IMG/VR virus record: IMGVR_UViG_3300012663_000706
Reading direction: 5' to 3' (one strand)
DNA from: a virus
Taxonomy: Duplodnaviria; Heunggongvirae; Uroviricota; Caudoviricetes
Length of the DNA stretch: 64,000 bases
Part shown: positions 1 to 64,000 of the stretch, one piece after another
How the letters are laid out: the number at the start of each line of letters is the position of its first letter
Position numbering within the stretch: position 1 is the stretch's first letter
The notes under the pieces: generated by a model
Told to the model about the DNA's origin: nothing
The model's input: the letters and a program-made list of their open reading frames with translations, nothing else
Databases searched by the model: none
Made by a program: the position numbers and the translations under genes

Positions 1-52
1 AAAATCCGAATGAAAGTATTTTCAATCGGATTCAAAAAAGTTATTAACAATT

Positions 53-412
53 CTATTTTATAGGATCTAGATCGATCCAGTTAGGGCCTGCAAGTATCAC
101 AAGAATCTCTTCATATGAGTAAGGTCCCTCTTTAGTTGTAAGAGCCTTAATGCTTTCTGGAATATAGAGTTCCGGTGTCAATTCTACGGGTGGTAGAGAT
201 TCTATTTGTGATATTTGTCCATTTTCATCTAGAGCTGGTATCATTAATGACGGATCAATAGAATTGGTAATCATCTTACCTTCCCATTTCACGAATGACT
301 TGGTTCCATCGTTAGATTTTCTAAGCGTTTCAGCTGAAGTTTGTAACACTTCATCGAAGTTAATTGAGTCAACTTCAGTAAGGCTAAAAATCATGTATTG
401 TCTATTTTCCAT
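53..412 (-). CDS. hypothetical protein (119 aa)
   Basis: ORF from the six-frame track, co-oriented with its neighbours. No recognisable motif. Confidence 0.4.
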   Translation of the reverse strand: MENRQYMIFSLTEVDSINFDEVLQTSAETLRKSNDGTKSFVKWEGKMITNSIDPSLMIPALDENGQISQIESLPPVELTPELYIPESIKALTTKEGPYSYEEILVILAGPNWIDLDPIK

Positions 413-423
413 ATTGTATTATT

Positions 424-2265
424 TTATAAGTTTGAGAAGTATTCTTGTTGAGTGTTATAATTTTGTTGGATTTGCGCATCAGTTAAGGCTGTCGAATAAA
501 CTTGAGCATTCCATATATGTCCGCCGAAAAGTTCATTTCCTGCTGTATATGCTCCAATGTACATGTCATCGAGTGTAAGAGAAGCCGGTGAATAAGGACT
601 AGAATTTTGAGCTACTAAATTACCATCGATATAAGCTCTTAGGCCAGTACTTGAAAATACTCCAGTAACCATATACCAAACATTATCATATATGGCACCT
701 CCACTTGCTGCATTTCCATTAGAATATATCCAAAGTGGAGAACCTTCTCCTCCATTTCTTCTCATACGGTAACCATTATTTTGTGCTTTAGACATATAAT
801 TACCTACACCGCTTCCAGTTCCATTGTGACGGATCCAAGCATTTATAGTAACGTTACCTGTAATATTAAGAGCTGCACTAGCAATACGAGCATAGTCATC
901 AACTCCATCAAAAAGAATAGAGTTAAAATAGTCAGGATTGCTAAAAACCGGTCCGTTTGTTAACGTCGCATGTGCAGCACTAACTGATGAATCATACCAC
1001 GTGGTATTTTGCGACCTTGATCCTGGGACAAATGGAGTTATTGCAGATTTTTGTTCGATTTGAATATTTGCAACATCTATTTTCATATCTCCGGTGCTTG
1101 GAAAGAAATATGAAATAAGGACATTGTGTGTTGGTGTAAAAGTAAAACTTCGTCTTACCCATTCTCCTTGTGCACCGGTGGTGGCATTAAAGTAAAATCC
1201 ATTAGCTCCAGCAGGACCCTGATAATTATAATGCTGAAATGCGATATATTGTCCAACTGCGCTAGGAGAGGCTGCTCTTACCCAAAATGAAGTTGTAACT
1301 GGAACTCCAATAGTTACAGCAGCATCTACACCATATGCCATACCGTCGGTTACTCCATCAGTTCTAAAAAAATGTAAACGCATACAGTCAGTTACTGGAT
1401 GTCCGTAAACATTAAACCCTCCTGATATAACCTCTTTAACTAAACCTGAATTAGGCTGGTGAGGATTCCCAAACCATTTTGTAGGAAAAGAAGAAGCATT
1501 TACTGCAACTCGCTGATCTAAATAGAATGTGTCATGCACTTTAAATCTTCCTGTTGTAGGATTTAAATATCCTTGCGATCCGTCTTGAGAACCATTATAA
1601 TCATGTAAACTAAATTGAGTATCTGATATTTTTTTAGCAAAATATTGTTGACCTGCGTTTACTCCGCCTCCTGTTGTTAAGGGATTAATCACATCAAAAG
1701 ACCTAATTTGATGAGCACTTACAGTTGTCACTATATTATTAGATACAGAAGCGATTGCAGGAATATCCCAATGTACGGCGCATCCATTATTTCCACAATA
1801 CTGATTTGTATTGTATGTTCCCCATCCGTTTCCAGTTGTAGGATATGAATTAACAGTTGGGCTAGGAATTAAATTTGTAGTTGGTTCACTATTAACAAAA
1901 CTAGAAACATTAGTAGCATCAAGGTTTAAAACTAAACCAGCTGTTACTATATTATCAATTGGTTCATTTAGAACGGTGTGCGCTGCTTGCCCTGCTGCCC
2001 AAGTTAATGCGGCGCTAGCACTGCCAACGTTAGCTCCTAAACTATTAAGTTTACCAAGTAATTGAGTATCGTCGGTTGCACGAAAAACACCAACAGGACT
2101 GTATATTGTATAGCCTCCAGCTGGTATTTCAGCTCCGTTATAGAAACTTGTCACTGAACTTGGCCCATCTCCGATATTATTCGGAGTTGTGTCAATTGCC
2201 CAATTACCTTTAAAGATAGAATTGGCTTCAGATCCTGTTTTGTTATATTTGAATTTATTCGGCAT
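424..2265 (-). CDS. tail fiber / receptor-binding protein paralog 1 (613 aa), predicted ConA-like/LamG lectin C-terminal region
   Basis: The N-terminal ~100 aa (MPNKFKYNKTGSEA.SIFKGNWAI...) is shared with the ORFs at 2287..4377 and 4521..5966. It contains a PFV.G.RSQNTTW motif and an LFDGVDDYA LamG-like motif. It sits at the edge of the tail region. Confidence 0.55.
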   Translation of the reverse strand: MPNKFKYNKTGSEANSIFKGNWAIDTTPNNIGDGPSSVTSFYNGAEIPAGGYTIYSPVGVFRATDDTQLLGKLNSLGANVGSASAALTWAAGQAAHTVLNEPIDNIVTAGLVLNLDATNVSSFVNSEPTTNLIPSPTVNSYPTTGNGWGTYNTNQYCGNNGCAVHWDIPAIASVSNNIVTTVSAHQIRSFDVINPLTTGGGVNAGQQYFAKKISDTQFSLHDYNGSQDGSQGYLNPTTGRFKVHDTFYLDQRVAVNASSFPTKWFGNPHQPNSGLVKEVISGGFNVYGHPVTDCMRLHFFRTDGVTDGMAYGVDAAVTIGVPVTTSFWVRAASPSAVGQYIAFQHYNYQGPAGANGFYFNATTGAQGEWVRRSFTFTPTHNVLISYFFPSTGDMKIDVANIQIEQKSAITPFVPGSRSQNTTWYDSSVSAAHATLTNGPVFSNPDYFNSILFDGVDDYARIASAALNITGNVTINAWIRHNGTGSGVGNYMSKAQNNGYRMRRNGGEGSPLWIYSNGNAASGGAIYDNVWYMVTGVFSSTGLRAYIDGNLVAQNSSPYSPASLTLDDMYIGAYTAGNELFGGHIWNAQVYSTALTDAQIQQNYNTQQEYFSNL

Positions 2266-2286
2266 TATAATATTTATTCATTATTT

Positions 2287-4377
2287 TTATATTCCAAATC
2301 TATTTCGTAGAGCCCTGAAATTTTGTACTACTTCATCTTGACTCATTGTGATAAAATTAACTTGAACGTTTGCAATACTACCGTTAAATGATGCTCCTGT
2401 CCAAGAACGACCAATTACATCTATTGCATTTGACGAACTTAATTGAGCATCTACAGTAGAATCAAATACTCCATCCACATATAAATTCATATTACCATTT
2501 CCAATATTTGCCCAAGTCAATAGATGCCATTTACCATCGTTTACTGTTTTGAGTCCTTGTGATGTCTGCCATGAACCGTTATAATGAGTATATCCAATAT
2601 GACCATTATAAACTTGAAGGTTTGAATAAACTGGTCCACTGTTTGAATTAGAAAGAATTCCACCTTCATTAAGACCTGTTGCTGATGTAGTTGTTTTAAT
2701 CCAGGCGTTAACAGTCCAGTTAACATTCTGGTTTAAGCTAAATGAATTAGTTGATCCTTCGATAAAAATAGCATCATCAGAACCATCAAATGTCCAATGA
2801 CCACTATTTCCAGTACTATACCCAACTCCATTTGTAAGAGTTGCATATTTAGAACCAGCTAAATTATATGCAGTAACCGATCCAGGTTCATAAGAAACTA
2901 AATTACCAGCGTCCCACATGTAAGTTAAACCACTTGTAACAATGGGACCACCATAGTAATTCTGATAAATTTCTGCAGCAGTTAGTGCCTTATTATAAAT
3001 TCTTGCTGTTTCAATATTACCATCAAAGTTATGAGTTCCATCAACTACCGTACCGCCATAAGTTCCAACGTAATAAGTTGCATCGGGTATGGTTCCATTT
3101 TGAGCCCATGAGTCGATCTGAACACCATTAACATATGCTCTAGCAGTTGTACCATCGTAAGTACCGACCAAATGGGACCATCTATTATCTGGAACACTTC
3201 CATTCCAATTGTAAAGTCTAGATGCGTTTGTTTGATTAGCCCAGTGCATTGCATGTGTAGTGCCATCAACTGAATTAATAATACCAAGATACATTGAGTT
3301 GCTAGCTGAAATCGCTCCACCTCTAATTGTACCGGCAACCGTACCTTTTATTGGTTTAATTAAAGATTCGCATGTAATTGCGGTTGTTGGTTTATTACTA
3401 AAAGTATTTAATACTGCATAGTCATCAACTCCATCAAAAGAAAGACCTCTGTTTGAATCTACAGTAACTCCATTTATTAAAGTTGCAGGATTATTATTAT
3501 TTGATAAATCTCGCCATGTTGTGTTTTGCGATCTTGTGCCATTTACAAAAGGAGTTAGAGTACTGCCTGCCTCGATTTGGGGCATTGTTACTTCCCAACT
3601 ATGGTTATCTCCATTCCATGTACCACCCCAAGAGATTAAGTAAAAATATACATTACCAGGTGCAGTAACATTTACTGTTACAGAAACTCTTTGCCAAACT
3701 CCTACTAAACTTTTATTTACGGCTGATGCAGTGTCTCCTGCGCCATAATTACTTATATAAACTGCGCCTCCAGTAACTGGTGCTGCATCTCCTATGTATT
3801 TTATCCATGCTGAGAATGTGTATATTCCGGCAGCACCTAAGTCAAAGTTTTGATATACACCGTTCCAAGAACCTCTATTACTCATTCTGTATCCTGTCGT
3901 ACCAAATTCGGTAATAAATGTTCCATCATTTCCATTACTATACCAAGCCCAACCTCCATTAAAAGTAGCTGCATTAGTAACTTTATTAATGATTGGTTGG
4001 TTATTGTTAAAACTAGAAACATGCGAAGCGTCGAGATTTAAAACTAGGCCGCTTGGCACTATATTATCAATTGGTCTATTTAGGACCATGTGTGTTGATT
4101 GCGCTGCTGCCCAAGTTAATGCTCCACTAGCCCCAGTTACGTTAGCACCTAAGCTATTAACTTTACCAACTAACTCAGTATCGTTATTTGCAATAAAAAC
4201 CCCATTAGGACTATATACTGCATAACCTCCGGCTGGAATATTAGCTCCATGGTAAAAACTTGTTGCTGAACTTGGTCCACCGCCTGTATTTGCTGGAGTA
4301 TTGTTAATTGCCCAGTTTCCTTTAAAGATAGAGTCTGCTTCGGATCCAGTCTTATTATATTTGAATTTATTTGGCAT
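2287..4377 (-). CDS. tail fiber / receptor-binding protein paralog 2 (696 aa)
   Basis: The N-terminal module is conserved with paralogs 1 and 3 at both protein and nucleotide level. It carries the SFDGVDDYA LamG-like motif and a divergent C-terminus. Confidence 0.55.
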   Translation of the reverse strand: MPNKFKYNKTGSEADSIFKGNWAINNTPANTGGGPSSATSFYHGANIPAGGYAVYSPNGVFIANNDTELVGKVNSLGANVTGASGALTWAAAQSTHMVLNRPIDNIVPSGLVLNLDASHVSSFNNNQPIINKVTNAATFNGGWAWYSNGNDGTFITEFGTTGYRMSNRGSWNGVYQNFDLGAAGIYTFSAWIKYIGDAAPVTGGAVYISNYGAGDTASAVNKSLVGVWQRVSVTVNVTAPGNVYFYLISWGGTWNGDNHSWEVTMPQIEAGSTLTPFVNGTRSQNTTWRDLSNNNNPATLINGVTVDSNRGLSFDGVDDYAVLNTFSNKPTTAITCESLIKPIKGTVAGTIRGGAISASNSMYLGIINSVDGTTHAMHWANQTNASRLYNWNGSVPDNRWSHLVGTYDGTTARAYVNGVQIDSWAQNGTIPDATYYVGTYGGTVVDGTHNFDGNIETARIYNKALTAAEIYQNYYGGPIVTSGLTYMWDAGNLVSYEPGSVTAYNLAGSKYATLTNGVGYSTGNSGHWTFDGSDDAIFIEGSTNSFSLNQNVNWTVNAWIKTTTSATGLNEGGILSNSNSGPVYSNLQVYNGHIGYTHYNGSWQTSQGLKTVNDGKWHLLTWANIGNGNMNLYVDGVFDSTVDAQLSSSNAIDVIGRSWTGASFNGSIANVQVNFITMSQDEVVQNFRALRNRFGI

Positions 4378-4519
4378 TATATTTCTTAACTATTATTAAA
4401 TAATAAAAAGATGTAGCATCTTCTTCGGTATCAAAATACTCTTTAATATCACTTCCATCTTCGTTGTACTCGACCCACCATTGTGAACCATTAAAATCCA
4501 TATTTATAAATGTTTTCAT
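4367..4519 (-). CDS. small acidic protein (~50 aa; the track ORF 4367..4549 starts earlier)
   Basis: The MKTF... start lies 1 nt after the fiber paralog 3 stop, and the ORF ends 6 nt before the paralog 2 start. It is tightly packed between the fiber genes and could be a fiber chaperone. Confidence 0.35.
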   Translation of the reverse strand: MKTFINMDFNGSQWWVEYNEDGSDIKEYFDTEEDATSFYYLIIVKKYNAK

Positions 4520-4520
4520 A

Positions 4521-5966
4521 TTATAATCCGTATGTTGATTTAGTTGCATTAAAGTTTTGTAGTATTTCTGCGTCTGATAACATTTTATTATAACACATAA
4601 CCATTCCTATTGCTCCTTGTTGTACAGCACCCGCATATCCAGTACCGATTATAATCGCATCAGCAGGAACAATAGGATTGTTACTTCTACAAGAATAATT
4701 ATTAGTCCATGTGCCTCCATTTTTACTATAAAATCCAGTTCTGCAAGGTGATCCTTTACCAGTAGACATTTTTATACCCATCATAGTCCAACCAATATCA
4801 ACAGCTGGTGTAGAAGCATAATCATAATCACCCTGTCTACTATACCAACTAAGTTCTGTTCCTGCTTCCCAAGTAACCGCAATTTCTTGTTCATATGATT
4901 GAGCTACTGTTCCGTTTTTCTGAAATATGGTTCTTCTACTAAAATGGGGTGCAACATTATTATAAATCCACATTATTATTGTACAATCACCTGCTAAATC
5001 AACTAAATTAAAATTACTAGTACAAGCCCAATAACCACTATCATTAAATTGAAATGCTGAAGCGCCGCCAAGCGTGGTAAAAGGCGTTTGAGAACCATAC
5101 GAATTAAATGTTAATCCATTTTTTGATGTATCGGACCATACTGTACTTTGTGTTCTTGTGCCATTCACGAATGCCGTAACAGAAGATCCTATCTCTACTT
5201 GAGGATTAAATAAAGTTACTTCTCCTCTTGTTGAAAGATTAATATCTAAGAAATAATAGGGACCATCATAAGTTGCACGCGATGCATAACCTCCTAATCT
5301 TCCTGATGGACTTGTTGAAGAACTAGCACCTGTTATTCCAACATCACACCAGTCAATTGATAAACTTCCATATAAATTTTCAAAATAAACACTACTTGCA
5401 TAAGTTGTTCCGGCTATAAGATCAGCTTGGTTGGTATATACCCTAATAGTACTACCTCCATTGCCATTATTTACAAATCTAAATTTACCTCCTCCTAAGT
5501 CTGTTTTAGTACAGTTTCCATAAATATCTCCGGCACCGCTTATTAAATTATAAGCTCCGGCACTATATAGTAAATTTACGATTGGTTGACTATCAACAAA
5601 ACTAGAAATATTCGAAGGATCAAGATGTAAAGATAAGCTGTCTGTGACTATATTTGGAAAATCCTTATTTAAGACAACACAGTTAGGTTGACTTTTTAAC
5701 CACTGTAATGCAGCATTAACGCTACCAGTATCTCCACCTAGTTGGGCAACTTTACCAAGTAATTGAGTATCGTTTGCTGCCGTAAAAACTGTACCGTTGT
5801 TGTATATTGCATATCCTCCGGCTGGTACGTTGGCACCATGATAAAAACTTGTTACTGAACTTGGGCCGCCACCTGAATTTACCGGAGTATTGTTAATTGC
5901 CCAATTACCTTTAAAGATAGAGTCTGCTTCGGATCCTAGTTTATTGTATTTAAATTTGTTTGCCAC
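4521..5966 (-). CDS. tail fiber / receptor-binding protein paralog 3 (481 aa), apparent GTG start
   Basis: Shares the conserved N-terminal module (MANKFKYNKLGSEADSIFKGNWAINNTP...) with paralogs 1 and 2. It carries the FVNGTRTQSTVW motif. The start codon reads GTG. Confidence 0.55.
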   Translation of the reverse strand: MANKFKYNKLGSEADSIFKGNWAINNTPVNSGGGPSSVTSFYHGANVPAGGYAIYNNGTVFTAANDTQLLGKVAQLGGDTGSVNAALQWLKSQPNCVVLNKDFPNIVTDSLSLHLDPSNISSFVDSQPIVNLLYSAGAYNLISGAGDIYGNCTKTDLGGGKFRFVNNGNGGSTIRVYTNQADLIAGTTYASSVYFENLYGSLSIDWCDVGITGASSSTSPSGRLGGYASRATYDGPYYFLDINLSTRGEVTLFNPQVEIGSSVTAFVNGTRTQSTVWSDTSKNGLTFNSYGSQTPFTTLGGASAFQFNDSGYWACTSNFNLVDLAGDCTIIMWIYNNVAPHFSRRTIFQKNGTVAQSYEQEIAVTWEAGTELSWYSRQGDYDYASTPAVDIGWTMMGIKMSTGKGSPCRTGFYSKNGGTWTNNYSCRSNNPIVPADAIIIGTGYAGAVQQGAIGMVMCYNKMLSDAEILQNFNATKSTYGL

Positions 5967-5985
5967 TACAGTCCAAATCTATTTT

Positions 5986-5997
5986 TTTTATATATTC
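5986..5997 (-). promoter_or_regulatory. late-promoter-like ATATATAA element upstream of tail fiber paralog 3
   Basis: In gene sense the sequence is GAATATATAAAA, about 29 nt upstream of the start. The same core recurs upstream of many structural genes. Confidence 0.4.
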
Positions 5998-6006
5998 ATT
6001 TTACAG

Positions 6007-6037
6007 AAAAAATCCCTGTGTATTGCTACACAGGGAT
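6007..6037 (-). terminator. rho-independent terminator after the SPFH gene
   Basis: Perfect 11-bp stem ATCCCTGTGTA / TACACAGGGAT with a 4-nt loop, followed on the minus strand by TTTTTTCTG. Confidence 0.7.
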
Positions 6038-6063
6038 CTTAAATTGTTGGTTATTTATGGCTT

Positions 6064-6987
6064 TTATTTAATACCGATCATGGAATTTGTTTTATCGCCT
6101 AACATTGTTTCAGGTAACTTACCATTCCATTTGTTAATCCATTCTAATTGTAACAACATAGGTGTAATAGTTTTCTGCTTTAAACTGTTCGCTTCAGCTT
6201 CTGCTTTTGCTGCAGTTAACATTGCTTCAGCATTACCATTTGCGGTGGCTACTTTGATTTTGGCCTGAGCTTCTGCAGTTTTAACTTGATTTTCGGCTTG
6301 TAATGCTGCTTGTACTGCATTGTTTTTAGCTTCAATAGATTTCTTAAATGTTTCTGGATAAATTAGATTCGATGTGAATTGATTAATAATAAATCCTTCT
6401 TGTAGTAATTGTCCTTCTAATAGTCTACGTACTTCTACTTCAAAAACTGCTCGGTTTGAGATTAGTTCGTCGGCTGTATATTTATTAGTTGCCAAACGGA
6501 ATGCATCATAAACTGCGGTCTTTAAGAAACCTTCTTCGATTTCTGGTAAGGATCTACGATACTTTGCAAAGATTGCAGGTACCTTTTCACGTTGAACTGA
6601 ATAGTTCATGATTGGTGAAACTTGGAACTCTGAACCATCTTTAGAGTTTACAATAAATGAATTGTCAACATCTTCAGTTTTCTTGTACTCTTTGTGTTGG
6701 ATATAAGTAGGGAATTCATAGATCTTTGTAGTGATAGGATTATAGAATACCATACCAGTACATTCTGTCACATCGTCAACTCCTTTTCCACTTCCATACA
6801 AATTAACTTTTACTCCGACATGTCCAGCGTCAATACGCTCACATGATTGAAACACTACTACTAAAGCGATAAACGCTACGACTCCGATTAGGATTTTCTT
6901 TACCATTTGTTTTATTTTTAATTGTTTATTTATTTTTTCTTGTTCTCTTTGTTCTTGCTGGATTTCCCAGTAGCTTTTTTCTGACAT
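6064..6987 (-). CDS. SPFH/band-7 (prohibitin/HflKC-like) membrane protein; true start probably the internal Met near 6906
   Basis: N-terminal TM segment (ILIGVVAFIALVVVF), then an SPFH-like core and an Ala/Glu/Lys-rich coiled-coil tail (AKNNAVQAALQAENQVKTAEAQAKIKVATANGNAEAMLTAAKAEAEAN). This architecture is typical of the family. Confidence 0.65.
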   Translation of the reverse strand: MSEKSYWEIQQEQREQEKINKQLKIKQMVKKILIGVVAFIALVVVFQSCERIDAGHVGVKVNLYGSGKGVDDVTECTGMVFYNPITTKIYEFPTYIQHKEYKKTEDVDNSFIVNSKDGSEFQVSPIMNYSVQREKVPAIFAKYRRSLPEIEEGFLKTAVYDAFRLATNKYTADELISNRAVFEVEVRRLLEGQLLQEGFIINQFTSNLIYPETFKKSIEAKNNAVQAALQAENQVKTAEAQAKIKVATANGNAEAMLTAAKAEAEANSLKQKTITPMLLQLEWINKWNGKLPETMLGDKTNSMIGIK

Positions 6988-7202
6988 TCTTCTGATGATT
7001 TTAATTGATTATACGATTTTATACTTAAAGATACTACGATCCAACCGACTAGAAATGCGCCAGCAAAGGCAATAACCGGTCCAAAATATGCTAGATCAGA
7101 TTCTAAATTCATGACTGTTGCCACAAAGTTAAAAAATGGAATTAACAATGTTAATGTTGCAACTATTGCAAGGATATTAAAAACTATTTTTCTGTGATTC
7201 AT
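6930..7202 (-). CDS. holin-like small membrane protein (90 aa; two TM helices, Lys-rich C-terminus)
   Basis: Two hydrophobic helices followed by a highly basic tail (KKATGKSSKNKENKKK). The holin assignment rests on topology only. Confidence 0.4.
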   Translation of the reverse strand: MNHRKIVFNILAIVATLTLLIPFFNFVATVMNLESDLAYFGPVIAFAGAFLVGWIVVSLSIKSYNQLKSSEECQKKATGKSSKNKENKKK

Positions 7203-7244
7203 ATTAATTAGATTTGTAGATTATATGATAAAAATGGGAATTGT

Positions 7245-7649
7245 TTATTCCCATGCTGCGATTAGACCTTGATCTGCTGCTTCAGTTTGGCGCATCATCA
7301 TTATTTCTGCACCCAACTCAGTGTAGACTGGATATTCCCAAAACATTTTGATCTGGTCGTTCCAAGATGTGTTTCCAATGAAACTACCTTCCTCTTCATT
7401 ATAAAGAGAAACGCATTGGTCAGGATTTGCAATACGAATCGGCTCAGCAAAGGCTTGAGCTTGAGTGAAAGTGACATTCTCTAATGTCCATTCCTCCATA
7501 TGTATTTTGACTAGACCATCAAAAAACTCTGGATTGTCATAGTAATTATCAGAACCAGTCTGTTTAAGATATTCTGCTCCGATTTGAGTATACTGTTCAG
7601 ATGAAGGACTTAAATAGATTTTAACTTGTTTTTGAATTGAATTCATCAT
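7245..7649 (-). CDS. hypothetical protein (134 aa)
   Basis: ORF only. It is preceded by the early-type repeat motif at 7671..7688. Confidence 0.4.
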   Translation of the reverse strand: MMNSIQKQVKIYLSPSSEQYTQIGAEYLKQTGSDNYYDNPEFFDGLVKIHMEEWTLENVTFTQAQAFAEPIRIANPDQCVSLYNEEEGSFIGNTSWNDQIKMFWEYPVYTELGAEIMMMRQTEAADQGLIAAWE

Positions 7650-7670
7650 AATGTATCTTTGTTAATTTGT

Positions 7671-7688
7671 TATATGTAAATATAAACA
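7671..7688 (-). promoter_or_regulatory. conserved early/middle-type upstream motif (TATATGTAAATATAAACA family)
   Basis: Shares its core with the 44-bp repeats at 27724..27767 and 58487..58530 and with the copy at 11181..11217. All copies sit 25-45 nt upstream of minus-strand starts. Confidence 0.4.
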
Positions 7689-7747
7689 TAATTTTTCAAA
7701 CCCGAAACATTTTAGTGAATTATTTTCAAAAAGTTATTAACATTTTT

Positions 7748-8470
7748 CTAGTGGACTGTGTTTTCAACTCGGCGGTCCCATCCGATATGTTTGACATAAC
7801 CATCTTGGTCGTTCATTGTCATTGAAACAAATCGGTAGCCTAAATCTCTATAGTACTTATCAACCCAATGTTCTTTTCCAAATTGGCTATAACCACCAGA
7901 ACCCAGTTTAAAGTAATCTTTCATTCTCTTAAGACCTGGATTATATGAGAAACCAGCATAATTAATTACTGTTTCCTTCTCTCCATTCTCTAAAACTTGG
8001 CCAGTGTAGAAACTAGCAGGAACAACACTACGAAATGGAATACCATTCTCAGTATAAAATACTTCCGGATAGATGGCATTTAAGATTCCATCGGATTTTG
8101 GTCGAATCCATGCTTGCAAGATTTCTGGTCTAGATTCTAAAAGAGCCATTGATTTTTCAATGAATCCACCAGCATAGAATTCCCAATCATCTTCACAATG
8201 GAATACGTATGGTGTTGTAATTTGAGAATAAGCTTGGTCAATTGTTTTACTTTGACCAAGCTTAGTTTTATTAAATATAAATTCTAGCATTCCGCCATAT
8301 TTTTTATTTAACTCTTTACATTGTTTCCAGATTTTAGGATCTGCTGAATCTTCAGTTATGATATATCTCTCAATTGGACATTGATTAAATTTCAAGAAGC
8401 TATCAATAGTTCTTTCTAAAAGGTCTAGTCGACCGCAACTTGTAATTAAAAATGTTACCATATTATCCAT
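7748..8470 (-). CDS. putative GT-A-fold glycosyltransferase-like protein (240 aa)
   Basis: N-terminal FLITSCGRLDLLERTIDS resembles GT2 nucleotide-binding starts. CEDDWEF is a DxD-like acidic motif. The call is weak. Confidence 0.3.
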   Translation of the reverse strand: MDNMVTFLITSCGRLDLLERTIDSFLKFNQCPIERYIITEDSADPKIWKQCKELNKKYGGMLEFIFNKTKLGQSKTIDQAYSQITTPYVFHCEDDWEFYAGGFIEKSMALLESRPEILQAWIRPKSDGILNAIYPEVFYTENGIPFRSVVPASFYTGQVLENGEKETVINYAGFSYNPGLKRMKDYFKLGSGGYSQFGKEHWVDKYYRDLGYRFVSMTMNDQDGYVKHIGWDRRVENTVH

Positions 8471-9503
8471 TTAGAGGTTCAGATCCATGCAGTCCAAAAC
8501 CTACTTTTTTATTTTTACTCTTGATTCTTGGTTTAATTTTAAAACCATTTAATCTTTCGATAGTTTCATCGAACGTGTTATCTAAAGTCATGACTGAAAT
8601 TACCAATTCTCTCATGTGAGCAAGAGACATACCTTCGCTTTTTTCAACCCATTCCGAAAGATTAACTTTCTTAATATCGTCTTTGGTTAATTTATTACGC
8701 AAATAAGATTCTCTAACTTCGGCAGTTGGCATCTCAACTTCATATCTTCTGTCAAAACGAGATGGGCGGTTTGAGATTCTCTCCTCTAACTTCTCTGGGT
8801 AATTCGTTGTTGCAATATAAACAATATTATCGATTTGCTTAACACCATCCAGGATGTTTAGAATTAACGAGGTATTGTATCTCTCTTCACCTGCAATAGA
8901 ATCAATATCCTCTAAGATAACAATGATTGGTCTATTTGGCTCGATTAATCGAATTGAATCAATAAACTCTGTATATTTCTCAATTGCGTCAGCATTCGTG
9001 ATATTAATTACAATACCATTCATGTTTTTAATCAAGTGATTTGTACAAAGCTGAATGATTCCAGATTTACCGCAACCTGGCTCTCCATATAATAAGATTC
9101 CTCTCTTGTGTACAAAGTTATATTGTTTGTACTTTTCAGCATTTGCCCAGAATTTGCTAATATCTTCAATGATGTCTGTAATTTCCTTTGAAGGTAATTC
9201 ATACAACTCATCGCTATTTACTGGCTTATGAACCATGATTGGAGAACCGATCGAGTGGTCATATTTAATTTCATAAAAACCAGCTGGCAACTTTGCAGTT
9301 GTTGGAAAACTTGGACCATACTTGCCATTTCCTAAAATTGACCATTGAGTATAACCTTTCTCTAATTCTTTCTTCTCTTCCTTTTCTTGTTCTGATTCTC
9401 TTTCATACTTAAGCATTTCAAGAGCAACTTCAGCATCTGTTATTTCATCATCGTGGTCTTCCACATCATTGATTGATTTCATTGAATTTTCTTTTATGTT
9501 CAT
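8463..9503 (-). CDS. AAA+ ATPase (346 aa) with an acidic N-terminal extension
   Basis: Walker A GEPGCGKS, Walker B IVILEDIDS, sensor-1 ATTNYPEKL and arginine-finger region SRFDRR. Confidence 0.8.
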   Translation of the reverse strand: MNIKENSMKSINDVEDHDDEITDAEVALEMLKYERESEQEKEEKKELEKGYTQWSILGNGKYGPSFPTTAKLPAGFYEIKYDHSIGSPIMVHKPVNSDELYELPSKEITDIIEDISKFWANAEKYKQYNFVHKRGILLYGEPGCGKSGIIQLCTNHLIKNMNGIVINITNADAIEKYTEFIDSIRLIEPNRPIIVILEDIDSIAGEERYNTSLILNILDGVKQIDNIVYIATTNYPEKLEERISNRPSRFDRRYEVEMPTAEVRESYLRNKLTKDDIKKVNLSEWVEKSEGMSLAHMRELVISVMTLDNTFDETIERLNGFKIKPRIKSKNKKVGFGLHGSEPLNG

Positions 9504-9524
9504 ATTAAGTTATCTACAGTTATA

Positions 9525-10160
9525 TTAATCCCACCAGCCGTTTAATCCGGTTCCATTGTACCATTCATTCCAAAGATCGCGACTATTCTTTTCTTCTACG
9601 GAAGCATTTTTTACAATCTTTTTAAATTCGGCGTGGTTTTGACCTTTTAAAATATTCCAAAGCTCTTTCCATTCCTGTTCTTCAATTTGGCGAGATCTGT
9701 TAAATACTTTACGATTGTGTTTCTTCTCGAATGGAGTTTCATTATCTACTAATCGACTAAAACCTGGTTTATCTGGAACTTCTTCAAATTCCCAATCTCT
9801 TTGGTATAAATCTCCTAATTCAGCTTCAGCCATTTCAATATAGTTACTCTCATTATAATTCTTAATAAGTTCAACTGCTCTACGCATTGCTGCAACCTTT
9901 TTCATTCTTGGTCCATCAACTTCATTTCCTCTAACTTCTAAGTTATCCGACATGTGGGTTAGCCCAATTTCTAGAAACATTAATGTACCATGATGGTCCC
10001 ACCAATAATGATTAGCTAGAGCCTTTCTAAAACGCCAAACATTTTTTACAAAACGACTAATGTAATATCTAAAAAATGAATAGAATTTATAAATTTTTGA
10101 CTCATGCCAAATTAATTTCTTAAGACTCTTTCCAAAAGAATCAGCAAATCCTATTTCCAT
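9525..10160 (-). CDS. hypothetical protein (211 aa)
   Basis: ORF only. Confidence 0.4.
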   Translation of the reverse strand: MEIGFADSFGKSLKKLIWHESKIYKFYSFFRYYISRFVKNVWRFRKALANHYWWDHHGTLMFLEIGLTHMSDNLEVRGNEVDGPRMKKVAAMRRAVELIKNYNESNYIEMAEAELGDLYQRDWEFEEVPDKPGFSRLVDNETPFEKKHNRKVFNRSRQIEEQEWKELWNILKGQNHAEFKKIVKNASVEEKNSRDLWNEWYNGTGLNGWWD

Positions 10161-10171
10161 AATTTTAATTT

Positions 10172-10876
10172 TTAAATAAATGTAATTTCGTTGGTTTCTG
10201 GATTCCAGTCAAACGTGACTGGCTTATTAACATATTCGTATCTTTCATTTAGAATAGAAGCATTAAAAAAATGAGTTCCATTATGAAATTTATAACCGTA
10301 TCCGCCATGAATATGTCCGCATACATGTATTTTTGGAGGTTGTTCATCTAGTTTTTCTCTTAGTAGGGCACAGCCTAGATTTGGTTCATTATATGGAGGT
10401 CCACTCATATCTAAATGTCCTTGAGCTGGTCCATGTGTTATTAATATTTCAGTGTCTGTTGGAATTGCTTCCCATTTTGCCATTAAACCAGGTCCGCCTT
10501 TCGGTAAATTAAAAGCCCAATTGTAAAATTCTGGCTGCCATGGCACACCGTAGATTTTAGCTGTTTCAGTATCGTCTCCAATTTTAGCCCAATCATCTTG
10601 AAGATATGTTATATTCTTATATGAATTAACAATTTCCATTGCCTTCTCTGGTACATTTTCGAACATTCTGTCGTGATTTCCAGCAATAAAGACTTTATGG
10701 TCATATTGTTCTAAACCGTCGAACCATTTACAAAAACTTGTAATGTCATTTGAATTATATCCTGAATTCATAATGTCTCCGGCGTGGATTAACAAGTCTC
10801 CACCTGGAAGATCGGTTTTTTCCCAATCTAATTCGTTGTGTTTTGTATGCGTATCTGAAATTAATGTGATTCTCAT
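10172..10876 (-). CDS. calcineurin-like metallophosphoesterase (234 aa)
   Basis: Motifs D.H (ISDTH), GDIMNSG, GNHD, ITHGPAQGH and GHIHGG. Confidence 0.75.
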   Translation of the reverse strand: MRITLISDTHTKHNELDWEKTDLPGGDLLIHAGDIMNSGYNSNDITSFCKWFDGLEQYDHKVFIAGNHDRMFENVPEKAMEIVNSYKNITYLQDDWAKIGDDTETAKIYGVPWQPEFYNWAFNLPKGGPGLMAKWEAIPTDTEILITHGPAQGHLDMSGPPYNEPNLGCALLREKLDEQPPKIHVCGHIHGGYGYKFHNGTHFFNASILNERYEYVNKPVTFDWNPETNEITFI

Positions 10877-10925
10877 CTCTTATTCTATGTTTTTCTCTTT
10901 ATTATATTATCAAATTCCAATTTGT

Positions 10926-11162
10926 TTATACATACTGGAATTCTTCCATAAGAGGCCAAATCCTAGTCTCTACCTGTGCATCCGTAATATACTGGAGTTC
11001 ACATAACATATCGTTAATAATATCATTTGCCTCGGCAGTTGATTGATAGGTTGGTAACCCGATGATTTCAGCGATATGTCTTAACGGTTGTTCATTATCA
11101 GAAAATATTGCTAATGTTCCGAAAGTTTCTATTGCGTTTTTGATTCTATTTCTCTTTTCCAT
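10926..11162 (-). CDS. hypothetical protein (78 aa)
   Basis: ORF only. The early-type motif lies upstream of it. Confidence 0.35.
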   Translation of the reverse strand: MEKRNRIKNAIETFGTLAIFSDNEQPLRHIAEIIGLPTYQSTAEANDIINDMLCELQYITDAQVETRIWPLMEEFQYV

Positions 11163-11180
11163 TATATGTTTATTTATTAC

Positions 11181-11217
11181 TATACAAATATAAACAAAAT
11201 ATTTGACATAAAAAAAC
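11181..11217. promoter_or_regulatory. early-type motif copy (TATACAAATATAAACAAAATATTTGACATAAAAAAAC) in a divergent intergenic region
   Basis: Lies between the minus-strand 78-aa gene start at 11162 and the plus-strand micro-ORF start at 11288. It contains a TTGACA hexamer and may serve both directions. Confidence 0.35.
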
Positions 11218-11287
11218 TTTTAGTGATTTATTTTTCAATAAGTGAAAATAAATATTGAAACCAACAAAAAATAGTTAAACCAAGATT

Positions 11288-11416
11288 ATGGCAAAGGCAA
11301 AAGGTGGAGCTGGTCCTGCAAAAGTTCAGTTCGGAAAACGTAAAAGTGGAAAAGCTTCTAAAGGCAAAAACAAACATGCTAGAAAAGTAAGCAAATACCG
11401 CGGTCAAGGACGTTAA
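11288..11416 (+). CDS. small, highly basic protein, 42 aa (MAKAKGGAGPAKVQFGKRKSGKASKGKNKHARKVSKYRGQGR). Its only plus-strand neighbour is the ORF at 28803..29312.
   Basis: Clean ATG to TAA ORF in a 310-nt intergenic gap, followed at once by a strong hairpin terminator. About a third of its residues are Lys or Arg. It is too short for the ORF track. Confidence 0.5.
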   Translation: MAKAKGGAGPAKVQFGKRKSGKASKGKNKHARKVSKYRGQGR

Positions 11417-11420
11417 ATAA

Positions 11421-11452
11421 GAAAAGCTCTCTTTCGAGAGCTTTTTCTTTTA
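11421..11452. terminator. bidirectional rho-independent terminator
   Basis: AAAAGCTCTC-tttc-GAGAGCTTTT with A and T runs on both sides. It terminates the plus-strand micro-ORF and the minus-strand gene at 11474..12280. Confidence 0.7.
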
Positions 11453-11473
11453 CAAGTGGTGCCTAACTTATAA

Positions 11474-12280
11474 TTAATCTATTTTCGTTCCGCAGCTTGG
11501 ACAGAATTTCCAAGTTTGCTTCTTCATTCTAGTTCCACATCCAGAACAATAATTTCTAAGATCTGAAATTTCTGCTGGTTTATTAGATTCTGCTAGAATT
11601 TGCATGTATACAGTTTCACATGGATAATTTTCAAATTCCATAAATACTGATGAGAAATTCTGATTTGAACTAGAGCCTTTTTCAACTCTACCAGTTTCAT
11701 AATTTGCTTGAATTCCGCTAGGTCCCGAAGGTCCATTGCTTCCAATAGCACCAGTTGATGTTGAAGAATAAAATGCGGTGTTTGTGGTTGTTGAACCTCC
11801 TACAAAATTACTGCTAGACGTGATAGTTGTACCACAATAAGGCATAGGTGTAGGACTTGCAGTACCTGGAGTATTCCAGCTTCTCCAACTTGGATTTACG
11901 TTAACAACGTATCCTGAGTTTTGTACAACCTTTTCTCTGTAGTAAATTACTTTAACTGAACCGTTGTTTTTGATAGCATTTAAAACTTCTTTATCGGTAC
12001 CGTCAACTTCATAAGTTCTAAAAACAAATTTGTTGTTGGTGTCGATGTATCGTTCTAAGAATACTCTTTGTCCTGGTTTTAGGACTAATCCACTCTCTGA
12101 AATTATGGTGTCATTCATCCAGATTTTTGCAAGTACTGAGTACTCGTGTGAATTAAATAATTCGATTTGAAATTCATCACCGTCCTTTAAATATACGACT
12201 TCTGAATTTGCTGGGCTCTTGTAAGTTTTGAGCCTGCTGTTTTTTACGGCAATGTGAGCCGCCTTTGTTTTTGTTGTCAT
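11474..12280 (-). CDS. hypothetical protein with C-terminal zinc ribbon (268 aa)
   Basis: C-terminal CSGCGTRMKKQTWKFCPSCG (CxxC...CxxC). The central region is Ser/Thr/Gly-rich. Confidence 0.45.
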   Translation of the reverse strand: MTTKTKAAHIAVKNSRLKTYKSPANSEVVYLKDGDEFQIELFNSHEYSVLAKIWMNDTIISESGLVLKPGQRVFLERYIDTNNKFVFRTYEVDGTDKEVLNAIKNNGSVKVIYYREKVVQNSGYVVNVNPSWRSWNTPGTASPTPMPYCGTTITSSSNFVGGSTTTNTAFYSSTSTGAIGSNGPSGPSGIQANYETGRVEKGSSSNQNFSSVFMEFENYPCETVYMQILAESNKPAEISDLRNYCSGCGTRMKKQTWKFCPSCGTKID

Positions 12281-12374
12281 TGTTTTACCATTTATTTTAA
12301 AACCCTTTTACTACCTTTAGGATAGTTCTAAAGCCATTATTGACTCAGGGCCTCAAGTGTGTTGGGCACCACTT

Positions 12375-12463
12375 TGGCGGAAAGAGTAGGATTCGAACCC
12401 ACGGTACCTTGCAGTACGTCAGATTTCAAGTCTGATGCGATAGACCAACTCTGCCATCTTTCC
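12375..12463 (-). tRNA. tRNA-Ser (anticodon TGA)
   Basis: The reverse complement is GGAAAGA...GGTTCGAATCC...TCTTTCCGCCA. It has a 7-bp acceptor stem, a TTCGAAT T-loop, the anticodon loop cTTGAaa (UGA) and a long variable arm with a GTAC self-paired stem, as expected for a class II Ser tRNA. An ATATATAA-like motif lies about 12 nt upstream. Confidence 0.8.
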
Positions 12464-12496
12464 AATTATTAATTATATATGATTTTTAGAAACTGT

Positions 12497-15400
12497 TTAA
12501 AACGCTGGTTTCGTTCTGAAAACAGCGTTATTGATAGCATCTTCAAAAGCGTTTTGTATGTCTGCCTTTGTAAGTTGCTGACCTGGTTTTGCCGCAGGTC
12601 CAGCTGGTGCTCCAGGTTTTCCTGTGCCAGCTTTTGCGTTTGCAGCAGCCATTGCAGGTGATGGAGTAACCGAAGGTGTTTCGACCGGAGCCGCTGTACT
12701 TTTCTTAAATTCTTCGATCATCAATGTTAATTGTTTGATCGAATCGTTAAGTGCAGAACTCATTTGGTTAATTGAACCAGCGCCTTTATATCCAGAAAGA
12801 TATGCAAGACCTTGGAACATATCGCTTGTAAATTTCAAGTTAACTTTGTCAAATGAATTTAAGGTATCTTTAAGTCTACCCATATCATCGACATATTTCT
12901 TAAAGTTGTCTACGAATTTAACCCATGGATCAATATTCTCTGCGATAATCTTCATTTTATCAGCAACATTTCCTAGAACTAGAACAAATTTACCCTGTTC
13001 TTCTGAATTTTCTCCAGCACTTGCAAGAGCTCCAGTCATTCCAGAAATAATTCCTTGAATTTTAGTATTTAATGCAGCTGGATCAACGTTAGTTTCCATG
13101 AATGTTTTAGCAGCATCTGCAATTTTCTTAATTGGATCTGCAAAACTCTGAACAAGTTCAACACCATCTTCGATTTTAGAAGAACCAAACCAACCCCAAT
13201 CATTTTGAGCATCTGGATTATTTCCAATCTCTCCCATAGTTCCTGTTAACGCAATTACGAGAGATCTGATATTATCAGTAACTTTTTGCATGGAATCTTT
13301 TCCTAGAGATTCGTATCCTACGATTTTTCCATTTTGATAAATTGGTATCTTAAGATCTGCAAAAGCCTGAACTCCTTTGGCAATTTCAGAAATAGCGCTT
13401 CCCATACCTTGTACAGCTCCAATACCATCGGTAACTGGATTTCCGCCACCGCCAAAAATCATGTTTGTAAAACTCTTCTGTCCTCCAGGATATTCAAGTC
13501 CTATTTCTCCAAATACATCAGCTAAAGAACCAACAATATTTCTAATATTATCTTTTAATTTATCGAATGCACCAGAATCAAGACTATTATAACCAACAAT
13601 TTTTGTACCTTGATAAATTGGGAACTTTAAGTCAGCCATTGATTGAACTCCGCCTGCAATTGATGTTAGTACATCTCCCATTCCCATTACTGCGGCAATA
13701 CCATCAGCGACTGGTGATTGTGACCCTCCACCAAAAACACTAGCAAAGAAGCCTGATTTACCACCAGGATATTTAACCCCTAATTCACCAAAGGTCGTAC
13801 TTAATGAACCAACAATTAAATTGATATTATCATTAACCTTTTTAAATGTGTCATTAGATAATGTGTAGTAACCTGTGATTTTAGTTCCTGTATAGATTGG
13901 AAACTTTAAGTCAGCCATTGATTGAACTCCATAAGCAATTCCTGATAGAGCGTCTCCCATTCCCATTGTTGCAGAAATACCATCAGCTAGCGCAGATTGT
14001 TTTCCTCCACCAAAGATACTGGCAAATAAACTTTTACTTCCTCCTGGATATTTAACTCCTAATTCAGCAAATGGTGTTGCGATTGACGTAATTAAGTTAC
14101 CAATTTGAGTTGGTATGACTGCGTAATCTATTTTTAAATCCTGAATCTTTTTAATACCGTATGATATTGTAGCTAATGCCATCCCAGCCATAATCATAGC
14201 AGGTGCAGTAGCATACATTGATGCGATATTTACAGGGCTAAGTGTAAATGAACGTGCAATTGATAACATCAACCACTCCATATTACTCATCATTCTTCCA
14301 GCACCAAAACCTAAGAATCCTTCAGTCTCGTGTCCTGAATCGCCGAGCATTACAGACATATCGCTACCACTAAATAACTTCGCCATTGCCATTGCTCCAA
14401 GAGCAACTGCTCCTAATGCTACACCAGCAACAATCATTGCTGCGGCACCGGCAAGAATAAATACTGCAGCAGCTCCAGCAACTCCCATAACTAATCCTAC
14501 TCCAGTAACTAATGCACCAATCTGACCAATTGTAGTCCAACCTGATGCGTCTGGTTTAACCGCTGATGCAAATATATTAACTGCTAATCCTAATAATATA
14601 ATTGGGATTGCGGCAACTATCATCACAAGTGCTCCTTCAAAAATTGGCAGCGCTTGTTTACCAGCCAAATACATTACTAATGCTACACCGGTAACCATTG
14701 CACCGACCATTAATAATGTACCCATAGGATCTCCAGTTTTTTGTAGAAACTGATCTACTAAATATATTGCTAGACCTAATAAAAGTATTGCTCCAGCTGC
14801 GAACATTAACGCTATACTGGTAGTTCTTAATGATTTATCAACTCCTAATTTATCAAGTGCAAAAAACATTAAACCTATACCAAGAACTATGGCTCCAACA
14901 AACATTAAAGTCTTGATTGGATCGTCCATTGCTGCTAATATAACTTCAACTAATAAAAATGTTATTCCTAAAGTTAGAATTGCTAAACTAGCAAACATTA
15001 ATGCTTTACTAGTATCTTTCATAGATTTATCAATTCCCATCTTATCTAACAAAAAGAATACTCCTCCAATTGCTAGCAATGAAATTACAATAAATGGTAA
15101 TGCTGTTATACCAACTGGATAGAGAAATGAAGCTAATACTAAAGCAACTCCAAGTATTAATATTGCCTTTCCAACTCCGCCCATTGCAATTAATGCCTCT
15201 TGGGTTTTCTTATCTGATAGTGGCTTTGCAGCTATTTGTAAAACTTTAGCTATAATAAATAATGCTAATCCAAATAAAGGTGCTGCAATTGCTCCTATTA
15301 ATAAGAGTGGTGTTGCTAAAAATAAATATGCAGCAAATTTAAGAATTGCTGGTCCTATTTTTGAAATAGAATCGATTGTTAAAACTAGGGCTTCTGCCTT

Positions 15401-15826
15401 TGCTTTAAATTCTTTACTAGAACCTTGCATAGATTCAATTGCATCAACAATTGCTTTTAATCCTTTACCAATACCTTGTAATCCTTTACCTCCTAAAACT
15501 TTAAGTGCTACAGCATCTCCAATTCCAGAACCGCCTGCAGCTCCGCCTCCTCCTTTACCAGATTTAGTGTTTGTTGCGATTTCTTTTAATAGTTTTAACT
15601 CGTCTAGCCTTTGTTTAAATTGAAGCATGTTCGCAGCCTGACCGCCAGTGCTAATCGCTTTAGTAGTATTTACTGCGATGGTCTTTAACAACTTTACCAT
15701 CTCATCTACTTTACCAAAAAAGGCTCCACCTGGGGAAACTGCTAATGCAGTAACCTCAGATGAAGCGCTAATGTATTGTAAATTGTCGACAGATAGTCGT
15801 TCAAAAGGACTTTTGAAAATGCTCAA
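12497..15826 (-). CDS. tail tape measure protein (1109 aa), apparent TTG start
   Basis: Very large protein downstream of the tube and sheath genes. It has multiple TM helices and three tandem ~90-aa repeats (ELGVKYPGG...MGMGD...VQSMADLKFPIY.GTKI.GY). Confidence 0.6.
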   Translation of the reverse strand: MSIFKSPFERLSVDNLQYISASSEVTALAVSPGGAFFGKVDEMVKLLKTIAVNTTKAISTGGQAANMLQFKQRLDELKLLKEIATNTKSGKGGGGAAGGSGIGDAVALKVLGGKGLQGIGKGLKAIVDAIESMQGSSKEFKAKAEALVLTIDSISKIGPAILKFAAYLFLATPLLLIGAIAAPLFGLALFIIAKVLQIAAKPLSDKKTQEALIAMGGVGKAILILGVALVLASFLYPVGITALPFIVISLLAIGGVFFLLDKMGIDKSMKDTSKALMFASLAILTLGITFLLVEVILAAMDDPIKTLMFVGAIVLGIGLMFFALDKLGVDKSLRTTSIALMFAAGAILLLGLAIYLVDQFLQKTGDPMGTLLMVGAMVTGVALVMYLAGKQALPIFEGALVMIVAAIPIILLGLAVNIFASAVKPDASGWTTIGQIGALVTGVGLVMGVAGAAAVFILAGAAAMIVAGVALGAVALGAMAMAKLFSGSDMSVMLGDSGHETEGFLGFGAGRMMSNMEWLMLSIARSFTLSPVNIASMYATAPAMIMAGMALATISYGIKKIQDLKIDYAVIPTQIGNLITSIATPFAELGVKYPGGSKSLFASIFGGGKQSALADGISATMGMGDALSGIAYGVQSMADLKFPIYTGTKITGYYTLSNDTFKKVNDNINLIVGSLSTTFGELGVKYPGGKSGFFASVFGGGSQSPVADGIAAVMGMGDVLTSIAGGVQSMADLKFPIYQGTKIVGYNSLDSGAFDKLKDNIRNIVGSLADVFGEIGLEYPGGQKSFTNMIFGGGGNPVTDGIGAVQGMGSAISEIAKGVQAFADLKIPIYQNGKIVGYESLGKDSMQKVTDNIRSLVIALTGTMGEIGNNPDAQNDWGWFGSSKIEDGVELVQSFADPIKKIADAAKTFMETNVDPAALNTKIQGIISGMTGALASAGENSEEQGKFVLVLGNVADKMKIIAENIDPWVKFVDNFKKYVDDMGRLKDTLNSFDKVNLKFTSDMFQGLAYLSGYKGAGSINQMSSALNDSIKQLTLMIEEFKKSTAAPVETPSVTPSPAMAAANAKAGTGKPGAPAGPAAKPGQQLTKADIQNAFEDAINNAVFRTKPAF
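13250..14080 (-). repeat. three tandem ~270-bp intragenic repeats inside the tape measure gene
   Basis: The protein-level repeats are described under the gene at 12497..15826; the nucleotide similarity is visible by eye. Confidence 0.6.
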
Positions 15827-15859
15827 AATCTATGTACTATTTTTTACTATATATCAAGA

Positions 15860-16165
15860 TTAAAACTTAGGAGTCTTGAAAGATGGCGTTTTAAATGATG
15901 GAGTTTTCATACTTGGCATTTTTTGTTTTGCCATTTTTGAAGGATCTCCATATTGCTGTGCTGCCGCATCTTCTTGACCTTTTTGTCCATCGTTTTGTTT
16001 CTTAATATATTCTGCTAGGTCTTTTACTATGTACCAATATTCGTAATAGTCAAGCTTATCGATCTCAGACGGTTGTATATGCAGATGATACATGAGATAA
16101 AACTTCGTCTTAAAGAAGTTCTCCAGCGATATCTTGAACAACGAAAAGAGATTTGATCCCGTCAC
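15860..16165 (-). CDS. ORF overlapping the 3' end of the upstream chaperone-like gene (101 aa; C-terminal KTPSFKTPSFKTPKF repeats). It may be a frameshift extension or an independent GTG-initiated product.
   Basis: Overlaps the gene at 16110..17060 by 56 nt in a different frame. It lies between the tail tube and tape measure genes, where G/GT-type chaperone pairs are found. Confidence 0.35.
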   Translation of the reverse strand: MTGSNLFSLFKISLENFFKTKFYLMYHLHIQPSEIDKLDYYEYWYIVKDLAEYIKKQNDGQKGQEDAAAQQYGDPSKMAKQKMPSMKTPSFKTPSFKTPKF

Positions 16166-17060
16166 GAAAGCCGATAGTTACGAGAACCTCCTCGTCTCCA
16201 AACGGTACTAACATTTCTGGTTGTACTCCAATTCGCATTTTTTCAGCAAGTCTATATACTAATGAATATTTCTGTGTATTCCAACTGTGGAAATCAACTT
16301 CTCCTTTAAAGATTTTCTCATCTGTAAAACCTCTCCAATCTAATGTGATATAAGGTATGATTTGCAGGTAAGATTGATCCCATTGTTTTTTCTCAATTTG
16401 ACGAACTTTAATGTAATTCGTAATAGCTTCCATTACTCCAATAGAAGGTGGACGCATCATGATTGTACCGAAGCTTTTCGTTTTAATAGCAAATGCTCTA
16501 GCTTCATCATCATAATATTTTTCAATTTCTTCGGTTACCTTAGATAATTGGAAATATTGCGCGCTGATTTCAGCATCGAATTCTTCACCATCTTTAGTTG
16601 TTGCTTTAACAGTCAACTTAGATTCTGGTTCAGGGAATGTTAGGTCTCTGATCGACAATAGAATATAAATTCTATCCTCTTCAAGAATATCTTTGTAAGA
16701 TAACACTTTAGCACCACTGTTGAATCTCGTGCAATTTTTTACAATGTGATTTAACTTGTCTTCGATGTCTAATAAATTACCTTCATCGATAGTTGAAAAA
16801 TGTCTAACTTCAGAAACTTGTGCCGGTCTAATTGCTAATTTAGAACCACTTGGATAAAATCTACCACCTGATGGCAATGTAGAAATATCAATGTTGTGAT
16901 AACCTAAATGCATGTCTGGATCTAATGCCTTTTGAGTTGCATAACGTTCCATGTTTACTTTCCCTAGGTCAAGTCTTTCTTCATGATTTTCTTTTTCTTC
17001 TACCATTTTACGGTATTGTTCTTCCGAATTTTGTTCGTTGTCTTGATTTTTGTTGCTCAT
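16110..17060 (-). CDS. putative tail assembly chaperone-like protein (316 aa)
   Basis: Assigned by position between the tube and tape measure genes. No motif supports it. Confidence 0.35.
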   Translation of the reverse strand: MSNKNQDNEQNSEEQYRKMVEEKENHEERLDLGKVNMERYATQKALDPDMHLGYHNIDISTLPSGGRFYPSGSKLAIRPAQVSEVRHFSTIDEGNLLDIEDKLNHIVKNCTRFNSGAKVLSYKDILEEDRIYILLSIRDLTFPEPESKLTVKATTKDGEEFDAEISAQYFQLSKVTEEIEKYYDDEARAFAIKTKSFGTIMMRPPSIGVMEAITNYIKVRQIEKKQWDQSYLQIIPYITLDWRGFTDEKIFKGEVDFHSWNTQKYSLVYRLAEKMRIGVQPEMLVPFGDEEVLVTIGFRDGIKSLFVVQDIAGELL

Positions 17061-17061
17061 A

Positions 17062-17280
17062 TTACTTTGATTTTAAGTGTTTAATTTTTGTTTTGTCCCA
17101 TTCTTTTACAAGATCGGGTCTTCTTTCGATTTCACGTCTTATTAACTCTCTGATAAATGCAGAAATTGATAAAGGTCTTTGGTCATTTTCGATCGCATCA
17201 TTTAGAATAATGATATTAAGTTCTTGAACCTCCTCATCAGTTATTAAAACCTGAAGTTTTTTAGTTAGTTTGTGTGACAT
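17062..17280 (-). CDS. hypothetical protein (72 aa)
   Basis: ORF, preceded by an ATATATAA motif at 17298..17310. Confidence 0.4.
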   Translation of the reverse strand: MSHKLTKKLQVLITDEEVQELNIIILNDAIENDQRPLSISAFIRELIRREIERRPDLVKEWDKTKIKHLKSK

Positions 17281-17314
17281 AGATTATTTTAATAACATAT
17301 TATATATTTGGTTC

Positions 17315-17344
17315 AAAAAGAAAGGATGACTCGCGCCATCCCTT
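17315..17344 (-). terminator. rho-independent terminator after the tail tube gene
   Basis: The minus-strand reading is AAGGGATG-gcgcgagt-CATCCTTT (8-bp stem including one G-U pair) followed by CTTTTTG. Confidence 0.5.
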
Positions 17345-17357
17345 CAATGTGGTTAGA

Positions 17358-17912
17358 TTATGCTAATACTTCCTTGAAAGTATCACATCTGAATCCTACT
17401 TCTAATGTTGCAGGATCTCCTGATTCATAACTTAATTCGTTAGTGAATGGTAGACCTGATTTAATGAAGCAATCTTCTAAAGTAATTGTTCTGTAAATAT
17501 CTCCAGCTCTGTTGAACTGAACGATAACTAGAGTTCCAGTGTAGTCTTTCTTAAGACCCATAATACCGTTTTGAGGATCGTATGCTAAGTTATACCATTC
17601 TCTCATGGTTTTATAAAGGTATGCTTGATTAGAATCATTTAAGTTCAAAGAGAAGTTAATTGTAATGTCCAATGAAGTACTATCTGGCATACCAGCATAA
17701 GAACGTGTTGCGAACTTATATTTTTGTGTTACTTCTGCAACTTCTTTATATAGATCCAATCCACCGATACTGTTTACGTGTTGTAACAGCAACGGAGCAC
17801 CTTTTACACCAGATGGAGGAATTATGGTAACTTCGAAGAGGTTAGCCTGTACTGGTTCCCATTGTGAACCTTTTCTACTTGTCTGGTCTTGTGAATAATG
17901 TGGTAGTGCCAT
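17358..17912 (-). CDS. tail tube protein (gp19-like, 184 aa)
   Basis: Size is right and it lies immediately downstream of the sheath gene. An ATATATAA motif lies upstream. Confidence 0.5.
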   Translation of the reverse strand: MALPHYSQDQTSRKGSQWEPVQANLFEVTIIPPSGVKGAPLLLQHVNSIGGLDLYKEVAEVTQKYKFATRSYAGMPDSTSLDITINFSLNLNDSNQAYLYKTMREWYNLAYDPQNGIMGLKKDYTGTLVIVQFNRAGDIYRTITLEDCFIKSGLPFTNELSYESGDPATLEVGFRCDTFKEVLA

Positions 17913-17947
17913 CTTGTTCTTTATTGTTTTTTTATATATTCTAATTT

Positions 17948-20542
17948 TTAGCTAAAGTTTCCAGTAGAGATTTCGCCAGTGTTTAATACTGTAGTTCTGT
18001 GAACAACGATTTCTAATCCTTTTACTGGTTCAACAAAAGTATCTAGGATACCGATGTTGTTATCAATAACTTCGTTTGTATTATTTGTTTGGTCGATAAC
18101 GTTTTTAAAGTCATAAACTCCTTGATCAGCTTTAACTGATTCCATGAAGGCGTCTGCTAAAGTTTTAATTTCAAGTCTTGTTTGTGCTGTATTAAATTCG
18201 AATACGTAACCTTTAAGAATGTTCGCCATTCCTTCTTGGATGTAAATCAATACTTCTCTTACGTGAGCAGATGAAAGTGCAGATTTAACTGATTGTTGAC
18301 CAGTTTTGTTTCCAAGAACTGTTAAACCAACTCCTCTTTGGAAAACGATTGGGTTAATACCGAATGGTTCAAGAACATCTCTGTCCGTTTTATCAAATGC
18401 GTATTCAACTCCAACAACTCCAGTTCCAGAGATAACTCCTCTTCTAGATCCAGCAACGATTGACCAAGGTAAAGCAGTTGAGTATTTATCAATGTAATTG
18501 TTAGATACGTAAGCTGCTGGTGGTACAACGATGTCTTTACCATTTTCTCTGATTGTTAAACCAGGTCCGTAGTAGAATGCATAATTTGCTCCATCATTAA
18601 TAGAAGGTAATGTATAGAATGCAGTAGGATTCTTATCTAAGTTTCCTCCGTCTTTTAAGTAAATTGTATCAAATGCTCCATTCTCGTCTGTGAAAGATGG
18701 ATTAGTTGATTTTTTGAAATCAGCTACAGTTGGCGCGTTTAAGATAGCAGATACATTTTGTCTTTGGTGTGCTAAGAAAGAAAGTTCTTTCTTGTTTTGT
18801 AAACCTTCAACAGTATCATATGAACCGAATGTATCGACAACGTATCTGTAAAGAATTAAATCTTTGTCAGCTAAAGCATTGAATAAGTTAGTTCCACTTA
18901 ATGCAGTAAGAGCGTTTGTGATTGATTTATCTCCAATTGTTGCTTTACCTAAAATAAATGGTTTGTAAACGCTAGTAGCTTCTTCGAAAGAAACAACATA
19001 TTGTCCGCCCCAAGTGTTTGATAGGTTAGCATCGGTTGTAATTGTTACTACTGTGTTTGAACCAACAACCGCTTTAGATACTGATTTAATTTTAGCAAGT
19101 CTTCCAGCTATTGCAGAAGGAACATATTGTCCTTTCTTAAGAGTTACAGTAGAAATTGCTGCTGCATAAGTGATGGTGAAAATACCAGCTCCTAAGTTTG
19201 CATAAGTTCCAGATACTGTACCGTTTCCAGCAAGATTAGTTTCACTTAAATTGTAATTAACAACTCTAGAGTTTGTGATTGCATATTTTTTAAATGAAGC
19301 AACTCCGGTTAATGTAGATGAAATAGCTCCATCGCAAGTAACAACTGTTACGTCGTTAGTTGATGTTCCATTTCCAGGTGTAACTACTACTCCAGTTACT
19401 TCAACATATTCTCCAACTGTTGCAGCCTTTAAGAAAGCTCCAACTGCGATTTGTGATGAAATATTTTGAGGTGCTGTTAATGTAGAACCAGAAACTACAG
19501 TTTCGTTAGCTCCAGCTAATGTTAATGCAGGATTTAAAACTACGTTTACTCCAGCTGAAGGATTTAATGTTTGATCGATAATGTATGAAAGTACTTCATA
19601 ATTTTGATCTTTGTCAAATGTGTGTCCAACTAAATCAACGTTAGTTCCAGTTTCTTCTTGTACGTTGTTTTCATCGATTGCGCAGAATAAACCAGTTCTT
19701 CTAGCTTCTGAGTTAATCATTGTTTCAACATAAAGGTTTCTTCCTTCCAAATCTTTAAAGTTAGGAATTAATGAACCTGTGTAAGAAGCAATTAAAGATA
19801 CTTGTCTTAGGTTAGAAAACGCATCTAATTGAGTTTTAATTAAACCTTGAGCTGTAAAGTAATCTTTGTAAACTGGATCAGTTACTAAAGTAGCTGGATC
19901 GAATTCTCCTTTGAAAACAAAAACGTCTACCATAAAATCTGATAGGTAATCTTTGTCGTTTAAGAATGCAGGTACATTACCTTCACCATACCATTCTCTA
20001 GCAGTAACATCGAATGATGCAACATCTTGAGCTTTTCTTACGATAACGGTAATTGGCTCTTGTTTAATGTTAATTAAATTTAATAATCTGTTGTTGTCAG
20101 TACCAATAGTATCGATTACTGCTTCGTCTGATGGAAACCAGAATTTATCAGTGTTAAAGAATTTTGTGTACTCATCAGTTCCTGAATCAGAAACTGCAGT
20201 TACGCTAGAACCATTCGTAGATGGTGAAGCGAAGTTAATAGTGTCTCCAGCGTCAAATGATGCTAGATTTAATGCTAAGATAGGACCTCTTGTAAGAGTA
20301 GTAAGCGCTGATCTATGGAAGAACATACCCTTTTTCTCTAGATTTCTATCAATACCTCCGAAGATTGTATTAAAATCTTCAACAGTTTGAATAAAAACAG
20401 GAGTATTGTATGGACCTTTTTTAGAGTGACCAACTACCAATCTGATAGTCTCTGTAGCAAAGTTAGTAGTTTGTGATTTATCGAATTCTAAACGATAAAC
20501 ACCTGAACTCTTGAATTGCAATAATTGAGGACTTAATGCCAT
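17948..20542 (-). CDS. tail sheath protein (gp18-like, 864 aa)
   Basis: Large protein between the terminase and tube genes, matching the T4 order 17-18-19. An ATATATAC motif lies 28 nt upstream. Confidence 0.6.
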   Translation of the reverse strand: MALSPQLLQFKSSGVYRLEFDKSQTTNFATETIRLVVGHSKKGPYNTPVFIQTVEDFNTIFGGIDRNLEKKGMFFHRSALTTLTRGPILALNLASFDAGDTINFASPSTNGSSVTAVSDSGTDEYTKFFNTDKFWFPSDEAVIDTIGTDNNRLLNLINIKQEPITVIVRKAQDVASFDVTAREWYGEGNVPAFLNDKDYLSDFMVDVFVFKGEFDPATLVTDPVYKDYFTAQGLIKTQLDAFSNLRQVSLIASYTGSLIPNFKDLEGRNLYVETMINSEARRTGLFCAIDENNVQEETGTNVDLVGHTFDKDQNYEVLSYIIDQTLNPSAGVNVVLNPALTLAGANETVVSGSTLTAPQNISSQIAVGAFLKAATVGEYVEVTGVVVTPGNGTSTNDVTVVTCDGAISSTLTGVASFKKYAITNSRVVNYNLSETNLAGNGTVSGTYANLGAGIFTITYAAAISTVTLKKGQYVPSAIAGRLAKIKSVSKAVVGSNTVVTITTDANLSNTWGGQYVVSFEEATSVYKPFILGKATIGDKSITNALTALSGTNLFNALADKDLILYRYVVDTFGSYDTVEGLQNKKELSFLAHQRQNVSAILNAPTVADFKKSTNPSFTDENGAFDTIYLKDGGNLDKNPTAFYTLPSINDGANYAFYYGPGLTIRENGKDIVVPPAAYVSNNYIDKYSTALPWSIVAGSRRGVISGTGVVGVEYAFDKTDRDVLEPFGINPIVFQRGVGLTVLGNKTGQQSVKSALSSAHVREVLIYIQEGMANILKGYVFEFNTAQTRLEIKTLADAFMESVKADQGVYDFKNVIDQTNNTNEVIDNNIGILDTFVEPVKGLEIVVHRTTVLNTGEISTGNFS

Positions 20543-20597
20543 GTTATTTTAATGTTTTTTTCTTTATGTATATATCTGCTTCTATTTCTGATTTTAT

Positions 20598-22418
20598 CTA
20601 ACTAAGTAAATCATAGATGTCAAATTGAAGGTCTCCAGAAGAATCGTTGTCTTTATACAACACTTCTTCCATATAATCGTGAAGTCCCTCGTCAATAATA
20701 TCTAACATTTCCTCGACAAAGTCAGCATAGTCTGTAGTTCCAAAAAATTCAGTGGCGATAATGGATGACATAATTAAATCGTCGTGTCCCATTTGCGCCG
20801 AGTAGTTTCCACTCTTGTTAACTCCAAATAATGAGGCTTCATTCACAGTTTCTACTTCATTAATATTTATCCTATTCTCTTCAACTAATTTTTTAAAATT
20901 TTGGCAAAACACCGCTTTATTATCAGCTCGTAATCTTAATCCTGGTTTTACTCCTTTCGAATCGTGACGGTGTTTAAAACGAAGAATCATATCCTCATCG
21001 AAATCATTTCGTTGTGGAAATACAGTTTGTAAATATTTTAATAAGATCGTACCGTATGTATTATATTCTATTAACATTTTAACGTTCTCTGAATTAAAAA
21101 CATCGACTGCTAATGTATATAATACTTTGGCAAAATCCTCGATAGGGTGCTCGTTACTCTTAAATACAGCGACTTGATTCAATTTAAAGAAATCATACAT
21201 CGCTCCAGGATTTGGAGTATCTTCTACTTCTTTTCTAGATTTTGCAGTAATTTCAAAAATATTAACTACTGAATAGTCTCCTCCTGATCCTTCTGCTATA
21301 TCAACTGTAAATAACCAGTATCTGCCTTCTTCGTTTGCTGTCTCAACGTCAAATTTAGGATTAAATCCTAAGAATCCATTAACGTCGATATGTATATTTT
21401 CAAACTCTTCTAAGTCTTCGTATTTAAATTTGCTAGCATGTTTTCTTAATTTACCAAGAGATCCTGGTGAAAGTAGAAGAGAAGATGAACTAATAAATTC
21501 ATTACCATACTGTCGGTTAAACGCCTCTTCTGAACCTAAGTTTCCTAATTCTCTTTGGTACCATGCATCATCTCTTTCCGGATGTTGCCACCAGTCGATT
21601 CGCATTGGAGTGTAAGCATTCTTACCATCAACTGCGGCTGCCCAAATTTCATAGAATTTATTAAATCCGTTTGGTGTTGAGGTTATATTAATCCTAGAAA
21701 TATTCGAGGATGATAGTGTAGGATAAACGTTTTCGTAAAATACATCTACGATATTTGGATGGATATGCGCAAACTCATCTAAGTATAAATTATGAATGGT
21801 AAAACCAATACCGGCTTTTGCAGTTGTTGATTGTCCTACTAAACGACAACCATTATCACAACGAACGTTCATTACGTCGTATTTGATAATTCCCGGTTTC
21901 ATAAAGAAAGGTAAATGCTCTAATACAACTTTTGCCTTGTCGATAATTTCTTTGGTTGTTTCTCCTTTATTCGCTAAAAGTAGAGTATTCTTATCAACAT
22001 TAAAACAAATAAACCACGCGTTAAAAATTGACGCTGTTACGGTTTTACCCATTTGTCGAGAAGCCAGTACGATATTAAATCTATTGTGTTGGAAATTTCT
22101 CAACATTTCCTTTTGGTATTCGCGAAGTTTTACTCTACGAACTCCCTCATCGGTCATTACAACCGCATATTTCTCTGCAAAATAAACTATATCATTCGCA
22201 CATTTTGCAATTTCTACTATCTCGTCATCAGTGTACTCAAATACAACATTACCTTTTTTAAGATGTTGTTTTCCTTCATAAAAAGGCATGGCAACTGATG
22301 GGCGGTATCCCTTGTCTAAGGCTATGATTAAATCATTAATTGCCTTAGTTGACCATACGATCTTATTAGATATCGTTTCGTCAGCGTCTTTTGGGATCCA
22401 AATATTACTTTCACTCAT
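20598..22418 (-). CDS. terminase large subunit (gp17-like, 606 aa)
   Basis: Walker A LASRQMGKT matches T4 gp17 SRQLGKT. An ATPase domain and a C-terminal nuclease-like region are present. Confidence 0.8.
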   Translation of the reverse strand: MSESNIWIPKDADETISNKIVWSTKAINDLIIALDKGYRPSVAMPFYEGKQHLKKGNVVFEYTDDEIVEIAKCANDIVYFAEKYAVVMTDEGVRRVKLREYQKEMLRNFQHNRFNIVLASRQMGKTVTASIFNAWFICFNVDKNTLLLANKGETTKEIIDKAKVVLEHLPFFMKPGIIKYDVMNVRCDNGCRLVGQSTTAKAGIGFTIHNLYLDEFAHIHPNIVDVFYENVYPTLSSSNISRINITSTPNGFNKFYEIWAAAVDGKNAYTPMRIDWWQHPERDDAWYQRELGNLGSEEAFNRQYGNEFISSSSLLLSPGSLGKLRKHASKFKYEDLEEFENIHIDVNGFLGFNPKFDVETANEEGRYWLFTVDIAEGSGGDYSVVNIFEITAKSRKEVEDTPNPGAMYDFFKLNQVAVFKSNEHPIEDFAKVLYTLAVDVFNSENVKMLIEYNTYGTILLKYLQTVFPQRNDFDEDMILRFKHRHDSKGVKPGLRLRADNKAVFCQNFKKLVEENRININEVETVNEASLFGVNKSGNYSAQMGHDDLIMSSIIATEFFGTTDYADFVEEMLDIIDEGLHDYMEEVLYKDNDSSGDLQFDIYDLLS

Positions 22419-23085
22419 TCGGTTCTGGTTCTATTTCAACAATATCTGATTCGTCCACGTTTTGATTAAGACCCATTTGAATCATTCTCATTAAATCTTT
22501 CGAACCTCTGTGAATATTAGGATCTTTACTATCTCCTCCAGATTCTTCAATCTGTTCAGTATTTGTTTTCTTACGATATATTTCAATATCTCTGGCAATT
22601 CTCTTGTTGGACTCTTCAGTTGCCATCAAGTACATTGTCTGAGATTTAATAATATCTAACATTGATTTTTGTAGCGTGGCTAATACCTCGAACATCCTAG
22701 GAGACAATTCGCCATCTTCAATAGTTTCTAACAATAGTGTAAGTGCTCTTTCACCGGCATTAAGCTGATAAACAAGGGATGACATCGTCATCTCGTCCAT
22801 CTTCTTTTTTGCCATCACGTATTCGTCATTCTCAATAATATCTGCATCGAGATAGAATTTCATTAATGCCGTAATAGTTTTCTTGGCTTGAGCTTCGGCA
22901 CCAGTCTTTAAAGTTGCATAAGAAACTGCTGGTGTTTTTGCGACAAGAGACTTTGAAGGTAATATTGGGTCGGTTTCGACTAAATCTGTTAGAGATTCCT
23001 CATCGCCAATTAACCATTCTAATTCTTTACGAATATCTTCAGCCTGATCTCGGATCGGCCGATTTTTATCTTTTTCTTCTGACAT
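22411..23085 (-). CDS. hypothetical protein, possibly terminase small subunit by position (224 aa)
   Basis: Overlaps the terminase large-subunit start by 8 nt. No motif supports the call. Confidence 0.3.
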   Translation of the reverse strand: MSEEKDKNRPIRDQAEDIRKELEWLIGDEESLTDLVETDPILPSKSLVAKTPAVSYATLKTGAEAQAKKTITALMKFYLDADIIENDEYVMAKKKMDEMTMSSLVYQLNAGERALTLLLETIEDGELSPRMFEVLATLQKSMLDIIKSQTMYLMATEESNKRIARDIEIYRKKTNTEQIEESGGDSKDPNIHRGSKDLMRMIQMGLNQNVDESDIVEIEPEPNE

Positions 23086-23122
23086 AATATAATATTATTT
23101 ATAGACTATGTATCTAAATAAC

Positions 23123-25066
23123 TTAGGTATGGTTCCTGAACTTCTGGAATCCTAGAGATGGAAGGGCATTGTCTATAATAATTGCGAGTTGATTATCTCG
23201 AACAACATATTGGTTCAATACATTATTATGCTGTTCAGGTTCAACTGGGGTATTAAATAATCTAATATTTGTTAATTTGAGTTTTCCTCCTTTAAGTTGG
23301 TACATTGCGCTAGGTTCGTTCCAAGAAATATTAAGTACTTGATTTCTAGTTTCTGTAAATACTTGTTGTAAATCATTAGTTGCAGATTGAGGAAGTCCGA
23401 CGTTTGAAGTTGGGCTCAGTGCATATATTGATAATGATAATTGGTTGAATTCTGTATTAGCGTTTAATACCATTGCATACCATCTATCGCTTCCCATAAT
23501 AATATTATGATTAAATGTGTATGTGTTACTATTTACGTAGACTTTAACTGCCGTTCCAGAAATTGTAACTTTTAAACCTTTGTTAATAGTAGAAGTTCCA
23601 AACACCCAATACTCATTCGTTATTCCAAATCCAGCTTGTGGTGAAAACCAGCAAGTAAATGCAAAATTGTCATTTGATTTTACTGGAGCTGTATATTCAA
23701 CTGCTGGATAATTAGTAGTTACATTTGTTAAATCGTATGCGTTCTTTGAAACAACAGTCCATCTGTTTTTAATATCGACATCTTCAATTTTTAAATCGGT
23801 TGATAAAAAGTTTCTAATGCCATCTCTGTATGCAGTCGAAACTGTTTGATACTGCTCTGGTTTTAAATTCTTAATATATTCATCCTTGATTTCTGCTCCG
23901 AATATCTCATCAACATCAGTAACTAATGAATCTGTTAAACTTTCATAATTATTTTTAAGAACAGCAGTATCGTTTTGGTATTTAGTCAACATAATTTTCC
24001 AATATGTGATAGCCTCATTAAAACGATCTCCTAGGGCAACAGAATTAATAGTGTACATCTTATTAATAATAGGGATGAACATATAATCATGATTTCTAGG
24101 TCTAGTGCCTTGTCCAAATACTCTTTGGAATTCTTGTTGAGTGATATGAATTTCAAAATCTTCAAACTCCATACCAAACATATCATAGTTCACAGTTGAT
24201 TCTTGTGGGAATTCATTATCTGGAACTAAGATTTTTACGATATCTTGGTCAACTACATTATGTAGAGAATACTCCATTAAGATAACATCTTTAGTTCGAA
24301 CATCTGGTTCAGTTCTAAAATATGTTACTTCATGTCCAAAGATATTCTTAACGATATTTGCTAGTTGAATATAAGTCTGTTGCGATCTAAATTGTTTATA
24401 AGGCTGAAATAGTGAAGGAGTATCGCATACCATTTCGATTGTTGCACATCCAGTATAAGCGAATGGATCAGTGCATGTTACACAGAAATTAGGGCATGAT
24501 TCGATAATTCCGCTTACTGTTTCTACAGTGAGTGTCGTTGAAATAAAAGTTATTGTACTTCCTGGTATAATTGCAGAAACTTCTGCTCCAAAATCAAATA
24601 ATACATTAGCGCCTGAATTCCATAGAAAAGATTTAATATCTCCTGGTACAGTTCCATTATTTAATGGCGAAAATTCACTAAAGATTTTACCACCGTCTGT
24701 TGAAAGTCTAAATGTATATTCAAATTGATTATTAGAATCAGTAGGTCGATAGAAAGTAACTCCACTTCCTGAAAAATTAACAGGTGCTGTTAATACTAGA
24801 GAAGTACTATTGACAACAGAAGCTATTGTTAAAACTTTATTACCTACGATTATTTTATCCGTGTTTAAAAATAAACGATTAAAATCAGTTCCAACTCCTG
24901 TTACAACGGTTGAACCACTAACAAAACTTACTGTACCGGCTGTCGAAATATCGGTTACACCAGCAAGTACTTCCCAGCTCAAAACTTTTTTAAGATTGAG
25001 GTATGGTGTTTTTATAGATGCTATTAGAAAATCGCCAAATGCAGTGGCTGTACTACCTGTTACCAT
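23123..25066 (-). CDS. putative virion structural protein (647 aa)
   Basis: Large Ser/Thr/Val-rich beta-type protein with an ATATATAA motif 27 nt upstream. Confidence 0.35.
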   Translation of the reverse strand: MVTGSTATAFGDFLIASIKTPYLNLKKVLSWEVLAGVTDISTAGTVSFVSGSTVVTGVGTDFNRLFLNTDKIIVGNKVLTIASVVNSTSLVLTAPVNFSGSGVTFYRPTDSNNQFEYTFRLSTDGGKIFSEFSPLNNGTVPGDIKSFLWNSGANVLFDFGAEVSAIIPGSTITFISTTLTVETVSGIIESCPNFCVTCTDPFAYTGCATIEMVCDTPSLFQPYKQFRSQQTYIQLANIVKNIFGHEVTYFRTEPDVRTKDVILMEYSLHNVVDQDIVKILVPDNEFPQESTVNYDMFGMEFEDFEIHITQQEFQRVFGQGTRPRNHDYMFIPIINKMYTINSVALGDRFNEAITYWKIMLTKYQNDTAVLKNNYESLTDSLVTDVDEIFGAEIKDEYIKNLKPEQYQTVSTAYRDGIRNFLSTDLKIEDVDIKNRWTVVSKNAYDLTNVTTNYPAVEYTAPVKSNDNFAFTCWFSPQAGFGITNEYWVFGTSTINKGLKVTISGTAVKVYVNSNTYTFNHNIIMGSDRWYAMVLNANTEFNQLSLSIYALSPTSNVGLPQSATNDLQQVFTETRNQVLNISWNEPSAMYQLKGGKLKLTNIRLFNTPVEPEQHNNVLNQYVVRDNQLAIIIDNALPSLGFQKFRNHT

Positions 25067-25096
25067 TTATTGTAAGATACTTTTCTTTATATATTC

Positions 25097-25777
25097 TCAG
25101 TAATCGGTGACCAGTAGAACTTCAGGATTATCTCCTGCAATTTTAGGGTCTCCCATCATGTCGAGCATAATAGAAATTGTATCAATTACATCTAATTCGT
25201 TATCTCCTAAATCTCTAATGGTTCCTTTATCGGCTTTGGTAATCCATTCGTCTAGTCGATCTAATAGGTCATTAAGTTTTAATCTTCGGTATGGAATTCC
25301 TTCCTCTAGAATTTTCTGAGCGTGTAGAACTTTATTAAAAATAACTATCTCATCTTCATCGAAAACCTCAAAAGTCTTTACGGTCATGTGAAGAATTTTA
25401 TACCCAAATTTAATTGTCTGTAATCCGGCTGGATCTGTAACTATTCTAGAGTAACTTGAATTTTTATTTAATGATAATTTTATCCATCTCAAATGTTTCA
25501 TTTCTTTGAGCATGTTAATGATAAAAAAGATAGAATTAACTTCCTTGTGCAGAACTTCAGAACCTACTGAATTAAATAAATTAATTTCGTTTAGGAACTG
25601 GCTGTACATGTAATTCTCTAGCTGATCTTTGGTAACTATTAGTGAAGAATCATTTGGCTTTAAGTATTCTACACTATTTTTAATACCCATCCACACCTTG
25701 TTATCGTTGTAGTTATATTTGTACAATACAATATCAACGACGTCTGTCGTGTCATATAGCGAGAAGTTATCCTTCAT
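25097..25777 (-). CDS. hypothetical protein (226 aa)
   Basis: ORF only. Confidence 0.4.
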   Translation of the reverse strand: MKDNFSLYDTTDVVDIVLYKYNYNDNKVWMGIKNSVEYLKPNDSSLIVTKDQLENYMYSQFLNEINLFNSVGSEVLHKEVNSIFFIINMLKEMKHLRWIKLSLNKNSSYSRIVTDPAGLQTIKFGYKILHMTVKTFEVFDEDEIVIFNKVLHAQKILEEGIPYRRLKLNDLLDRLDEWITKADKGTIRDLGDNELDVIDTISIMLDMMGDPKIAGDNPEVLLVTDY

Positions 25778-26205
25778 TAGTAAACTTTTATATTTTCATC
25801 GAGTATTTTTAACTCAGCTAAAGTTTCTTTCTTAAAAAACTTCATAACTTCGCCAAATTCTCTTTTGCCAATTTCATTCTTTTTAAGATAAAAGTCGATT
25901 GCTTCTTGACTAGGTATGTATTCTTTTTTATCAGCTTTGTCTACTTCAGCCTTTTTGGTTTTTGTATAAAACCAAGCTGGAACTGATGTGAATCTTTGAG
26001 CAACCATACCCCAGCTTTCGACAACGGCATAACCATTGATTCCATTAATGTTAAAAGCCTGCGCATTGCCAGGAAACTTAATTGAAAAGAAGCGATTAAT
26101 CATGAAATGATGGCGCTTCTTGGTATGGTCTTTAATATCTTTAAAGTCTTTTGGCTTTGTAAACATAATTTTTACAAAGTCAAATAATTTAGTTTCGTCT
26201 AGCAT
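25777..26205 (-). CDS. hypothetical protein (142 aa)
   Basis: Its start overlaps the stop of the upstream gene (ATGA overlap). Confidence 0.4.
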   Translation of the reverse strand: MLDETKLFDFVKIMFTKPKDFKDIKDHTKKRHHFMINRFFSIKFPGNAQAFNINGINGYAVVESWGMVAQRFTSVPAWFYTKTKKAEVDKADKKEYIPSQEAIDFYLKKNEIGKREFGEVMKFFKKETLAELKILDENIKVY

Positions 26206-26331
26206 AATTTTGTTTTAATTAATCCATCCACTTGCCATGTTTGCGCAAATGCCAGAATCTATGTTTTAATACTGTAATGATGATACCAAACAATGTATCT
26301 GCTTCATATACTCCTTCTTTTACTATTAGTT

Positions 26332-26484
26332 TCATTTTACCCAATCATTATATGCGTTTGTGTATGCTTGTTCTATTGAAAGACTTGGATCTTGAGCGAT
26401 ATAGCTTTCAGCGAAAACTTTTACTTCCCACTCAAGACCCCATTCTTTTGCTTCTTGTAAGATTTCTTCTACGATTTCTGGCAT
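26332..26484 (-). CDS. small acidic protein (50 aa; MPEIVEEILQEAKEWGLEWEVKVFAESYIAQDPSLSIEQAYTNAYNDWVK)
   Basis: Its ATG overlaps the TAA of the RNase H-like gene (TAATG overlap). It fills an otherwise empty 278-nt gap and is too short for the ORF track. Confidence 0.45.
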   Translation of the reverse strand: MPEIVEEILQEAKEWGLEWEVKVFAESYIAQDPSLSIEQAYTNAYNDWVK

Positions 26485-27707
26485 TAAAATAAATTGTTTA
26501 TAATTGTAGAAGTATTGTTGCTTTTTGTTTCACTTTCATCTAATCCAGCAAAGGCATCAAAATCAACTGGCGTTGAATTGGCAATTTTTAACCAACTAGA
26601 GCCTTCAAGAATCTTTTCCATTTGAGATAGATTCATAATCATTGGCTCGAGATTTTTATCACGTTCAATTACTTTGGTAATTTCTTGTTGAATAGGTTCT
26701 GGTATTGTATTGTAGTGAAGCAGCATCAAGTCTAGATTTTGATTAAATCTATTCAATATGCTTGTTTGAGTGTCATGACCAACAATGCGGTAAATCAGGT
26801 TGACAATCTTATCAACTTGTGTTTTGTTAAACATATGATCGATAACAAATTCGCCTTCTTCTTTAATGTATTGTTCTAAGATACCTTGTGCCTGCTTATC
26901 AGTGATTGAGAATGTTCGCATTTTACCGGTTTTCATAGCCTTCTGGTAAGTAACAACTGATTTGATATTATCAGATTTATCTCCCATTAGAATCTTTTGG
27001 AAAACGAAACGATCACAATTCATTTCTTCGATTTCAATTGAATTCTTTTTAATCCATTCGACCATTTCGCCTTTAACTCTGTCGGTTTCATGAGATGGAG
27101 AATCCATATTGAATAACAAGTCTTCATCGGATATTTCGATAGAATTATCGCTATTGACAACTTCATTGAATCCTTCGAATGCAATTAGTTTTCTTTTAGT
27201 GTTATAATACCATAATGAATATCCATCAGTTGCTTTTGAATAATCAACTAATTGAATCATGTCACGATCACCAGTCCAGATAATGCAATTTTTACCTTGA
27301 GTATTTAAGTAGGTTGACCATGCAAATAGAATATCATCGGCTTCTGCGCCTTTGACTTGGTTTACGATAACACCTTTTTTAGCAAGAATATTTCTGAACT
27401 CTTCATATACTTCATAAACAGCAGTCCAATCGACTGAACTATCTTGAGTTCTGGTACCTTTGTACTGAGCTTCTGGAAATAAGTCTTTACGCCATGATTT
27501 TGAATCGACGGCAAATACAATTTGATTTACAAATGGAGCCATTTTTCTGACTTCAGATGCAAAATCTATTGAGAGTTTTCTTATAAATTGACCTTTGCTA
27601 TTGTCATCGCCAAGTAATGCACCTGATTTTGGTCTTGGAAGGACGAATAGCCTGCTGTGTATAAAATAGTTTCCATCTATTAGCAGTGTGTGATTACCTA
27701 GTTTCAT
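26484..27707 (-). CDS. 5'-3' exonuclease / flap endonuclease (T4 RNase H-like, 407 aa)
   Basis: The N-terminal LLIDGNYFIHSRLF matches the PIN/FEN 5'-nuclease start (compare LLLVDGSSLAFRA of the Pol I 5'-exonuclease), with downstream acidic clusters. Confidence 0.6.
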   Translation of the reverse strand: MKLGNHTLLIDGNYFIHSRLFVLPRPKSGALLGDDNSKGQFIRKLSIDFASEVRKMAPFVNQIVFAVDSKSWRKDLFPEAQYKGTRTQDSSVDWTAVYEVYEEFRNILAKKGVIVNQVKGAEADDILFAWSTYLNTQGKNCIIWTGDRDMIQLVDYSKATDGYSLWYYNTKRKLIAFEGFNEVVNSDNSIEISDEDLLFNMDSPSHETDRVKGEMVEWIKKNSIEIEEMNCDRFVFQKILMGDKSDNIKSVVTYQKAMKTGKMRTFSITDKQAQGILEQYIKEEGEFVIDHMFNKTQVDKIVNLIYRIVGHDTQTSILNRFNQNLDLMLLHYNTIPEPIQQEITKVIERDKNLEPMIMNLSQMEKILEGSSWLKIANSTPVDFDAFAGLDESETKSNNTSTIINNLF

Positions 27708-27723
27708 ATTTTTTATCTTTTAT

Positions 27724-27767
27724 TATATGTAAATATAAACAATTTTCTTGACATAAAAAAATATTTA
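27724..27767. repeat. 44-bp repeat TATATGTAAATATAAACAATTTTCTTGACATAAAAAAATATTTA, identical to the copy at 58487..58530
   Basis: Exact 44-bp identity between two distant intergenic regions. Related copies lie at 7671..7688 and 11181..11217. It contains TTGACA and lies upstream of minus-strand gene starts. Confidence 0.7.
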
Positions 27768-27778
27768 TACAATTATTT

Positions 27779-28729
27779 TTACGATCTAACGACCGTTTGT
27801 AGTTTGTACACGCAGCTTAGCATTGTTATGATTGGATCGATAACATGTACTCTTTGTGCTTGGTGTTCGGCAACAGCAATTGCTATTTGCGGGATATGTT
27901 TGATTGAATTTGGCTTCTCGGCTTGGATATACTCGATGAAATCATTTCCTAGAGATTGTAAAACATCGTCAACTCGGTTTGAATAATCACTGACTAATTG
28001 TTTGTAATTCTTGGCAGGATCTGTTTCATTGAAAATCAATTCGAATACATCTTTATAGACTGAGTTAAATTTCTTAACGTCATCGATTGAAATATTCTGC
28101 GTGCCTTGAGTTTTATATCCTTGCAATTTATTAAGAGTGCTTCTTAAATCTGGAAAATTACGTTTAACAAATTCAACCAAGGCTGGCTTATCAATTGTCA
28201 TGCCTTCCTTTCCGCAAATATCATAAACTCTCTTAATGTACTTCTTAGTCAATTCAGTTTCTTCTGCTTTGTCAAAGTCAAAGTTAATAACTTCGAAACG
28301 AGAAAGGATTGGATCTGGAATTTTATTAACATAATTACATGTTGCAATAAAACGAGAGTTGCTAGCAAATTGCTCCATGGTAGCACGTAAGGCTTTAAAG
28401 AACTGATCTGATACACCATCAACCTCATCTAATATAACTACTTTGAATTTTCCTTGGTCATCTAGAATTGACATCGTTGAACAGAAATCAGTAATTCTGG
28501 TTCTAATAACTTCTACCGAAGTATCAGTCGACGCATTAATGTAAATGTAGGGTAGACCGAATTGGTTAACAATTGCCTTAGCAGTTGAAGTTTTTCCAGT
28601 TCCTGGACTTCCGGCTAGTAACATGTTCTGTGTTATGCCATCCTTAAATTTAGACATTACTCTGTCTGGTAGGATTAATTCCGATAAGTTTTTCGGACGA
28701 TATTTCTCTGTAAAAAGGGAGTGAACCAT
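27779..28729 (-). CDS. clamp loader large subunit (gp44/RFC-like AAA+, 316 aa)
   Basis: Walker A LLAGSPGTGKTSTAKAI, Walker B VVILDEVD and an SRF arginine-finger-like motif. The size matches T4 gp44. Confidence 0.8.
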   Translation of the reverse strand: MVHSLFTEKYRPKNLSELILPDRVMSKFKDGITQNMLLAGSPGTGKTSTAKAIVNQFGLPYIYINASTDTSVEVIRTRITDFCSTMSILDDQGKFKVVILDEVDGVSDQFFKALRATMEQFASNSRFIATCNYVNKIPDPILSRFEVINFDFDKAEETELTKKYIKRVYDICGKEGMTIDKPALVEFVKRNFPDLRSTLNKLQGYKTQGTQNISIDDVKKFNSVYKDVFELIFNETDPAKNYKQLVSDYSNRVDDVLQSLGNDFIEYIQAEKPNSIKHIPQIAIAVAEHQAQRVHVIDPIITMLSCVYKLQTVVRS

Positions 28730-28802
28730 AGATTTATTTTTGACAATTTATTTCTATTGTTATATTCCAGAACTAAGTTTAGTTTCAAAAATAAATAGTT
28801 AT

Positions 28803-29312
28803 ATGTCATTTAGAAAAAAGTACCCTACGATTACCAGAACCGGTGGACCCTTTCCATCGAATAGGTATGGAATCATACTTAAGAATCTTTCGAGACTTCA
28901 AAGAAGATTCTTGGCCAATCATCCTATTATTAAGGACAGGGTACAAGATGACCAATTTACGGCGATTATTCTTGAGCTGACAAACTACTCGGTACAACCT
29001 TTCAAGTTCAAAGATCGTCTATATTACGACTGGTCAACGGGAAGCATCGTAGAGAAATCAGAACTTATAAACAATTACAACTCAATCCCTTGGGTTTGTT
29101 GCGTCAGCGGTAAGCCTATCACTTGCAGGACAGATGACTTCAGCTTAGAAAACTTTGTCCATCCAGAGTACCATGACATTTTAAAGGCTCCAATGGTCGA
29201 TAGCCGAATTCTTAAGTCGTCGGTTGAGTTCCGCAAATATGTAAAAAAGCTCTTGATGAATGAACAACAAGAGCTTTTAAGATTAGCTAAAAAGAATTCT
29301 AAAGTTAATTAA
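28803..29312 (+). CDS. hypothetical protein on the opposite strand (170 aa; the track ORF 28740..29312 starts earlier)
   Basis: A 190-codon open frame in an AT-rich genome with no competing minus-strand ORF. It is one of only two plausible plus-strand genes in the window. No motif was recognised. Confidence 0.45.
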   Translation: MSFRKKYPTITRTGGPFPSNRYGIILKNLSRLQRRFLANHPIIKDRVQDDQFTAIILELTNYSVQPFKFKDRLYYDWSTGSIVEKSELINNYNSIPWVCCVSGKPITCRTDDFSLENFVHPEYHDILKAPMVDSRILKSSVEFRKYVKKLLMNEQQELLRLAKKNSKVN

Positions 29313-30631
29313 CCAAGTAAGTGTCTGAATTTATCAGCAACACTAATGTTAGTATATCTAGATTCGTTTAGTTTAATTTGATTATTTAATAAATTTATTT
29401 CGGCTTCAAGCATTCTACCTAATTCGGTTCCTTGTAATTGCCAATCTAATTTATCAGAAACAGCTTGTAAATTCTTTTCTGCTTTCTTAATAGCTTCTTC
29501 ATCACCTGATTTTTTAGCATCATCAAGTGTTTTTGTTGCCGCCGCTATAAGTTTATCTTTTGTGCTGGGCTTTGTAGTTTCTGTTGGTTCTTCAGATTTT
29601 ACATCTGTTAAAGCTTGTTTAAATTCACCAACTCGAGTTTGAGCATCTGTGATTGCTTTATCATCTTTTTTCAATTTAGCAATTGCTAAATCTATTTGAG
29701 CCATACTTAAATTATTTTGAGCCTCTCCTGCTTTATCTTCTGGTGCAATTGTTTTTGATTTTAACTCTCCTTTTTTAATTGTGAGTTCTTCAATTTTTGC
29801 ATCAGCATCTTCTTTTTCTTTTTTATCAGCTTCTTTTTGTGTAGCTTCAGCAGCATCTGTTTTTTCTTTTTCTGCTTTAGCCTTTTCTTCTGGAGTAGGT
29901 TCTGCTTTATCTTTTAGATCTGCAACTGCTGCTTGCTCTTCTTCAAATCTTTTTTGCAGTTCTTTCATTGAAGTTGCTAAATCTTTTTTCTTAGAAGGAT
30001 CGTCTTCTTGACCAGATGCTCTTTTAACAAGTTCCATTTGACCTTTAATCTTTTCAGATTTTAAAACCTTTTGTACATAAGATCCTCTGTCTTTTGCTTT
30101 GTCGTCTACTGCTGTTTGTAAACTAGCAATTTGGGCATCTATGGTTTTCTTTTTAGTTTGTAGTGTTTCTTTCTTTGCAGCTTCAGGAGTACCTGCTTTG
30201 CCGCTTAAATTATCAGCAGTGATTTGAATATCTAATGCATTCATTTTCATCTTGTTGACTTTTTTCTGCATTGATCTGTATTTAGGAGCAAATAAGAAGT
30301 CTTTTACTTTAGCCATTGCTGTTTCTTCTCCTGCTTCGTTTACATCAAATACGTCATCATTTTCTAATTCTTCTCTAACTTGAGTACCTAATTGAGATAG
30401 GTGAGTCATTATAGTATCGATATCATTGATGATTTCTTCTCTAGAGAACGATGGCGATGTAGAATCTGTTTCAACTTCCGGACCTTTAGCACCTTTAGTT
30501 TCCGTGTCGATTGTTACGGCAACAGGTTCTTTGGTGTTAACTGCTTCTAGTATGTTAGAATACCAGCTTTCAAAATTTAATTTTTTCATGTTCATTTTTG
30601 TTATGTTTGAATATGAGTTATATATTTGCAT
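29309..30631 (-). CDS. Lys/Glu/Ala-rich coiled-coil protein (440 aa)
   Basis: Low-complexity charged repeats (KAEKEKTDAAEATQKEADKKEKEDADAK). It lies immediately downstream of the major capsid gene and could be a capsid decoration or scaffold-like protein. Confidence 0.4.
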   Translation of the reverse strand: MQIYNSYSNITKMNMKKLNFESWYSNILEAVNTKEPVAVTIDTETKGAKGPEVETDSTSPSFSREEIINDIDTIMTHLSQLGTQVREELENDDVFDVNEAGEETAMAKVKDFLFAPKYRSMQKKVNKMKMNALDIQITADNLSGKAGTPEAAKKETLQTKKKTIDAQIASLQTAVDDKAKDRGSYVQKVLKSEKIKGQMELVKRASGQEDDPSKKKDLATSMKELQKRFEEEQAAVADLKDKAEPTPEEKAKAEKEKTDAAEATQKEADKKEKEDADAKIEELTIKKGELKSKTIAPEDKAGEAQNNLSMAQIDLAIAKLKKDDKAITDAQTRVGEFKQALTDVKSEEPTETTKPSTKDKLIAAATKTLDDAKKSGDEEAIKKAEKNLQAVSDKLDWQLQGTELGRMLEAEINLLNNQIKLNESRYTNISVADKFRHLLG

Positions 30632-30639
30632 TTCTAGGT

Positions 30640-30672
30640 AAAAAAGAAAGGCTCTCCATTGGAGAGCCTTTC
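30640..30672 (-). terminator. rho-independent terminator after the major capsid gene
   Basis: Stem AAAGGCTCTCC / GGAGAGCCTTT (11 bp) followed on the minus strand by TTTTTT. Confidence 0.7.
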
Positions 30673-30699
30673 TTATAAAAATTGTACTGTTAAGTAAAA

Positions 30700-32175
30700 T
30701 TATGCTAATGAAACGATATTATCGAATGCAGAACCATCAAGTTTAGTAACTGTAAATGAAACGTATTGAGTTTCAGGGTGGAAACCAGCTTCAACTAGAG
30801 CGAATCTAGATTTTACTGCAATTTTAGGAGCCATAGTTCCTTCAGCAATAGTTTGAACTGATTCAGCCATTAAGTAAGGCATGAAAACTAATCCAGGACC
30901 ATTACCATCACCTTTACGTCCAACGTATACGTTGTTGTTTGACCACTTCCATTTTGGGTTAGTGTAAACTTGGATACCAGCTACAGATCCAACAGGGTAA
31001 ATAGCACCTGCTGATTGAGAGATAGTATTTGCAAACGGGTTAGGTACGAAACCAGCAACTGATTGTAATACTGTAGCAACTTGTGGTCCTACAATAGCAA
31101 AGTTACCAGCACCTCTACGTCCTCTGTTAGCAATTAAGTTAGCAGCAGAAAGAATTCCTGTTAATACTTTTCTATGTTCTGAACCTTCAGTTTGACCACC
31201 AGTAAATGCAGATGCTTCAACCAATTTCACTGTTAATGCACCAGCAGGGATTTCTCCAGCTGTTACAGATTTAGAGATGTTTGAAGCTCCTAATGTACCA
31301 ATTTTGTTGATGATTAAATCATTGATAGTTTGAGTTAATTCGTTAACCAATACAGCTTCTACTTGAGCAACTGCATCTACACCGAATTGTTTTAGATCTT
31401 GTACTTGCTCTCTAGTAACAGCAGCTGCAACTTGGTAAGTTTTAGCTTCTACTGATTTAGAGAATAAAGATAGACCCATTAATTTTTCTGGAGTTGATTC
31501 TCCTGTTGCTCTGTCGTAAGGACTTTCGTCAGCATTACCAACAAAACCAGCGATGTGATCTTCTAACGCTTTTACTAATTCTACTGTTCCAGCAGCAGCT
31601 CCACGAGCAGCATCAGCCGCTTCTTGTACGCTTTTACCACCAGTTAAAGTACCAGTAATTTTGTAGATTGATTTACCATCGATACGTGAAGTACCAATTA
31701 AATCAAATAAGATACCAAAGTCAGCTGTACCAGCTTGATCTGATTCTAAATCAGCATCTGAACATTTGATGTAAGTTGGTGCTACAGTTGAACCAGCTAA
31801 TCTACCACCTTCGTAAACGAAGTCTAAGTAAGATAATAGACCCATTGGACCAGCCATAGGTACTACTGGTACTAAATCAAGACCAATTGTTTGAGCTGCA
31901 ACTTGCATTGCAAGAGGAAGCAAGGTTGGAGCTTTGTCACCAGAACCTTTAGTTGCAGGAGATGCACCAAATCCACTAGGGAAAGATACAGCACCCATAC
32001 CACCGATATTCATACCTGGTGATAAAGACATGATGTTAGCATCTTCATAAAGTTTGTGATTATGACAATACTCAGACATCCATGCTAGTTTAGAAGCATC
32101 AGTGATACCAGTTGCTGATTCGATGATCGGCGACCATGTGTCTCTGATTTCAGCTTCATTAATTAAATTTGCCAT
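30700..32175 (-). CDS. major capsid protein (T4 gp23-like, 491 aa)
   Basis: Segments align by eye to T4 gp23. AMQVAAQTIGLDLVPVVPMAGPMG matches VMGMVRRAIPNLIAFDICGVQPMNSPTG, and the C-terminal VYVGRKGDG...PYLMA region matches too. The order portal, protease/scaffold, capsid matches T4. Confidence 0.8.
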   Translation of the reverse strand: MANLINEAEIRDTWSPIIESATGITDASKLAWMSEYCHNHKLYEDANIMSLSPGMNIGGMGAVSFPSGFGASPATKGSGDKAPTLLPLAMQVAAQTIGLDLVPVVPMAGPMGLLSYLDFVYEGGRLAGSTVAPTYIKCSDADLESDQAGTADFGILFDLIGTSRIDGKSIYKITGTLTGGKSVQEAADAARGAAAGTVELVKALEDHIAGFVGNADESPYDRATGESTPEKLMGLSLFSKSVEAKTYQVAAAVTREQVQDLKQFGVDAVAQVEAVLVNELTQTINDLIINKIGTLGASNISKSVTAGEIPAGALTVKLVEASAFTGGQTEGSEHRKVLTGILSAANLIANRGRRGAGNFAIVGPQVATVLQSVAGFVPNPFANTISQSAGAIYPVGSVAGIQVYTNPKWKWSNNNVYVGRKGDGNGPGLVFMPYLMAESVQTIAEGTMAPKIAVKSRFALVEAGFHPETQYVSFTVTKLDGSAFDNIVSLA

Positions 32176-32317
32176 TTTAAGAGTTTTTGTTTTTTTGTTT
32201 TATTTTAGCTTATAGCTCGACATAATTCTTAGATTTTTGCTTCTTATCTAATATCGTCGATAGTTTGTTTTATTATATATCCTTTTAATTTTTCGAATTT
32301 TTTAAATTTTCAAAAAA

Positions 32318-34288
32318 TTACTTTTTAAATCTTTTTGCAAAAGACTCAGCCATACCATCCATGTTGTAAGGTAATGTAGATACTTTCTCTACAACTTTTT
32401 CTGAAACCATTTCAACTTTCTCCATTACTGTAGAAGTTTCTCTAAGGTCTCTTTGTTGCCAGAAGTTTCTTACTTGGTATTCTGTTTCTAATTTGTGATA
32501 TTTAGCTTGTGCTAAGATTTGATTCTTTTTAGCTTCAGATAAACGGTTCCAAGTTTCTCTGTATTCTGTTGGCATTGCTGCTAATACATTTGGTTCGTTT
32601 TCTACTGGAGCTCCAGCGATTACGTTATTCCATAAAGCGTAGATTTGAGATTCAGTTAAGAATCCTTTTCCATCAACTTTAGCGATTACGTTTGCTTTTT
32701 CTGCATCTGTTAAAGAATTAAATTCTTCTTTTTTAGCTTCAGAAATAAATGCAAAGAAATGAGGGTTGTTAGAAACTTTAACTGTAGCTTTTTCAACTAG
32801 AGCTTGTAACTTTTCAGAAATTTCTTTCTTGTAAGCGTCCATTCTGTCTACTTCTTCAGTAACTTCTTTACCAACGTTGTCTCCTTTTGGTTCTTTCTCT
32901 AAATCTTTTTCTAATTCTTTAGTACCGTCTTCAGCAGCGTCTTCAGCTTTTGGATAAACTTTACCATCAGCATCTACATCGTCTTCTGTTACGTCTTTTG
33001 CTCTAGTCTTAATATCTTCTGCAGGTAAACCAGCAGCATCAGCAGCTTCAGTAACTTCTTTACCAACGTTATCTCCTTTTGGTTCTTCAGCTAATTCATC
33101 TTCTAATTCTTTAGTACCGTCTTCAGCAGCGTCTTCAGCTTTTGGATAAACTTTACCATCAGCATCTACATCGTCTTCTGTTACGTCTTTTGCTCTAGCT
33201 TTAACATCTTCTGCAGGTAAACCAGCATCGGTATCAGCTTCAACAATTAGGTTTTTGTTAACATTTTCAGCAATGTATTCAGCGTATTCTGTAACTTTCT
33301 CTAGGTTCTCTTTTAAATAAGTAACATACTTCAACATGTTTTCATGTGTAGCTGCTCCATCGTTAAAAGCTTCTGCTAAATAATTAGAATATTCTTTTAC
33401 TTTGTTAACTGATTCAGCGATTTTTTCGCTATATTGAATAGACTGATCTACTTTCTCAGCGATATGATCGCCATGCTCGATAGATTGGTCTAATTTTTCT
33501 GCCATATAATTATTGTATTCAATTACTGAATTCATTTTTTCGGCAAGGTAAGATGAGTATTCTTTTAAACTTTCAACTTCTTTAGCAAAAGTATCATTGT
33601 TCTTTTCAGTAAGTGACTCTTTCAAACCCTTGATTTCGGTAGCTAAGTACTTAGAATACTTATTGAAATCTTCAGTGCTTACGAATCTTGATTGTTCCAT
33701 TTTATTTTCTGTGGTTTGTGTTTGGTTATTTTCTATGTTATTTATCTCATATATAAAAATGTCTCCACCATCTTCAAAACCTAACGCTTCATTTACTCTT
33801 TTCAATTCAGCATTAGCAAATCCTGGATCTGCAACTAAATCATAAGTAAACAATTGTTTGATTTTAACTTGGCCATTAGATTCAACTGTACCAGCTGCTC
33901 TTGAAGAAATATGAAGTGGAACACCAGCATCAACTAGTGCTTTAGCTTGTTTTCCGGCATCAGTATCTAATAATCTGATTTTGCCCATTACTTGCTTAGT
34001 ATCTTTATTGTAATTAAGTTCTTCAATAATGTGCGATACGTTTCTCAATGAAACATCAAAATTTTGTGGGTGATCTAATTCTCCTAGCAATTTAGATGAT
34101 TTAATCTTTGCTTGAAGCGCCTCGATCTGAGGTAGGTATTCGCTTTCAGTATAAATACGATTATTTCTGTTAAGTTTATCGATTTCACCGAAGCAACCTT
34201 CTAGTACGTAAGCACCAGATTCCTCTTGTTTAAAAGCCAGGGTAGTACCTGATCTTTCTAAAATGAGTAATTTACTATTATTGGTCAT
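32318..34288 (-). CDS. prohead core protease (gp21-like) fused to an acidic scaffold-like domain (~656 aa; the track starts at a GTG at 34300)
   Basis: The N-terminal ~170 aa align to T4 gp21 (LGELDHP with LGELNHP; GVPLHISSRAAGTV with GWIPGVSSRGLGSL). The C-terminus is a coiled-coil, highly acidic region with an internal tandem duplication. Confidence 0.75.
   Translation of the reverse strand: MTNNSKLLILERSGTTLAFKQEESGAYVLEGCFGEIDKLNRNNRIYTESEYLPQIEALQAKIKSSKLLGELDHPQNFDVSLRNVSHIIEELNYNKDTKQVMGKIRLLDTDAGKQAKALVDAGVPLHISSRAAGTVESNGQVKIKQLFTYDLVADPGFANAELKRVNEALGFEDGGDIFIYEINNIENNQTQTTENKMEQSRFVSTEDFNKYSKYLATEIKGLKESLTEKNNDTFAKEVESLKEYSSYLAEKMNSVIEYNNYMAEKLDQSIEHGDHIAEKVDQSIQYSEKIAESVNKVKEYSNYLAEAFNDGAATHENMLKYVTYLKENLEKVTEYAEYIAENVNKNLIVEADTDAGLPAEDVKARAKDVTEDDVDADGKVYPKAEDAAEDGTKELEDELAEEPKGDNVGKEVTEAADAAGLPAEDIKTRAKDVTEDDVDADGKVYPKAEDAAEDGTKELEKDLEKEPKGDNVGKEVTEEVDRMDAYKKEISEKLQALVEKATVKVSNNPHFFAFISEAKKEEFNSLTDAEKANVIAKVDGKGFLTESQIYALWNNVIAGAPVENEPNVLAAMPTEYRETWNRLSEAKKNQILAQAKYHKLETEYQVRNFWQQRDLRETSTVMEKVEMVSEKVVEKVSTLPYNMDGMAESFAKRFKK
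32857..33244 (-). repeat. near-perfect tandem duplication (~192-bp unit, two copies) inside the protease/scaffold gene
   Basis: Two copies of ...GLPAEDVKARAKDVTEDDVDADGKVYPKAEDAAEDGTKELE..EPKGDNVGKEVTE..., with near-identical nucleotide blocks visible. Confidence 0.7.
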
Positions 34289-34351
34289 ATGTTTAGACAC
34301 TATGTTTGTTTATATATCTGATTGATTTTTTGATTTTTTAAAAAAATCGCA

Positions 34352-34699
34352 TTAAAGGCCTGCAAGGTCAGCACTTGGATCTTCCGCTCCATCATCTTCT
34401 TTCTTTCCGTCCTCTTCCTTTTCTACTTCTTCCTTGTTTTCCTCTTCTTTAGATTTATTATAGAAATCTTTCAATTTAGACATTTCAGCAATCTGGAAGC
34501 CATCTTGACCGTATGTTGCGAAGAAATAATCTTCAAATTCTTTTTCAGTAGCAGATGCAGCAATAGCTCCTAAGATTTCTGCAGCCTTGATAGTTTCACC
34601 GTTTTGCAGTAATATATCATCTACATACACTTTAGAGTCTTCAGCCTTTAGAGCTTCTGCTTCTAGTACGAATTGTTCAAATGTTTTTAAGTTTTTCAT
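34352..34699 (-). CDS. small acidic protein (115 aa), possibly a prohead core protein (gp67/68-like position)
   Basis: Lies between the portal and protease genes, as T4 genes 67 and 68 do. It has a Glu/Asp-rich C-terminus. Confidence 0.35.
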   Translation of the reverse strand: MKNLKTFEQFVLEAEALKAEDSKVYVDDILLQNGETIKAAEILGAIAASATEKEFEDYFFATYGQDGFQIAEMSKLKDFYNKSKEEENKEEVEKEEDGKKEDDGAEDPSADLAGL

Positions 34700-34717
34700 A
34701 TCTTTTATATATTTTAA

Positions 34718-36313
34718 TTACATTCCTCCCATTGCCATTGGATCAACTGGTGGTTCTTCAGCTTTTTTAGCTTCAGCTCTTGCTTTATAAGCAAGGTTAG
34801 CTTCTTTATCGTCTGGAGACATTTTCAAGTATCTGTCTACTAAGAATTCTAAGTCGAAGTAGTGATCTTCTTCCATTGTCACTGGATTAGTTATCATCAA
34901 GTTGCTATTCATATTAGAAATAAAGTCTAGACGTTTCTCCATGATTTCCATTTCTTTTAATTCAGCAAATGCATTCTCTTCATTATATCTTAATGCGATC
35001 TGAGTTTTAAATCCTGGATCGTCTGCGAATTCAGGGAATTTAAGACACATTTGAAGGTATAGAGGTTTTACTAAAATTTCTTGGAATGAACTTCTGATAC
35101 GATTTACGAATTTAGAGAATTTAATCTCATCACGAATCATACCATCTGCTGCCAAGTTAAAGTCTCCACCACCATCTTCATACATAAATCTATTGAATGG
35201 AATTTTTGAAACTTGTTTTAATTTATCAGAGAAGTATTTAAGTGCTTCTGTATCTGATAATTCTGGACCTTCTCCACCAAGTGTTTCGATTTCTGGTTGT
35301 TCTCCATCTTTTGATGGTAACCAGTATTCTTTATTAAATTGTAGCATTGGCTTACCATTAGTTTTCAGCATACCTGAATCCCAATCGAAATCTACAACTT
35401 CTTTATAGTTATTCATTAATTGAGCCAAAGATTGTTTAGCCCTTGTCTTAGATTTACCACCAACTGGTATAATAAACTTCATTCTGTATGAAGCGTTAGT
35501 TACAGCCCAAATAACTCTGGTATGTTCCATAACTCTCATTAAGTTGAATGCTCTAATTAAACGTTCAACATAAGAAACTCTGGATGCTGTTGTAATTGAT
35601 GAGTAAGAAATATAAATGATTTGTGCATCATATAATTTACGCTCTTTGATTGGATCGTCTTTAAACTGTACCCATACTTTTTTACCGTCTTCTTTATTAT
35701 AACCAGGTACTAGTGTAACTGGATCGATTTCTTTAAAACCGATAATCTCTGTTTGTTCAGGGTTATAGATAATCTCAAATGCAAGATAACCATCAATCAA
35801 CCATTTGCGGAAATAGAACCACGCCGATTGATCTGAGGCAAAGCCAAAATATTGATAAACATTTCGGTACGCTTTATTTAGGTAACTATTAACCTCTTCT
35901 GAAACTTCCATTCCAATAACGCTAGGATTTGCAATGAAGTTTTTCTCGTCATATACAATTGCTTCATCACAAAGAATATCTAAAATGTCTTCAATTTCGT
36001 CATGCATTGAGAATTGGCGTAACTCTTCTCTCTTCGACTTATAGTTCATGTCGAAGAACGGAATGTTCTTTCTCATGTTGGTATCGGCCATTGACAATGC
36101 AGCAAATGCTCCATAAATGTCATCGTTGTCCATACCCATCATGTTCATTTGGCCGTAACCAAATTGATCTTCCATCGGACCAATTGCTTGGGATTGGCGT
36201 AGTACTAAGTCATCATAGTACATACCAAAAGAAGATAACCTCTTTAATCCATCGCTTAGGTTAAAGGGTCTCTTATTACTAAAGGGTCCATTTTTATTTA
36301 CAAATCCAGCCAT
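34718..36313 (-). CDS. portal vertex protein (gp20-like, 531 aa)
   Basis: Size and position match T4 gene 20, upstream of the 67/68-like, protease and capsid genes. An ATATATAA motif lies 27 nt upstream. Confidence 0.55.
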   Translation of the reverse strand: MAGFVNKNGPFSNKRPFNLSDGLKRLSSFGMYYDDLVLRQSQAIGPMEDQFGYGQMNMMGMDNDDIYGAFAALSMADTNMRKNIPFFDMNYKSKREELRQFSMHDEIEDILDILCDEAIVYDEKNFIANPSVIGMEVSEEVNSYLNKAYRNVYQYFGFASDQSAWFYFRKWLIDGYLAFEIIYNPEQTEIIGFKEIDPVTLVPGYNKEDGKKVWVQFKDDPIKERKLYDAQIIYISYSSITTASRVSYVERLIRAFNLMRVMEHTRVIWAVTNASYRMKFIIPVGGKSKTRAKQSLAQLMNNYKEVVDFDWDSGMLKTNGKPMLQFNKEYWLPSKDGEQPEIETLGGEGPELSDTEALKYFSDKLKQVSKIPFNRFMYEDGGGDFNLAADGMIRDEIKFSKFVNRIRSSFQEILVKPLYLQMCLKFPEFADDPGFKTQIALRYNEENAFAELKEMEIMEKRLDFISNMNSNLMITNPVTMEEDHYFDLEFLVDRYLKMSPDDKEANLAYKARAEAKKAEEPPVDPMAMGGM

Positions 36314-36333
36314 ATAGGTTTAATTTTATTGTT

Positions 36334-37020
36334 TTATATATTAAGATTATTATTGTCATTCTTACCCTTATCATCCTTCTTAAGTCCGGATGCCTTAGAT
36401 TTACTTCTGTTTTCAACATTGTATTGTATAAATTCTTTTCGAATCTGTCCTATTGATGCTCCGTGGATTTTTGCAAATTCACAAATTGCTATCTTAGGCC
36501 AACTCTCATAACTTACAACTGCTTGATTCTTTTTTAAATTTGGCAAATATCTTCTAATTGCAAATCCAAGGCCGAATCTATCTAAGTATGTTTTAACTGC
36601 TGCGTATTTTAAATCTACCAAAGGTCTTTGTTTAATCGCATCAGAAGCCTTAATTCCCTTGATATTATTTTGAATCTTTGAATTTAGTCTAGTATATAAC
36701 TGATCTAATATTTCCTGTCTAAATTTTGCTGGTAGGAGGTTAAGATTAATACCATAATCAGTATGGTCTCTTTCTGGATTGTCTAGTGCTAGAACAACCG
36801 GAGCTTTATCCCACCAAGGCATAGTTTCTTGAGTTACAGGATTTTCATATTTAAAAACATAAATCTTTCCTGGTTCAAATCTATTTCTAGTATATTTTAC
36901 ATCTAATTTATCTCTAGCGTCTAGAGACTCTTTGAACCAATCAGTAGACACTCGTTTAGCTCCAGCGTAGCCGCCGTTCTCTTTAAATAATTGTCTAATT
37001 TGTTCTTTAATGTAACCCAT
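36334..37020 (-). CDS. hypothetical protein (228 aa)
   Basis: ORF. Its 3' end contains the portal late-type motif. Confidence 0.4.
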   Translation of the reverse strand: MGYIKEQIRQLFKENGGYAGAKRVSTDWFKESLDARDKLDVKYTRNRFEPGKIYVFKYENPVTQETMPWWDKAPVVLALDNPERDHTDYGINLNLLPAKFRQEILDQLYTRLNSKIQNNIKGIKASDAIKQRPLVDLKYAAVKTYLDRFGLGFAIRRYLPNLKKNQAVVSYESWPKIAICEFAKIHGASIGQIRKEFIQYNVENRSKSKASGLKKDDKGKNDNNNLNI

Positions 37021-37492
37021 TAATAGTTTTTTCGGTTAAGATTTGAAAATTCCAATTTCTGCCTTCACAATACGATTTTGCAGCAATATATTTATCGAGA
37101 TTTTTCGTGTACTGCTCGACCATATATTTGTAGCTTTTTAAAGACTTGGTTGAATTTTTCTTGGGAGGTAGTGGTTTTTTAAGATGCTCTTCTGGTTTTA
37201 TTTCAATTAATAATTCCTTAAACGTATCATCTGCTTGTGCAACTTTCACATAAAAGTCTGGGCTGTACTTGTGTTCTTTGCCATCCAATCTCCACATGTA
37301 TTTAATTTCTAATGGTTCACTTGACCATATGACAACCTTTTCATTTCTATCGCACCAAATCATAAATTTCCGCTCCCAACTAGAACGGAAAATGATTGGA
37401 GCTGCTCCAATGTACTTATCTGGATTTTCTGGTGTATAATATCCTTGAATGAATCCTGAATTCTTACTTGGTTTTACTTTCTTTATAGACAT
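37007..37492 (-). CDS. hypothetical protein (161 aa)
   Basis: ORF. It overlaps its neighbours on both sides. Confidence 0.4.
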   Translation of the reverse strand: MSIKKVKPSKNSGFIQGYYTPENPDKYIGAAPIIFRSSWERKFMIWCDRNEKVVIWSSEPLEIKYMWRLDGKEHKYSPDFYVKVAQADDTFKELLIEIKPEEHLKKPLPPKKNSTKSLKSYKYMVEQYTKNLDKYIAAKSYCEGRNWNFQILTEKTINGLH

Positions 37493-37884
37493 TAGATACT
37501 ATAGATACCACCGCCGTCTTCGGAATCCCCATTGCTGGTTCTATCCAACGATATTGTACCTTTATATTTTACTGGATGCAGTTTGTTCCATCCTTTAGCA
37601 TAACCTCTTTTTGCAATCTCTGTAAAGTATGCAAATGCGTTGGTATACTTTGGATTAAAGTTTCTCCAGTATTTTAATAAATCTAGGATAGCGAATTGCA
37701 GACAATCTGCTCTGTCATCGTCATTAACAAATCTTAGTTTATTGATCGCCTTTTCGGACAATAGGATTAGCATCTTTTCAGCGTCCTTCGTTAATTTATC
37801 CTGCTCTTTCGATTCTACTATTGCATTATAAAAATCTTTGTTATTAAGATAATTTTTATTTGCTCTTGGTTTTCTTTCAGCCAC
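37492..37884 (-). CDS. late-transcription sigma factor (T4 gp55-like, 130 aa)
   Basis: Its segments resemble T4 gp55. KPRANKNYLNNKDFYNAIVESK matches [20 protein letters not shown], and NFNPKYTNAFAYFTEIAKRGY matches [22 protein letters not shown]. It co-occurs with the TATA-type late motifs. Confidence 0.55.
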   Translation of the reverse strand: MAERKPRANKNYLNNKDFYNAIVESKEQDKLTKDAEKMLILLSEKAINKLRFVNDDDRADCLQFAILDLLKYWRNFNPKYTNAFAYFTEIAKRGYAKGWNKLHPVKYKGTISLDRTSNGDSEDGGGIYSI

Positions 37885-37936
37885 GTTGTTGTTTTATTTT
37901 AGTATTATACACTATCTATTAGATTTGTTTAAAGCC

Positions 37937-37965
37937 AAAAAAGGGGACGCAATGCGACCCCTTTT
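37937..37965 (-). terminator. rho-independent terminator (bidirectional-looking) after the gene at 37989..38753
   Basis: GGGGACGC-aat-GCGACCCC hairpin flanked by A and T runs. Confidence 0.6.
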
Positions 37966-37988
37966 AAAATTCAATTTATAAAATAATC

Positions 37989-38753
37989 TTAAGCTTTTAA
38001 TTCAGCAATTTTAGACTCCCAACCTTTAATCTCTTCATTGATTAATTTGTCAGCGGCTTTAATTTCTGGATTCTTTTTATCAGCATTTGCCAATAATTCT
38101 CTTTGTTCTTTTAAGAATACGATTGTAGACTCGTAAGACATAATAGTTTTTGCTTTCTCTGCGATTTCAACTGATTCAGTTTCTAAGAATTCTACTAAGA
38201 ATTCTGCAGCATTTTGTCCAGTTTGCTCTTTAACGTACTCTAATGCAGATGTTGCATTTTCAGCTTTAAAGAATTTAGCAATTCTGTTTTCAGAATTAAA
38301 TCTTGAAACGTAAATGTTGTTTTCAACTTTCATTAAATCAACAGTGTTGTCATTTCCTTCGAAACAAGCTACGAAATCAAGGTATGTATAAGATTCCAAC
38401 ATACTTGGTAATTTTTCGAATAATTCTGCAGTTGTCATGTGTTCGTATTTAACGATACCTGCTGCAAAAATATGTTTAGCAAAAGATTCAGCTAGAACTT
38501 CAGAAGTACCCCATGCGAATTTCTTTTCGGCAATATTGTATGAAAATCTTGTAGAACCGTAGTACCATTTTACATTTTCGTTTGTGAAGCTAAAAGTTTG
38601 AATAGCTCTGATTTTTTCAGCATATGCTGAGTCGATTTGATTCAGTTCTAATTCTTTAATTTCAGAACCAATCATCTCAAATACACGTCCGTTTAAATAG
38701 AATTGTATGCTATTTGCAGTGTGATTAATTGGAGACAGAATGTTATTAGTCAT
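37989..38753 (-). CDS. hypothetical protein (254 aa)
   Basis: ORF with an ATATATAA motif about 30 nt upstream. Confidence 0.4.
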   Translation of the reverse strand: MTNNILSPINHTANSIQFYLNGRVFEMIGSEIKELELNQIDSAYAEKIRAIQTFSFTNENVKWYYGSTRFSYNIAEKKFAWGTSEVLAESFAKHIFAAGIVKYEHMTTAELFEKLPSMLESYTYLDFVACFEGNDNTVDLMKVENNIYVSRFNSENRIAKFFKAENATSALEYVKEQTGQNAAEFLVEFLETESVEIAEKAKTIMSYESTIVFLKEQRELLANADKKNPEIKAADKLINEEIKGWESKIAELKA

Positions 38754-38790
38754 TTTTACTCTGGTTTATTTGTTTTATTATATATCTAGT

Positions 38791-39795
38791 TTAATTACTT
38801 GGTTTATTCTTATCGTATGTGATAATATCGTCGGTCAAAAGACCTCTTTTAAATTCAGCCTGATTCTGATCTGTTAAAGTAGATCTAATTTCAAACATTC
38901 GGTTACCAATATGCAATTCTGTATTGCCGGCTGATTTCGATCTAAGTCCAGTTACCGGATTTGGACTATTTGTTCCTATGATATTTCCTTGCGCATCTAC
39001 AATGTTTCCTTGTGCATCGATGATATTTCCTTCTGTATCAGTGATATTTCCTTCAGCGTCGGTCATAGTTTTAATATTACCTCTATTGATTCCTAATACA
39101 TCGCTTAAATCATATCCATCTCCTAAGTCGAATGCCGGTAAGAATGAACTAAGTTCAATAGACATTGTAATTTTGTATCTATTCTTACCGTCAAATGAAT
39201 ATTCAATTGGTCTTTCCTGTGCATAATCATCTGGCATAGCATAATAGGATGCTAACTTGTAGGTTCCCTCGTTTAAGTGGCCAACTTCGACGTTAAAATA
39301 ATTAGATTTATACATCTTTTTAACTAACATCTCTGTTATCTTCAGGGCATCTAGCTGTGATGATACTAGAATTTCAATATCGAATCCCATTGTAATTGGA
39401 ATCATTTCAAATTCTGCAGTATAACCTTGCATTGAACCATTCTCATCGAGTCTTGTATATTGTCCTCTATTTCTACGATTAACTAATTTAGCCGAATCGA
39501 TTTGAATTGAGGTAAGATTTGCAACTCCTCTTGGAATTGATTCATAATTACCATCAGCAAATGCCTTGTTTGGCACGCAATCAGGACCGACTGGAGTCGA
39601 AAATAAAAATGCATCTCTTAAAAATTCATCGTCACCTGTGATTGAGTAATAGAAAGGAACGTCGATAACGACTCTTCTATTCGCTTCTAACTGACGATAA
39701 AAATAAACTTTATTGTTTAAATCAGCCAAGAATCCGATAATAAGATGTCGGATAACGCTGTCGTCTGAATTGTATTTTTCGTTATATGATGCCAT
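38791..39795 (-). CDS. hypothetical protein with short tandem D.EGNI(I/V) repeats (334 aa), possibly structural
   Basis: TDAEGNITDTEGNIIDAQGNIVDAQGNIIG heptad-like repeats, encoded by 21-bp tandem repeats around 38975..39070. Confidence 0.4.
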   Translation of the reverse strand: MASYNEKYNSDDSVIRHLIIGFLADLNNKVYFYRQLEANRRVVIDVPFYYSITGDDEFLRDAFLFSTPVGPDCVPNKAFADGNYESIPRGVANLTSIQIDSAKLVNRRNRGQYTRLDENGSMQGYTAEFEMIPITMGFDIEILVSSQLDALKITEMLVKKMYKSNYFNVEVGHLNEGTYKLASYYAMPDDYAQERPIEYSFDGKNRYKITMSIELSSFLPAFDLGDGYDLSDVLGINRGNIKTMTDAEGNITDTEGNIIDAQGNIVDAQGNIIGTNSPNPVTGLRSKSAGNTELHIGNRMFEIRSTLTDQNQAEFKRGLLTDDIITYDKNKPSN

Positions 39796-39806
39796 TGTAC
39801 TATATA

Positions 39807-41507
39807 TTATTCGATTGTCTCAATATCAAATCTTGAGAATCCGTTTTCTTTATATATGTGTATTTTCTTATCAAACATTTCGTGTGGCAATGGAGTATGA
39901 TTAATCACAAACGTGTTTAAATTACTCTCTTTAATCACCTGACTTAATATCTTTAAAATATTATAGATACCGTCCTGGTCGACAGAACTTAATAACTCAT
40001 CTAAGAATAACAAATTCAGCTGTGGGAATCTTAATTTAAGAATTTTTATAATTGCGATAATTATAATAAAATCAGCCTTTTTTCTCTCTCCAGTCGAAAG
40101 AGTCATTGGATTAATATTCTCTCCTAGGTGATTAATAATACAATCGAACTTATCATCAAATCTAATATGGAATGGCAAGTGCATTGTCGAAGACATTGCA
40201 GCAATATTTGCATTTAGACCTGGTAGAATAGTTTTAATTGCCAAGTTTTTAACACCATCCTCTCCTAATACTGATTCAATAGCTTCTAAGAAATTATAGT
40301 CGGTATTCAGTGATGTTTTGTGATTTGCTTTCTCTAATTCTTTATCTTCAAAATCCTGTATGATTTGTTTTAAATGGTCGAATTCTTTATTATCAGTTAA
40401 ACTATTCTTAATCTTAAGTAATTCATTTTTAAAAGTTTCAATAGATACATTCATACCAGAAACTCGGTCTAGGACTTGACGTTCTTTTGTTCTTAAGCCT
40501 GCTATCTCTTCACCAATATCTCGAATCTCTCCTTCGTGAATTGCCATTGTATCAGGAATTCCAACACATTTATGAGCGATTTCATTTTTTCGGTCAACGT
40601 GGAATTCAGAAGATAGAGGAGCTTCACAAGTAGGACATGCGTTTTTCTCGTATAGTTTTAACTTTCTTTGAAGTTCTTCATACTCATATTTTAATTTAGA
40701 ATAAGAAGATTTCGAAGTATCTAAGTCAGTTGCTTTTGCCGAAATCGACGCTTTTATTTTGCCAATTGCATCTTCAAGTTTCTTTTTGTCAGCTGTCATG
40801 CTAACTAAAGATGCCTTTAACTCTTCGATTTTTTCTTTGCTTTTTTGATCAGATTCCTCTAATAACTGATTCAATTTAATTTGAACAGAAATAACATTCT
40901 CGCTGATTTGTTTTAATTCTCGTTCAAAGGAATCAAGATCGTTTTTAATATTCTTTCTCTCCTCTTTAATTGACCTTTGCATATCATTTAAGATAGAGAA
41001 TCCAAACATTTTATCAATGATTTGTTTCTTATCGCCAGGAGTCATTGTTAGGAATGATTTAAAATCATTAACTGACAAGATAATAATGTTCTTAAATACA
41101 TGGTAGGGAATTCCGTAGATTTCCTCTTCTAAGTAATCTTGAACTGATCTTTTACCAGCTTTGTCATATTCAACTCCATTTAAAGTAACATTAAATACAG
41201 TAGGAGCCAATCCTCTTTCGATAATCACTTCAATATTTTTACATTGAAGAGTTATTTTTACTAAGAGTCCTTTATTAATTCTGTTTGGCAAATCAGCTAA
41301 TTTAACACCCTCTAATTTACCATAGAGTGCATATATAATGGCATTGGCGATAGTAGTTTTACCATCGCCATTTTTACCAGTCGTTAAATATAGTTCTGCT
41401 TTTTCTCCAGTAAGTGTTAACGTCTGTGTCTTATTACCGTAGCTTGCAAAATTCTTAAATTCTATTTCTTTTATTTTCATTATGAAATATCGTAGTTGTA
41501 TGCACAT
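39807..41507 (-). CDS. SbcC/Rad50-like recombination ATPase (T4 gp46-like, 566 aa)
   Basis: Walker A GKNGDGKTT, a central coiled coil with a CPTC zinc hook, ABC signature LSTGERK and Walker B LLFLDE. Confidence 0.8.
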   Translation of the reverse strand: MCIQLRYFIMKIKEIEFKNFASYGNKTQTLTLTGEKAELYLTTGKNGDGKTTIANAIIYALYGKLEGVKLADLPNRINKGLLVKITLQCKNIEVIIERGLAPTVFNVTLNGVEYDKAGKRSVQDYLEEEIYGIPYHVFKNIIILSVNDFKSFLTMTPGDKKQIIDKMFGFSILNDMQRSIKEERKNIKNDLDSFERELKQISENVISVQIKLNQLLEESDQKSKEKIEELKASLVSMTADKKKLEDAIGKIKASISAKATDLDTSKSSYSKLKYEYEELQRKLKLYEKNACPTCEAPLSSEFHVDRKNEIAHKCVGIPDTMAIHEGEIRDIGEEIAGLRTKERQVLDRVSGMNVSIETFKNELLKIKNSLTDNKEFDHLKQIIQDFEDKELEKANHKTSLNTDYNFLEAIESVLGEDGVKNLAIKTILPGLNANIAAMSSTMHLPFHIRFDDKFDCIINHLGENINPMTLSTGERKKADFIIIIAIIKILKLRFPQLNLLFLDELLSSVDQDGIYNILKILSQVIKESNLNTFVINHTPLPHEMFDKKIHIYKENGFSRFDIETIE

Positions 41508-42592
41508 TGGTCGTGCAATTGTTTAAGTCTAGCCTTGATTTGAGTTTTCATATCGTCATCGTAGTTTAAACCTTCGACGTATAAATTACACAAATGAAGT
41601 ATATTGTAATTCTTGTATAGATCCTCAATTTCGTCTAAGTCATAGAAATCTTTGTCTAAGAAGTTTTCCTCATCATAAATATTTGGTTCTATTTTTCGAC
41701 TAATCTTTTGAATCTTATTGATTAATTTAGACAGTGAATTACTAGCAGCAATATTAGATGGTACATATAAATCAACAAAATTATTTTCAATTTCCTTTTT
41801 AAAGTCTCCTAGTGGAGTATTATAAAGATTTGCTAAATTATATTTTACAAACTTTGGTGAAGTTGAATTCTCAAAGAATGTTTCTTCCATTGTTTCTAAG
41901 TCAACCAAATCTATTCCTTTTGCATTACTTGCATCTGATCTAGTCAATTGGTATGGAGTACCTACCATTCTTAATTTACCCTTCTTTTGTCGGTAATGAA
42001 TATGTCCTGAGTATACTGCCTTGTACCCTTGGTAGGTCTCAATAGAATTACCATGTTGATTATTAACCTTTGCATTAAGTTTAATCCCAGTGACCTCAGA
42101 ATGACAGAACACTATATCTATTGATGAATACTTAGATAGAGTTTCAGCTTCGTGATCTGCGTCTCTTCTCCATGGCATTAATAGGATATTCTTGTCGTTC
42201 CATTTAAATGTTTTACATTTTTTGTAGATACCTACATTTGGAATCCATTTCAATGTATCAATTGATGTGATGTCATTTGATTTCTTAGCCCAAATATCGT
42301 GGTTACCGCAGATAATATGAACTGGCATAATCTTGCCCAGTCTTTCAAATAAATCGACAGCGTAGTGTAATACCTTTAAGTTAATACTCTGTCTATTATC
42401 AAAAACATCTCCAACCTGAACAAGAACATCGCCTTCACGAAAATTCTCTTTCAAGATTGGAATAAAAACTTTATCGTAATATTCTTGTTGTATCTCAAGC
42501 CATTCTAAAGAATTTGACCTGACTCCAAGGTGCATGTCACCTAGAATCCAGATTCTTTTTACTGGCTTTTTTAAGATTTTTTCTTCGATCAT
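41480..42592 (-). CDS. SbcD/Mre11-like nuclease (T4 gp47-like, 370 aa)
   Basis: Metallophosphoesterase motifs ILGDMHLG, GDVFD, GNHD and GHIH. Adjacent to the gp46-like gene. Confidence 0.8.
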   Translation of the reverse strand: MIEEKILKKPVKRIWILGDMHLGVRSNSLEWLEIQQEYYDKVFIPILKENFREGDVLVQVGDVFDNRQSINLKVLHYAVDLFERLGKIMPVHIICGNHDIWAKKSNDITSIDTLKWIPNVGIYKKCKTFKWNDKNILLMPWRRDADHEAETLSKYSSIDIVFCHSEVTGIKLNAKVNNQHGNSIETYQGYKAVYSGHIHYRQKKGKLRMVGTPYQLTRSDASNAKGIDLVDLETMEETFFENSTSPKFVKYNLANLYNTPLGDFKKEIENNFVDLYVPSNIAASNSLSKLINKIQKISRKIEPNIYDEENFLDKDFYDLDEIEDLYKNYNILHLCNLYVEGLNYDDDMKTQIKARLKQLHDQCAYNYDIS

Positions 42593-43032
42593 TAAAACAA
42601 ACGGTTTATTTTTTTACGCTTCAGTATATTTGTTCGGTTGTCTAATTCTTGGATTAGTTCCTCTTTGAATTTGTTACCGAGCGAGGAATAAAATTTACTA
42701 GGATGGACATTGAAATAATCGCATGTTTCGCTGAATATTTCAATTAATGAATATTTTTTAACTAGTTCTCCAGCGACATATTCATAGATCTCATTAATAT
42801 CTAACTTCTTTAATTTCTTAGTGTCGTTCATTTCGTCTAAGTCATTAAATTGTTTAAATCTTGATGCAAGAATTACTTCGTGTATATCTCTTCGAACCAT
42901 GTCTAGTTCGATTTTCTCGTCTTCTGATCTATCATCAGAATATTGTTTGGAAACTTCAAAGGAAATTGAACCGTTAAGTTCGAATTCCGAGCTCTCAAAC
43001 GTATTATTAAATATTTTATCGACTTTTTGCAT
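42592..43032 (-). CDS. hypothetical protein (146 aa)
   Basis: ORF coupled to its neighbours by start-stop overlaps. Confidence 0.4.
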   Translation of the reverse strand: MQKVDKIFNNTFESSEFELNGSISFEVSKQYSDDRSEDEKIELDMVRRDIHEVILASRFKQFNDLDEMNDTKKLKKLDINEIYEYVAGELVKKYSLIEIFSETCDYFNVHPSKFYSSLGNKFKEELIQELDNRTNILKRKKINRLF

Positions 43033-44339
43033 TATAAGGAATGTATGTTTGAATTTGTAGTTTCGTCGGTTTCTGTTAATCTCATGTACGTATAATTGAT
43101 ATTCAATTTACATTTCATTCCTTTTCCTTCTCCGTCGCGAATTTTTAATACTTTGAGCCAGTATTCGTAACTAGCTCTCATTATATCATCTTGAATAATT
43201 CCAAGCATAACATCTGCGGTATGCGAAAGACCAGCTGATTCTGATACATCTCCCATTCCAATATCAGTAGAATTATATCCACTTCTAGTGATTTGGGTTG
43301 CTGTAACTATCAACCAATGATTTCTAACGCCCATCGCTCTTAAATCTTCAGCGATTTGTTTGATTTTCAAGTACGTATTTTCAGAGTTTGGATTTCTATA
43401 ATTTGACAAGATATTAATATAGTCAATTACTACCGCTCCTAATTTAATTTTCTTTTCTTCTTCGATTTGTTTTAGATATGCTTCGATATCTGGTACAGTT
43501 GCTTGAGAAGTTGGAAATTGTTTAACAAATAATTGGCCAGGAGGTGTTAATCCATCTCCAACATTTTCTAATCTTCTGCGAATATAATCAGTGTTCTTTG
43601 ATTTATCATCATATTCAACCATTGGAATTGTTAACAAATTAGAACCAATCCTTCTCATAAATTTATAAGCTGCCATCTCTGCAGTAATTACTGCTGTGTT
43701 GGTTCCCATTTTAACAAAGTGAGCTGCATCATTTGCTAAGAAGATTGATTTACCAATGTTTTGTTCTCCAACATAGACTGTAAGGGTTCCTGATTTATCA
43801 TAACCACCATTTAGAATTCTGTCTAAGAAAACATAAGGGGTTGGGAATTTATCAGTCTCATCGTATTTGTGATCTTCTGGATTAAAGAATTCTAATCCAA
43901 TATCAGAATTAAATACTAATGAGTTTCTATCATTAATTAAAGTTTTAACTTTAGCAATAATAGAATCAGCATTTTCTGGAGTTACATTTGTAGATTTAAT
44001 ATATTCAATAGTATCAACTAATGTACAATCAAAGTTTCTCCATTTAATCCAGGCTTCTGCTGTTGATGTTAACCATTCTTCGTCGTATTGTTTTAAATCA
44101 GAAGAGTAAATCATATCAACCATATCTGGATCGATTTGTTTACTAATCTTATTAGTTAACAATTTCATTTGCTCAGCGCTTGGAGCTTCATGAAAGCGGC
44201 CATAGAACTTTGTTGCAAGATAATGCAAACTGTCAATATCTTCAGATGTGTAAAAGCCTTTCTTAATTGCTTCTAAGTATTTAGGCTTCTGAAGAGAAAG
44301 CTTAAAGAATATTTTTTCAAAGTCCTGTCCGAAATTCAT
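43032..44339 (-). CDS. DnaB-family replicative helicase (gp41-like, 435 aa)
   Basis: Walker A VGEQNIGKSIFLANDAAH, Walker B AVVIDYIN and a RecA-like C-terminal domain. Confidence 0.75.
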   Translation of the reverse strand: MNFGQDFEKIFFKLSLQKPKYLEAIKKGFYTSEDIDSLHYLATKFYGRFHEAPSAEQMKLLTNKISKQIDPDMVDMIYSSDLKQYDEEWLTSTAEAWIKWRNFDCTLVDTIEYIKSTNVTPENADSIIAKVKTLINDRNSLVFNSDIGLEFFNPEDHKYDETDKFPTPYVFLDRILNGGYDKSGTLTVYVGEQNIGKSIFLANDAAHFVKMGTNTAVITAEMAAYKFMRRIGSNLLTIPMVEYDDKSKNTDYIRRRLENVGDGLTPPGQLFVKQFPTSQATVPDIEAYLKQIEEEKKIKLGAVVIDYINILSNYRNPNSENTYLKIKQIAEDLRAMGVRNHWLIVTATQITRSGYNSTDIGMGDVSESAGLSHTADVMLGIIQDDIMRASYEYWLKVLKIRDGEGKGMKCKLNINYTYMRLTETDETTNSNIHSL

Positions 44340-44647
44340 ATGAATGGGTTTATAAGTATTGTATAAGCTTCCTTACCTTCTGTTTCACAGGTACAGTCAA
44401 TCAATCCTAGTTCGATTGCTCTTTTTAATCCGCGCTCAGATTGTTCCTCTTTTCCTTTGGCATGATAATTTATCAGTGCTGCTTTTGTAAAAGAAGCGCC
44501 GTGCCTGTCAGGACTTTTAATTGCTCTTTGAATGAAGGCGTAAACTATATCGAATGCATCCGGAAAATCTGGAAAATCTTGTTCAATTCCTAAGATATAC
44601 TTGATTGGCAACTTGTCTTCTTCAATTTTGTAGACATTTAGTTGCAT
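44336..44647 (-). CDS. hypothetical protein (103 aa; gp40-like position between uvsX and the helicase)
   Basis: Matches the T4 uvsX-40-41 synteny by position only. Confidence 0.35.
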   Translation of the reverse strand: MQLNVYKIEEDKLPIKYILGIEQDFPDFPDAFDIVYAFIQRAIKSPDRHGASFTKAALINYHAKGKEEQSERGLKRAIELGLIDCTCETEGKEAYTILINPFI

Positions 44648-44648
44648 A

Positions 44649-45764
44649 TTAATCTTCGTCTTGTTCCATTACGTCATCGATATCAAAACCGTCTTCGCTG
44701 GATGAATTGTAATTAAATATTGGTTGGATATATTTTTCGATTCTTTCTAAAACCTGTTGATTGAAAACCTTTTCAGTAAAGAATTCCTTGTTTGGAACTG
44801 CTTCGTCTAAATGCTCACAAATCCATGTTTTAGCAGTTGACTTTGGAGTTTTAATTTTAGTTTTAGGATCGATAATTCCTCTTGTAATTCCACAGATTTC
44901 CCATGTTGCGTATTGCTCTAATCCTACAAAACGATTCATACCTTTACTAAAGTCCAAATGGAATTTAATCGGTGTTGGTTTTGCAAAACGGTTTTTAGCA
45001 GGCTTAGCAGTTACAATAATACCAACTTTTTCTGCTCCATCTTTTAATTGAGCTTTGTTCAACATCATTACAATAGATGCTGCATATTCTGGTCCAGTTC
45101 CACCACCTGCAATTTGTTGAGGTATGAAAGACTGAGATTGATATGTGTGGTTAGTGAATAGGAAAGGAATCTTTAAATCAGCCATTGGAGTCATAATAAT
45201 TCTAAAGATTGATTTTAATACTTTAGAACGAGTCATATCTGCTTTGTCTGATCCGCTTGCTGCATCATCGATTTCTTTTTGAGTTGCTAAGTTACCAGCC
45301 GAATCTAAGATAATCATAATCTTTGGGATTTCTGCGCCAGCTCTTTTAGCATCCTGCATTTTTTTGGTGATTGATGTAACTGAAGTTCTAAACTCTTGTA
45401 CAGTATTCACTGGTTGGTAGTTTACTTTATTAACATCAATATCAAATTTTTGCATTAAGTCTCTATCAACTGCTGCTTCAGAGTCATAATAGATTACCAT
45501 ATAGCCTCGGTTGATTGCTTCTCTTACAGTATTCAACATTAAGAATGTTTTACCTGTACCAGAAGGTCCTGCTATCGAGCAAGATCTGTTGTTCGGCCAT
45601 CCTTTAAATAAACTACCAGAAATACAGGCATTTAGGTGCCAGTTTCCAGAGTCGATCCATTCAGTTACTTCAGAGAATCCAGAGGTAGCCATGATGGATC
45701 CTAGTGGGTTTAGTGTTGCTAATTCGGCGTTTAAGTCGTCGAATGTAAATGTTTTTTTAGCCAT
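44649..45764 (-). CDS. RecA-like recombinase (UvsX-like, 371 aa)
   Basis: Walker A SIAGPSGTGKT, a RecA fold and a Walker B region IMIILDSAG. Confidence 0.8.
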   Translation of the reverse strand: MAKKTFTFDDLNAELATLNPLGSIMATSGFSEVTEWIDSGNWHLNACISGSLFKGWPNNRSCSIAGPSGTGKTFLMLNTVREAINRGYMVIYYDSEAAVDRDLMQKFDIDVNKVNYQPVNTVQEFRTSVTSITKKMQDAKRAGAEIPKIMIILDSAGNLATQKEIDDAASGSDKADMTRSKVLKSIFRIIMTPMADLKIPFLFTNHTYQSQSFIPQQIAGGGTGPEYAASIVMMLNKAQLKDGAEKVGIIVTAKPAKNRFAKPTPIKFHLDFSKGMNRFVGLEQYATWEICGITRGIIDPKTKIKTPKSTAKTWICEHLDEAVPNKEFFTEKVFNQQVLERIEKYIQPIFNYNSSSEDGFDIDDVMEQDED

Positions 45765-45957
45765 TGTTTTCGTTTTCTATATTGTTAAAAAGCTCTTCTT
45801 CCTGAGATCTAAGTTGTTGAATTTCTTCAATAGAATCAGTGAGCTCTTGTTTTAAAATCTCCATACGTAGTTTTAAGCTTCCAACTCGGTCATATAGGGC
45901 TTTGTATTTTCCTACTAATTCGAGTTGTTCTTCCGTAAGTTGTGAAGTATCAATCAT
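45757..45957 (-). CDS. hypothetical coiled-coil protein (66 aa)
   Basis: ORF only. Confidence 0.35.
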   Translation of the reverse strand: MIDTSQLTEEQLELVGKYKALYDRVGSLKLRMEILKQELTDSIEEIQQLRSQEEELFNNIENENNG

Positions 45958-46105
45958 TATTTTTAGGTTTGTTTTGTTTTTCTGCTTCTTTCCTAGAAGC
46001 TTCTAAATTTAATATGAAAGCCCTGATAGCTTTACCAAGTTCCATATCATTTGGGTTCTTTTTGACTAACTCTTCTAAGAGTTCAATTGTCTTTTTGTTT
46101 TCCAT
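45950..46105 (-). CDS. small helical protein (50 aa; MENKKTIELLEELVKKNPNDMELGKAIRAFILNLEASRKEAEKQNKPKNND)
   Basis: Fills a 125-nt gap. Its stop overlaps the next start (ATGATTGA). It is too short for the ORF track. Confidence 0.4.
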   Translation of the reverse strand: MENKKTIELLEELVKKNPNDMELGKAIRAFILNLEASRKEAEKQNKPKNND

Positions 46106-46319
46106 TGTCTTTTAAATTTAATTTGCGCAATTCTCCTACGATATCAGACATTCCTGATAATACGATTGCTGGAATAGCAAATACCCAAAAGAATGCAGAT
46201 CCTAAGTTAAAAAATGCCAATATCCAAAGTACTAAGCTTTGCGCTTCTAAATAATTTTTACTAAGGAATTTGCAAAATGCGATAGTAAAGTCTCCTATGT
46301 TTGTTAAAATGTTTTTCAT
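46083..46319 (-). CDS. small membrane protein (78 aa)
   Basis: Two predicted TM helices. Confidence 0.4.
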   Translation of the reverse strand: MKNILTNIGDFTIAFCKFLSKNYLEAQSLVLWILAFFNLGSAFFWVFAIPAIVLSGMSDIVGELRKLNLKDNGKQKDN

Positions 46320-46322
46320 GAG

Positions 46323-47519
46323 TTAAAATAATGATGATGAATAAATTAAGTTTCTATTTAATGTTTGTAAACCAATCGACTGAAGTATTCTGTTCAATGG
46401 ATCGATCATTGTTTTTTCAAATTGTATTTCATAATCTACTGGAGGTGCTATCTCATAAGGATGGTCTCCTGGAAAGTATGCGAACATTTCGCAAGTTCCG
46501 TGTATGCAATGATACAATTTAAGTTTTTCTCCATTACCAATCAACTTGTACTTATTTTTATACTTTCCATTGTTGTTTAATAGGTAATTGTAGAATCCTG
46601 CGGCTTTTACATTCGGTGGACATTTAGATCCATACTGGAATTCGATATGATCGTCGACAATATATTTCTCAATATTGTTTGTTCTCTTATTGAATGTAAT
46701 ATCATCAATATCTGCCATTTTAAATTCTTTCTTAGTCTTTTTTAGGAATGTTACCAATTTACTAAGAGTTTCTGCATTAGGTTTTTCAGTAAAAAGTAAT
46801 TGAATTACTTCAGTTAATTTTTTACGGATAAATGTAGGAGAAGAAGATTGAATTGAATCAAAGCCGACAACTTTTACTTTTTTCAAAGGTTTGTGGCGTT
46901 CATGTCCTTTTAGTTTATCATCCCATGCAAGTTCTTGGATGTATTTCTTTTTGGCCATCCAAATACCATTATATGCAATCGATTCAAGTTCAAATTCTAA
47001 GAAAGAATCTGTGTTTGTGTTCTCTGCATACTTATCTAAGGCCTTTACAATATACGCCTTGATACGCATATTATAGATTGCTAAGATAAATGTAACAATA
47101 TCCATTTGTTCGCCATGCCATTCGATTGATTCGTACATTTCTTGAAACTGAACATAGTTCGAATCAGTATCAATGTAAATTACGGCTTCTTTGTGGATTG
47201 CTTTCTTAACGGAAATATTCAGCTTCTTGTGAACTTCAGTATCTTTAATAAAGAATTCTTGGAAATACTTATTAAGTATCTTTTCAGAATACAGAATCGC
47301 ATTTTGTCCTTGTAATGTAATAGACTCAGCGATGTTAATATTAAAGAAGTGAAACCACTTGTTACCAAAGGCTCCATAGATCGAGTTTAACGTTACTTTT
47401 ACAGCTTGCTCGTAAGCTGTGAACTTGGCCGACTCATTTTTGTAATAAGTGGCCAAGTCTTGAAGCTGTTCTTTTGTAAGTTCACTCTCAGGTTTCTTTA
47501 ATAGTTCATCAATTGTCAT
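46323..47519 (-). CDS. family-B DNA polymerase, C-terminal fragment (motifs B and C; 398 aa)
   Basis: Motif B KVTLNSIYGAFG and motif C YIDTDS. The start is translationally coupled (TAATG) to the upstream 248-aa gene. Confidence 0.8.
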   Translation of the reverse strand: MTIDELLKKPESELTKEQLQDLATYYKNESAKFTAYEQAVKVTLNSIYGAFGNKWFHFFNINIAESITLQGQNAILYSEKILNKYFQEFFIKDTEVHKKLNISVKKAIHKEAVIYIDTDSNYVQFQEMYESIEWHGEQMDIVTFILAIYNMRIKAYIVKALDKYAENTNTDSFLEFELESIAYNGIWMAKKKYIQELAWDDKLKGHERHKPLKKVKVVGFDSIQSSSPTFIRKKLTEVIQLLFTEKPNAETLSKLVTFLKKTKKEFKMADIDDITFNKRTNNIEKYIVDDHIEFQYGSKCPPNVKAAGFYNYLLNNNGKYKNKYKLIGNGEKLKLYHCIHGTCEMFAYFPGDHPYEIAPPVDYEIQFEKTMIDPLNRILQSIGLQTLNRNLIYSSSLF

Positions 47520-48265
47520 TAATCGTTGGTTTGACAGGTTGCAATTGTTAACAATGTAGCTGATTCAGTTGAACGTAATACTACGCGATTATTAAAGACA
47601 TAAGCCTTATAATCTTCTTTGTCCAATAGAGCCAAATACTTTTTGTAAACAGTTACGCTTCCTTTGTCTCCTTCGAAATCAGGACTAACTTGCTTGCTAT
47701 AAGATTTACCACTAATTTTAACACCAGAATCAGATGCTACGATACTAAATGTTTCATCCTTATCAAGATTGAATAAAGATTTGATTTTTCCAGTCTCTAA
47801 ATTACTTAATTCAAATACGAAATCTGAACCTTCAGTATTAAAAATACCTTGTAATTGTGATTCTGTTAAATCTTTGTAACCTAATGACGGTTCAGAGCAA
47901 GACAATGTAATTTCTAAATCTTCATTAAAGATTTTAAAACTAGTTGCTACGCAATCTTCGTCATTCTCGATGAATTCGATTTCACCTTGAATTGTTTGAT
48001 AGTCGAATTGTTTGAAGGCTTCAATTAATTTAGAAGCATCAAAGAAAGCAACTTTCAATTCTTTCTCTGGAGCGGTTCCAGCTACTGCGAAAATCTCTCC
48101 TAATGGAAGAGCATTGTGTTTTACAGCATCACGCTGTGGAAGGTAAGCTGATGAAACTACTTGATCGCCTTTAATCTTGAAATAGATGAAGGAGTCAATT
48201 AGTTTTAATCGGTTTACGAAACCAATAAAATTGTTTTGGTCTACTTTGTTAATTTGTAATTTCAT
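47519..48265 (-). CDS. hypothetical protein, possibly sliding clamp (gp45-like) by size and context (248 aa)
   Basis: Lies between the nrdA terminator and the polymerase C-terminal fragment. No motif supports it. Confidence 0.3.
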   Translation of the reverse strand: MKLQINKVDQNNFIGFVNRLKLIDSFIYFKIKGDQVVSSAYLPQRDAVKHNALPLGEIFAVAGTAPEKELKVAFFDASKLIEAFKQFDYQTIQGEIEFIENDEDCVATSFKIFNEDLEITLSCSEPSLGYKDLTESQLQGIFNTEGSDFVFELSNLETGKIKSLFNLDKDETFSIVASDSGVKISGKSYSKQVSPDFEGDKGSVTVYKKYLALLDKEDYKAYVFNNRVVLRSTESATLLTIATCQTND

Positions 48266-48330
48266 GTGTTTGAACTTTTTAGAAACTTATTGTTATGATA
48301 ATTATATAGGCAGAGCTGGTTTTGTTTCAT

Positions 48331-48363
48331 AAAAAAGGGCAAGGAGTAGCGAATTCCTTGCCC
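48331..48363 (-). terminator. rho-independent terminator after nrdA
   Basis: GGGCAAGGA-9 nt-TCCTTGCCC followed by TTTTTT on the minus strand. Confidence 0.7.
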
Positions 48364-48422
48364 ATACCGAAAACTAGTTCGGGTCCTAAGGGTGGTCTTC
48401 AAACCACACCTTTATTTTTTAT

Positions 48423-50048
48423 CTATCCTTCGCAACTTGAACATTCTAGAATGTTTCTAGCAAATGATTGAGCAGAACTTTGGCTAAATTGGTAGTACAA
48501 AGTTTTTACTCCTTCTTCGTGTGCATATAGATACAATGTATTAATATCTTTGGCCGAAACCGATGGGTGAATCATTAAATTTAATGACTGCGATTGGTCG
48601 ATATATTTCTGTCTCTGTGCCGCTTGTAGAATAAGTTCCTTTGGAGAGATTTCAATAAAAGATTTAAAAACTGCTTTAGTTGGAAAATCTAAATGTTGAA
48701 CTGATCCGTCCTTCTTTAAGATACTTTCCCATACTTCTGGAGTATTTAAACCATATTTCTCAAGTTCTGCCTCTAAATGTGCATTTTTGAAAATAGTTTT
48801 CGACTTGGCCAAATCTTTAATAAAGTAATTTGACTTAATCGGCTCAATACCCATACTAACTTGTCCATGGATAAATGAACTACTTTTCGTAGGAGCAATT
48901 GCAATTAATGTAGTATTTGCAAAACCTTCTCTAATTGATCGGTAACCTAACTCGTCGTGTAGATATTTTGAGGCTGTTTCACTTCTTTCTTTTAGGGTTC
49001 TAAAGATTTCTGCATTTAACATTTTTGCCTGTAGAGAATCAAATTCGATTAATTTAGATTGAAACAACGTGTGATAACCTAAAACGCCTAATCCTAATGC
49101 TCTGTGTTGTTCAGCAAATCGGTGTGCTCTTGACATACCAGGCATGTTATATGATTTCTTTACGAATTCATCCATTACCGCATTCAAGAACATTGTATAA
49201 ACTTCGATTGCATCGGTATTTTTAAGTTCTTCCCAGTGTAAAAGATTAATAGATCCTAAACAACAAACAAAAGAATTAAAACTGTCCGTAGGTAATTGAA
49301 TCTCAGAGCATAGATTACTAGCTGTGATTTCTAAACCTAATTCTTTGTATGGTGAATTGTTATTGGTATTATCTTTAAACATAATATATGGAAAACCAAA
49401 TTCATTACGTCTTTGAATAACTTTAGCCCAGATTTTGCGTTTGTCTGGATCTCCAGCTTTCATTTCTTCGATCCACTTGTCAGTTACAGTAACTCCATAT
49501 TGTAAATTTTGAATTGGATTTCCTTCAGTTCCAATATCCAAGAATTCTAAAATATCACTATGTTCTACTGGTAACCATGCAGCGCATGCTCCTCTTCTCG
49601 CTTCAGATTGTTTGCAAACATCGACTGTAGTATCATACATTCTAGCATAGTGAACTGGTCCATCTGCTGTTCCGCCTGTCGAAATCTTTGCTCCTCTTTC
49701 TCTAATATTTCCTAAATAAATGCTGGTTCCTCCACCATATTTAGACATCATTCCTATTTCTCTGCTTGCATTTAAAATACTATCTAATGTATCATCAACA
49801 TTGCTTCCGTAGCAGCTGATCGGTAAACCTTTGTCTTTTCCAAAGTTAATCCATACTGGAGTTGAAAGGCTATAAAATCCGCGAGACATATAGTCTTCAA
49901 ACTTTTTAGCAAATCCTTCAATCTTTAAATACTTTTCGGCTTTATTTGCAATATCTTTAATTCTTTGTTCCGGTGATTCTGTAATATAACCTCTTGATAA
50001 AAAGGTCCTACTATTCTCATTCAGCCAATAGTATCTATTGTATTCCAT
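48423..50048 (-). CDS. nrdA: class I ribonucleotide reductase alpha subunit (compact, 541 aa)
   Basis: Active-site NLCSEIQLP (the NxCxE thiyl-radical loop) and a C-terminal redox Cys pair, CSSCEG. Adjacent to an nrdB-like gene. Confidence 0.7.
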   Translation of the reverse strand: MEYNRYYWLNENSRTFLSRGYITESPEQRIKDIANKAEKYLKIEGFAKKFEDYMSRGFYSLSTPVWINFGKDKGLPISCYGSNVDDTLDSILNASREIGMMSKYGGGTSIYLGNIRERGAKISTGGTADGPVHYARMYDTTVDVCKQSEARRGACAAWLPVEHSDILEFLDIGTEGNPIQNLQYGVTVTDKWIEEMKAGDPDKRKIWAKVIQRRNEFGFPYIMFKDNTNNNSPYKELGLEITASNLCSEIQLPTDSFNSFVCCLGSINLLHWEELKNTDAIEVYTMFLNAVMDEFVKKSYNMPGMSRAHRFAEQHRALGLGVLGYHTLFQSKLIEFDSLQAKMLNAEIFRTLKERSETASKYLHDELGYRSIREGFANTTLIAIAPTKSSSFIHGQVSMGIEPIKSNYFIKDLAKSKTIFKNAHLEAELEKYGLNTPEVWESILKKDGSVQHLDFPTKAVFKSFIEISPKELILQAAQRQKYIDQSQSLNLMIHPSVSAKDINTLYLYAHEEGVKTLYYQFSQSSAQSFARNILECSSCEG

Positions 50049-50073
50049 TCCTTATTTAATTGTTTTTTAAGTT

Positions 50074-51054
50074 TTAAAATAAATCATCTTCTGTGATGCT
50101 TTGGCTCTTCTTATTATAATCAATTTGCTTCTTATAAAAGAAATCGCCTTCTTTTGTTGAAAGAATTTCAACGTCAAACCATAATGTCTTTTCGATTTCT
50201 GAGAAATCTACTTCAAAGACCGGTTTCATTCCAATTCTAGCTAGAGAATTGTTAAATCTGTTTTGGATAAAACTCTTAATAGTATCTTTTGTTAAGAAAC
50301 TTAGTTCTCCTTTTTCAAAGATCCAGTCTAAGATTTTACATTCAGCAATATAAGCTTTTTTACAAGCTGAATCGATTAATTGTTCGAATTCTTCGTCGAA
50401 CCATTCTGGATTTTCTTCTTTGATAATATTAATAAGTTCAGAACCGAAATTACCATGAATTTCTTCCTCTTTTGAAGTAGCTTCAACGACATTTGAAATT
50501 CCTTTGAAAAGATTTTTCTCTTTATTAAAAGACATCATAATCAAAAATTGGCTAAAAAGGCTGACATGTTCGATGAATAGAGAGAATAAAAGCACCGATT
50601 TGGTATACATTTTATTGTCTTTACTTCTTGTACCGTCTAGATATTTAGTCAAATATGCTATTCTGTCTTTAATTGCTGGAATTTCCACGACATGCATGAA
50701 TTCCTCTTCTAATCCTAAAATTCTTAAAAGTCTTGCGTATGCATCTTTGTGTCTTACTTCAGATTCTGCAAATGTCATTCCAACATCTCCAATCTCTGTG
50801 ATTGGCATTCTTTTGTAAAGATCTGCCCAAAATGTTTTTACATTTACTTCGATTTGTGCTATTGCAAGCATAGACCTTTTAATAACTTCTCTCTCATCGT
50901 CCGATATTTTAGTTTTAAAATCATCAATGTCTGTTGTGAAATTAAACTCGGTGTCGATCCAGTATGAATGACGTATTGCATCCTTGTATGCCAGAAGGGA
51001 AGGATATTCATAGGGAAGAATATTAACCCTTGGCATAAATATGTTATTGTTCAT
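50074..51054 (-). CDS. nrdB: ribonucleotide reductase beta subunit (ferritin-like diiron, 326 aa)
   Basis: ExxH pairs (ESEVRH and EEEIHGNF) and an acidic C-terminal tail for alpha binding. Confidence 0.7.
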   Translation of the reverse strand: MNNNIFMPRVNILPYEYPSLLAYKDAIRHSYWIDTEFNFTTDIDDFKTKISDDEREVIKRSMLAIAQIEVNVKTFWADLYKRMPITEIGDVGMTFAESEVRHKDAYARLLRILGLEEEFMHVVEIPAIKDRIAYLTKYLDGTRSKDNKMYTKSVLLFSLFIEHVSLFSQFLIMMSFNKEKNLFKGISNVVEATSKEEEIHGNFGSELINIIKEENPEWFDEEFEQLIDSACKKAYIAECKILDWIFEKGELSFLTKDTIKSFIQNRFNNSLARIGMKPVFEVDFSEIEKTLWFDVEILSTKEGDFFYKKQIDYNKKSQSITEDDLF

Positions 51055-51104
51055 AATATTTTAGTTTGAATTTTGTTAGAGGTATTATATATTTCTTTAA
51101 CAGT

Positions 51105-52514
51105 CTAGACGCTCTTAGATTCTGCAAGTTTTTTATAATATTCTGACTTTTCGAATAGCTGGTAAGAAGTTGACTTATACTGCTTTCGTTTGTTATATAA
51201 GTCTGTAAGAATTTGTTTTAACATCGAGTCTTCTTTGTTATAAACAACTCCATTCTCGCAAACAATTACATTTTTATCTTTTCTGCGTTCTTCAATTTTT
51301 GCAGCTGGTACCTTTTCGATATATGAATCCGGTGAGATATTAAACTGACGCATGATTGAAGGATATAGGGATGCAAAGTCAAATGCACTTACTCCAGCAT
51401 AGAAACCAACTTTAGGTTCTTTAACAAATGCTCCTGCAAATTGTGTATCTTTTACACCATCATCTCTTTGCTCTGTTCCGATTCTTAATCCATCTTCTGC
51501 CATTTTTCTGGCAATTAAGGCTTCAGTTACAGCAACCGGAGATGCTGCTTTATAAATTGGCATTCTAGTAATGTTTGCCAATGTTAAAAGAACTTCCATT
51601 GATTTTAATTTCTGGTCAATAAAATAAACCAGCACTGAATCGACTACGTTATAATAAACATACTTTTTAAAATCATCACGATACAGGTCTTGTAAACCAC
51701 CGTTGTATTTGATTTTTCCAATACCAAGAACTTGGCCAGAAACATAATCAAGCGAATTAGATTCTTTTACTTTTACAGATTTATCATATTTGTCATACAA
51801 TTGCATGTAATCTAGAATACCCATGTGAAGTGGTCTAGAATCTGTTGGGTCGAGTGCTTTCGTGATTGCCGATTCAGCGATATCGATTTGTAAATGTTTA
51901 CAACGATTAACGATATATTGCCAGTCATAGTTAATAAAGTTCCAACCTGACATCATTGGGAATTTAGGCATAAATTTATACAAGAACGTATAAACCATGT
52001 CATATTCTGTTTTAAACTTTATGTATTGAAAAGTCCAGTTAACTCCAAATTGTTTAAAATAATCATTAGTATCTTTTTCAATTTGGGAAATTTGATCAGC
52101 ATCAAGGTCTTCTAAACCTAATACGATTGTCTTTCCGTTTGGCGTAATAATAGAGAATGTTAGAATACGAGATTTTGCTTCTTCTGCTCTTGGAAAACCA
52201 TCAACAATTTCTGTTTCAATATCGACAAAATAAGTCTTTGGCATATTGTATGCATAAATCTCTTCTTTGTCCTTTTCAGGGAGACTATCCATAAAATATA
52301 CCAAAGAGAATTTATTGAACTGACGAGAGTTTTGTAATTTAACCGATCTTCCATCCCAATTTTTAACTTTGGTACTTGAATCTCTTTCTTTGGCATCACA
52401 AACTGCCCAATTTTGGTATTGTGGAATTGGGTATCTTTTAAATGCTACTTCTCCTGCTGGATTGTAGTATGAAACCATTATTTCCTTATCTCGTTGTTCT
52501 ATATCTAATAGCAT
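51105..52514 (-). CDS. family-B DNA polymerase, N-terminal fragment (3'-5' exonuclease plus motif A; 469 aa)
   Basis: Exo I FVDIETE, Exo II NYDWQY, Exo III YYNVVD and motif A DFASLYPSIMRQFNISPDSY, which nearly matches T4 gp43 DLTSLYPSIIRQVNISPETI. Confidence 0.8.
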   Translation of the reverse strand: MLLDIEQRDKEIMVSYYNPAGEVAFKRYPIPQYQNWAVCDAKERDSSTKVKNWDGRSVKLQNSRQFNKFSLVYFMDSLPEKDKEEIYAYNMPKTYFVDIETEIVDGFPRAEEAKSRILTFSIITPNGKTIVLGLEDLDADQISQIEKDTNDYFKQFGVNWTFQYIKFKTEYDMVYTFLYKFMPKFPMMSGWNFINYDWQYIVNRCKHLQIDIAESAITKALDPTDSRPLHMGILDYMQLYDKYDKSVKVKESNSLDYVSGQVLGIGKIKYNGGLQDLYRDDFKKYVYYNVVDSVLVYFIDQKLKSMEVLLTLANITRMPIYKAASPVAVTEALIARKMAEDGLRIGTEQRDDGVKDTQFAGAFVKEPKVGFYAGVSAFDFASLYPSIMRQFNISPDSYIEKVPAAKIEERRKDKNVIVCENGVVYNKEDSMLKQILTDLYNKRKQYKSTSYQLFEKSEYYKKLAESKSV

Positions 52515-52534
52515 TTAGTTTGTATTTATAGGTA

Positions 52535-53002
52535 TTAATATCCTCTAGCTTGTCTTTGTTTATTTTCTTCTGCTTTTGCAAAATAATAATTGTAAGCTGT
52601 TTTTGCATCTAATCCAATTGATGATGCATAGTTAATAAAGAAGTGTAGAATGTCTACCCATTCCATATACAATTCTTTCTTATCATTTTCAGATAGGTCA
52701 GAGATTTTCATGTTCTCATATTTCTTATGAGCAGTTTTCCAGTATTTCCATACTGCATTTCCATCTCCATCTTTAATACCACCAAGAGCATCAGTCATTT
52801 CGTGAATTTCATCAACTACGGCATGAGTGTTAACATGCCAAAAGTTCATAATATCACGGATAGACATATTATCAAAATTAAACCCGTAAGTTTGCTCTTG
52901 CATAATTTTTTGATTCTCCATAATGTCAGCTAAATGTGTAGTTGACTTGTCATAGAAGTTAACAACTTCTAAATCTTTGCATTCGTTGTCTATGTTTGCC
53001 AT
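52535..53002 (-). CDS. MazG-like NTP pyrophosphohydrolase family protein (155 aa; tentative)
   Basis: All-alpha protein with paired acidic motifs (VVDEIHEMTD and MEWVDILHF), as in the MazG/dimeric dUTPase fold. Adjacent to the polymerase. Confidence 0.35.
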   Translation of the reverse strand: MANIDNECKDLEVVNFYDKSTTHLADIMENQKIMQEQTYGFNFDNMSIRDIMNFWHVNTHAVVDEIHEMTDALGGIKDGDGNAVWKYWKTAHKKYENMKISDLSENDKKELYMEWVDILHFFINYASSIGLDAKTAYNYYFAKAEENKQRQARGY

Positions 53003-53003
53003 A

Positions 53004-53429
53004 TTATTTATTGTTTTTTACAAATTTCTTATAATCTTCGATATAATTTCTGATACGATCAGAACCGACTGGATTCATTGAGTGTACATAAAAATTAGGT
53101 ACCTCGATATTGTTATCTTGACAGAATTCTACTAAGAATTTAGCACAATCTAAACCTGTTTTTTCTTCAAATTCAGTTGGATAATCATCAGCATCTCCGC
53201 AAGTTGGGCTGTAATGTTCATCTGCTAAATCATGGTCAAATGATACTGTTGCAGGAATTCCGTTTGTTTTAATCCATTCAACAAACTCATCATAGTTTAC
53301 TACTATGTCCCAGTCTAGTTGAGTGTAGATTGCGGCACTAGTTCCAATTCGGTGAGGCATGTAACCCATGCAGTCGTGTGGAATTCTAAAATCGTCTAAG
53401 AATAAATTTTTATTGTTTGTTCTTTTCAT
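53004..53429 (-). CDS. hypothetical protein (141 aa)
   Basis: ORF with an LFLDDFR...FDHDL pattern. Unassigned. Confidence 0.4.
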   Translation of the reverse strand: MKRTNNKNLFLDDFRIPHDCMGYMPHRIGTSAAIYTQLDWDIVVNYDEFVEWIKTNGIPATVSFDHDLADEHYSPTCGDADDYPTEFEEKTGLDCAKFLVEFCQDNNIEVPNFYVHSMNPVGSDRIRNYIEDYKKFVKNNK

Positions 53430-53452
53430 AATATCTGTATTAGATTATTATA

Positions 53453-54493
53453 TTAGAAAAGAGCATTTTGTTCAAAATTATTATTAAAGAAATATTCCAT
53501 TAGAGAATTATCAGCTCTTGCAACTTTTCTTCGATTAATTAGATGTGGGTTACTTCTTAGTCGGTAATAAACTCCGTACTGACAAAGTCCTACTTCGCAG
53601 CCGTATGTTTTTAAATCGTCTTGCTCGTCTTGAAAAATCTTCTTGCCATTTACTTCAACATTATGCGTTGATTCATGTAGAGGAATATCTCCAATTAGGT
53701 CTTTGTAGTTCTCTCTAAACCAAATTACTCGATCACCGTATGGAATTGTGCAATCTTCACCAAACATTAAGTCTAATGTAAATCTAGCTCCTGGTCCTGG
53801 TACACAGAATCTTTCGTCATGATTAACATTAATTCTTGGATTTACCGAATTGGACGTTGAGCAGTGATACCCGTAGTACTGTCCTACACCTTCTAGCGAG
53901 GACATAATTTCATACATCTCGCTTAAAGAATTAACCTGGGCCATCCTTCCAGTGATTCCTCTAGGTATAAATGACGCTACCCATAATAAAATATTAATTT
54001 TATGAGCATCTCGTTCCTGGTTTCTGGTTTGGGCAACATAAGTATTGGCTGCGCCGAATAAACTTGTACGTAATTCTGTACTTCCGTAGATCGGCAAACC
54101 TAAAGAAACTGCGTCTTCTAAATTCTTACGAATTTTATTTTCATATTCTCTATCAACTAAAAGTCTTTCGAAATCAACTAAAGCTGTTTTAGGATTTGGA
54201 TCTCTTGTTAGGATTTGGTGAATTCCACGAGCTCCGTAAAAGTGAGAAATAATCGTATTGCAGATAATATTGTCCATTGAGATTGGAGCATATACAATAT
54301 TCTCCATGATATATCTCATACGGTCATCTAGAGTAATTTGTGGGTGGAAGTATTCTACTGTTTCTCCTAACGCATCGTCTCCGTCGCTACTATAAGTATC
54401 TAGAACACCCATATTGTAGAGAGCTCTTTCATTAACTTTGTTAAAGAATCTACCGATATCTTTAACCACTTCCATATTTACTCTATCTCTCAT
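53453..54493 (-). CDS. hypothetical protein (346 aa)
   Basis: ORF only. Confidence 0.4.
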   Translation of the reverse strand: MRDRVNMEVVKDIGRFFNKVNERALYNMGVLDTYSSDGDDALGETVEYFHPQITLDDRMRYIMENIVYAPISMDNIICNTIISHFYGARGIHQILTRDPNPKTALVDFERLLVDREYENKIRKNLEDAVSLGLPIYGSTELRTSLFGAANTYVAQTRNQERDAHKINILLWVASFIPRGITGRMAQVNSLSEMYEIMSSLEGVGQYYGYHCSTSNSVNPRINVNHDERFCVPGPGARFTLDLMFGEDCTIPYGDRVIWFRENYKDLIGDIPLHESTHNVEVNGKKIFQDEQDDLKTYGCEVGLCQYGVYYRLRSNPHLINRRKVARADNSLMEYFFNNNFEQNALF

Positions 54494-54502
54494 TTTTAAT
54501 TT

Positions 54503-55171
54503 TTATTTTGTGAACCAACAATCGTAACCTGCTACGCTTTGAAATACTATTAATTCTTTAATGTGCTGCTTTGGGTATAACGCTGTTAATCTTTCTAATG
54601 TAGGTTGCGCATATTGTTTAACTTTACCCATGTGCAATTCTACGAATAGAGCTTCTGGTTGGTATGCTTCTACAAATTCTATAATTTGATATTCAGCACC
54701 TTCAATATCGATTTTAATAATATCTGGTTGATATTTCTTTAAAAGCTCGCTAATATGAATGTTAATAACTTCATCGTAGTCGGTAAATTTGCTACGTTTC
54801 ATAATAGAAACTGAACAATGCGCTTGTTGGCTATTACCCTTATAGATTCTAATAGAAGGTGCTGTACTATCCGATACTGCAGCATGAATTATGTTTGCTT
54901 TAGGTTCGTCTGCAAAACTTTCTGCCATTTTTTCATAATTGCGAATATCGCATTCTACAGTATAAACTGCTTTAGCTCCTCCGTCAATTGCTACTTTAGT
55001 AAAACCTCCAACATTTCCACCTAGATCTAAACAAACTTTATCAGTAAAGTCTATTTCTGGAGTCATGTAATTAGTAATACAATCAACAATCATGTTTTTG
55101 TCAACTGATTCTGTCGCATTTAAATACTTAATGTATTTTCTTTTTAATTCTCTTTGTACTGGTGTCAGCAT
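54503..55171 (-). CDS. SAM-dependent methyltransferase (FkbM-like, 222 aa)
   Basis: Rossmann motif I VCLDLGGNVGGFT, followed by acidic motif II. Confidence 0.6.
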   Translation of the reverse strand: MLTPVQRELKRKYIKYLNATESVDKNMIVDCITNYMTPEIDFTDKVCLDLGGNVGGFTKVAIDGGAKAVYTVECDIRNYEKMAESFADEPKANIIHAAVSDSTAPSIRIYKGNSQQAHCSVSIMKRSKFTDYDEVINIHISELLKKYQPDIIKIDIEGAEYQIIEFVEAYQPEALFVELHMGKVKQYAQPTLERLTALYPKQHIKELIVFQSVAGYDCWFTK

Positions 55172-55177
55172 AATCTG

Positions 55178-55588
55178 TTATTTTTCTACTAAGTTTGATA
55201 CTATATGAACTATATCTAGTTCTGGATGTGCTTGTTTGATTACTGCCATTTGAACCTCATCATCTTCAAAAAATCTAACAACTTCAACTCCATCTTTTTT
55301 CAGATCAGAAATTGTTTTGGCTTTATGTTTTCCGGAAAAGATTCTAGCTTCTACGGTATGGTCTCCTCTTTCTGCTAATGTCATTTGATTAAAATAAACA
55401 TTAGTGGCAATATTAAGTTCTGCTAGTTTTTCAAAAACATAAGGTGCCTCTTCTTGGCATCTTCCTGTTATGATAACATCATCACTGAATCTTGGTCTAA
55501 TACCAAGGGAAACTACTCCATCAAAATCGTATGCGTATATTTTATGTGTCATTGGTTTAAATTTTAACCATTTCCTGAATATTGACAT
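55178..55588 (-). CDS. HAD-superfamily phosphatase (minimal, 136 aa)
   Basis: Motifs in order: I YAYDFDGVV (DxDG), II VIITGR, III Lys (GKHKAK), IV FFEDDE. Confidence 0.55.
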   Translation of the reverse strand: MSIFRKWLKFKPMTHKIYAYDFDGVVSLGIRPRFSDDVIITGRCQEEAPYVFEKLAELNIATNVYFNQMTLAERGDHTVEARIFSGKHKAKTISDLKKDGVEVVRFFEDDEVQMAVIKQAHPELDIVHIVSNLVEK

Positions 55589-55597
55589 GGCTGTAAA

Positions 55598-55635
55598 TTA
55601 AAAAGATGGAGAATCGCTTCTCCATCTTAGTTTTT
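55598..55635 (-). terminator. rho-independent terminator after the MIPS gene
   Basis: AGATGGAGAA-tcgc-TTCTCCATCT (10-bp stem) flanked by A and T runs. Confidence 0.7.
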
Positions 55636-55638
55636 GAA

Positions 55639-56820
55639 TTAAGCTCCTTTAACCTGTTTAGCAGTAACCGTTGTTAGTTTGCGGTGAGCTAATGCTTCGC
55701 ATTCTTGAACAGCGTCTGTAAACATCATTTGTTGAGGAGGTGTTTTTTGTGTGAAAGCAGAAGGACCTCTTAAGGCTCCAACTATTCCCATTTCTCTTGC
55801 AACTCTTAAGTAACGAAGGGCATCGATTACAACTCCTGCGGAGTTTGGAGAATCTTGTACTGAAAGTTGAGCATCAAAGATTACTGGTGCTCCACCAAAT
55901 CCTTCAAGTTCTAAACGGAAGTTAGCAACTTTATTATCTCCATAATATGAGATATACTCAGAAGGACCAGCATGAAGGAATGAACCTTCGGTTGCAATTC
56001 CACGTATTTCGTTTTGAGCACGAATTACGTTTTCTTTAGAAATCTTTTTAGATTTCAAACGAGTTTTGTCTTCCATATTCAAGAAGTCAGTGTTACCACC
56101 AACATTACGTTGAATGTGTGCTTTTACAACATGTCCTCTTTCGAATGCAAGTTCTTGTAACATTTGAGACAAGATAGATGCACCAAATTGAGAACGCATA
56201 TCGTCACCAATTAATGGAATACCTGCGTCGATAAAACGTTTCTCCCATGCTGGATCAGATGCGATAAATACTGGAATACAGTTTACTAAAGAGATTCCAG
56301 TTTCTAGACAGATTTCAGCCCAAAATTCTGTAGCGTTTTGAGAACCTACTGGTAAGTAGTTAATCAATACTTCTACTTCATGTTCTTTTAATTGAGCAAT
56401 AACTCTGTCTTTCCAAAGACGAGACTTTTTATCAGTCCAGTCTGTGCGATTCATTTCTGATGAATTTCTCAATTCTTCAGAAACTAAGAAACGATTTGCT
56501 TCTGGATATGCATCCATTAACAATGCGTAACCATCAATTACTGGAGCTTCATAAACTGGAGCTTCTGATGTAATTGTTTCAACAATGTTCCATGCTGAAT
56601 TTGGTTTTTGCTTCAAAGCAACTCCTAGAGGTTGATTAACTTTACGTTCATCGATATCAAATGCGCAGACAAATTCAATGTCTTTTGCAGTGTAACCACC
56701 GATGTCGCTTCTCATCATACCGTCGATGTTTGCTTGGTTTTCAGTGTAGAATTGTACTCCTTCTACTAGAGACTTGGCGCAGTTTCCTGTTCCAATGATT
56801 GCAACTTTGATTTTACTCAT
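55639..56820 (-). CDS. myo-inositol-3-phosphate synthase (MIPS) family protein (393 aa)
   Basis: The N-terminal VAIIGTGNCAKSLVEGVQFY matches the NAD-binding start of bacterial Ino1 (VAIVGVGNCASSLVQGVEYY). The length is typical. Confidence 0.6.
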   Translation of the reverse strand: MSKIKVAIIGTGNCAKSLVEGVQFYTENQANIDGMMRSDIGGYTAKDIEFVCAFDIDERKVNQPLGVALKQKPNSAWNIVETITSEAPVYEAPVIDGYALLMDAYPEANRFLVSEELRNSSEMNRTDWTDKKSRLWKDRVIAQLKEHEVEVLINYLPVGSQNATEFWAEICLETGISLVNCIPVFIASDPAWEKRFIDAGIPLIGDDMRSQFGASILSQMLQELAFERGHVVKAHIQRNVGGNTDFLNMEDKTRLKSKKISKENVIRAQNEIRGIATEGSFLHAGPSEYISYYGDNKVANFRLELEGFGGAPVIFDAQLSVQDSPNSAGVVIDALRYLRVAREMGIVGALRGPSAFTQKTPPQQMMFTDAVQECEALAHRKLTTVTAKQVKGA

Positions 56821-56866
56821 GGTTTTCGTAATTTGTTTAAGTTATACGTGATTTTTATTAAATGTT

Positions 56867-57922
56867 TCAAAATAGGCTTACTACTTTTGGTTTAGGTGTT
56901 GGTTTTTTCTTCTTCTCTCCAGTTTCAAAATCATATTGATAATATTCTCTAGAAAGGTGAACTGAACCAGGCTTTTCCATATAAGTGTCGGCATAGTCTT
57001 TAGGACTTATATTGTACCATTCAATAGGCCATTCGATTAATTCGAACCCGGCCTCACTTAGATATATACTCAGCTTTTTGTTGAAAATTCGACAGATTTC
57101 CAATCTTTTTTCTAATGAACCATAAAATGGAGTTTTCTTATAGAATCCAGTTTGTGGAATTCTTCTCTCTTCATGCTCGATTGGAAGTAATTGCATAACA
57201 CTAATCTTTTCGATGTTTAATGTTTTTAACTGGTCAACATAGTTTTTAACTAGTTCTTCAGTTGCTTTTACTGGATCGGCTTGGCGGCATAAATGATGTC
57301 TAATATCGATATTGCCAAAATAAGTTACTAAATGTTTGGTGCCTTGTGGTACATATGTACCGATACCCTCTTTAAGGATTCCAAATAATGTTTTACCATC
57401 ATTTCTGGAAATATCGGCTCCGGGAATATAAGCAGATACTGAATGGCTATCACCTAGTACAAAGGTACCGTTGTTAAGGGTTAAATCAATAGTTTCTACT
57501 GACTTTGCTCTTGATGACAGGAGTTCAACGTCTAAAGCTTTCCAGTTGTCTGTACATGATGACATTCTACTTTGTGCAAAAACACCAACGTCTGGCATTT
57601 GTCTATTAAGACAATATACTTCTCCTTTAAAATCAATAAATCTTTGAATTCTTGCGGCTGGTTCATCTCCTGCACCGCCAAAAAGATTGTAACTACCTTG
57701 GAATTCCATCGGTAAGGCTACCATCCAAACGTCAAAATCATGAATGTTTCCGTCTTTTGTTAAGACAGTAACATCTAATCCTAGGCTTTTTAGTTGGGAC
57801 ATTAATAAATATGTCCATGCTGATTTGTGAGATTCTGGTCTAGAGCTGTAAGTTGTTACAACATCATCAATTGCAATTTTCTTGCCGACCAAACTATCCT
57901 TTACATCATAGATACTAATCAT
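56867..57922 (-). CDS. hypothetical two-domain protein, C-terminal SGNH/GDSL-hydrolase-like (351 aa)
   Basis: FVLGDSHS (GDS block I), a Gly block and GNID..HH. The call is weak. Confidence 0.3.
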   Translation of the reverse strand: MISIYDVKDSLVGKKIAIDDVVTTYSSRPESHKSAWTYLLMSQLKSLGLDVTVLTKDGNIHDFDVWMVALPMEFQGSYNLFGGAGDEPAARIQRFIDFKGEVYCLNRQMPDVGVFAQSRMSSCTDNWKALDVELLSSRAKSVETIDLTLNNGTFVLGDSHSVSAYIPGADISRNDGKTLFGILKEGIGTYVPQGTKHLVTYFGNIDIRHHLCRQADPVKATEELVKNYVDQLKTLNIEKISVMQLLPIEHEERRIPQTGFYKKTPFYGSLEKRLEICRIFNKKLSIYLSEAGFELIEWPIEWYNISPKDYADTYMEKPGSVHLSREYYQYDFETGEKKKKPTPKPKVVSLF

Positions 57923-58193
57923 TTGCTTTTGTTTTATCGTTGATGTAGTTCTCTAATCCTTGGATATAGGCAACTGCATCTAACAAATTATCTTGCTTGT
58001 GATTGTAACTTTCTCTAGAGAATTTTAAAGCAACTAAGGCTTTAAACATGTGTTCTCCAGTTACTGGGAATCCGGTCATGCCTTGAAAAATTAAGGCTGC
58101 ACGATCCATACCTTCTGAAAAAGGACCATAGTTGCGGTCTGCTTCTTCTGATCTGTGATTGACGATTTTGTCTGCTTCTTCTAAAATACTCAT
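57915..58193 (-). CDS. hypothetical protein (92 aa)
   Basis: First gene of the MIPS operon. A late-type TATATAA motif lies about 27 nt upstream. Confidence 0.4.
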   Translation of the reverse strand: MSILEEADKIVNHRSEEADRNYGPFSEGMDRAALIFQGMTGFPVTGEHMFKALVALKFSRESYNHKQDNLLDAVAYIQGLENYINDKTKAND

Positions 58194-58243
58194 TTCTCGA
58201 TATGTTTAGTAATTATATACGTTAGTTCAAAAAAGTTTCGAAA

Positions 58244-58474
58244 TTATCGATATAAAATTACATATTCGCCGAAATGTTTATCGAAGATGTTGATTAGGTT
58301 TTCGTAGTCTGAGAATGTCAGCTCTACTCTAAGTTTTGCTCTTTGCTCTTGCGACCAACCGAGCTGTTTAGCAAGGTTACTGGCCATTCCCATTAAATAG
58401 AATGCGTTGCCTTCTGGTCCGTTAAGATCGATTTCGATTGGACCTTTTTTCTTTTCGTTGATTGATTTTATCAT
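58244..58474 (-). CDS. hypothetical protein (76 aa)
   Basis: ORF. The 44-bp early-type repeat lies immediately upstream. Confidence 0.4.
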   Translation of the reverse strand: MIKSINEKKKGPIEIDLNGPEGNAFYLMGMASNLAKQLGWSQEQRAKLRVELTFSDYENLINIFDKHFGEYVILYR

Positions 58475-58486
58475 GTGCTAATTATT

Positions 58487-58530
58487 TATATGTAAATATA
58501 AACAATTTTCTTGACATAAAAAAATATTTA
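58487..58530. repeat. 44-bp repeat, second exact copy of the one at 27724..27767
   Basis: Identical 44-mer. Confidence 0.7.
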
Positions 58531-58818
58531 GTGAAGTAATTCAAAAAAACTTTTATCAATCTCTCCTACCATTTCGGTAATCAATTGAGTTTCTTTGGTT
58601 TTTATAAGGAAATGTAGTAGGGAGGCTATTAATACCAGATCTTTGTCGTCTGATTCTTTTCCTGAAAGAATAGATGCAAACATAAAATTATTTACTAAGG
58701 ATCGGCAAGTCATTAATTGACCAAGGCATTCACATGAATCAATTGATTTAATAATCTTTGATACTGCCGTGCTTGACCAGCTTTTATCTTTTCCTGCGTT
58801 TAGTAGTAAGAATTCCAT
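58528..58818 (-). CDS. hypothetical protein (96 aa)
   Basis: ORF only. Confidence 0.35.
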   Translation of the reverse strand: MEFLLLNAGKDKSWSSTAVSKIIKSIDSCECLGQLMTCRSLVNNFMFASILSGKESDDKDLVLIASLLHFLIKTKETQLITEMVGEIDKSFFELLH

Positions 58819-58845
58819 TTGATAGTGTTACTGTACTTATACAGA

Positions 58846-59310
58846 TTAATTGTCTAATGTTTTTAATTTCTCAAACATGAATTGCTCGAACGTTTTAACC
58901 GGCTTTTCAGCATTTTTAGCTTCTTTCTCGCGTTGTTTACGTCTTTTCTTTTGCTCTTCATATTCGTCTTCTGCCCAACCAGCTCCGGCTGGAACATCTC
59001 CAGAACCAACAGCTCCTTTTGCAAATGATGGGGGAAGTTTAATGTGTCCCATACCAGCTCCCGGCATCATTGTGCTTTGAGGACCTCCAGTATTTACAGC
59101 AAATCCCATTGATGCTTCTTTAACCTCTTCAGGTAAGCCTTCATGAGAAGTCTCTGCAAAATCTTTAAGTTGTTGTACTGTCATAGAGTTTATTAAGTCT
59201 TCCACCTTGTCGCGATATTCTTCTCCAACGTCAGAAAGTTGCATATACCCTTTTTTAACGGCGTATGCAACTCCCATAAGTCTTTGTTGTGTTTTGCTTG
59301 TAGCTGGCAT
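58846..59310 (-). CDS. hypothetical protein (154 aa)
   Basis: ORF. It has a Gly/Ala-rich middle region and a basic C-terminus. Confidence 0.4.
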   Translation of the reverse strand: MPATSKTQQRLMGVAYAVKKGYMQLSDVGEEYRDKVEDLINSMTVQQLKDFAETSHEGLPEEVKEASMGFAVNTGGPQSTMMPGAGMGHIKLPPSFAKGAVGSGDVPAGAGWAEDEYEEQKKRRKQREKEAKNAEKPVKTFEQFMFEKLKTLDN

Positions 59311-59318
59311 CTTATTAA

Positions 59319-59867
59319 TTATTTTGCGTCGATTGTTAAGAATACAGAACTTCTAATTTCAATATTGTTTCTACCAACTAGTTTATCGTAAGATCCTACA
59401 ACTTCGGTTTCTCTTCCAGTCATAAGAGCATCATTCATCATTCCATCTAGTTTTCTAGAGAATTTAGAACCATCAGCATCATCTGCAAAACCGATATTAA
59501 TTACGAAATCGCTAGGAATTCTAACTAATAATTCTGATTTTCCAGGTGCGTTGATACCTTCAACATCATCAACTACCCATAAAGTTTTACTTAGAGTAGC
59601 AGTGATATAAACAACTGCTTCTTTGTCCTTAACTTGCTTCATTACCTCTTGTTCGATAATTTTAGCTCCGTCTTTATCGGCCCATTTTGTCCAAACGTCA
59701 TTAAGTTCTTCTAGTGTTGCGTCAGAATCTCCTTCGTATTTAACTCGTTCTACCTCTTTCTTAAAGGCAAATGCTACTTTTCCTATAATACCTTTGGCTC
59801 CGTAGATTCCAGTTAACTGGTACGCCTTTTCATTTATAAATTGTTCGAATAATTGTACGTGTTTCAT
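59319..59867 (-). CDS. hypothetical protein (182 aa from the MKHV start; the track's GTG extension to 59921 is rejected)
   Basis: The ATG lies 7 nt downstream of the stop of the cysteine-rich micro-ORF. Confidence 0.4.
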   Translation of the reverse strand: MKHVQLFEQFINEKAYQLTGIYGAKGIIGKVAFAFKKEVERVKYEGDSDATLEELNDVWTKWADKDGAKIIEQEVMKQVKDKEAVVYITATLSKTLWVVDDVEGINAPGKSELLVRIPSDFVINIGFADDADGSKFSRKLDGMMNDALMTGRETEVVGSYDKLVGRNNIEIRSSVFLTIDAK

Positions 59868-59874
59868 GATTATT

Positions 59875-59949
59875 TTATTTTTTATTACAATCGCAGCACG
59901 CGCAATCACAAGATTGTCCACAATTACATATAGTGCAGTTACATTTCAT
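59875..59949 (-). CDS. cysteine-rich micro-protein, 24 aa (MKCNCTICNCGQSCDCACCDCNKK), metallothionein-like with CxC motifs
   Basis: ATG to TAA with 9 Cys among 24 codons, in CNC, CNC, CDC and CCDC arrangements. It sits 19 nt after the upstream gene stop and 7 nt before the next ATG. Confidence 0.5.
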   Translation of the reverse strand: MKCNCTICNCGQSCDCACCDCNKK

Positions 59950-59968
59950 ATTGGTTTGGTTTTATTTA

Positions 59969-61288
59969 CTACCAAGCGTAGTTTAAGTTGTCAACTTTCT
60001 TCAAGTAATCTTGAATATTTTTAGCGCGCTGTCTCATGCTACCTTCGTAGTAAGAACCACCGTAACCTGCTGCAACTTCTTTTTCTTGATTAACTGCATC
60101 TCCAACGTATCTAGAGTATTCGTCTAAGATATTTCTCATTAGGTTTGCAGCATCGTTCATTTTAACTTCTCTTCCTTTTGGATCTAGACCAACAATAAGT
60201 TCATCATATCTTCCTTTTAAGCCTTTAGCGATACCATCTTTGATTTGATCAGCGATAGTTTCGATTGCTTTTGATACAAGAGAATCTAATGGTAATTCAG
60301 CTGCTTTAGTAGCTAGAATATCATTATATCTTCTAATGTTTTCTGCTTTAAAATCTTTATCGCTTTGGAATGCAGTTGCTCCTCTTTTAGCATCAGATCT
60401 TTGTGACTGTAACTCGCTTGTAGAATATCTTGCTCTAAGAATATCTAAGTCTAAGCAATAAGCTCTATCAGCAAGTTCAACAACTTGTTTTAGACTTGAG
60501 ATTTTAGAACCATAACTTGAGTTTGCAGAAGATTTTGCAACTCCTGCTGAATCATCTCTTTTAGTTACTTTTAAAGTTCTAGCTCCGCGTCTTTGCCATT
60601 CAGCATTCATCCATTCGTTTTGACCATTAGTAATTGCTAATAGTGTATTTGCTAGGATTGTTCTAGTCGACCAATCGCTTGCAGAATATGGATTCTCTTT
60701 TTCATTTGTCGTGAAATAGAAATATACAGCATTAGCTCTTTTTTCTTTTTTAGCAGTTTCTGGATCCATTTCGATAATATCGACATCTTGGATTTTATCT
60801 AGTGCTAATTTTGACATTTGGTAAAATGCTTTTGGAAGATCCTTTGGCATTTTTTCAGCACCAACTAAAAGACCTGCAAGTTTTGAAGATGCAAATGCTT
60901 CATTTAATTTATTATTCTCGATAAATTCTGAGAATGATTCTACTAATCTATTCATTTCAAATGATTTTTTATTTTGAGTTTTATTTTCTTTCTTTAATTG
61001 AGAATAAATTTTTAATCCAGCTTTAGATAGAGTAATTCCATCTTCAGATAGGTTAAAATAATGGTTGTTTCTTTTTAACCATCTTTTCTGGTCTTCAGAA
61101 ACCTTTGTAAGAATCAAATTAAATTCTTCTTTGGTTAATTTACCATCTTTGATAGCTTCGATAACTTTATTCCTGGTAGTAGCATGAGTTGATGCTAATT
61201 TAGCAGGATGAAGTTCTGTATATTTTCTCTTTAGAGTAATTGCAGCTTCATTAAGATTCGATTCGTTAATAAATTCGTTAAAATCCAT
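59969..61288 (-). CDS. hypothetical protein (439 aa)
   Basis: ORF. A late-type CGATATATAGA motif lies about 25 nt upstream. Confidence 0.4.
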   Translation of the reverse strand: MDFNEFINESNLNEAAITLKRKYTELHPAKLASTHATTRNKVIEAIKDGKLTKEEFNLILTKVSEDQKRWLKRNNHYFNLSEDGITLSKAGLKIYSQLKKENKTQNKKSFEMNRLVESFSEFIENNKLNEAFASSKLAGLLVGAEKMPKDLPKAFYQMSKLALDKIQDVDIIEMDPETAKKEKRANAVYFYFTTNEKENPYSASDWSTRTILANTLLAITNGQNEWMNAEWQRRGARTLKVTKRDDSAGVAKSSANSSYGSKISSLKQVVELADRAYCLDLDILRARYSTSELQSQRSDAKRGATAFQSDKDFKAENIRRYNDILATKAAELPLDSLVSKAIETIADQIKDGIAKGLKGRYDELIVGLDPKGREVKMNDAANLMRNILDEYSRYVGDAVNQEKEVAAGYGGSYYEGSMRQRAKNIQDYLKKVDNLNYAW

Positions 61289-61321
61289 TGTTATATTCTT
61301 GTTTTTATAGTCTATATATCG

Positions 61322-62776
61322 TTATTTCATTTTAAAACCTAACTTACCATTACCTGGATTGGTAGATGATACATTCGGTGCTTCAAATGATAGTTTTGCA
61401 TTAGCGTCGCTAAATCCTTTTAAATAGAAATGGATAATATCCTTTTTAAGGTCTACGTCCATATATAATTGTTTAACGTCTAATTTACCAACGATTGTTC
61501 TTAGAGTACTGATATACATATCTCCAGCTCCAAGTTTACCGTTTAATGCGTCAATAAGTTCCAAACTTAATGAATAACTAAATAGACCAATATATTTTTT
61601 ACCTTTGTCTAACTTATCCCACTGCACCTTATCAAATTTAGCAACTCCTCTTCCAGAAGATTGAACTAATGGTACAACGTACGTGCTAAAGAACTCTTCT
61701 TTTCCAAGTTCATTCATTTTAGTTTGTATAAAACTTTCCAAAGATTTTTCATCTAGTGAAATGTTTCCAACTAAACCTTTTAATATAGCAACTGTTGGAG
61801 TATTAATAAATTCAGCTCCTTTAAGATAACCGTCAACTACTGAATTTGCTTCGACTATTTTAAATAAGTCGTATAATTGAACTTCTGCCGTTTCAGTAAA
61901 ATTTTCAGCTTTTAGATTCTTGATAATATTAGTAAGAGTTGGTGCAGCACCTGATTTATATTTTGAAGATATACCATATCCATCTATATAAAAGTCGACT
62001 AATGGATTATTTCCAGAAGGAAATGAAATTCCCTTTTCGGTTTTTACCATGTTTAATAATAATGCTGCTCCTAAAACTTCACCAAAGTCTTTACCAATCG
62101 TATTTAAATCTGCTGATCCAAGAGCATCGATTGCCTCTCTAACATTTTCATCATAACCGATAGTTTCTGCAAAAGCAGAAAGAGCTAAAGGATCGGTAAA
62201 GAAATTAGTCGGTTTGTGCATTGAAACCAAATCGTAAAGTTCAGTTAAGAAACTTTGCATGAAAAGATTAGAACTGTATTTACTAGTGATTGCGGCTTTA
62301 ACACTACTTGCTAATGATGAACTATTCATATCAACATCTTGTGGTAATTTAAGAGAAGTAGGTGTTAGTTCTTTAGATTTGATTGAACCCTTTGGAGGAT
62401 TATTATCAACGAATTTAATAACATCTCCTTTCGAAGCTTTTATTGAATCTACATCTTCTCCGAAAGTTACAATAAAAGTTGTGAATTTTCCGGAATTCGA
62501 ACCGTTTGAATATTCTCCAGGAGCGGCTGTTGTAATGTCGAAATTAGTTGCTCCTACTTTATTTAAAGCGTCTGATATTAATTTTAAAGCATTTTTAGAA
62601 TCTCCACCTAAATCAAATCTAAGATCTTTTCCTCCATTCTTTGTATTAATTCTACCGCTTCCTAATATTTTTTCCATAGCAGGAAGTACAGTACCTTCAA
62701 TTGTTCTTGCAGATTCATTTAATAAATCCATTGCTAATTGAAATCTTGCTCTAATATCTCCGTAAGTTTGTGCCAT
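61322..62776 (-). CDS. hypothetical protein (484 aa)
   Basis: ORF. Its start overlaps the stop of the NMNAT-like gene (TAATG). Confidence 0.4.
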   Translation of the reverse strand: MAQTYGDIRARFQLAMDLLNESARTIEGTVLPAMEKILGSGRINTKNGGKDLRFDLGGDSKNALKLISDALNKVGATNFDITTAAPGEYSNGSNSGKFTTFIVTFGEDVDSIKASKGDVIKFVDNNPPKGSIKSKELTPTSLKLPQDVDMNSSSLASSVKAAITSKYSSNLFMQSFLTELYDLVSMHKPTNFFTDPLALSAFAETIGYDENVREAIDALGSADLNTIGKDFGEVLGAALLLNMVKTEKGISFPSGNNPLVDFYIDGYGISSKYKSGAAPTLTNIIKNLKAENFTETAEVQLYDLFKIVEANSVVDGYLKGAEFINTPTVAILKGLVGNISLDEKSLESFIQTKMNELGKEEFFSTYVVPLVQSSGRGVAKFDKVQWDKLDKGKKYIGLFSYSLSLELIDALNGKLGAGDMYISTLRTIVGKLDVKQLYMDVDLKKDIIHFYLKGFSDANAKLSFEAPNVSSTNPGNGKLGFKMK

Positions 62777-63894
62777 TATATCTTATTTATAAATTGTTCG
62801 AAGGTTAGTATCTCTAAATCTTGATTTGTTTCATTAGATTCATTTGCTATAGAATAATCTAATTTATCCTTTAGTGTAAGAAACATTGAGTGCATTGAAT
62901 GTGGCGTCATTTTATTAAACTCCTTAGAGTTACCATCGATCAACGCCTGTCTTACCTTGGTTGCTGATATATCATCATCACCTCTTTGGATTTCGTACAA
63001 CCCGAATTCAGGGAGTACACCCAGATCTTCACGATATTTGTCATTGTTAACCATATATCCGTATGCCTTCATTCTATCAGTTCCGGTTCCCCAAAGTACT
63101 GGTTCGAAATTTGGTCTTAGCTCATTAAACATTACGTCAATGGCTGCAGATGGTACAACAATTACTTGCTTTAGGAATTTGTATTCAGATTGAACGTTGT
63201 TAAACATTTCAATTTGCGTTTCAACGTCGTAAGGACGTTTAACAGCATCTTCCTTTTTAGAAGTTTTTGATTTAACTAGGAATACAATAACTGGATAACC
63301 ATTTTGTTTGTTAAGAGTTTCTAAAACTTTAACATGTCCTAAGGTAAATGGTTGGAACCTTCCAACAAAAATATTAACCTTCTCTTTACCTTGCTCTGGA
63401 TAATCTATCTTAAGAGCTTCAGTAATTTTTTGGCTATTTGCTACTTTGTCGTGGACAATATAGTTTTTAAAATCATGAACATGATTTTCATCTGTAGATT
63501 CTACAAATATCTTTTGTTCGATTTTATCGATAATTTCATTAATTTGAGTAAACACAAGTCCTGTTATGATTGATGTTTCTTTAGTTCTTTTCTTTCTTAG
63601 GCTACCTAAGATGATTTTGTAAAGTTCTGCCAAAACTGGGTTTTCTAAATATTTAAGAGTTGTTTCATTCTTAATATAATTAGTGTTTAATTGGAATGAT
63701 TCAACCGTTGAAAAGTTAGCTGAATCGAATTTAGCTCCTACATATTTAAAAGCGTTTTGATTTAAATATTGGTTGTAGATTGCAGAAACTAGTTCAATGT
63801 ATCTTAATTCAGAATTTTCTTCGCTAAGTTCAATTTCATCGAAATTAAAACCATTTAAAAATTCTAATAAGTCTACAATAGTAATTTGGTACAT
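62776..63894 (-). CDS. two-domain protein with a C-terminal NMN/NaMN adenylyltransferase-like nucleotidyltransferase domain (372 aa)
   Basis: GRFQPFTLGH matches the archaeal NMNAT signature GRFQPFHKGH ((H/T)xGH class). The downstream ISATKVR resembles the NMNAT SGTEIRR motif. The N-terminal ~170 aa are unassigned. Confidence 0.55.
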   Translation of the reverse strand: MYQITIVDLLEFLNGFNFDEIELSEENSELRYIELVSAIYNQYLNQNAFKYVGAKFDSANFSTVESFQLNTNYIKNETTLKYLENPVLAELYKIILGSLRKKRTKETSIITGLVFTQINEIIDKIEQKIFVESTDENHVHDFKNYIVHDKVANSQKITEALKIDYPEQGKEKVNIFVGRFQPFTLGHVKVLETLNKQNGYPVIVFLVKSKTSKKEDAVKRPYDVETQIEMFNNVQSEYKFLKQVIVVPSAAIDVMFNELRPNFEPVLWGTGTDRMKAYGYMVNNDKYREDLGVLPEFGLYEIQRGDDDISATKVRQALIDGNSKEFNKMTPHSMHSMFLTLKDKLDYSIANESNETNQDLEILTFEQFINKI

Positions 63895-64000
63895 GTGACT
63901 TGATTCTCTTTCCTCTTTTGTTTCAACATCTCTATCAAACGCTTCTAATTTAAAGGTTTTGATTTTAGTGCTATCAACAAAAGAAACGATTAATCCGTCA

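Follow-up and report, generated by a model that had tools for sequence, protein, structure and literature searches.

The window, a 64,000-nucleotide stretch of DNA from a tailed phage (IMGVR_UViG_3300012663_000706), carries the replicative family-B DNA polymerase (PolB) of a jumbo phage as two separate genes, PolN and PolC. All five open reading frames of the locus were present on the minus strand, and the polymerase halves are separated by a 3.6-kb gap that holds nrdB, nrdA, a strong terminator and a 248-aa clamp gene. The features are as follows.

52535..53002, minus strand: MazG/dUTPase_2-like NTP pyrophosphohydrolase, 155 aa, upstream neighbour (phrog_173, E 1e-12)
51105..52514, minus strand: PolB N half (PolN), 469 aa (Pfam PF03104 and PF00136)
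50074..51054, minus strand: nrdB, class I ribonucleotide reductase (RNR) small subunit, 326 aa (Pfam Ribonuc_red_sm, E 1.8e-57)
48423..50048, minus strand: nrdA, short ribonucleotide reductase large subunit, 541 aa (Pfam Ribonuc_red_lgC, E 3.8e-96)
48331..48363, minus strand: intrinsic terminator 3' of nrdA (sequence read and fold)
48301..48330, minus strand: promoter-like site ATGAAA-18 nt-TATAAT (consensus scan, 10/12 matches; weak evidence)
47519..48265, minus strand: predicted sliding clamp, 248 aa, divergent PCNA/gp45 superfamily (predicted fold, profile alignment and synteny)
46323..47519, minus strand: PolB C half (PolC), 398 aa (Pfam PF00136)
27779..28729, minus strand: clamp-loader large subunit, gp44-like (phrog_168, E 8.6e-75)

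The N half comprises the N-terminal domain, the 3'-5' exonuclease, the opening portion of the palm, which includes motif A, and the first fingers helix, in which NKRKQYK is the counterpart of RB69 R482/K486; its C-terminus lies at the fingertip. Its translation contains FVDIETE (Exo I), SGWNFINYDWQY (Exo II), YYNVVDS (Exo III) and DFASLYPSIM (motif A). Pfam matched it to DNA_pol_B_exo1 and to positions 33-137 of the DNA_pol_B profile, and PHROG to positions 56-499 of the 502 in phrog_2062, an N-half-only family (E 4e-80). The C half comprises the second fingers helix with motif B (KVTLNSIYG), palm motif C (YIDTDS), the thumb and a C-terminal tail, and matched positions 152-390 of DNA_pol_B and 7-374 of the 382 in the C-half-only family phrog_1918 (E 1e-71). 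The tail, ...NLIYSSSLF, is kept in relatives and probably binds the clamp. Alignment related residues 66-451 of the N half to residues 85-490 of RB69 gp43, and residues 12-318 of the C half to residues 531-819. The full catalytic motif set is present across both halves. The preliminary description had read a single family-B polymerase in two cistrons, with Exo I-III and motif A in one and motifs B and C in the other, and these results bear it out; the option that the fragments are paralogs with a full motif set each is ruled out; the motifs are divided between the halves, and the profile coordinates are complementary.

The alignment to RB69 gp43, a check that the preliminary description had proposed, placed the last residue of PolN at RB69 residue ~508, the fingertip. 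The breaks in PAU, MA9V-1, pT24, PTm1 and Aeromonas 44RR 43A/43B map to RB69 507-513. Relative to the full-length family phrog_262, positions 66-494 are matched by the N half and 491-843 by the C half. The window's halves also tile intact homologues, namely the MaF61 polymerase (N half to 20-546, C half to 576-994) and P0123 (1-482 and 484-869), with no overlap of the halves on either. A short similarity between the fragment termini had been taken as suggestive of a junction duplication; this did not hold, as the Smith-Waterman score of 33 was not significantly above that of shuffled sequences (24.4 ± 4.9; p=0.07), the halves do not overlap on intact homologues and the similarity is absent in relatives. 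A break between motifs A and B had also been thought unusual, but it lies at the same fingertip site as that of 44RR2.8t 43A/43B (RB69 residue ~512; PMC3061061). As the break position is already known from T4-related phages and is common to a very large clade of big phages, the split is real but ordinary.

Between the halves, the Pfam matches confirmed nrdB and nrdA. The nrdB product is 90-92% identical to those of two relatives (L011 and L012). The nrdA product also gave a weak Pfam lgN match, no ATP-cone was detected in it, and its dN/dS was 0.03-0.08. Downstream of nrdA, the terminator is a hairpin (9-bp GC-rich stem, GGGCAAGGA/TCCTTGCCC; 9-nt loop) ahead of a TTTTTT run; it was not picked up by a simple scanner because the loop exceeds 8 nt. 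The 106-nt terminator region (48320-48425, minus strand) folded at -35.1 kcal/mol (z = -4.75), and none of 200 shuffles was as stable, in agreement with the strong terminator described earlier. The terminator divides a PolN-nrdB-nrdA unit from a clamp-PolC unit. The promoter-like site lies between the terminator and the clamp gene, and such sites were no more numerous there than expected from shuffling; since the promoter call is no better than chance, it is the terminator that carries the two-transcription-unit model.

The 248-aa protein is predicted to have a PCNA-like clamp fold, with both domains of a full clamp, consistent with its earlier description as clamp-like. Its AlphaFold2 model had a mean pLDDT of 78.5 and a pTM of 0.47, and the top 50 Foldseek matches in the PDB were all PCNA (best E 5.5e-10, prob 1.00). 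Model confidence was only moderate, and TM-scores to PCNA were ~0.38 because the domain orientation differs. Neither T4-type gp45 nor any PDB sequence showed sequence similarity to the protein; an hhalign comparison with PAU gp109, to which a gp45-like clamp role has been assigned (PMC4889955), gave a probability of 88.6% (E 2.6e-6, 213 columns). Homologues lie directly upstream of the polymerase or its C half in five relatives (L005, L021, L022, L023 and L024). A clamp is expected in this genome, since the window also encodes a gp44-like clamp loader. The overlap of the clamp gene with the C-terminal fragment was confirmed, its TAA stop and the PolC ATG having one base in common (TAATG, 47519-47523).

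The split is widespread. Among the 150 nearest 50%-identity cluster representatives, ~134 were without the N half and 11 were full length. The fingertip split was also found in PAU, MA9V-1, pT24, PTm1, Lak megaphage and 460-640-kb uncultured phages, and the distance between the halves in relatives ranged from 1.2 kb to ~280 kb; LR756504 and Lak-A2 share this break point, with ~280 kb between the halves in the former and ~220 kb in the latter. In a very large jumbo/mega phage clade, the common state is a polymerase split at the fingertip whose PolC gene has the clamp gene immediately upstream; the split is old and clade-wide, and the arrangement is inherited rather than a recent accident. Both halves are under purifying selection: dN/dS was 0.08-0.17 for PolN, PolC and the clamp, with values of 0.09-0.14 for PolN against relatives and 0.08 for PolC.

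Gene order was then compared with that of relatives. In the intact relative L021 the order is 155-nrdB-nrdA-NUDIX-Hc1-clamp-Pol-uvsX-...-dnaB-...-gp47-gp46-gp15, where 155 stands for a gene whose product is 43% identical to the window's 155-aa pyrophosphohydrolase. The latter is also 34% identical to PAU gp106, located between the PAU polymerase halves, and its gene is a syntenic marker of the module. L023 (39% identity) has PolN-RNR(with intein)-clamp-PolC-uvsX-x-dnaB, and LR756500 (46% identity) has PolN-endonuclease-fractured RNR-...-clamp-x-PolC. PolN-RNR-clamp-PolC thus recurs at 39-46% identity with non-orthologous RNRs, and RNR as an intervening cassette is less unusual than had been supposed. 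PolN-RNR-clamp-PolC-UvsX-x-DnaB-x-gp47-gp46 is a conserved replication module of the window's sub-clade. The sole difference between the window and its nearest intact relative (155-RNR-clamp-Pol) is the PolN segment upstream of the RNR-clamp block, so the layout is a local permutation of the module with no foreign cassette inserted.

Taken together, we propose, with a probability of roughly 85%, that the locus encodes a replicative T4 gp43-type family-B polymerase made from two genes in an inherited arrangement. PolN would be transcribed with nrdB and nrdA in a unit ending at the strong terminator, and PolC would be translated from the second unit, coupled by TAATG to the preceding sliding-clamp gene. 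The two products may assemble non-covalently into a 1:1 enzyme, by analogy with gp43A/B of Aeromonas phage 25, which co-purify and are active (PMC2988022), and with Pfu polymerase split at the fingertip, whose pieces form a 1:1 complex that matches the wild type in its kinetics (PMC3061061). Their interface would be built from the palm, to which both contribute, and from the two antiparallel fingers helices, and the conserved PolC tail would be the clamp-binding element.

The direction of change could be fission in the window's lineage or re-fusion in that of P0123. It is possible, though in our view rather unlikely, that the split arose independently and recently in the window's lineage by local rearrangement, for example by tandem duplication of [RNR-clamp-PolN] followed by loss of redundant copies, and converged on the permissive fingertip instead of descending from a PAU/Lak ancestor. 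Intact P0123, with RNR and clamp directly upstream of its gene, groups with the window family (bootstrap 0.68) in a neighbour-joining tree that is weakly supported at depth, and state transitions are frequent: no bootstrap tree explains the full-length state with fewer than 10 changes. The left boundary also differs, as PAU has the 155-like gene within the gap and the window has it outside. Moreover, the Aeromonas same-site split falls in the T4-like clade (RB69, Acj133, 44RR; bootstrap 1.0), far from the window's clade, and intact RB69 within that clade suggests a separate origin there. However, the more distant relatives L023 and LR756500 already have PolN-RNR-clamp-PolC, no remnant of a duplication is visible, and one older split, undone in the P0123 lineage by re-fusion or allele replacement, would be no less parsimonious.

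The preliminary description had attributed the split to a 3.6-kb insertion, and recent entry of a foreign cassette (nrdB, nrdA and clamp) into an intact gene is now largely refuted and very improbable. The gap is indeed a compact block of three functional genes, fairly close relatives such as P0123 (42-47% identity) have intact polymerases, and mobile endonuclease genes occur at some relatives' break points, one abutting the PolN stop in LR756500 (L005:20546-22489). Yet the split site is identical over a huge, deeply diverged clade, PolN-RNR-clamp-PolC recurs with non-orthologous RNRs at 39-46% identity, and the gap genes are not foreign, being already resident in L021, upstream of its intact polymerase. 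The comparison with relatives that the description had proposed did show intact polymerases elsewhere; neither an insertion scar nor a junction duplication was found. In the window's gap, Pfam and PHROG revealed no endonuclease or transposase, and GC was 0.29-0.36 throughout, with no compositional anomaly. Neither the 352 clamp homologues nor the examined contigs included a relative at >80% identity in which the gene was intact and the site empty.

That the halves are remnants of a decaying gene while another polymerase replicates the genome is highly implausible: nothing specific favours it apart from the additional minimal split Pol III alpha of related jumbo phages (Iyer et al., PMC7824862), and against it the catalytic motifs are all intact, dN/dS is 0.08-0.14 (with dS saturated), neither inactivating motif substitutions nor relaxed selection was seen in the halves, hundreds of clusters keep both halves, and the clamp and its loader have both been kept. 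An assembly or sequencing artefact, or rejoining by intein, intron or translational bypass, can be dismissed: records of the identical clamp protein (P0001) come from 133 contigs, the examined ones from independent samples agree in gene order, as do a 233-kb scaffold and relatives with clamps 63-67% identical, 3.6 kb with three conserved genes and a terminator separates the halves, and, although relatives carry inteins or split inteins in this gene, these lie at motif C (PTm1 gp239, LR756500, Lak-A2), whereas Pfam found no Intein_splicing domain in either window half, Rfam found no intron in the gap, and the half lengths match intact homologues with nothing left over.

Bicistronic gp43 was reportedly described by Petrov et al. 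in 2006 and 2010 in Aeromonas phages 44RR2.8t, 25, 31 and 65 and Acinetobacter phage 133 (summarised in PMC3061061 and PMC2988022). The fingertip is the natural break of these T4-related polymerases, and the 43A/43B-type split at this site is known from phages 25, 31, 65 and 133 (PMC3061061). As in the window, the break lies between the two fingers helices (44RR ~512, window ~508), and the subunits have no intein and are non-covalent, as predicted for the window; the pieces are 498/391 and 506/392 aa, compared with 469/398 aa in the window. In phage 133, ~2.9 kb and eight ORFs separate the halves, a gap as in the window. These phages belong to the Straboviridae, in the T4-like clade far from the window, and they appear to have acquired their split separately. 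Gene 45, which encodes their clamp, is found upstream of 44-62-regA-43A, whereas the window has RNR and clamp in the gap, a terminator ending the first unit and the clamp coupled to the C half.

Of the same lineage as the window's polymerase (25-34% identity) are those of Sphingomonas phage PAU (gp105/gp110, clamp gp109), the Tenacibaculum phages pT24 and PTm1, and Chryseobacterium phage MA9V-1. They share the fingertip break and a homologous divergent clamp between the halves, adjoining PolC, and in pT24, as in the window, the start of PolC overlaps the stop of the clamp gene. Unlike the window, their gaps are without RNR: PAU has a dUTPase-like gene and two ORFs, and MA9V-1 and pT24 one ORF each. 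In PTm1 the polymerase is broken a second time, at motif C, where a split intein and an endonuclease are found. Among database polymerases, the closest (32-46% identity) are those of Lak and 460-640-kb uncultured huge phages (LR756500-LR756504, LR745206), in which homing-endonuclease-like genes are present. LR756504 and Lak-A2 were directly confirmed to be broken at the fingertip, and LR756500 keeps dnaB-uvsX-PolC-clamp-...-RNR-...-PolN synteny. In contrast to the window, LR756504, LR745206 and Lak-A2 have halves 100-280 kb apart on opposite strands, and motif C is the site of an intein or split intein in Lak-A2 and LR756500.

The engineered Pfu enzyme, a family-B polymerase cut near the fingertip, gives a stable 1:1 complex with the kinetics of the wild type, both when coupled translation supplies the pieces and when separate fragments are reconstituted, and with Q484R it tolerates a broader range of gamma-phosphate-modified dNTPs (Hansen et al. 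2010, PMC3061061). It differs from the window in being archaeal, in its artificial split, which falls within helix O, and in having its cistrons side by side. PhiKZ DNAP-N/DNAP-C and Methanothermobacter PolB1/PolB2 are likewise two-polypeptide family-B polymerases, with distant genes, but are broken at a palm insertion and in the palm, respectively, rather than at the fingertip. PhiKZ uses a clamp-derived processivity subunit, Rhc (PMC13648687), and is without a ring clamp or clamp loader, whereas the window phage has a predicted full two-domain clamp and a gp44-like loader.

The polymerase locus of the window occupies two cistrons on the minus strand, PolN and PolC, which carry the N and C halves of a family-B DNA polymerase. 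Its features are given in transcription order:

52535..53002, minus strand, NTP-pyrophosphohydrolase-like gene, 155 aa (first in transcription order)
51105..52514, minus strand, PolN, 469 aa (second)
50074..51054, minus strand, nrdB (PF00268, E 1.8e-57)
48423..50048, minus strand, nrdA (PF02867, E 3.8e-96)
between nrdA and the 248-aa ORF, minus strand, spacer of 157 nt containing a terminator hairpin
47519..48265, minus strand, 248-aa ORF
46323..47519, minus strand, PolC, 398 aa (last)

The ORFs, motifs, terminator and TAATG overlap named in the preliminary description were all present in the sequence. The TAA of the 248-aa ORF has one base in common with the ATG of PolC, and the spacer holds a 9-bp GC-rich hairpin followed by TTTTTT (48363..48331, minus strand), which an automatic scanner missed owing to its 9-nt loop. 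The 248-aa ORF and PolC are translationally coupled, and a terminator separates the polymerase cistrons. Pfam analysis showed a large-subunit barrel in NrdA and a ferritin-like small subunit in NrdB, the genes lying side by side, as in a predicted class I ribonucleotide reductase (RNR). A megablast search of the 6.2-kb region against phage genomes gave no match.

Translation placed Exo I–III and motif A in PolN, and motifs B and C and the thumb in PolC. Pfam assigned a family-B exonuclease domain and DNA_pol_B positions 33-137 to PolN, and positions 152-390 to PolC. HMMER alignment with RB69 gp43 matched PolN 66-451 to residues 85-490 and PolC 12-318 to residues 531-819. PHROGs keeps separate families for the two pieces, phrog_2062 (502 positions) and phrog_1918 (382 positions), and the full-length family phrog_262 was covered at 66-494 by PolN and at 491-843 by PolC. 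The intact polymerases were divided likewise: MaF61 at 20-546 and 576-994, and the metagenomic polymerase P0123 at 1-482 and 484-869. By these alignments, PolN and PolC tile one polymerase with nothing duplicated and nothing missing; the complementary motif sets and the tiling bear out the proposal of a single family-B polymerase in two cistrons.

When the joined halves were aligned by MAFFT with RB69 and an intact polymerase from a Flavobacterium phage, the last PolN residue fell at RB69 residue 508, in the loop that joins the two antiparallel fingers helices at their tip (within ~490-530). The first helix, with the triphosphate-contacting R/K (NKRKQYK), is retained in PolN, and the second, with motif B, in PolC. 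A duplication at this junction had been suggested from similarity between the fragment termini, and it was not upheld. When the last 40 residues of PolN were aligned with the first 45 of PolC, the best local alignment, which differs from the one proposed, scored 33 vs 24.4 ± 4.9 in shuffled controls (p = 0.07). No comparable similarity between half termini was found in phages PAU, MA9V-1, pT24 and PTm1, and the PolN tail differs in length and sequence among 70-78%-identical relatives. Moreover, the two supposedly duplicated stretches fall in separate parts of intact homologues, one in each fingers helix.

The 248-aa ORF had no match in Pfam or PHROGs. An AlphaFold2 model built with 23 homologues had a mean pLDDT of 78.5, and 50/50 of its top Foldseek PDB matches were PCNA (E down to 5.5e-10, probability 1.00), at TM-scores of only ~0.38. 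By hhalign, its profile matched PAU gp109 over 213 columns (probability 88.6%, E 2.6e-6); PAU gp109 was identified as a divergent T4 gp45-like clamp encoded beside the polymerase (Kazlauskas et al., PMC4889955). No similarity was detected to 44RR gp45 by hhalign or to PDB sequences by profile search. As the Pfam, PHROG, PDB-sequence and gp45 searches were empty, only the fold comparison and the link to PAU gp109 identify the ORF; the fold is of the two-domain PCNA type. This fold bears out the earlier designation of a clamp-like gene, and a gp44-like clamp loader is encoded elsewhere in the window (27779..28729; phrog_168, E 8.6e-75). A second AAA+ ATPase (8463..9503, minus strand, 346 aa) shows weak clamp-loader similarity (phrog_168, E 4e-8).

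Among the relatives examined, the clamp gene adjoins the polymerase or its C half in PAU, MA9V-1, pT24, the phage genome LR756500 and the relative contigs L021, L022, L023 and L024. It lies directly upstream of PolC in L022, L023 and L024, directly upstream of an intact polymerase in L021, and upstream of PolC with a 169-aa ORF between them in LR756500. BLAST detected no clamp homologue beside PolC in Lak-A2 or LR756504, which is uninformative given how divergent the clamp is. The PolC C-terminus, ending NLIYSSSLF, is kept in relatives as NLIYS[ST][ST]LF. This conservation, the gene adjacency and the analogy with gp43 suggest that the tail is a likely clamp-binding site, and the 248-aa protein is predicted to form a ring and bind it. 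We propose that this unannotated ORF be annotated as a sliding clamp.

The nearest polymerases in the phage collection belong to uncultured 460-735-kb phages, Lak megaphages, Sphingomonas phage PAU, Chryseobacterium phages MA9V-1/2 and Tenacibaculum phages PTm1, PTm5 and pT24. The break falls at the same place in every near relative examined in detail, with varied separation of the pieces. Four genes separate the halves in PAU (gp105 and gp110), two in MA9V-1 (135 and 138) and two in pT24 (gp165 and gp168), the second of which overlaps the PolC start. The PTm1 polymerase is in three pieces, with a second break at motif C, and the two halves lie on opposite strands about 280 kb apart in LR756504 and about 220 kb apart in Lak-A2. 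An exhaustive HMMER search with PolC returned 2717 representatives at E <= 1e-3, and about 134 of the best 150 were without an N half. Those without an N half comprised 90 stand-alone proteins of 365-460 aa starting at the fingertip, 21 with an intein-like insertion at motif C, 12 post-motif-C pieces and 11 with C-terminal extensions; only 11 of the 150 were full length. Among the jumbo and mega phages of this very large clade, most of them uncultured, the split form is the norm.

Neighbour-joining trees of 138 C halves (200 bootstrap replicates; deep nodes weakly supported) required at least 10 changes in the full-length state in 200/200 replicates, close to the random expectation of 12.6. 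As at least 10 changes were required on every tree, the split and intact states were apparently interchanged many times. This locus is one more indication that the family-B fingertip is a structurally permissive site of repeated gene breakage and perhaps re-joining.

Comparison with relatives revealed an intact polymerase, P0123 on contig L021, with 42% and 47% identity to the window halves. The gene order of L021 is 155-like, nrdB, nrdA, NUDIX, Hc1, clamp, Pol, uvsX, 103-like, IMPDH, dnaB, 146-like, gp47, gp46, gp15; that of the window is 155, PolN, nrdB, nrdA, clamp, PolC, three small ORFs, uvsX, 103, dnaB, 146, gp47, gp46, gp15. In structure the two orders differ only in where the PolN segment lies, so the genes between the halves are resident upstream neighbours of the polymerase. 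The preliminary description had attributed the split to an inserted RNR cassette and considered such a cassette unusual. Neither view is supported: the genes in question already stand upstream of the intact P0123, and the order PolN, RNR, clamp, PolC recurs in L023 (39% identity), with a 1256-aa intein-containing RNR, and in LR756500, where PolN is followed by an endonuclease-like gene, a fractured RNR (split intein), several genes, the clamp, the 169-aa ORF and PolC. Judged by gene order, this arrangement is an old, conserved module. Two origins of the split in the window lineage are possible. It may have arisen by fission in this lineage, for example by duplication of a block of RNR, clamp and PolN with loss of the redundant copies; or it may have been inherited, with P0123 a re-fusion or an allele replacement. 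The neighbour-joining tree does not decide between fission and re-fusion for the P0123 lineage.

Between the window, L021, L023 and LR756500 the RNRs share only 21-26% identity, so one RNR type seems to have taken the place of another at the same position. The window NrdA (48423..50048) is short, at 541 aa with no ATP-cone detected; the syntenic NrdA of L021 (5963-8431) has 822 aa and an ATP-cone and is 26% identical to it. The region between nrdA and the clamp, where the terminator lies, is variable among relatives: the near-identical contig L010 has an extra 123-aa ORF there (9517-9888), and the 63%-identity relative L012 has two (227 and 182 aa; 8460-9883), all without a Pfam match.

Other explanations of the split were rejected. 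Pfam, PHROG and Rfam searches showed no endonuclease, transposase or intron in the gap, its genes being nrdB, nrdA and the clamp only, which speaks against splitting by a homing endonuclease or other mobile element. Pfam found no intein domains in PolN or PolC, only DNA_pol_B domains, and Rfam found no intron in the gap; rejoining by an intein or intron was rejected on these grounds, as was a split-intein fractured gene, since no splicing domains flank the break. In relatives, Intein_splicing is present in the polymerase at motif C, not at the fingertip. The split is neither an assembly artefact nor a decaying gene: 133 contigs, of up to 233 kb, carry the identical clamp, the gene order is the same in four inspected contigs from independent samples and in relatives with a clamp only 63-67% identical, which speaks against a frameshift or misassembly, and dN/dS is 0.09-0.14 for PolN, 0.08 for PolC and 0.17 for the clamp (dS saturated).

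In LR756500 and PTm1, the polymerase C half is broken again at motif C (DTD|S). An intein N-terminal splicing domain closes the upstream piece; next come a free-standing endonuclease gene, DUF7487+REase_MTES_1575 in LR756500 and a 'VSR endonuclease' in PTm1, and the polymerase remainder. This resembles a 'fractured gene' of the split-intein type, and the RNR large subunit of LR756500 is broken up in like manner. The regions concerned are L005 8784-12184 and 16360-20531 (LR756500) and L003 10522-13328 (PTm1). Lak-A2 PolC (L020 about 3550-5615) is interrupted at motif C by an in-frame intein (...AGDTD|STSWK...ILAHN|SIYVEF). In LR756500, a 647-aa DUF7487+REase_MTES_1575 gene (L005 20546-22489) overlaps the PolN stop exactly at the fingertip break, a placement which suggests that this break point is, in some lineages, a target for colonisation by mobile endonuclease genes, or perhaps their product.

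Upstream of the replication module, the window encodes a 346-aa protein with the Pfam domain HMUDK_hel (5-hmdU DNA kinase helical domain; 53453..54493, minus strand; precomputed table), and in the relative L011 an AGT glucosyltransferase gene (3885-5117) lies in the corresponding neighbourhood. From these two genes, the phage probably hypermodifies its own DNA. Just upstream of the module lie a Methyltransf_21 gene (54503..55171, minus strand) and a myo-inositol-1-phosphate synthase-like gene (PF01658; 55639..56820, minus strand), an unusual phage auxiliary gene. A gene for a 141-aa protein (53004..53429, minus strand) with cREC_REC (PF20274, precomputed table) and phrog_1479 matches is absent from the otherwise near-identical contig L009. 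Elsewhere, one tRNA gene (12378..12463, minus strand; Rfam, 53 bits) lies beside a 1109-aa TTG-start ORF (12497..15826, minus strand) with no PHROG match.

In the working that we propose, PolN would be made from a transcript common to the upstream genes and nrdBA, and the clamp and PolC from a second unit or by read-through. The halves would assemble via the fingers hairpin and a shared palm, with motif A on one chain and motif C on the other, and the clamp would tether the enzyme by the PolC tail. That the fingertip split is a selected design and not a neutral accident seems improbable to us. On such an adaptive reading, an open fingertip could make the enzyme less selective towards the incoming nucleotide, an effect that Hansen et al. 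observed with split Pfu, and might thereby aid a phage that appears to hypermodify DNA. Alternatively, separate expression could tune stoichiometry, the exonuclease/N subunit being made alongside the genes for dNTP supply and the C subunit alongside the clamp, and co-translational pairing of clamp and PolC could allow subunit assembly on the clamp. If either were true, the recurrent switching between split and intact forms (at least 10 changes, 138 sequences) would represent repeated selection.

Split family-B polymerases of this kind have precedents. Phage 25 gp43A and gp43B co-purify and are active (Edgell et al., PMC2988022), and the two pieces of a Pfu polymerase divided near the fingertip assemble 1:1 into a complex that behaves like the wild type (Hansen et al., PMC3061061). 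By analogy with these cases, and consistent with purifying selection, PolN and PolC would associate and polymerise DNA; we suggest annotating both ORFs as one two-subunit replicative polymerase, neither of them a fragment or pseudogene. The break site, which the preliminary description took to be unusual, is a known one. In the GenBank record of the T4-related Aeromonas phage 44RR2.8t, 43A (498 aa) and 43B (391 aa) are annotated, and 43A ends at RB69 ~512, compared with 508 for PolN; in that of Acinetobacter phage 133, 43A and 43B lie ~2.9 kb apart with eight ORFs between them. Where T4-like gp43 is naturally split, the break falls in the fingertip and the cistrons are separated by 2 bp to 3 kb (Hansen et al., PMC3061061, summarising Petrov et al.). 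The window polymerase is a further member of this known class of fingertip-split family-B phage polymerases, the 43A/43B type, and not a new kind of system.

What the first reader, a model, noticed from the sequence alone, without database searches (positions are those of the whole stretch)
53004..58193. Predicted phage cyclitol cassette: MIPS, a minimal HAD phosphatase, an FkbM methyltransferase and unknown partners, next to the split DNA polymerase
Going by coordinate, a 141-aa and a 346-aa unknown, an FkbM-type methyltransferase, a 136-aa HAD phosphatase, a MIPS-family synthase, a 351-aa SGNH-like protein and a 92-aa ORF lie in one co-oriented block, next to a MazG-like NTPase and the polymerase (transcription runs from the high-coordinate end, since the genes are on the minus strand).

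MIPS followed by a sugar-phosphate phosphatase is exactly the two-step route from glucose-6-phosphate to myo-inositol. The methyltransferase and hydrolase partners suggest further tailoring to a methyl-inositol or another cyclitol.

Possible roles are an osmolyte or auxiliary metabolic function, a donor for virion or DNA modification, or host-surface remodelling. Late-type promoter motifs precede both sub-operons.
Basis: partly seen in the sequence, partly recalled or inferred. Interest (0 to 1): 0.8.

Follow-up and report, generated by a model that had tools for sequence, protein, structure and literature searches.

The report
Phage DNA-modification island with inositol genes
The inositol-making genes are real, but they sit among enzymes that decorate phage DNA bases, so this T4-like virus probably attaches an inositol-type ring to its DNA, a kind of DNA modification not found in the literature searched here.

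Summary
All seven minus-strand ORFs exist as described. MIPS is solid (Pfam 2.4e-22; M. tuberculosis Ino1 2.3e-79). FkbM is above cutoffs. The 136-aa protein keeps all four HAD motifs in 66 homologs, but has no profile or structure confirmation. The 351-aa protein has an SGNH fold.

The partners change the reading. The 346-aa "unknown" is a DNA-glycosylase-fold protein. It matches Pfam's 5-hmdU-DNA-kinase helical domain, and its best structural match is a phage base:DNA glycinyltransferase. The 351-aa protein joins a T4 β-glucosyltransferase-like N-domain to the SGNH domain. These two are one fused protein in Aeromonas phages 31/44RR, which have genes 42 and 56 but no glucosyltransferase. The "MazG-like" gene is a gp56-type dCTPase.

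In relatives, a gp42-like dCMP hydroxymethylase adjoins the block, and a β-glucosyltransferase homolog replaces or joins it. MIPS+HAD also neighbour DNA-hypermodification genes in phages Cr30, RP13 and Moby.

Best reading: a 5-hydroxymethylpyrimidine (probably hmC) DNA hypermodification island. MIPS+HAD(+FkbM) supply free (methyl-)inositol as the appended group. The chemistry is inferred, and the window phage's own hydroxymethylase was not found. The promoter claim is not confirmed for the second sub-operon.

The parts
58483..58490 (-). TATAAATA, T4-late-promoter-like motif 9 nt upstream of the 76-aa ORF that leads into the block. A possible promoter for the first transcription unit.
   Evidence: 7 exact sites in the window (not above chance), but 6 of the 7 lie on the coding strand directly upstream of gene starts. 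Sequence shown. Function inferred only.
57915..58193 (-). 92-aa DUF6378 protein. Unknown biochemical role. Tightly linked to the dCMP-hydroxymethylase homolog in relatives, so probably part of the modified-nucleotide supply side.
   Evidence: Pfam DUF6378 1.3e-8. It follows the TS homolog directly in about 55 loci. It is 64-100% identical across cassette-bearing contigs. No PDB sequence match.
56867..57922 (-). 351-aa two-domain protein. The N-terminal α/β domain is related to the N-terminal domain of T4 DNA β-glucosyltransferase. The C-terminal domain is an SGNH-fold esterase/acyltransferase with Ser159 (GDSH), Gly176, Asn204 (GNID) and His322 conserved. Proposed DNA-level catalytic partner of p346.
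55639..56820 (-). 393-aa myo-inositol-1-phosphate synthase family enzyme (NAD-dependent). Expected to convert glucose-6-phosphate to inositol-3-phosphate.
   Evidence: Pfam PF01658 2.4e-22. PDB 1gr0 Ino1 2.3e-79. Conserved motifs: GTGNCA 10-15, NVGGNTDFLN 239-248, SKKISK 257-262, GDNK 294-297, QDSPNSAG 322-329, QKTPP 358-362. NCBIfam mycothiol_INO1 scores 288 bits, below the equivalog cutoff of 638.
55603..55628 (-). 11-bp GC-containing hairpin followed by a U-rich tract, between the MIPS stop and the HAD start. Terminator- or attenuator-like, and splits the block into two units.
   Evidence: terminator-like scan.: ΔG -15.3 kcal/mol, z -5.04, none of 200 shuffles folds as well. Sequence.
55178..55588 (-). 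136-aa (or 124-aa from Met13) minimal HAD-type phosphatase candidate. Proposed inositol-phosphate phosphatase that releases free inositol.
   Evidence: Motifs I DFDGV (21), II IITGR (39), III SGKHK (85) and IV FEDD (107), invariant in 66 distinct homologs. Lies directly downstream of MIPS in Moby, Cr30 and RP13. Only weak profile support: PHROG PNK 5.9e-4, Acid_phosphat_B 0.027 and LNS2 0.041. No PDB sequence hit.
54503..55171 (-). 222-aa FkbM-family SAM-dependent methyltransferase. Proposed O-methylation of the cyclitol, free or already attached. Optional, since it is absent in some relatives.
   Evidence: Pfam Methyltransf_21 2e-15. TIGR01444 61 bits against a 37.7 cutoff. Absent in L032, L056, L062, L063 and the L089-type loci. 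A second copy is present in L045.
53453..54493 (-). 346-aa all-helical helix-hairpin-helix DNA-glycosylase-superfamily protein of the 5-hmdU-DNA-kinase helical-domain family, without any P-loop. Proposed module that binds DNA, flips the hydroxymethyl base and possibly carries out the group transfer.
53004..53429 (-). 141-aa cREC receiver-like domain protein. Accessory neighbour, probably not a core part of the cassette.
   Evidence: Pfam cREC_REC 6.6e-20. Present only in the closest relatives and absent in most cassette-bearing contigs. The family is predicted, not shown, to resolve cyclic phosphates in RNA-repair or ADPr contexts (PMC9503650).
52535..53002 (-). 155-aa gp56-type dCTPase/dUTPase (all-α NTP pyrophosphatase). 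Expected to deplete dCTP so that a modified dCTP is used for replication.
   Evidence: tblastn finds 1416 phage records, mostly T4-like, and most of those listed are annotated gp56 dCTPase or dCTP pyrophosphatase (E down to 8e-19). PHROG NTP-PPase 1.2e-12. Conserved at 79-100% next to the cassette.

Best explanation
The block is the DNA-modification island of a distant T4-like phage. It is not a free-standing metabolic cassette. It lies in the slot beside the DNA polymerase gene where T4 itself keeps gene 42 (dCMP hydroxymethylase) and β-glucosyltransferase.

Proposed flow:
1. The gp56-type dCTPase, with a gp42-like hydroxymethylase that is adjacent in relatives but was not located for this phage, causes a 5-hydroxymethylpyrimidine, most likely 5-hmC, to be built into phage DNA.
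2. MIPS converts glucose-6-phosphate to inositol-3-phosphate. The small HAD-type phosphatase releases free myo-inositol. The FkbM enzyme O-methylates it, before or after attachment.
3. The 351-aa protein (β-glucosyltransferase-like acceptor domain plus SGNH catalytic domain) and the 346-aa DNA-glycosylase-fold protein work as one enzyme; they are a single polypeptide in Aeromonas phages. They act on the flipped-out hydroxymethyl base and attach the cyclitol.

Inositol has no anomeric carbon and cannot be donated from a nucleotide sugar. The likely chemistry is therefore the reverse polarity used in thymidine hypermodification: the 5-CH2-OH is first turned into a leaving group, and a hydroxyl of free inositol then displaces it to give an ether-linked 5-(inosityl-oxymethyl)pyrimidine. 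Here the activating step would be an ester made by the SGNH domain, in place of the phosphate made by a kinase.

Shown: the identities and folds of the parts, their conserved linkage, and their association with DNA-modification genes in several lineages. Inferred: the target base in this phage, inositol as the attached group, the SGNH activation step, the ether product, and the purpose (protection from host nucleases).
For: Fold and family.
- p346 matches Pfam 5-hmdU DNA kinase helical domain. Its best structural match is the phage 5-PmdU glycinyltransferase, then HhH DNA glycosylases.
- The p351 N-domain matches the T4 BGT N-domain at 90.6% probability. Its SGNH domain keeps the Ser/Gly/Asn/His signature.
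- p155 is a gp56-type dCTPase homolog.

Fusion.
- p351 and p346 are one 795-aa protein in Aeromonas phages 31 and 44RR. In the window they flank MIPS, HAD and FkbM.
- Phages 44RR, 31 and 25 are the T4 relatives reported to have genes 42 and 56 but no glucosyltransferase (PMC2993671).

Neighbourhood in relatives.
- A TS homolog lies directly upstream of DUF6378, p351, MIPS, HAD and p346 in 13 or more contigs. It retains T4 gp42 Cys148, Asp179, Asp145 and Asp171, the hydroxymethyl-dCMP signature given in PMC13326640.
- Sister contigs carry a BGT homolog in that slot instead. Others insert a full-length BGT homolog inside the cassette.

Independent contexts for MIPS+HAD.
- Cr30: next to a Pfam ADDT amino-acid:DNA transferase (1.3e-52).
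- RP13: about 3 kb from a 5-hmdU DNA kinase 2 gene (1.4e-13).
- Moby: inside the FolE/QueC/DpdA/QueE 7-deazaguanine DNA-modification cluster.

Supply-module swapping.
- p351 or the p351-p346 fusion sits beside MIPS+HAD here, beside an SGLT-type sugar/polyol importer in phage 31, and beside UDP-galactopyranose mutase in phage 25.

Precedents.
- Arabinosyl-5hoC clusters contain a sugar-phosphate enzyme plus a small HAD phosphatase beside the TS homolog and dCTPase (PMC13326640).
- O-nucleophile substitution at an activated 5-hydroxymethyl group is established for phage ViI (PMC8989533).

Position.
- T4 has 43, imm, 42, β-gt, uvsX. The window has pol-N, gp56-like, then the cassette.
Against: - No hydroxymethylase (TS homolog) lies in the 64-kb window. 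None could be located on contigs of the window's own lineage. gp56 alone does not prove a modified base.
- No kinase or other established activating enzyme is in the cassette. An SGNH enzyme activating a DNA base has no precedent, and the acyl donor is unknown.
- p346 resembles the transferases only at fold level. Sequence profiles do not link it to Cr30 ADDT or RP13 HMUD2 or to 8z2m. It may only bind DNA, as in the kinases.
- BGT did not appear in the structural searches for p351. The N-domain link rests on one hhalign hit over 75 columns.
- MIPS+HAD occur without p351 or p346 within the fetched flanks (7 kb either side) in Moby, Cr30 and RP13. p351/p346 occur without MIPS in Aeromonas phages. 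The modules are therefore separable, and adjacency in a hyperplastic region near the polymerase could be partly historical.
- MIPS is below NCBI's equivalog threshold. The family also includes a five-membered-cyclitol-phosphate synthase (6k96), so the product may not be myo-inositol phosphate.
- The HAD assignment is motif-based only.
Confidence: 0.55

Rival explanations
1. Independent auxiliary metabolic module. MIPS+HAD(+FkbM) make free inositol or methyl-inositol for a purpose unrelated to DNA, such as osmoprotection, host phospholipid or envelope remodelling, or redirecting glucose-6-phosphate. They merely sit in the gene-shuffling hotspot beside the polymerase, next to unrelated DNA-modification genes.
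For: MIPS+HAD form a self-contained two-step route and occur without p351 or p346 within the fetched flanks in Moby, Cr30 and RP13. p351/p346 occur without MIPS in Aeromonas phages. A terminator-like hairpin separates MIPS from the downstream genes. The region near gene 43 is variable between relatives.
Against: MIPS+HAD neighbour DNA-base-modification genes in all four contexts examined: the window lineage, Cr30 ADDT, RP13 HMUD2 and the Moby deazaguanine cluster. In about 100 contigs they lie between two genes that are one fused protein elsewhere, and the order is kept at 33-45% identity of the flanking genes. In sister contigs the slot is filled by a DNA glucosyltransferase homolog. No transporter, lipid, cell-wall or osmotic-stress gene accompanies them in the window.
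Confidence: 0.2
2. DNA hypermodification, but the cyclitol is not the appended group. The base is glycosylated or acylated by p351/p346 using host metabolites, with p351 perhaps acting as an O-acyltransferase or esterase on hmC or on a sugar already attached. The MIPS-family enzyme either makes a different sugar or cyclitol phosphate that feeds a nucleotide-sugar, or has a side role.
For: SGNH enzymes are typically carbohydrate O-acetyl esterases or transferases. p351 sits beside a UDP-galactopyranose mutase in phage 25 and beside BGT homologs in some relatives. The MIPS family includes enzymes with other products (6k96), and the phage enzyme is below the Ino1 equivalog cutoff.
Against: The cassette contains no sugar kinase or nucleotidyltransferase of the kind found in the arabinose clusters. 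The only nucleotidyltransferase-like gene in the window (62776-63894) is about 5 kb away and looks like an NMN adenylyltransferase. The phage MIPS is far closer to Ino1 (2.3e-79) than to the variant synthase (2e-45), and it keeps the conserved catalytic-core motifs, although the five-membered-cyclitol synthase retains those motifs too. A phosphatase directly after MIPS argues for a free polyol product.
Confidence: 0.17
3. Counter-defence small-molecule module. The enzymes (cREC, HAD, SGNH, MIPS, methyltransferase) make or destroy a signalling or immune metabolite and do not modify DNA.
For: cREC is predicted to process cyclic phosphates or ADPr derivatives in conflict systems. A bacterial p346 homolog lies in a defence-like island. 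aGPT-Pplase and 5-hmdU-kinase-type domains occur in predicted defence systems. Cr30 carries the CBASS inhibitor Acb3 about 5.7 kb downstream of MIPS.
Against: cREC is absent from most cassette-bearing contigs. The core genes have DNA-acting folds and are linked to a dCTPase, a hydroxymethylase and a glucosyltransferase. No known immune signal is inositol-based in the literature searched.
Confidence: 0.05

Closest known systems
Thymidine hypermodification clusters of phages ViI, M6, PaMx11, SP10 and ΦW-14 (5-hmdU DNA kinase plus aGPT-Pplase/amino-acid:DNA transferase; Lee et al. 2018 and 2021, PMC5889632 and PMC8989533)
   Same: Post-replicative decoration of a 5-hydroxymethylpyrimidine in DNA. 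A helix-hairpin-helix glycosylase-fold protein is the DNA-level enzyme; p346's best structural match is PaMx11 gp46 and its Pfam family is the kinase's helical domain. Free small-molecule nucleophiles, including an O-nucleophile (serine in ViI), are attached. Tailoring enzymes sit in the same cluster.
   Different: There is no P-loop kinase in the cassette. An SGNH/BGT-like protein stands where the kinase would be. The likely base is cytosine-derived, given the gp56-type dCTPase and the gp42-like enzyme with Asp179 in relatives. The small molecule is made by the phage itself (MIPS+HAD) and would be a cyclitol, not an amino acid or polyamine. p346 is not detectably related by sequence to ADDT or HMUD2.
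T4 hmC glucosylation system (genes 42, 56, α-gt, β-gt)
   Same: Same genomic slot next to gene 43. A gp56-type dCTPase homolog is adjacent. A gp42-like hydroxymethylase and full-length β-gt homologs appear at the same locus in relatives. The p351 N-domain is related to the β-gt N-domain.
   Different: p351 lacks the UDP-glucose-binding C-domain and has an SGNH domain in its place. No nucleotide-sugar donor is possible for inositol. An extra HhH-fold partner (p346) is required or linked.
Arabinosyl-5-hydroxycytosine clusters of RB69 and DLP3 (Lee et al. 2026, PMC13326640)
   Same: The cluster logic is the same: TS homolog, dCTPase, a phage-encoded sugar-phosphate-forming enzyme and a small HAD phosphatase, plus DNA-level transferases.
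   Different: Those clusters continue with a kinase and a nucleotidyltransferase to make UDP-arabinose, and use GT-B glycosyltransferases on 5-hydroxyC. Here the TS homologs carry the hydroxymethyl signature (Asp at the E. coli D169 position retained), no sugar-activation genes are present, and the transferase candidates belong to different folds.
Cellular myo-inositol synthesis (Ino1 plus inositol monophosphatase), for example in mycothiol or phosphatidylinositol pathways
   Same: MIPS-family enzyme with conserved NAD-binding and catalytic motifs, closest to actinobacterial Ino1, followed by a phosphatase candidate.
   Different: The phosphatase is a roughly 125-aa capless HAD-type protein, not an IMPase-fold enzyme. 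No downstream mycothiol or lipid genes are present. The genomic context is DNA modification. The score is below the Ino1 equivalog cutoff (288 against 638 bits).

Membership tests
Myo-inositol-1-phosphate synthase (MIPS/Ino1) | Catalytic-domain profile match above the curated threshold | tested here: met
   Pfam PF01658: 79.6 bits against a cutoff of 27, E 2.4e-22, residues 213-324. PDB 1gr0 Ino1 E 2.3e-79 over residues 3-99 and 140-366.
Myo-inositol-1-phosphate synthase (MIPS/Ino1) | N-terminal NAD-binding Gly-rich motif and conserved catalytic-core motifs (SK..SK lysines, DNK lysine, D-S-P-N-S-A-G aspartate, K-T/S-P lysine) | tested here: met
   GTGNCA 10-15 aligns with GVGNCA of Ino1. NVGGNTDFLN 239-248, SKKISK 257-262, GDNK 294-297, QDSPNSAG 322-329 and QKTPP 358-362 align with Ino1 and A. 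fulgidus MIPS. Which residues are catalytic is taken from my own knowledge of the A. fulgidus and yeast enzymes, not tested here.
Myo-inositol-1-phosphate synthase (MIPS/Ino1) | Equivalog-level score, meaning the same function is assured | tested here: not met
   NCBIfam TIGR03450 mycothiol_INO1: 288.5 bits against a cutoff of 638. The second-best PDB relative is a five-membered-cyclitol-phosphate synthase. The protein is a family member, but its product is not assured.
Myo-inositol-1-phosphate synthase (MIPS/Ino1) | Conversion of glucose-6-phosphate to inositol-3-phosphate | not testable with these tools
   Needs an enzyme assay.
HAD-superfamily phosphatase | Four motifs in order: I DxDx(T/V), II (S/T), III K, IV (D/E)D | tested here: met
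   DFDGV at 21, IITGR at 39, SGKHK at 85 and FEDD at 107. D, D, T, K and DD are invariant in 16 aligned sequences and 66 distinct homologs.
HAD-superfamily phosphatase | Significant profile or structural match to known HAD enzymes | tested here: inconclusive
   No Pfam or NCBIfam hit for the window protein. PHROG polynucleotide kinase (phosphatase part) 5.9e-4. Family members give weak hits: Acid_phosphat_B 0.027 and LNS2 0.041. PDB sequence searches are empty. The wide homolog search returned only unannotated close relatives.
FkbM-family methyltransferase | Profile match above curated cutoffs, including the SAM-binding motif | tested here: met
   Pfam PF05050: 57.8 bits against a cutoff of 22.7. 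TIGR01444: 61 bits against 37.7. DLGGNVGG at residue 49. The substrate is unknown.
SGNH/GDSL hydrolase-acyltransferase | Fold plus signature residues Ser (block I), Gly (II), Asn (III) and His (V) | tested here: met
T4 DNA β-glucosyltransferase (PF09198) | Homologous N-terminal (acceptor/DNA) domain | tested here: inconclusive
T4 DNA β-glucosyltransferase (PF09198) | C-terminal UDP-glucose-binding Rossmann domain (GT-B) | tested here: not met
   The C-terminal half of p351 is an SGNH fold. There is no Pfam PF09198 hit. p351 is therefore not a BGT-family member. Genuine BGT homologs exist in relatives.
[quoted passage not shown] | Helical (HMUDK_hel) domain | tested here: met
   p346: PF18723, 50.8 bits against a cutoff of 25, residues 56-313. 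The same domain is recorded for 119 of the 120 listed homologs.
[quoted passage not shown] | P-loop kinase domain | tested here: not met
   No kinase or P-loop family hit in p346 or in any cassette protein. The p346 model is all-helical. It is therefore not a 5-HMUDK.
aGPT-Pplase / amino-acid:DNA transferase (ADDT) | HhH glycosylase-like fold resembling a characterised transferase | tested here: met
aGPT-Pplase / amino-acid:DNA transferase (ADDT) | Sequence-profile membership | tested here: not met
   No Pfam ADDT or aGPT-Pplase hit. hhalign of the p346 family against Cr30 ADDT gives probability 0.2%. The family profile does not find 8z2m by sequence. It may work like these enzymes, but it is not a family member by sequence.
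gp56-type dCTPase | Homology to T4-like gp56 proteins | tested here: met
   tblastn: 1416 phage records, E down to 8e-19, and most listed hits are annotated gp56 dCTPase or dCTP pyrophosphatase. Substrate preference not testable.
5-hydroxymethylpyrimidine DNA hypermodification cluster | A phage-encoded hydroxymethylase (TS homolog) that supplies the base | tested here: inconclusive
   None in the window. Present and contiguous with the cassette in 13 or more related contigs, with the gp42 signature residues. Not located for the window's own lineage.
5-hydroxymethylpyrimidine DNA hypermodification cluster | A modified base actually present in virion DNA | not testable with these tools
   Needs LC-MS/NMR of phage DNA.

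The most novel reading that the evidence does not exclude
Phages attach a carbocyclic sugar analogue, (methyl-)myo-inositol made by their own MIPS+HAD(+FkbM), to a hydroxymethylpyrimidine in DNA through a non-glycosidic ether bond. The enzyme pair responsible is new: a β-glucosyltransferase-like/SGNH protein that activates the base by esterification, without the usual phosphorylation, plus an HhH-fold partner that catalyses the substitution. Such a base would be isobaric with glucosyl-hmC but resistant to glycosidases and to acid cleavage of a glycosidic bond. It would exist in cultured phages (Cr30, Menderavirus, RP13) as well as in a large group of environmental T4-like phages.
Probability: 0.35. 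Interest if true: 0.9.

Novelty: new variant of a known kind. Interest (0 to 1): 0.8.

Why it matters
Phage DNA hypermodifications determine sensitivity to restriction enzymes and CRISPR nucleases, and they have supplied useful enzymes such as T4 β-glucosyltransferase. The pyrimidine decorations I know of are sugars, amino acids or polyamines.

A cyclitol ether would be a chemically new class. It would be made by a new enzyme architecture with no kinase and no nucleotide-sugar donor. The gene set recurs in more than 100 environmental viral contigs.

It would also explain two open items: what T4 relatives with genes 42 and 56 but no glucosyltransferase (Aeromonas phages 44RR, 31, 25) do with their hmC, and why several cultured phages carry an 'inositol-1-phosphate synthase' annotated without context.

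Inositol and hexose are isomers, so such a base could already have been misread as 'hexosyl' in mass spectra. The hypothesis can be tested directly, because Cr30, Moby/Mendera, RP13 and the Aeromonas phages are in culture.

Tried and rejected
- **DNA-level search.** The block has no near match in cultured phages.
- **Finding the hydroxymethylase of the window's own phage.** Exact-protein look-ups at both window ends gave a 4-kb contig and nothing. A TS-alignment scan of IMG/VR returned 80 loci, none on the large window-lineage contigs. This remains unresolved.
- **Sequence links of p346 to characterised enzymes.** All negative: PDB profile search, hhalign against Cr30 ADDT and RP13 HMUD2.
- **HAD confirmation.** PDB phmmer and hmmsearch, Pfam on 16 members and a 5.8-billion-protein profile search gave only weak hits or uninformative close relatives.
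- **Unknown partners next to p351.** In phage 25 (358 aa), L157 (353 aa) and Cr30 (308 aa) there was no significant similarity to p346, p351 or BGT profiles.
- **DUF6378.** No PDB match. The PHROG label 'phosphofructokinase' has no Pfam or NCBIfam support here, and I judge it an annotation artefact.
- **Promoters.** Sigma-70 and one-mismatch late-promoter scans are at chance level.
- **Literature.** No paper links inositol synthesis to phage DNA modification. The Iyer/Aravind 2013 paper was not available.
- **Readings considered and rejected.** Osmolyte or host-surface remodelling has no supporting neighbour genes. cREC as a core component is unlikely because it is absent in most relatives.

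Full report
**1. Observation**

The window is a distant T4-like myovirus genome segment with about 34% G+C, and nearly all genes are on the minus strand. It encodes terminase, portal, capsid, sheath, gp46/47, gp41, UvsX and gp45. Its family-B DNA polymerase is split into two genes, with nrdA and nrdB between them.

The seven ORFs of the finding are present at exactly the stated coordinates and are co-oriented. They are tightly packed, with spacers of 1-46 nt and one 8-nt overlap. The exception is the 50-nt gap between MIPS and the next gene, or 86 nt if that gene starts at Met13. This gap holds a very stable hairpin followed by a U-tract (55603-55628; ΔG -15.3 kcal/mol, z = -5.0).

There is no DNA-level relative among cultured phages. 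The identical MIPS protein, however, occurs on many metagenomic contigs.

**2. What each protein is**

| ORF | Assignment | Key evidence |
|---|---|---|
| 393 aa (55639-56820) | MIPS-family enzyme | Pfam 2.4e-22; M. tuberculosis Ino1 2.3e-79 |
| 136 aa (55178-55588) | HAD-type phosphatase candidate | four HAD motifs, invariant in 66 homologs |
| 222 aa (54503-55171) | FkbM-family methyltransferase | above Pfam and TIGRFAM cutoffs |
| 155 aa (52535-53002), "p155" | gp56-type dCTPase | 1416 phage records |
| 92 aa (57915-58193) | DUF6378 | Pfam 1.3e-8 |
| 141 aa (53004-53429), "p141" | cREC domain | Pfam 6.6e-20 |

*MIPS.* The NAD-binding and catalytic-core motifs are conserved against Ino1 and the A. 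fulgidus enzyme. Two cautions apply. It scores 288 bits against NCBI's Ino1 equivalog cutoff of 638. Its second-best solved relative is a five-membered-cyclitol-phosphate synthase.

*HAD candidate.* It has motif I (DFDGV), II (IITGR), III (SGKHK) and IV (FEDD). Profile and structural confirmation is weak or absent.

*p155.* The "MazG-like NTPase" is a homolog of the gp56-type dCTPase of T4-like phages.

*cREC.* This domain is predicted, but never shown, to resolve cyclic phosphates.

**3. Linkage evidence**

(a) In about 80 IMG/VR contigs the order DUF6378, p351, MIPS, HAD, (FkbM), p346, (cREC), gp56-like is kept. Meanwhile p351 falls to 33-38% identity and p346 to about 27%. cREC is usually absent and FkbM is sometimes absent.

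(b) p351 and p346 are the N- and C-terminal parts of a single 795-aa protein (ORF233c) in Aeromonas phages 31 and 44RR2.8t. In the window these two halves bracket MIPS, HAD and FkbM.

(c) Phages 44RR, 31 and 25 are the T4 relatives noted by Petrov et al. (PMC2993671) to carry genes 42 and 56 but no glucosyltransferase.

(d) In a second clade of contigs a thymidylate-synthase homolog lies directly upstream. The order there is TS, DUF6378, dUTPase, p351, MIPS, HAD, p346, and then an unsplit polymerase. That TS homolog aligns end to end with T4 gp42. It keeps Cys148, Asp179, Asp145 and Asp171. By the criteria of Lee et al. 2026 (PMC13326640), this is the 5-hydroxymethyl-dCMP signature, not the thymidylate or 5-hydroxy-dCMP signature.

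(e) In about 20 sister contigs the slot after TS and DUF6378 is occupied by a β-glucosyltransferase homolog instead. In three window-lineage contigs a full-length BGT homolog is inserted inside the cassette (28% identity to T4 β-gt over 95% of its length; Pfam above cutoff). Other inserts are a CysK-like PLP enzyme, a second FkbM and a Fringe-like glycosyltransferase.

(f) T4's own gene order is 43, imm, 42, β-gt, uvsX. The cassette therefore occupies the positional equivalent of T4's modification genes.

**4. MIPS+HAD elsewhere**

Among cultured phages, MIPS homologs (43-53% identity) occur only in Stenotrophomonas Menderavirus phages, Caulobacter phage Cr30 and Ralstonia phage RP13. In all three the HAD-like gene follows MIPS within about 700 bp: directly in Moby and after one or two small ORFs in RP13 and Cr30. 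The neighbours are again DNA-modification genes:
- In Moby the pair lies between FolE and QueC/DpdA/QueE, the 7-deazaguanine DNA-modification genes, next to the polymerase.
- In Cr30 the gene two positions upstream of MIPS is a Pfam "amino acid:DNA transferase" (ADDT, 1.3e-52). A weak TET-associated-glycosyltransferase-like gene lies between them.
- In RP13 a "5-hmdU DNA kinase 2" gene (1.4e-13) lies about 3 kb downstream.

That makes four separate contexts linking MIPS+HAD to DNA base hypermodification.

**5. Supply-module swapping around p351/p346**

- In Aeromonas phage 31 the gene directly upstream of the fused enzyme is a phage-encoded sodium:solute symporter. It is closest to the Vibrio Na+/galactose transporter and to SGLT1/2 (Pfam 7e-53; PDB 2xq2 9e-104).
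- In Aeromonas phage 25 the p351 homolog is preceded by a UDP-galactopyranose mutase (5e-54) and an unknown 358-aa protein.

p351, alone or with p346, thus sits beside a source of a sugar-like molecule in three lineages: de novo synthesis, import, or nucleotide-sugar conversion. This fits an enzyme that attaches such a molecule.

**6. Mechanistic proposal and its status**

Homology supports a gp56/gp42-type route to a hydroxymethylpyrimidine genome, a two-step route to free inositol, and two DNA-directed proteins that act together.

The step that joins them is inferred. Inositol has no anomeric carbon, so a Leloir-type transfer is impossible. The thymidine-hypermodification pathway offers the alternative: activate the base's CH2OH, then displace the leaving group with a free nucleophile. 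An O-nucleophile is already known in ViI (PMC8989533).

Here no kinase is present. I propose that the SGNH domain of p351 forms an ester leaving group, and that p346 presents the flipped base and may catalyse the substitution. Equally possible, p346 only binds DNA, as it presumably does in the kinases, and p351 does all the chemistry.

FkbM would O-methylate a ring hydroxyl. This fits what I recall of FkbM itself, which methylates a cyclohexyl hydroxyl in FK506 biosynthesis; that point is my own knowledge and was not checked here.

**7. Weak points**

- No hydroxymethylase was found in the window or located for its lineage.
- The BGT-like domain rests on a single hhalign result.
- The HAD call is motif-based.
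- MIPS is below equivalog level.
- The two modules (MIPS+HAD and p351/p346) occur separately, so coupling is inferred from conserved adjacency and not shown.

The main rival is an independent inositol AMG lying in a variable region. It remains possible, at roughly 0.2.

**8. Promoters**

One exact T4-late-type TATAAATA lies at 58483-58490, ahead of the 76-aa ORF. A TATAATTA lies 17 nt ahead of DUF6378. Nothing comparable precedes the HAD/FkbM half, and overall motif counts are at chance level. Six of the seven exact sites do lie on the coding strand immediately upstream of genes, so they may be real late promoters.

**9. Novelty and verdict**

I found no report connecting inositol synthesis with phage DNA modification. 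The kind of system, a phage hydroxymethylpyrimidine hypermodification cluster, is known. The candidate appended group (a cyclitol), the absence of a kinase or nucleotide-sugar donor, and the BGT-like/SGNH plus HhH enzyme pair are new. I classify it as a new variant of a known kind.

The hypothesis is directly testable on cultured phages. One warning for such tests: an inosityl adduct is isobaric with a hexosyl adduct.

Noticed in passing
window 46323-47519 and 51105-52514 (with 47519-48265, 48423-50048 and 50074-51054 between): The family-B DNA polymerase is split into two genes that are separated by a gp45-like clamp gene and by nrdA and nrdB. Relatives of the L089 type have a single 818-aa polymerase directly after the cassette.
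   Followed up: partly
L004:3097-4620 (Aeromonas phage 31 ORF234c): A phage-encoded SGLT-type sodium/sugar-polyol symporter (Pfam SSF 7e-53; vSGLT 9e-104) lies directly upstream of the fused p351-p346 gene. A membrane solute importer is unusual in a lytic T4-like phage.
   Followed up: partly
L193:2773-3837 and 3878-4954 (Aeromonas phage 25): A UDP-galactopyranose mutase (GLF, 5e-54) and an unknown 358-aa protein sit directly upstream of the p351 homolog. This hints at a galactofuranose-type DNA decoration in that phage.
   Followed up: partly
L002:4732-5961, 5943-6869 and 13855-14655 (Caulobacter phage Cr30): Genes annotated as hypothetical are a Pfam amino-acid:DNA transferase (1.3e-52), a weak TET-associated-glycosyltransferase-like protein, and an Acb3 CBASS inhibitor (1.8e-68).
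   Followed up: partly
L003:11279-12535 (Ralstonia phage RP13 ORF133): A hypothetical protein matches Pfam '5-hmdU DNA kinase 2' (1.4e-13), about 3 kb from the MIPS+HAD pair.
   Followed up: no
window 424-2265, 2287-4377 and 4521-5966: Three consecutive paralogous fibre-like or lectin-like ORFs share a nearly identical N-terminus of about 110 aa (MPNKFKYNKTGSEA.SIFKGNWAI...) and diverge afterwards.
   Followed up: no
window 62776-63894: Cytidylyltransferase-like protein that resembles an NMN adenylyltransferase (GRFQPFTLGH; Pfam CTP_transf_like 6.1e-8). The ORF is 372 aa here, but the corresponding gene is 619 aa on near-identical contigs (L005).
   Followed up: no
P0056, P0065, P0066, P0072, P0074, P0077, P0079; L089:9567-11030: Long forms of p346 (487-560 aa) carry a Lys-rich linker and a conserved C-terminal module of about 60 aa (…GGLGLKLDSNWKESWAIMQEMV…) with no Pfam match.
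   Followed up: partly
L115:10001-11032 (Crocinitomix algicola, protein P0090): A bacterial p346 homolog (55% identity) lies in a defence or mobile-element-like island, next to an HTH protein, an integrase, a Schlafen/AlbA protein, a NUDIX protein and a PLD-helicase.
   Followed up: no
window 53004-53429: The cREC-domain protein is present only in the closest relatives of the window phage. It lies next to the gp56-like gene. Its link to the cassette, if any, is unexplained.
   Followed up: partly
L072:3896-4765 and L081:6996-7874: A CysK-like PLP enzyme (PALP, 4e-70) is inserted between p351 and MIPS in some relatives. This suggests further chemical variants of the modification.
   Followed up: no
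L157:4534-6590: In this contig a p351 homolog is followed by an unrelated 353-aa protein with no family match, and there is no MIPS or p346. This may be another variant of the partner enzyme.
   Followed up: partly

Follow-up and report, generated by a model that had tools for sequence, protein, structure and literature searches.

A predicted fusion of RNA-ligase-like and HIGH-superfamily nucleotidyltransferase domains with a capsid-targeting-like peptide in a T4-like aquatic myovirus

Does an NMN adenylyltransferase (NMNAT)-like domain in a phage gene cluster mark an NAD+ salvage or anti-defence module, as a preliminary description of this locus proposed, or do the proteins around it point elsewhere? 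The cluster lies at the end of the 64 000-nt stretch of viral DNA that we analysed (IMG/VR record IMGVR_UViG_3300012663_000706; hereafter the window), which comes from a T4-like aquatic myovirus of ∼230 kb. The HIGH-superfamily nucleotidyltransferase and its kinship with NMNATs held up, but the NAD+ salvage module did not. The best explanation, to which we give about an even chance, is that these genes encode head-packaged, injected enzymes with a predicted role in nucleic-acid repair or processing.

Gene layout and domain architecture

The cluster is conserved, and the region covers its downstream part. The gene order is 909 aa, 427 aa, 619 aa, (484 aa), 439 aa, 182 aa and DUF3008, with the 619-, 484-, 439- and 182-aa genes all on the minus strand (Table 1). 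The ORFs, both nucleotidyltransferase motifs and the Cys-rich peptide described earlier are all real, and the coordinates bear out the placing of the 439-aa and 182-aa genes and the Cys-rich peptide after the 484-aa gene. The 372-aa length given for the NMNAT-like protein and its 'unassigned ∼170-aa N-domain' have to be revised: the frame (listed as 62776-63894) continues without a stop codon upstream of this ORF's ATG (63894) and reaches base 63999, where the window has its last full codon. The closest homologue (P0001, on a 233-kb contig) has 619 aa and is 99% identical to the window protein, and the ∼100 next homologues have 617–629 aa. Because the gene extends past the window and its homologues are of this length, the supposed N-domain is a helical domain in the middle of a larger protein, whose first 212 residues, containing most of an RNA-ligase-like domain, are outside the window. 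In a near-identical contig (L001) the 909-aa and 427-aa genes precede the fusion gene (the stop of the 427-aa gene is 1 nt before the fusion-gene start), and the start of the operon likewise lies beyond the window.

The AF2 model of the 619-aa protein (mean pLDDT 76) shows three domains, predicted to be a complete RNA-ligase-like module, a middle domain and, at the C-terminus, a nucleotidyltransferase of the HIGH superfamily; the middle domain is all-helical, with a confidence below that of the flanking domains.

Table 1. Features of the cluster and of the head module, with positions in the window
Feature	Position	Strand	Remarks
660-aa prohead protease	32318..34300	minus	gp21-type domain, ∼460-aa tail; PF03420 (8e-12), PF20034
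115-aa tag-bearing ORF, starting MKNLKTFEQFVLEA	34352..34699	minus	between portal and prohead-protease genes
154-aa DUF3008 protein	58846..59310	minus	PF11450 (1.2e-9)
DUF3008 C-terminal tag KTFEQFMFEK	58861-58899	minus	
182-aa protein	59319..59867	minus	from ATG; 200 aa from upstream GTG
182-aa N-terminal tag MKHVQLFEQFINE	59820-59858	minus	
24-aa ORF, MKCNCTICNCGQSCDCACCDCNKK	59875..59949	minus	9 Cys
439-aa two-module protein	59969..61288	minus	tag at N-terminus and between modules
439-aa N-terminal tag MDFNEFINE	61253-61288	minus	
439-aa second tag copy SFSEFIEN..LNE			residues 117-130, between modules
484-aa accessory protein	61322..62776	minus	fold confident but unassigned
Fusion gene, 3' two-thirds	62776..63999	minus	residues 213-619; 5' part beyond window end
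Fusion-protein tag LTFEQFINKI	62779..62808	minus	C-terminal, after flexible linker
HIGH-superfamily (cytidylyltransferase-like) domain	62836..63384	minus	residues 418-600; PF01467
ISATKVR	62950-62970		
GRFQPFTLGH	63334-63363		
Helical middle domain	63436..63897	minus	full-length residues 247-400; AF2 model

The genes around the fusion gene recur with it in other phages. The 427-aa gene is upstream of it in all 72 evaluable loci (directly adjacent in 67), and a homologue (34% identity) is also upstream in a 462-kb phage (LR756500.1); in Microcystis phage Mel-JY01 a homologue is fused to a GRFQP-type HIGH domain (WWT39297.1). This conserved partner, encoded beyond the window, has putative ligase-like motifs that were placed by eye; no ligase match for it came from Pfam, a PDB profile search or hhalign. 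The 484-aa protein resembles either a nuclease or a nucleotidyltransferase of the pol-beta type, with K229, D230, E233, D261, S270 and K272 as candidate catalytic residues. Its start shares one base with the fusion-gene stop, so the translational coupling suggested earlier is plausible; 14 out of 78 loci have the gene beside the fusion gene, and in seven cluster representatives from other phages the ligase core is fused to a 484-like module. In 64 out of 67 loci a member of the 439-aa family (411 to 1037 aa; no family or PDB match for the 439-aa protein) is encoded downstream of the fusion gene, no more than 6 kb away, and in six cluster representatives the N-module of this family stands, fused, before a HIGH domain. 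The Cys-rich 24-aa ORF is absent from L001 and has 41 relatives in viral contigs.

A capsid-targeting-like peptide shared with the head module

Most proteins of the cluster (the fusion, 439-aa, 182-aa and DUF3008 proteins) and one ORF of the head module have a terminal or inter-module peptide with the consensus (K)T[FY][EQK][QE][FY][ILV]xE, e.g. (K)TFEQFINE. The motif is found at six termini in the window, compared with ∼0.4 expected, and six was reached in none of 500 shuffles. It is kept across divergent homologues: 41 of the 52 distinct C-termini of fusion-protein homologues fit the strict pattern, and the motif is present in 20 out of 22 distinct N-termini of 182-aa homologues. Codons differ among the copies, so the tag is not a DNA repeat. 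In the fusion protein (T611 invariant and F612–F615 at least 90% conserved in A1) it follows residues 600–609 with a pLDDT below 50, and in longer fusion proteins it is located at domain junctions.

In the capsid-targeting sequence of T4, targeting depends on aromatic residues at positions 4 and 7, whereas position 8 (I/L) and position 10 (E) serve cleavage by gp21, whose rule is L/I-x-E (PMC9026906). T4 IPII and IPIII begin with MKTYQEFIAE and IPI with MKTFKEF (read from NC_000866), and the peptide reproduces the functional positions of MKTYQEFIAE. The genome has homologues of gp20, gp21 and gp23. The 115-aa ORF, tagged at its N-terminus, stands in the head-assembly module between the genes for the portal (PF07230) and for the protease (PF03420), and the tail of the protease has many [LI]xE sites (3.35 per 100 aa in the 660-aa protein versus a window mean of 1.26) and YxxY[MLI]AE repeats at residues 258, 300 and 335; this protein is presumably both processing enzyme and scaffold.

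Because the peptide resembles the T4 signal, the head probably takes up the tagged fusion protein together with most of the neighbouring gene products, which would then be injected into the host. Against this count the missing cleavage Glu in the fusion-protein copy, the C-terminal position of the tag in the 619-aa and DUF3008 proteins, whereas the experimentally defined tag of T4 is N-terminal (the C-terminal propeptide of T4 Alt is a precedent; PMC9026906), and the place of the cluster between replication genes, outside the structural module. With UvsW, gp32 and primase genes upstream and a DNA polymerase gene downstream, the proteins could instead be unpackaged, cytoplasmic RNA/DNA repair enzymes whose FEQFI peptide docks to a shared cellular or phage hub or serves to assemble a multi-enzyme complex, and a generic tether would fit a peptide seen at N-termini, C-termini and domain junctions. 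We consider this unlikely: putative clamp-binding tails of this phage differ from the peptide (..SSSLF in the PolB C-terminal fragment and ..INNLF in an RNaseH-like protein), the match to the T4 sequence is at exactly the four functional positions, the peptide also occurs in the head-module ORF and the protease-scaffold protein, and the cyanophage homologue T4-GC190 is a virion protein, which mass spectrometry detected in purified virions of S-SM1 (PMC3037559).

The HIGH domain and NAD+

The C-terminal domain is supported by sequence comparison as a HIGH-superfamily nucleotidyltransferase whose nearest named relatives are NMNATs. It matches PF01467 (Cytidylyltransferase-like) with 33.4 bits (cut-off 21); a PDB profile search finds archaeal NMNAT MJ0541 (8.4e-5) and NadM (1.4e-3), with PPAT, GCT and CCT absent up to E = 10, and the best named NCBIfam matches are NMNAT families. 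Because these relatives are NMNATs, with no GCT or CCT among them, the domain is not better matched to glycerol-3-phosphate or CTP cytidylyltransferases, the outcome against which the earlier NMNAT assignment had been set. Foldseek against PDB ranks PPAT (1.5e-5) and NMNAT (4.5e-5) equally. Among 42 homologues, T431, G433 and H434 of GRFQPFTLGH (G425–H434) are invariant and L432 is at least 90% conserved, and so are, respectively, S557, A558, T559 and R562 of ISATKVR and I556. Relatives of the domain include archaeal NMNAT and T4-GC190, the core 'cytidylyltransferase' of cyanophages.

Could it then be a true NMN adenylyltransferase, in a cluster that rebuilds NAD+ against NAD+-depleting immunity (Thoeris, DSR)? 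Besides the NMNAT kinship, a D-x-x-F-N segment aligns with DIEFN of the Methanocaldococcus jannaschii NMNAT, the archaeal motif GRFQPFHKGH is found unchanged in distant members of the family, and phages are known that encode NadM or NadR together with NadV (PMC9503650). We judge it improbable all the same. The domain scores ∼30 bits with all NMNAT equivalog models of NCBIfam, 4- to 13-fold below their cut-offs (127–409). In the window clade the first His of HxGH is Thr (TxGH), as in PPAT, and an invariant Arg stands at the presumed site of the nicotinamide-stacking Trp of archaeal NMNAT. NadV/NAMPT, Nudix, Prs-like and other NAD-pathway families had no match in the window ORFs of at least 300 aa, in the cluster proteins (Pfam, PHROGs and PADLOC, with NCBIfam on the four proteins reported here) or, for the 10 kb upstream, in the six ORFs that were scanned, nor had Namat and Adps among the proteins scanned from 64 kb + 10 kb. 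To our knowledge, an NMNAT by itself cannot remake NAD+ from ADPR and nicotinamide. In the phages surveyed, NadM always co-occurs with NadV (PMC9503650). The neighbours, once suggested to be the missing NAD enzymes, are instead tagged modules and a nuclease-/pol-beta-like 484-aa protein, and the HIGH domain itself is fused to an RNA-ligase fold (elsewhere to nuclease-like modules). The cluster is no recognisable NAD+ salvage pathway; 'anti-defence' may still be right by another route, the injection of head-packaged enzymes.

The RNA-ligase-like module

The 619-aa model is matched by Foldseek to Trl1-LIG (3.7e-7) and T4 Rnl2 (4.6e-7) in PDB; for the N-terminal part all matches with E ≤ 1e-3 are RNA ligases (Trl1, Rnl2, Rnl1, NgrRnl, REL1 and Rnl3), with no DNA ligase or capping enzyme among the top 50. 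The alignments to full-length T4 Rnl2 have 363–375 columns including gaps, versus a chain of 317–319 residues, and that to the Trl1 adenylyltransferase domain likewise exceeds its target; being longer than their targets, they probably pass beyond the nucleotidyltransferase core. The fold is of the covalent-nucleotidyltransferase type, and the motif-I lysine K31, D213 and K229 are invariant across 42 homologues with a mean column identity of 68%. Pfam RNA-ligase models do not match the 619-aa protein, its hhalign alignment to T4 Rnl2 is not significant, and no canonical RNA end-healing enzyme (Pnkp) adjoins the genes. Motif I is canonical (EK[MLI][DSN]G[ST]xF) in most distant relatives where it can be located. 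Ligase activity is not assured, because the window clade has EKIAAPS, with the usual DG lost, and in ∼11 of the distant cluster representatives the lysine is replaced by Q, M or N.

T4 gp63/Rnl1 helps tail-fibre attachment, and a catalytically dead ligase-like domain might likewise belong to a structural or scaffolding head part or an assembly chaperone with no enzymatic role in the host, as the degenerate motif I (KIAAPS), the lysine loss and the virion-borne cyanophage homologue would allow, but this is the least probable reading, since the invariance of the ligase and HIGH/ISATKVR residues at that identity argues for retained catalysis and the recurrent fusions to nuclease-like modules indicate nucleic-acid chemistry.

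Proposed mechanism

For head-packaged repair or processing enzymes, we propose that the tagged proteins would dock on the prohead scaffolding core, where the gp21-type protease would trim or separate them at [ILV]xE sites, and that the processed proteins would remain in the head and reach the host along with the DNA. There the ligase core, cooperating with the 427-aa ligase-motif partner, may work on nucleic-acid ends that are broken or modified, with RNA as the likeliest substrate (e.g. tRNA cut by host nucleases), and the 484-aa nuclease-/nucleotidyltransferase-like module, where present, may join the reaction. For the ligase reaction, the HIGH domain might make or recycle an adenylylated nucleotide, a dinucleotide resembling NAD or some other donor or acceptor of AMP.

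Comparison with known systems

T4-GC190 (e.g. P-RSM4 YP_004323319; PHROG 395/3041), a cyanophage protein, has the same HIGH subtype, with GRF(Q/N)P(F/P)T(L/I)GH and (I/M)SA(T/S)K(V/M)R (2.2e-10 in hmmsearch with the A1 profile; tblastn ∼28% identity). The P-RSM4 protein begins with a similar capsid-targeting-like peptide, MKKFNAFLIEA, N-terminal unlike the C-terminal tag of the fusion protein. T4-GC190 was detected in virions (PMC3037559) and adjoins a partner with ligase-like motifs (DUF6267, without detectable homology to the 427-aa protein). The cyanophage protein lacks an RNA-ligase module.

T4 Rnl2, T4 Rnl1 and fungal Trl1 share the fold of that module (Foldseek E 3.7e-7 to 4.5e-4, probability 0.99–1.00), with motifs I, III, IIIa, IV and V, placed by eye, in the same order on corresponding strands and an all-helical domain after the nucleotidyltransferase core; in Trl1, too, a second catalytic domain follows the ligase. 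They differ in the lack of a sequence-level match, in the DG of motif I, in the appended domain (here a HIGH nucleotidyltransferase and neither a kinase nor a phosphoesterase) and in the Pnkp-type healing partner, which does not adjoin here. Archaeal NMNAT, bacterial NadM, phage NatV (NMNAT-Nudix) and NARP2 have the HIGH fold, GRFQPF, ISxTxxR and D-x-x-F-N in common with the C-terminal domain; NMNAT, NadM and NatV are its best named sequence matches, yet below all family cut-offs, and here TxGH stands in another fusion context, without Nudix domain or NadV partner.

With the T4 internal proteins IPI, IPII, IPIII and Alt the tagged proteins share positions 4, 7, 8 and 10 of the peptide, cargoes that are diverse and unrelated with the tag as the sole common part, and a gp21-type protease; Alt is moreover an enzyme that is injected and that bears a propeptide at each end. 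Here the cargoes comprise large enzymes (180–900 aa or more) and polyproteins, the tag can be C-terminal or internal, and packaging is predicted. Relatives form polyproteins of 800–1290 aa, in which ligase, HIGH, nuclease-like and other modules are joined by short linkers, and these resemble in architecture the polyvalent proteins of phages and conjugative elements (Iyer et al., 2017; PMC5512222), although the window modules are separate genes. A jumbo-phage survey of the same group describes polyvalent proteins as injected with the DNA (PMC7824862).

Genomic setting and gene content

The window is part of a T4-like myovirus, and all of its genes are on the minus strand. Structural and packaging genes encode the gp23 capsid protein, gp20 portal, gp21-type prohead protease, gp18 sheath, gp17 terminase and gp15, and replication genes encode gp46/47-like proteins, the gp41 helicase, UvsX, the gp44 clamp loader and an RNase H-like exonuclease; also encoded are ribonucleotide reductase and a split family-B DNA polymerase. 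We found no DNA similarity to cultured phages, and the phage is without a close cultured relative. At the protein level, its relatives among deposited phages are only uncultured genomes of 462-484 kb, Microcystis phage Mel-JY01, cyanophage C48C1 and the HIGH (cytidylyltransferase-like nucleotidyltransferase) domains of cyanophages.

The four ORFs that the preliminary description placed at one end of the window are present and correctly located, and one of them is truncated by the window edge. What had been called a 372-aa protein begins with the first ATG of a reading frame that runs on, without a stop, to base 63999; its 99%-identical homologue from a 233-kb metagenomic contig has 619 aa, more than 100 homologues have lengths of 617-629 aa, and residues 213-619 are the portion inside the window. 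The proposed translational coupling of this gene with the 484-aa gene is plausible, as the first base of the 484-aa ORF is also the last base of the preceding stop codon. In a near-identical contig (L001), the gene order is gp32, primase, UvsW, 909-aa, 427-aa, 619-aa, 484-, 438- and 182-aa genes and DUF3008, and the 427-aa stop codon lies 1 nt ahead of the 619-aa gene start. The late-promoter sequence TATAAATA shows no enrichment in the window (seven sites observed versus 10.5 expected); a few sites are directly 5' of gene starts, that of the 484-aa gene among them.

Features of the window and of two cyanophage loci, with coordinates
Feature	Coordinates	Strand	Remarks
Two large Laminin_G_3/concanavalin-like proteins	424-4377	-	Probably tail fibres
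Band-7/SPFH protein	6064-6987	-	
tRNA-Ser(UGA) gene	12375-12463	-	
RNase H-like exonuclease	26484-27707	-	Ends ..IINNLF, probably a sliding-clamp-binding tail of this phage group
440-aa ORF	29309-30631	-	No Pfam match; directly downstream of the gp23-like capsid gene; N-terminus ..KKLNFESWYSNILEA is propeptide-like with an ILE/A cleavage site; possible vertex or decoration protein
660-aa prohead protease	32318-34300	-	Protease domain at residues 13-194, then a ~460-aa tail
DNA polymerase family B, C-terminal fragment	46323-47519	-	Ends ..YSSSLF, probably a sliding-clamp-binding tail of this phage group
DNA polymerase family B, other gene	51105-52514	-	The two polymerase genes are separated by ribonucleotide reductase alpha and beta and a 248-aa ORF
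141-aa cREC-domain protein	53004-53429	-	PF20274 cREC_REC label in the precomputed annotation of an identical contig
Likely thymidine-hypermodification cluster	53453-57922	-	Includes the next five entries
5-hmdU DNA kinase helical-domain protein	in 53453-57922	-	PF18723, 2e-13
FkbM methyltransferase	in 53453-57922	-	
Small HAD-like phosphatase	55178-55588	-	DFDGV motif
Myo-inositol-1-phosphate-synthase-like protein	in 53453-57922	-	PF01658, 2e-22
351-aa phrog_13881/17781 protein	in 53453-57922	-	Joined to a kinase-like part in other phages
24-aa Cys-rich ORF	59875-59949	-	Nine Cys; between the 439-aa and 182-aa genes
TATAAATA (T4 late-promoter consensus)	62784-62791	-	7 nt ahead of the 484-aa start; within the codons of the C-terminal FINKI of the 619-aa protein
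DUF6267 gene, P-RSM4 locus (L090)	3782-4777		
DUF6267 gene, C48C1 locus (L006)	9209-10432		

Predicted RNA-ligase fold of the 619-aa protein

An AlphaFold2 model of the 619-aa protein, built on 42 homologues (mean pLDDT 76), has an alpha/beta domain (residues 1-235, pLDDT ~80-94 over most of its length), a helical domain (residues 247-400) and a Rossmann-like domain (residues 418-600). Foldseek comparison of the N-terminal part of this model with the PDB gave RNA ligases only (hits with E <= 1e-3). The best matches are fungal Trl1 (3.7e-7) and T4 Rnl2 (4.6e-7); Trl1-LIG, T4 Rnl2 and NgrRnl (Naegleria Rnl) were found with a probability of 1.00 (E between 3.7e-7 and 1e-4), T4 Rnl1 and REL1 with E of ~5e-4 to 7e-4 (probability 0.99 for Rnl1), and the Candida Trl1 adenylyltransferase domain and archaeal Rnl3 were further matches. 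By this comparison the modelled protein has the nucleotidyltransferase fold of ATP-dependent RNA ligases, and its predicted architecture is an RNA-ligase fold followed by a helical domain and a HIGH domain.

The ligase motifs were placed by eye, without structural superposition. K31 is invariant among the 42 homologues and has a strand-terminal position as in motif I (context VVTEKIAAPS, without DG), and F92-G93-F94 followed by D/E (FGF(D/E)Y), D213-G214-L215 and K229 are conserved and occupy the strands where motifs III, IV and V would be expected. We collected 1189 relatives by searching 1.84 billion cluster representatives with a profile; most of the distant ones with a locatable motif I carry the canonical EK[MLI][DSN]G[ST]xF, and ~11 have Q, M or N instead of the motif I lysine. 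No ligase family of Pfam, PHROGs or NCBIfam matches the protein at E <= 0.1, and an hhalign comparison of the 619-aa family with T4 Rnl2 is not significant (probability 0.3%), so that the evidence for a ligase is the fold search together with motif I.

The C-terminal HIGH domain is NMNAT-like

The preliminary description had noted an archaeal-type NMN adenylyltransferase (NMNAT) signature, GRFQPFTLGH and ISATKVR. Both motifs are found in the protein, and the domain belongs to the PF01467 superfamily (33.4 bits versus a cut-off of 21, with a Rossmann-like fold and (H/T)xGH). Its nearest solved proteins by sequence profile are the archaeal NMNAT MJ0541 and NadM, and neither glycerol-3-phosphate or CTP cytidylyltransferases, which would have spoken for a different family, nor PPAT appeared in the PDB profile search up to E = 10. 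In an alignment with MJ0541, D500, F503 and N504 fall on the D, F and N of its DIEFNS (the D-x-x-F-N segment). The third position after the aligned Asn is R507, invariant among the 42 homologues; the equivalent residue in archaeal NMNAT is Trp.

Family scores do not bear out the narrower assignment to NMNAT. NMNAT models (TIGR01527/NF002243, NadM PRK05379 and NadR) give 30-32 bits at best, versus cut-offs of 127-409, and the PHROG NMNAT family is matched at 4.5e-5 only. The first His of HxGH is an invariant threonine (T431) in the 42 close homologues; distant relatives have HNGH or HKGH (including GRFQPFHKGH), and TxGH is also found in PPAT. Structure comparison does not separate PPAT from NMNAT: Foldseek matches of the C-terminal part in the PDB include PPAT (1.5e-5), archaeal NMNAT (4.5e-5), FAD synthetase and NadM, with E between 1.5e-5 and 1e-3 for PPAT, NMNAT and FAD synthetase and target-normalised TM-scores up to 0.67. 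Given the scores below every cut-off, the TxGH, the unseparated PPAT and NMNAT matches and the lack of a pathway partner, the domain is, judged from its sequence, NMNAT-like but cannot be filed as NMNAT.

The preliminary description had raised the possibility of an NAD+ salvage module. Pfam scans took in all window ORFs of at least 300 aa, the smaller proteins of the cluster and, from L001, six ORFs in the 10 kb upstream; most of these proteins were also compared with PHROGs, the four proteins at issue with NCBIfam and the cluster with PADLOC. There was no match to NAMPT/NadV, Nudix, Prs-like, Namat or any other NAD-pathway family among the scanned proteins of the window and upstream region, and PADLOC models gave no match to nine proteins (the cluster and relatives). 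The phage pathways considered were NARP2 (NadV with NadM/NatV) and NARP1 (Adps with Namat); in the phages surveyed, NadM always occurs together with NadV (PMC9503650). We do not recognise an NAD+ salvage pathway in the module, and 'NMNAT-like' HIGH domains of phages should not be taken as NAD+ salvage genes without pathway partners.

Conserved neighbours and gene fusions

Synteny was surveyed in 80 related viral loci. The 427-aa gene is 5' of the 619-aa gene in all 72 evaluable loci (directly adjacent in 67), and the pair is retained at ~34% identity in a 462-kb uncultured phage from which the 484-, 439- and 182-aa genes are missing. In Mel-JY01, a single 639-aa protein consists of a GRFQP-type HIGH domain and then a 427-like domain. 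The 427-aa family has invariant EKxDG, RNK, NxE, EGxVF and KLTG; on visual inspection these look similar to ligase motifs I, Ia, III, IV and V. Profile comparison detected no homology to the ligase domain of the 619-aa protein, T4 Rnl2, DUF6267 or any PDB chain.

The 484-aa gene is accessory: it is 3' of the 619-aa gene in only 14 out of 78 loci and is absent from 80%-identical relatives. Its link with the 619-aa protein is nevertheless real, since seven cluster representatives have a 484-like module fused to their ligase core (E between 2e-23 and 9e-132); a 484-like module is also found two genes upstream of the cytidyltransferase in C48C1. PDB sequence-profile searches gave no match for the 484-aa or 439-aa family, and Foldseek comparison of the 484-aa model with the PDB gave none below E = 0.5. 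RlaP, the RNA-ligase-associated pol-beta nucleotidyltransferase, is not supported as an identity for the 484-aa protein, which lacks the combination of a PF10127 match and a G[GS]..DxD signature. Another candidate considered for it is a PD-(D/E)xK nuclease, a family whose alpha-beta-beta-beta-alpha core bears E ... D ... (D/E)xK. The 439-aa family (411-1037 aa) is downstream of the 619-aa gene in 64 out of 67 loci, and its N-module is fused ahead of HIGH domains in six representatives.

No end-healing enzyme was found adjoining the ligase-like genes. The cREC-domain protein and the small HAD phosphatase are encoded 7-9 kb away; cREC phosphoesterases have been proposed to clear 2',3'-cyclic phosphate ends for RNA ligases (PMC7824862).

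The Cys-rich peptide of the preliminary description is real, and belongs to a conserved family of micro-proteins (MKCNCxxCNCGxSCxCxCC[ND]C, 21-22 aa) found by a restrictive degenerate pattern in 41 viral contigs. It is missing from the 98-99%-identical L001 and thus mobile, and may be metallothionein-like or a head-associated peptide. Elsewhere it is found among small genes starting with MDNFDLKKYLAEG or MKLxDIILxE, which are leader-peptide-like, and twice (L099 and L118, both loci with the micro-protein) it directly follows the prohead-protease gene.

A recurring capsid-targeting-like peptide

Otherwise unrelated proteins share a short terminal peptide. It is N-terminal in the 439-aa protein (MDFNEFINE, with a second copy between its two modules), the 182-aa protein (MKHVQLFEQFINE), a 115-aa ORF between the portal and protease genes (MKNLKTFEQFVLEA) and, in L001, the 427-aa (TYKEFLLE) and 122-aa (MKTFEQYLLE) proteins. 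Six terminal copies are found in the window versus ~0.4 expected by shuffling, and none of 500 shuffles reached six. The FEQFI-type peptide is retained across divergent homologues.

The peptide resembles the capsid-targeting peptide of T4, in whose genome IPII and IPIII begin with MKTYQEFIAE and IPI with MKTFKEF. In T4, residues 4 and 7 are needed for capsid targeting and residues 8 and 10 for processing, with cleavage by the gp21 protease after L/I-x-E (PMC9026906); the conserved positions of our peptide (aromatic at 4 and 7, I/L at 8 and E at 10) are exactly these. T4-type head genes, namely a PF03420 protease, a PF07230 portal and a PF07068 gp23, are present in the same genome. The 619-aa (LTFEQFINKI, behind a disordered linker) and DUF3008 (KTFEQFMFEK) proteins depart from T4 in carrying the peptide at the C-terminus. 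In long fusion relatives it lies where modules meet, the position expected if these are polyproteins that are cleaved in the prohead.

Two other explanations were considered. A sliding-clamp-binding motif is unlikely, because the polymerase fragment and the RNase H-like protein of this phage end in a different motif, ..(S/N)(S/N)LF (..SSSLF and ..INNLF). A DNA-level repeat or regulatory element is rejected, as codons vary between copies and homologues differ by conservative amino-acid substitutions.

As to the prohead protease itself, its tail has 3.35 [LI]xE sites per 100 aa and YxxY[MLI]AE repeats, and the protein may be a protease-scaffold fusion; T4 gp21 has ~212 aa.

Cyanophage T4-GC190 and DUF6267

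The P-RSM4 cytidyltransferase (T4-GC190) begins with MKKFNAFLIEA, and T4-GC190 was detected by mass spectrometry in purified virions of S-SM1 (PMC3037559), which by homology lends indirect support to a virion location for the cluster proteins. DUF6267 (cyanophage T4-GC71), for which an open-access search found no literature, adjoins or lies near the virion cytidyltransferase gene in P-RSM4 and C48C1. Visual inspection shows ligase-like motifs in it (SVKWDGAPA, EG[FY]V and K[IL]VDR), and the C48C1 protein starts with a capsid-targeting-like peptide, MMLDFKNFITE. These observations provide a concrete, testable hypothesis for T4-GC190, a core virion protein of cyanomyoviruses, and for its neighbour DUF6267.

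Discussion

Taken together, repair or processing of nucleic acids by head-packaged, injected enzymes is the most likely role of the cluster, a reading to which we give about an even chance; the fold assignment of the 619-aa protein is more secure, and any specific substrate less so. The cluster proteins would be packed into the head, processed there and then injected, and the enzymes among them would act on RNA or DNA ends. The main weaknesses are that motif I is degenerate in this clade, that the 619-aa protein bears its tag at the C-terminus and that no end-healing enzyme is encoded next to the genes. Should the proteins be head-packaged, a very abundant group of aquatic phages delivers nucleic-acid repair or processing enzymes alongside its genome.

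A broader and rather doubtful extension is that T4-like aquatic phages, including cyanomyoviruses, use the capsid-targeting peptide to load into the head, for injection, an enzymatic 'first-responder kit' of RNA-ligase-like and HIGH proteins. Such a kit would have an RNA-ligase-like core fused to or paired with a HIGH nucleotidyltransferase, plus nuclease-like and other modules that differ by phage, often as polyproteins separated by the prohead protease; injected with the DNA, it would mend or rewrite the ends of RNA or DNA, for example those left by anticodon nucleases, ahead of any phage gene expression. If true, this would mean a role for the virion 'cytidylyltransferase', a core protein of marine cyanophages that has long gone unexplained.

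The results suggest that the T4 capsid-targeting peptide is conserved far beyond T-even phages; it may allow ejected proteins to be predicted by a sequence rule in metagenomic phage genomes and be of use in engineering as a packaging tag. In the open-access literature we found no description of such a peptide outside T-even phages (cyanophages included), nor of a fusion of an RNA ligase with a cytidylyltransferase (HIGH) domain or its modular fusions with nuclease-like domains, and our literature search found no report of an injected RNA ligase. Each component is of a known kind, be it the RNA ligase, the HIGH nucleotidyltransferase or the T4 capsid-targeting peptide. Injected proteins are also known, among them the Dar proteins of P1. 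Well-characterised examples are the RNA polymerases of N4 and phiKZ-like phages, and polyvalent proteins containing ART and GNAT domains have been proposed to be injected (PMC7824862); in T4, the ADP-ribosyltransferase Alt and the restriction inhibitor IPI* are injected (PMC9026906). Were the kit to exist, RNA-repair enzymes would join the known injected anti-defence proteins.
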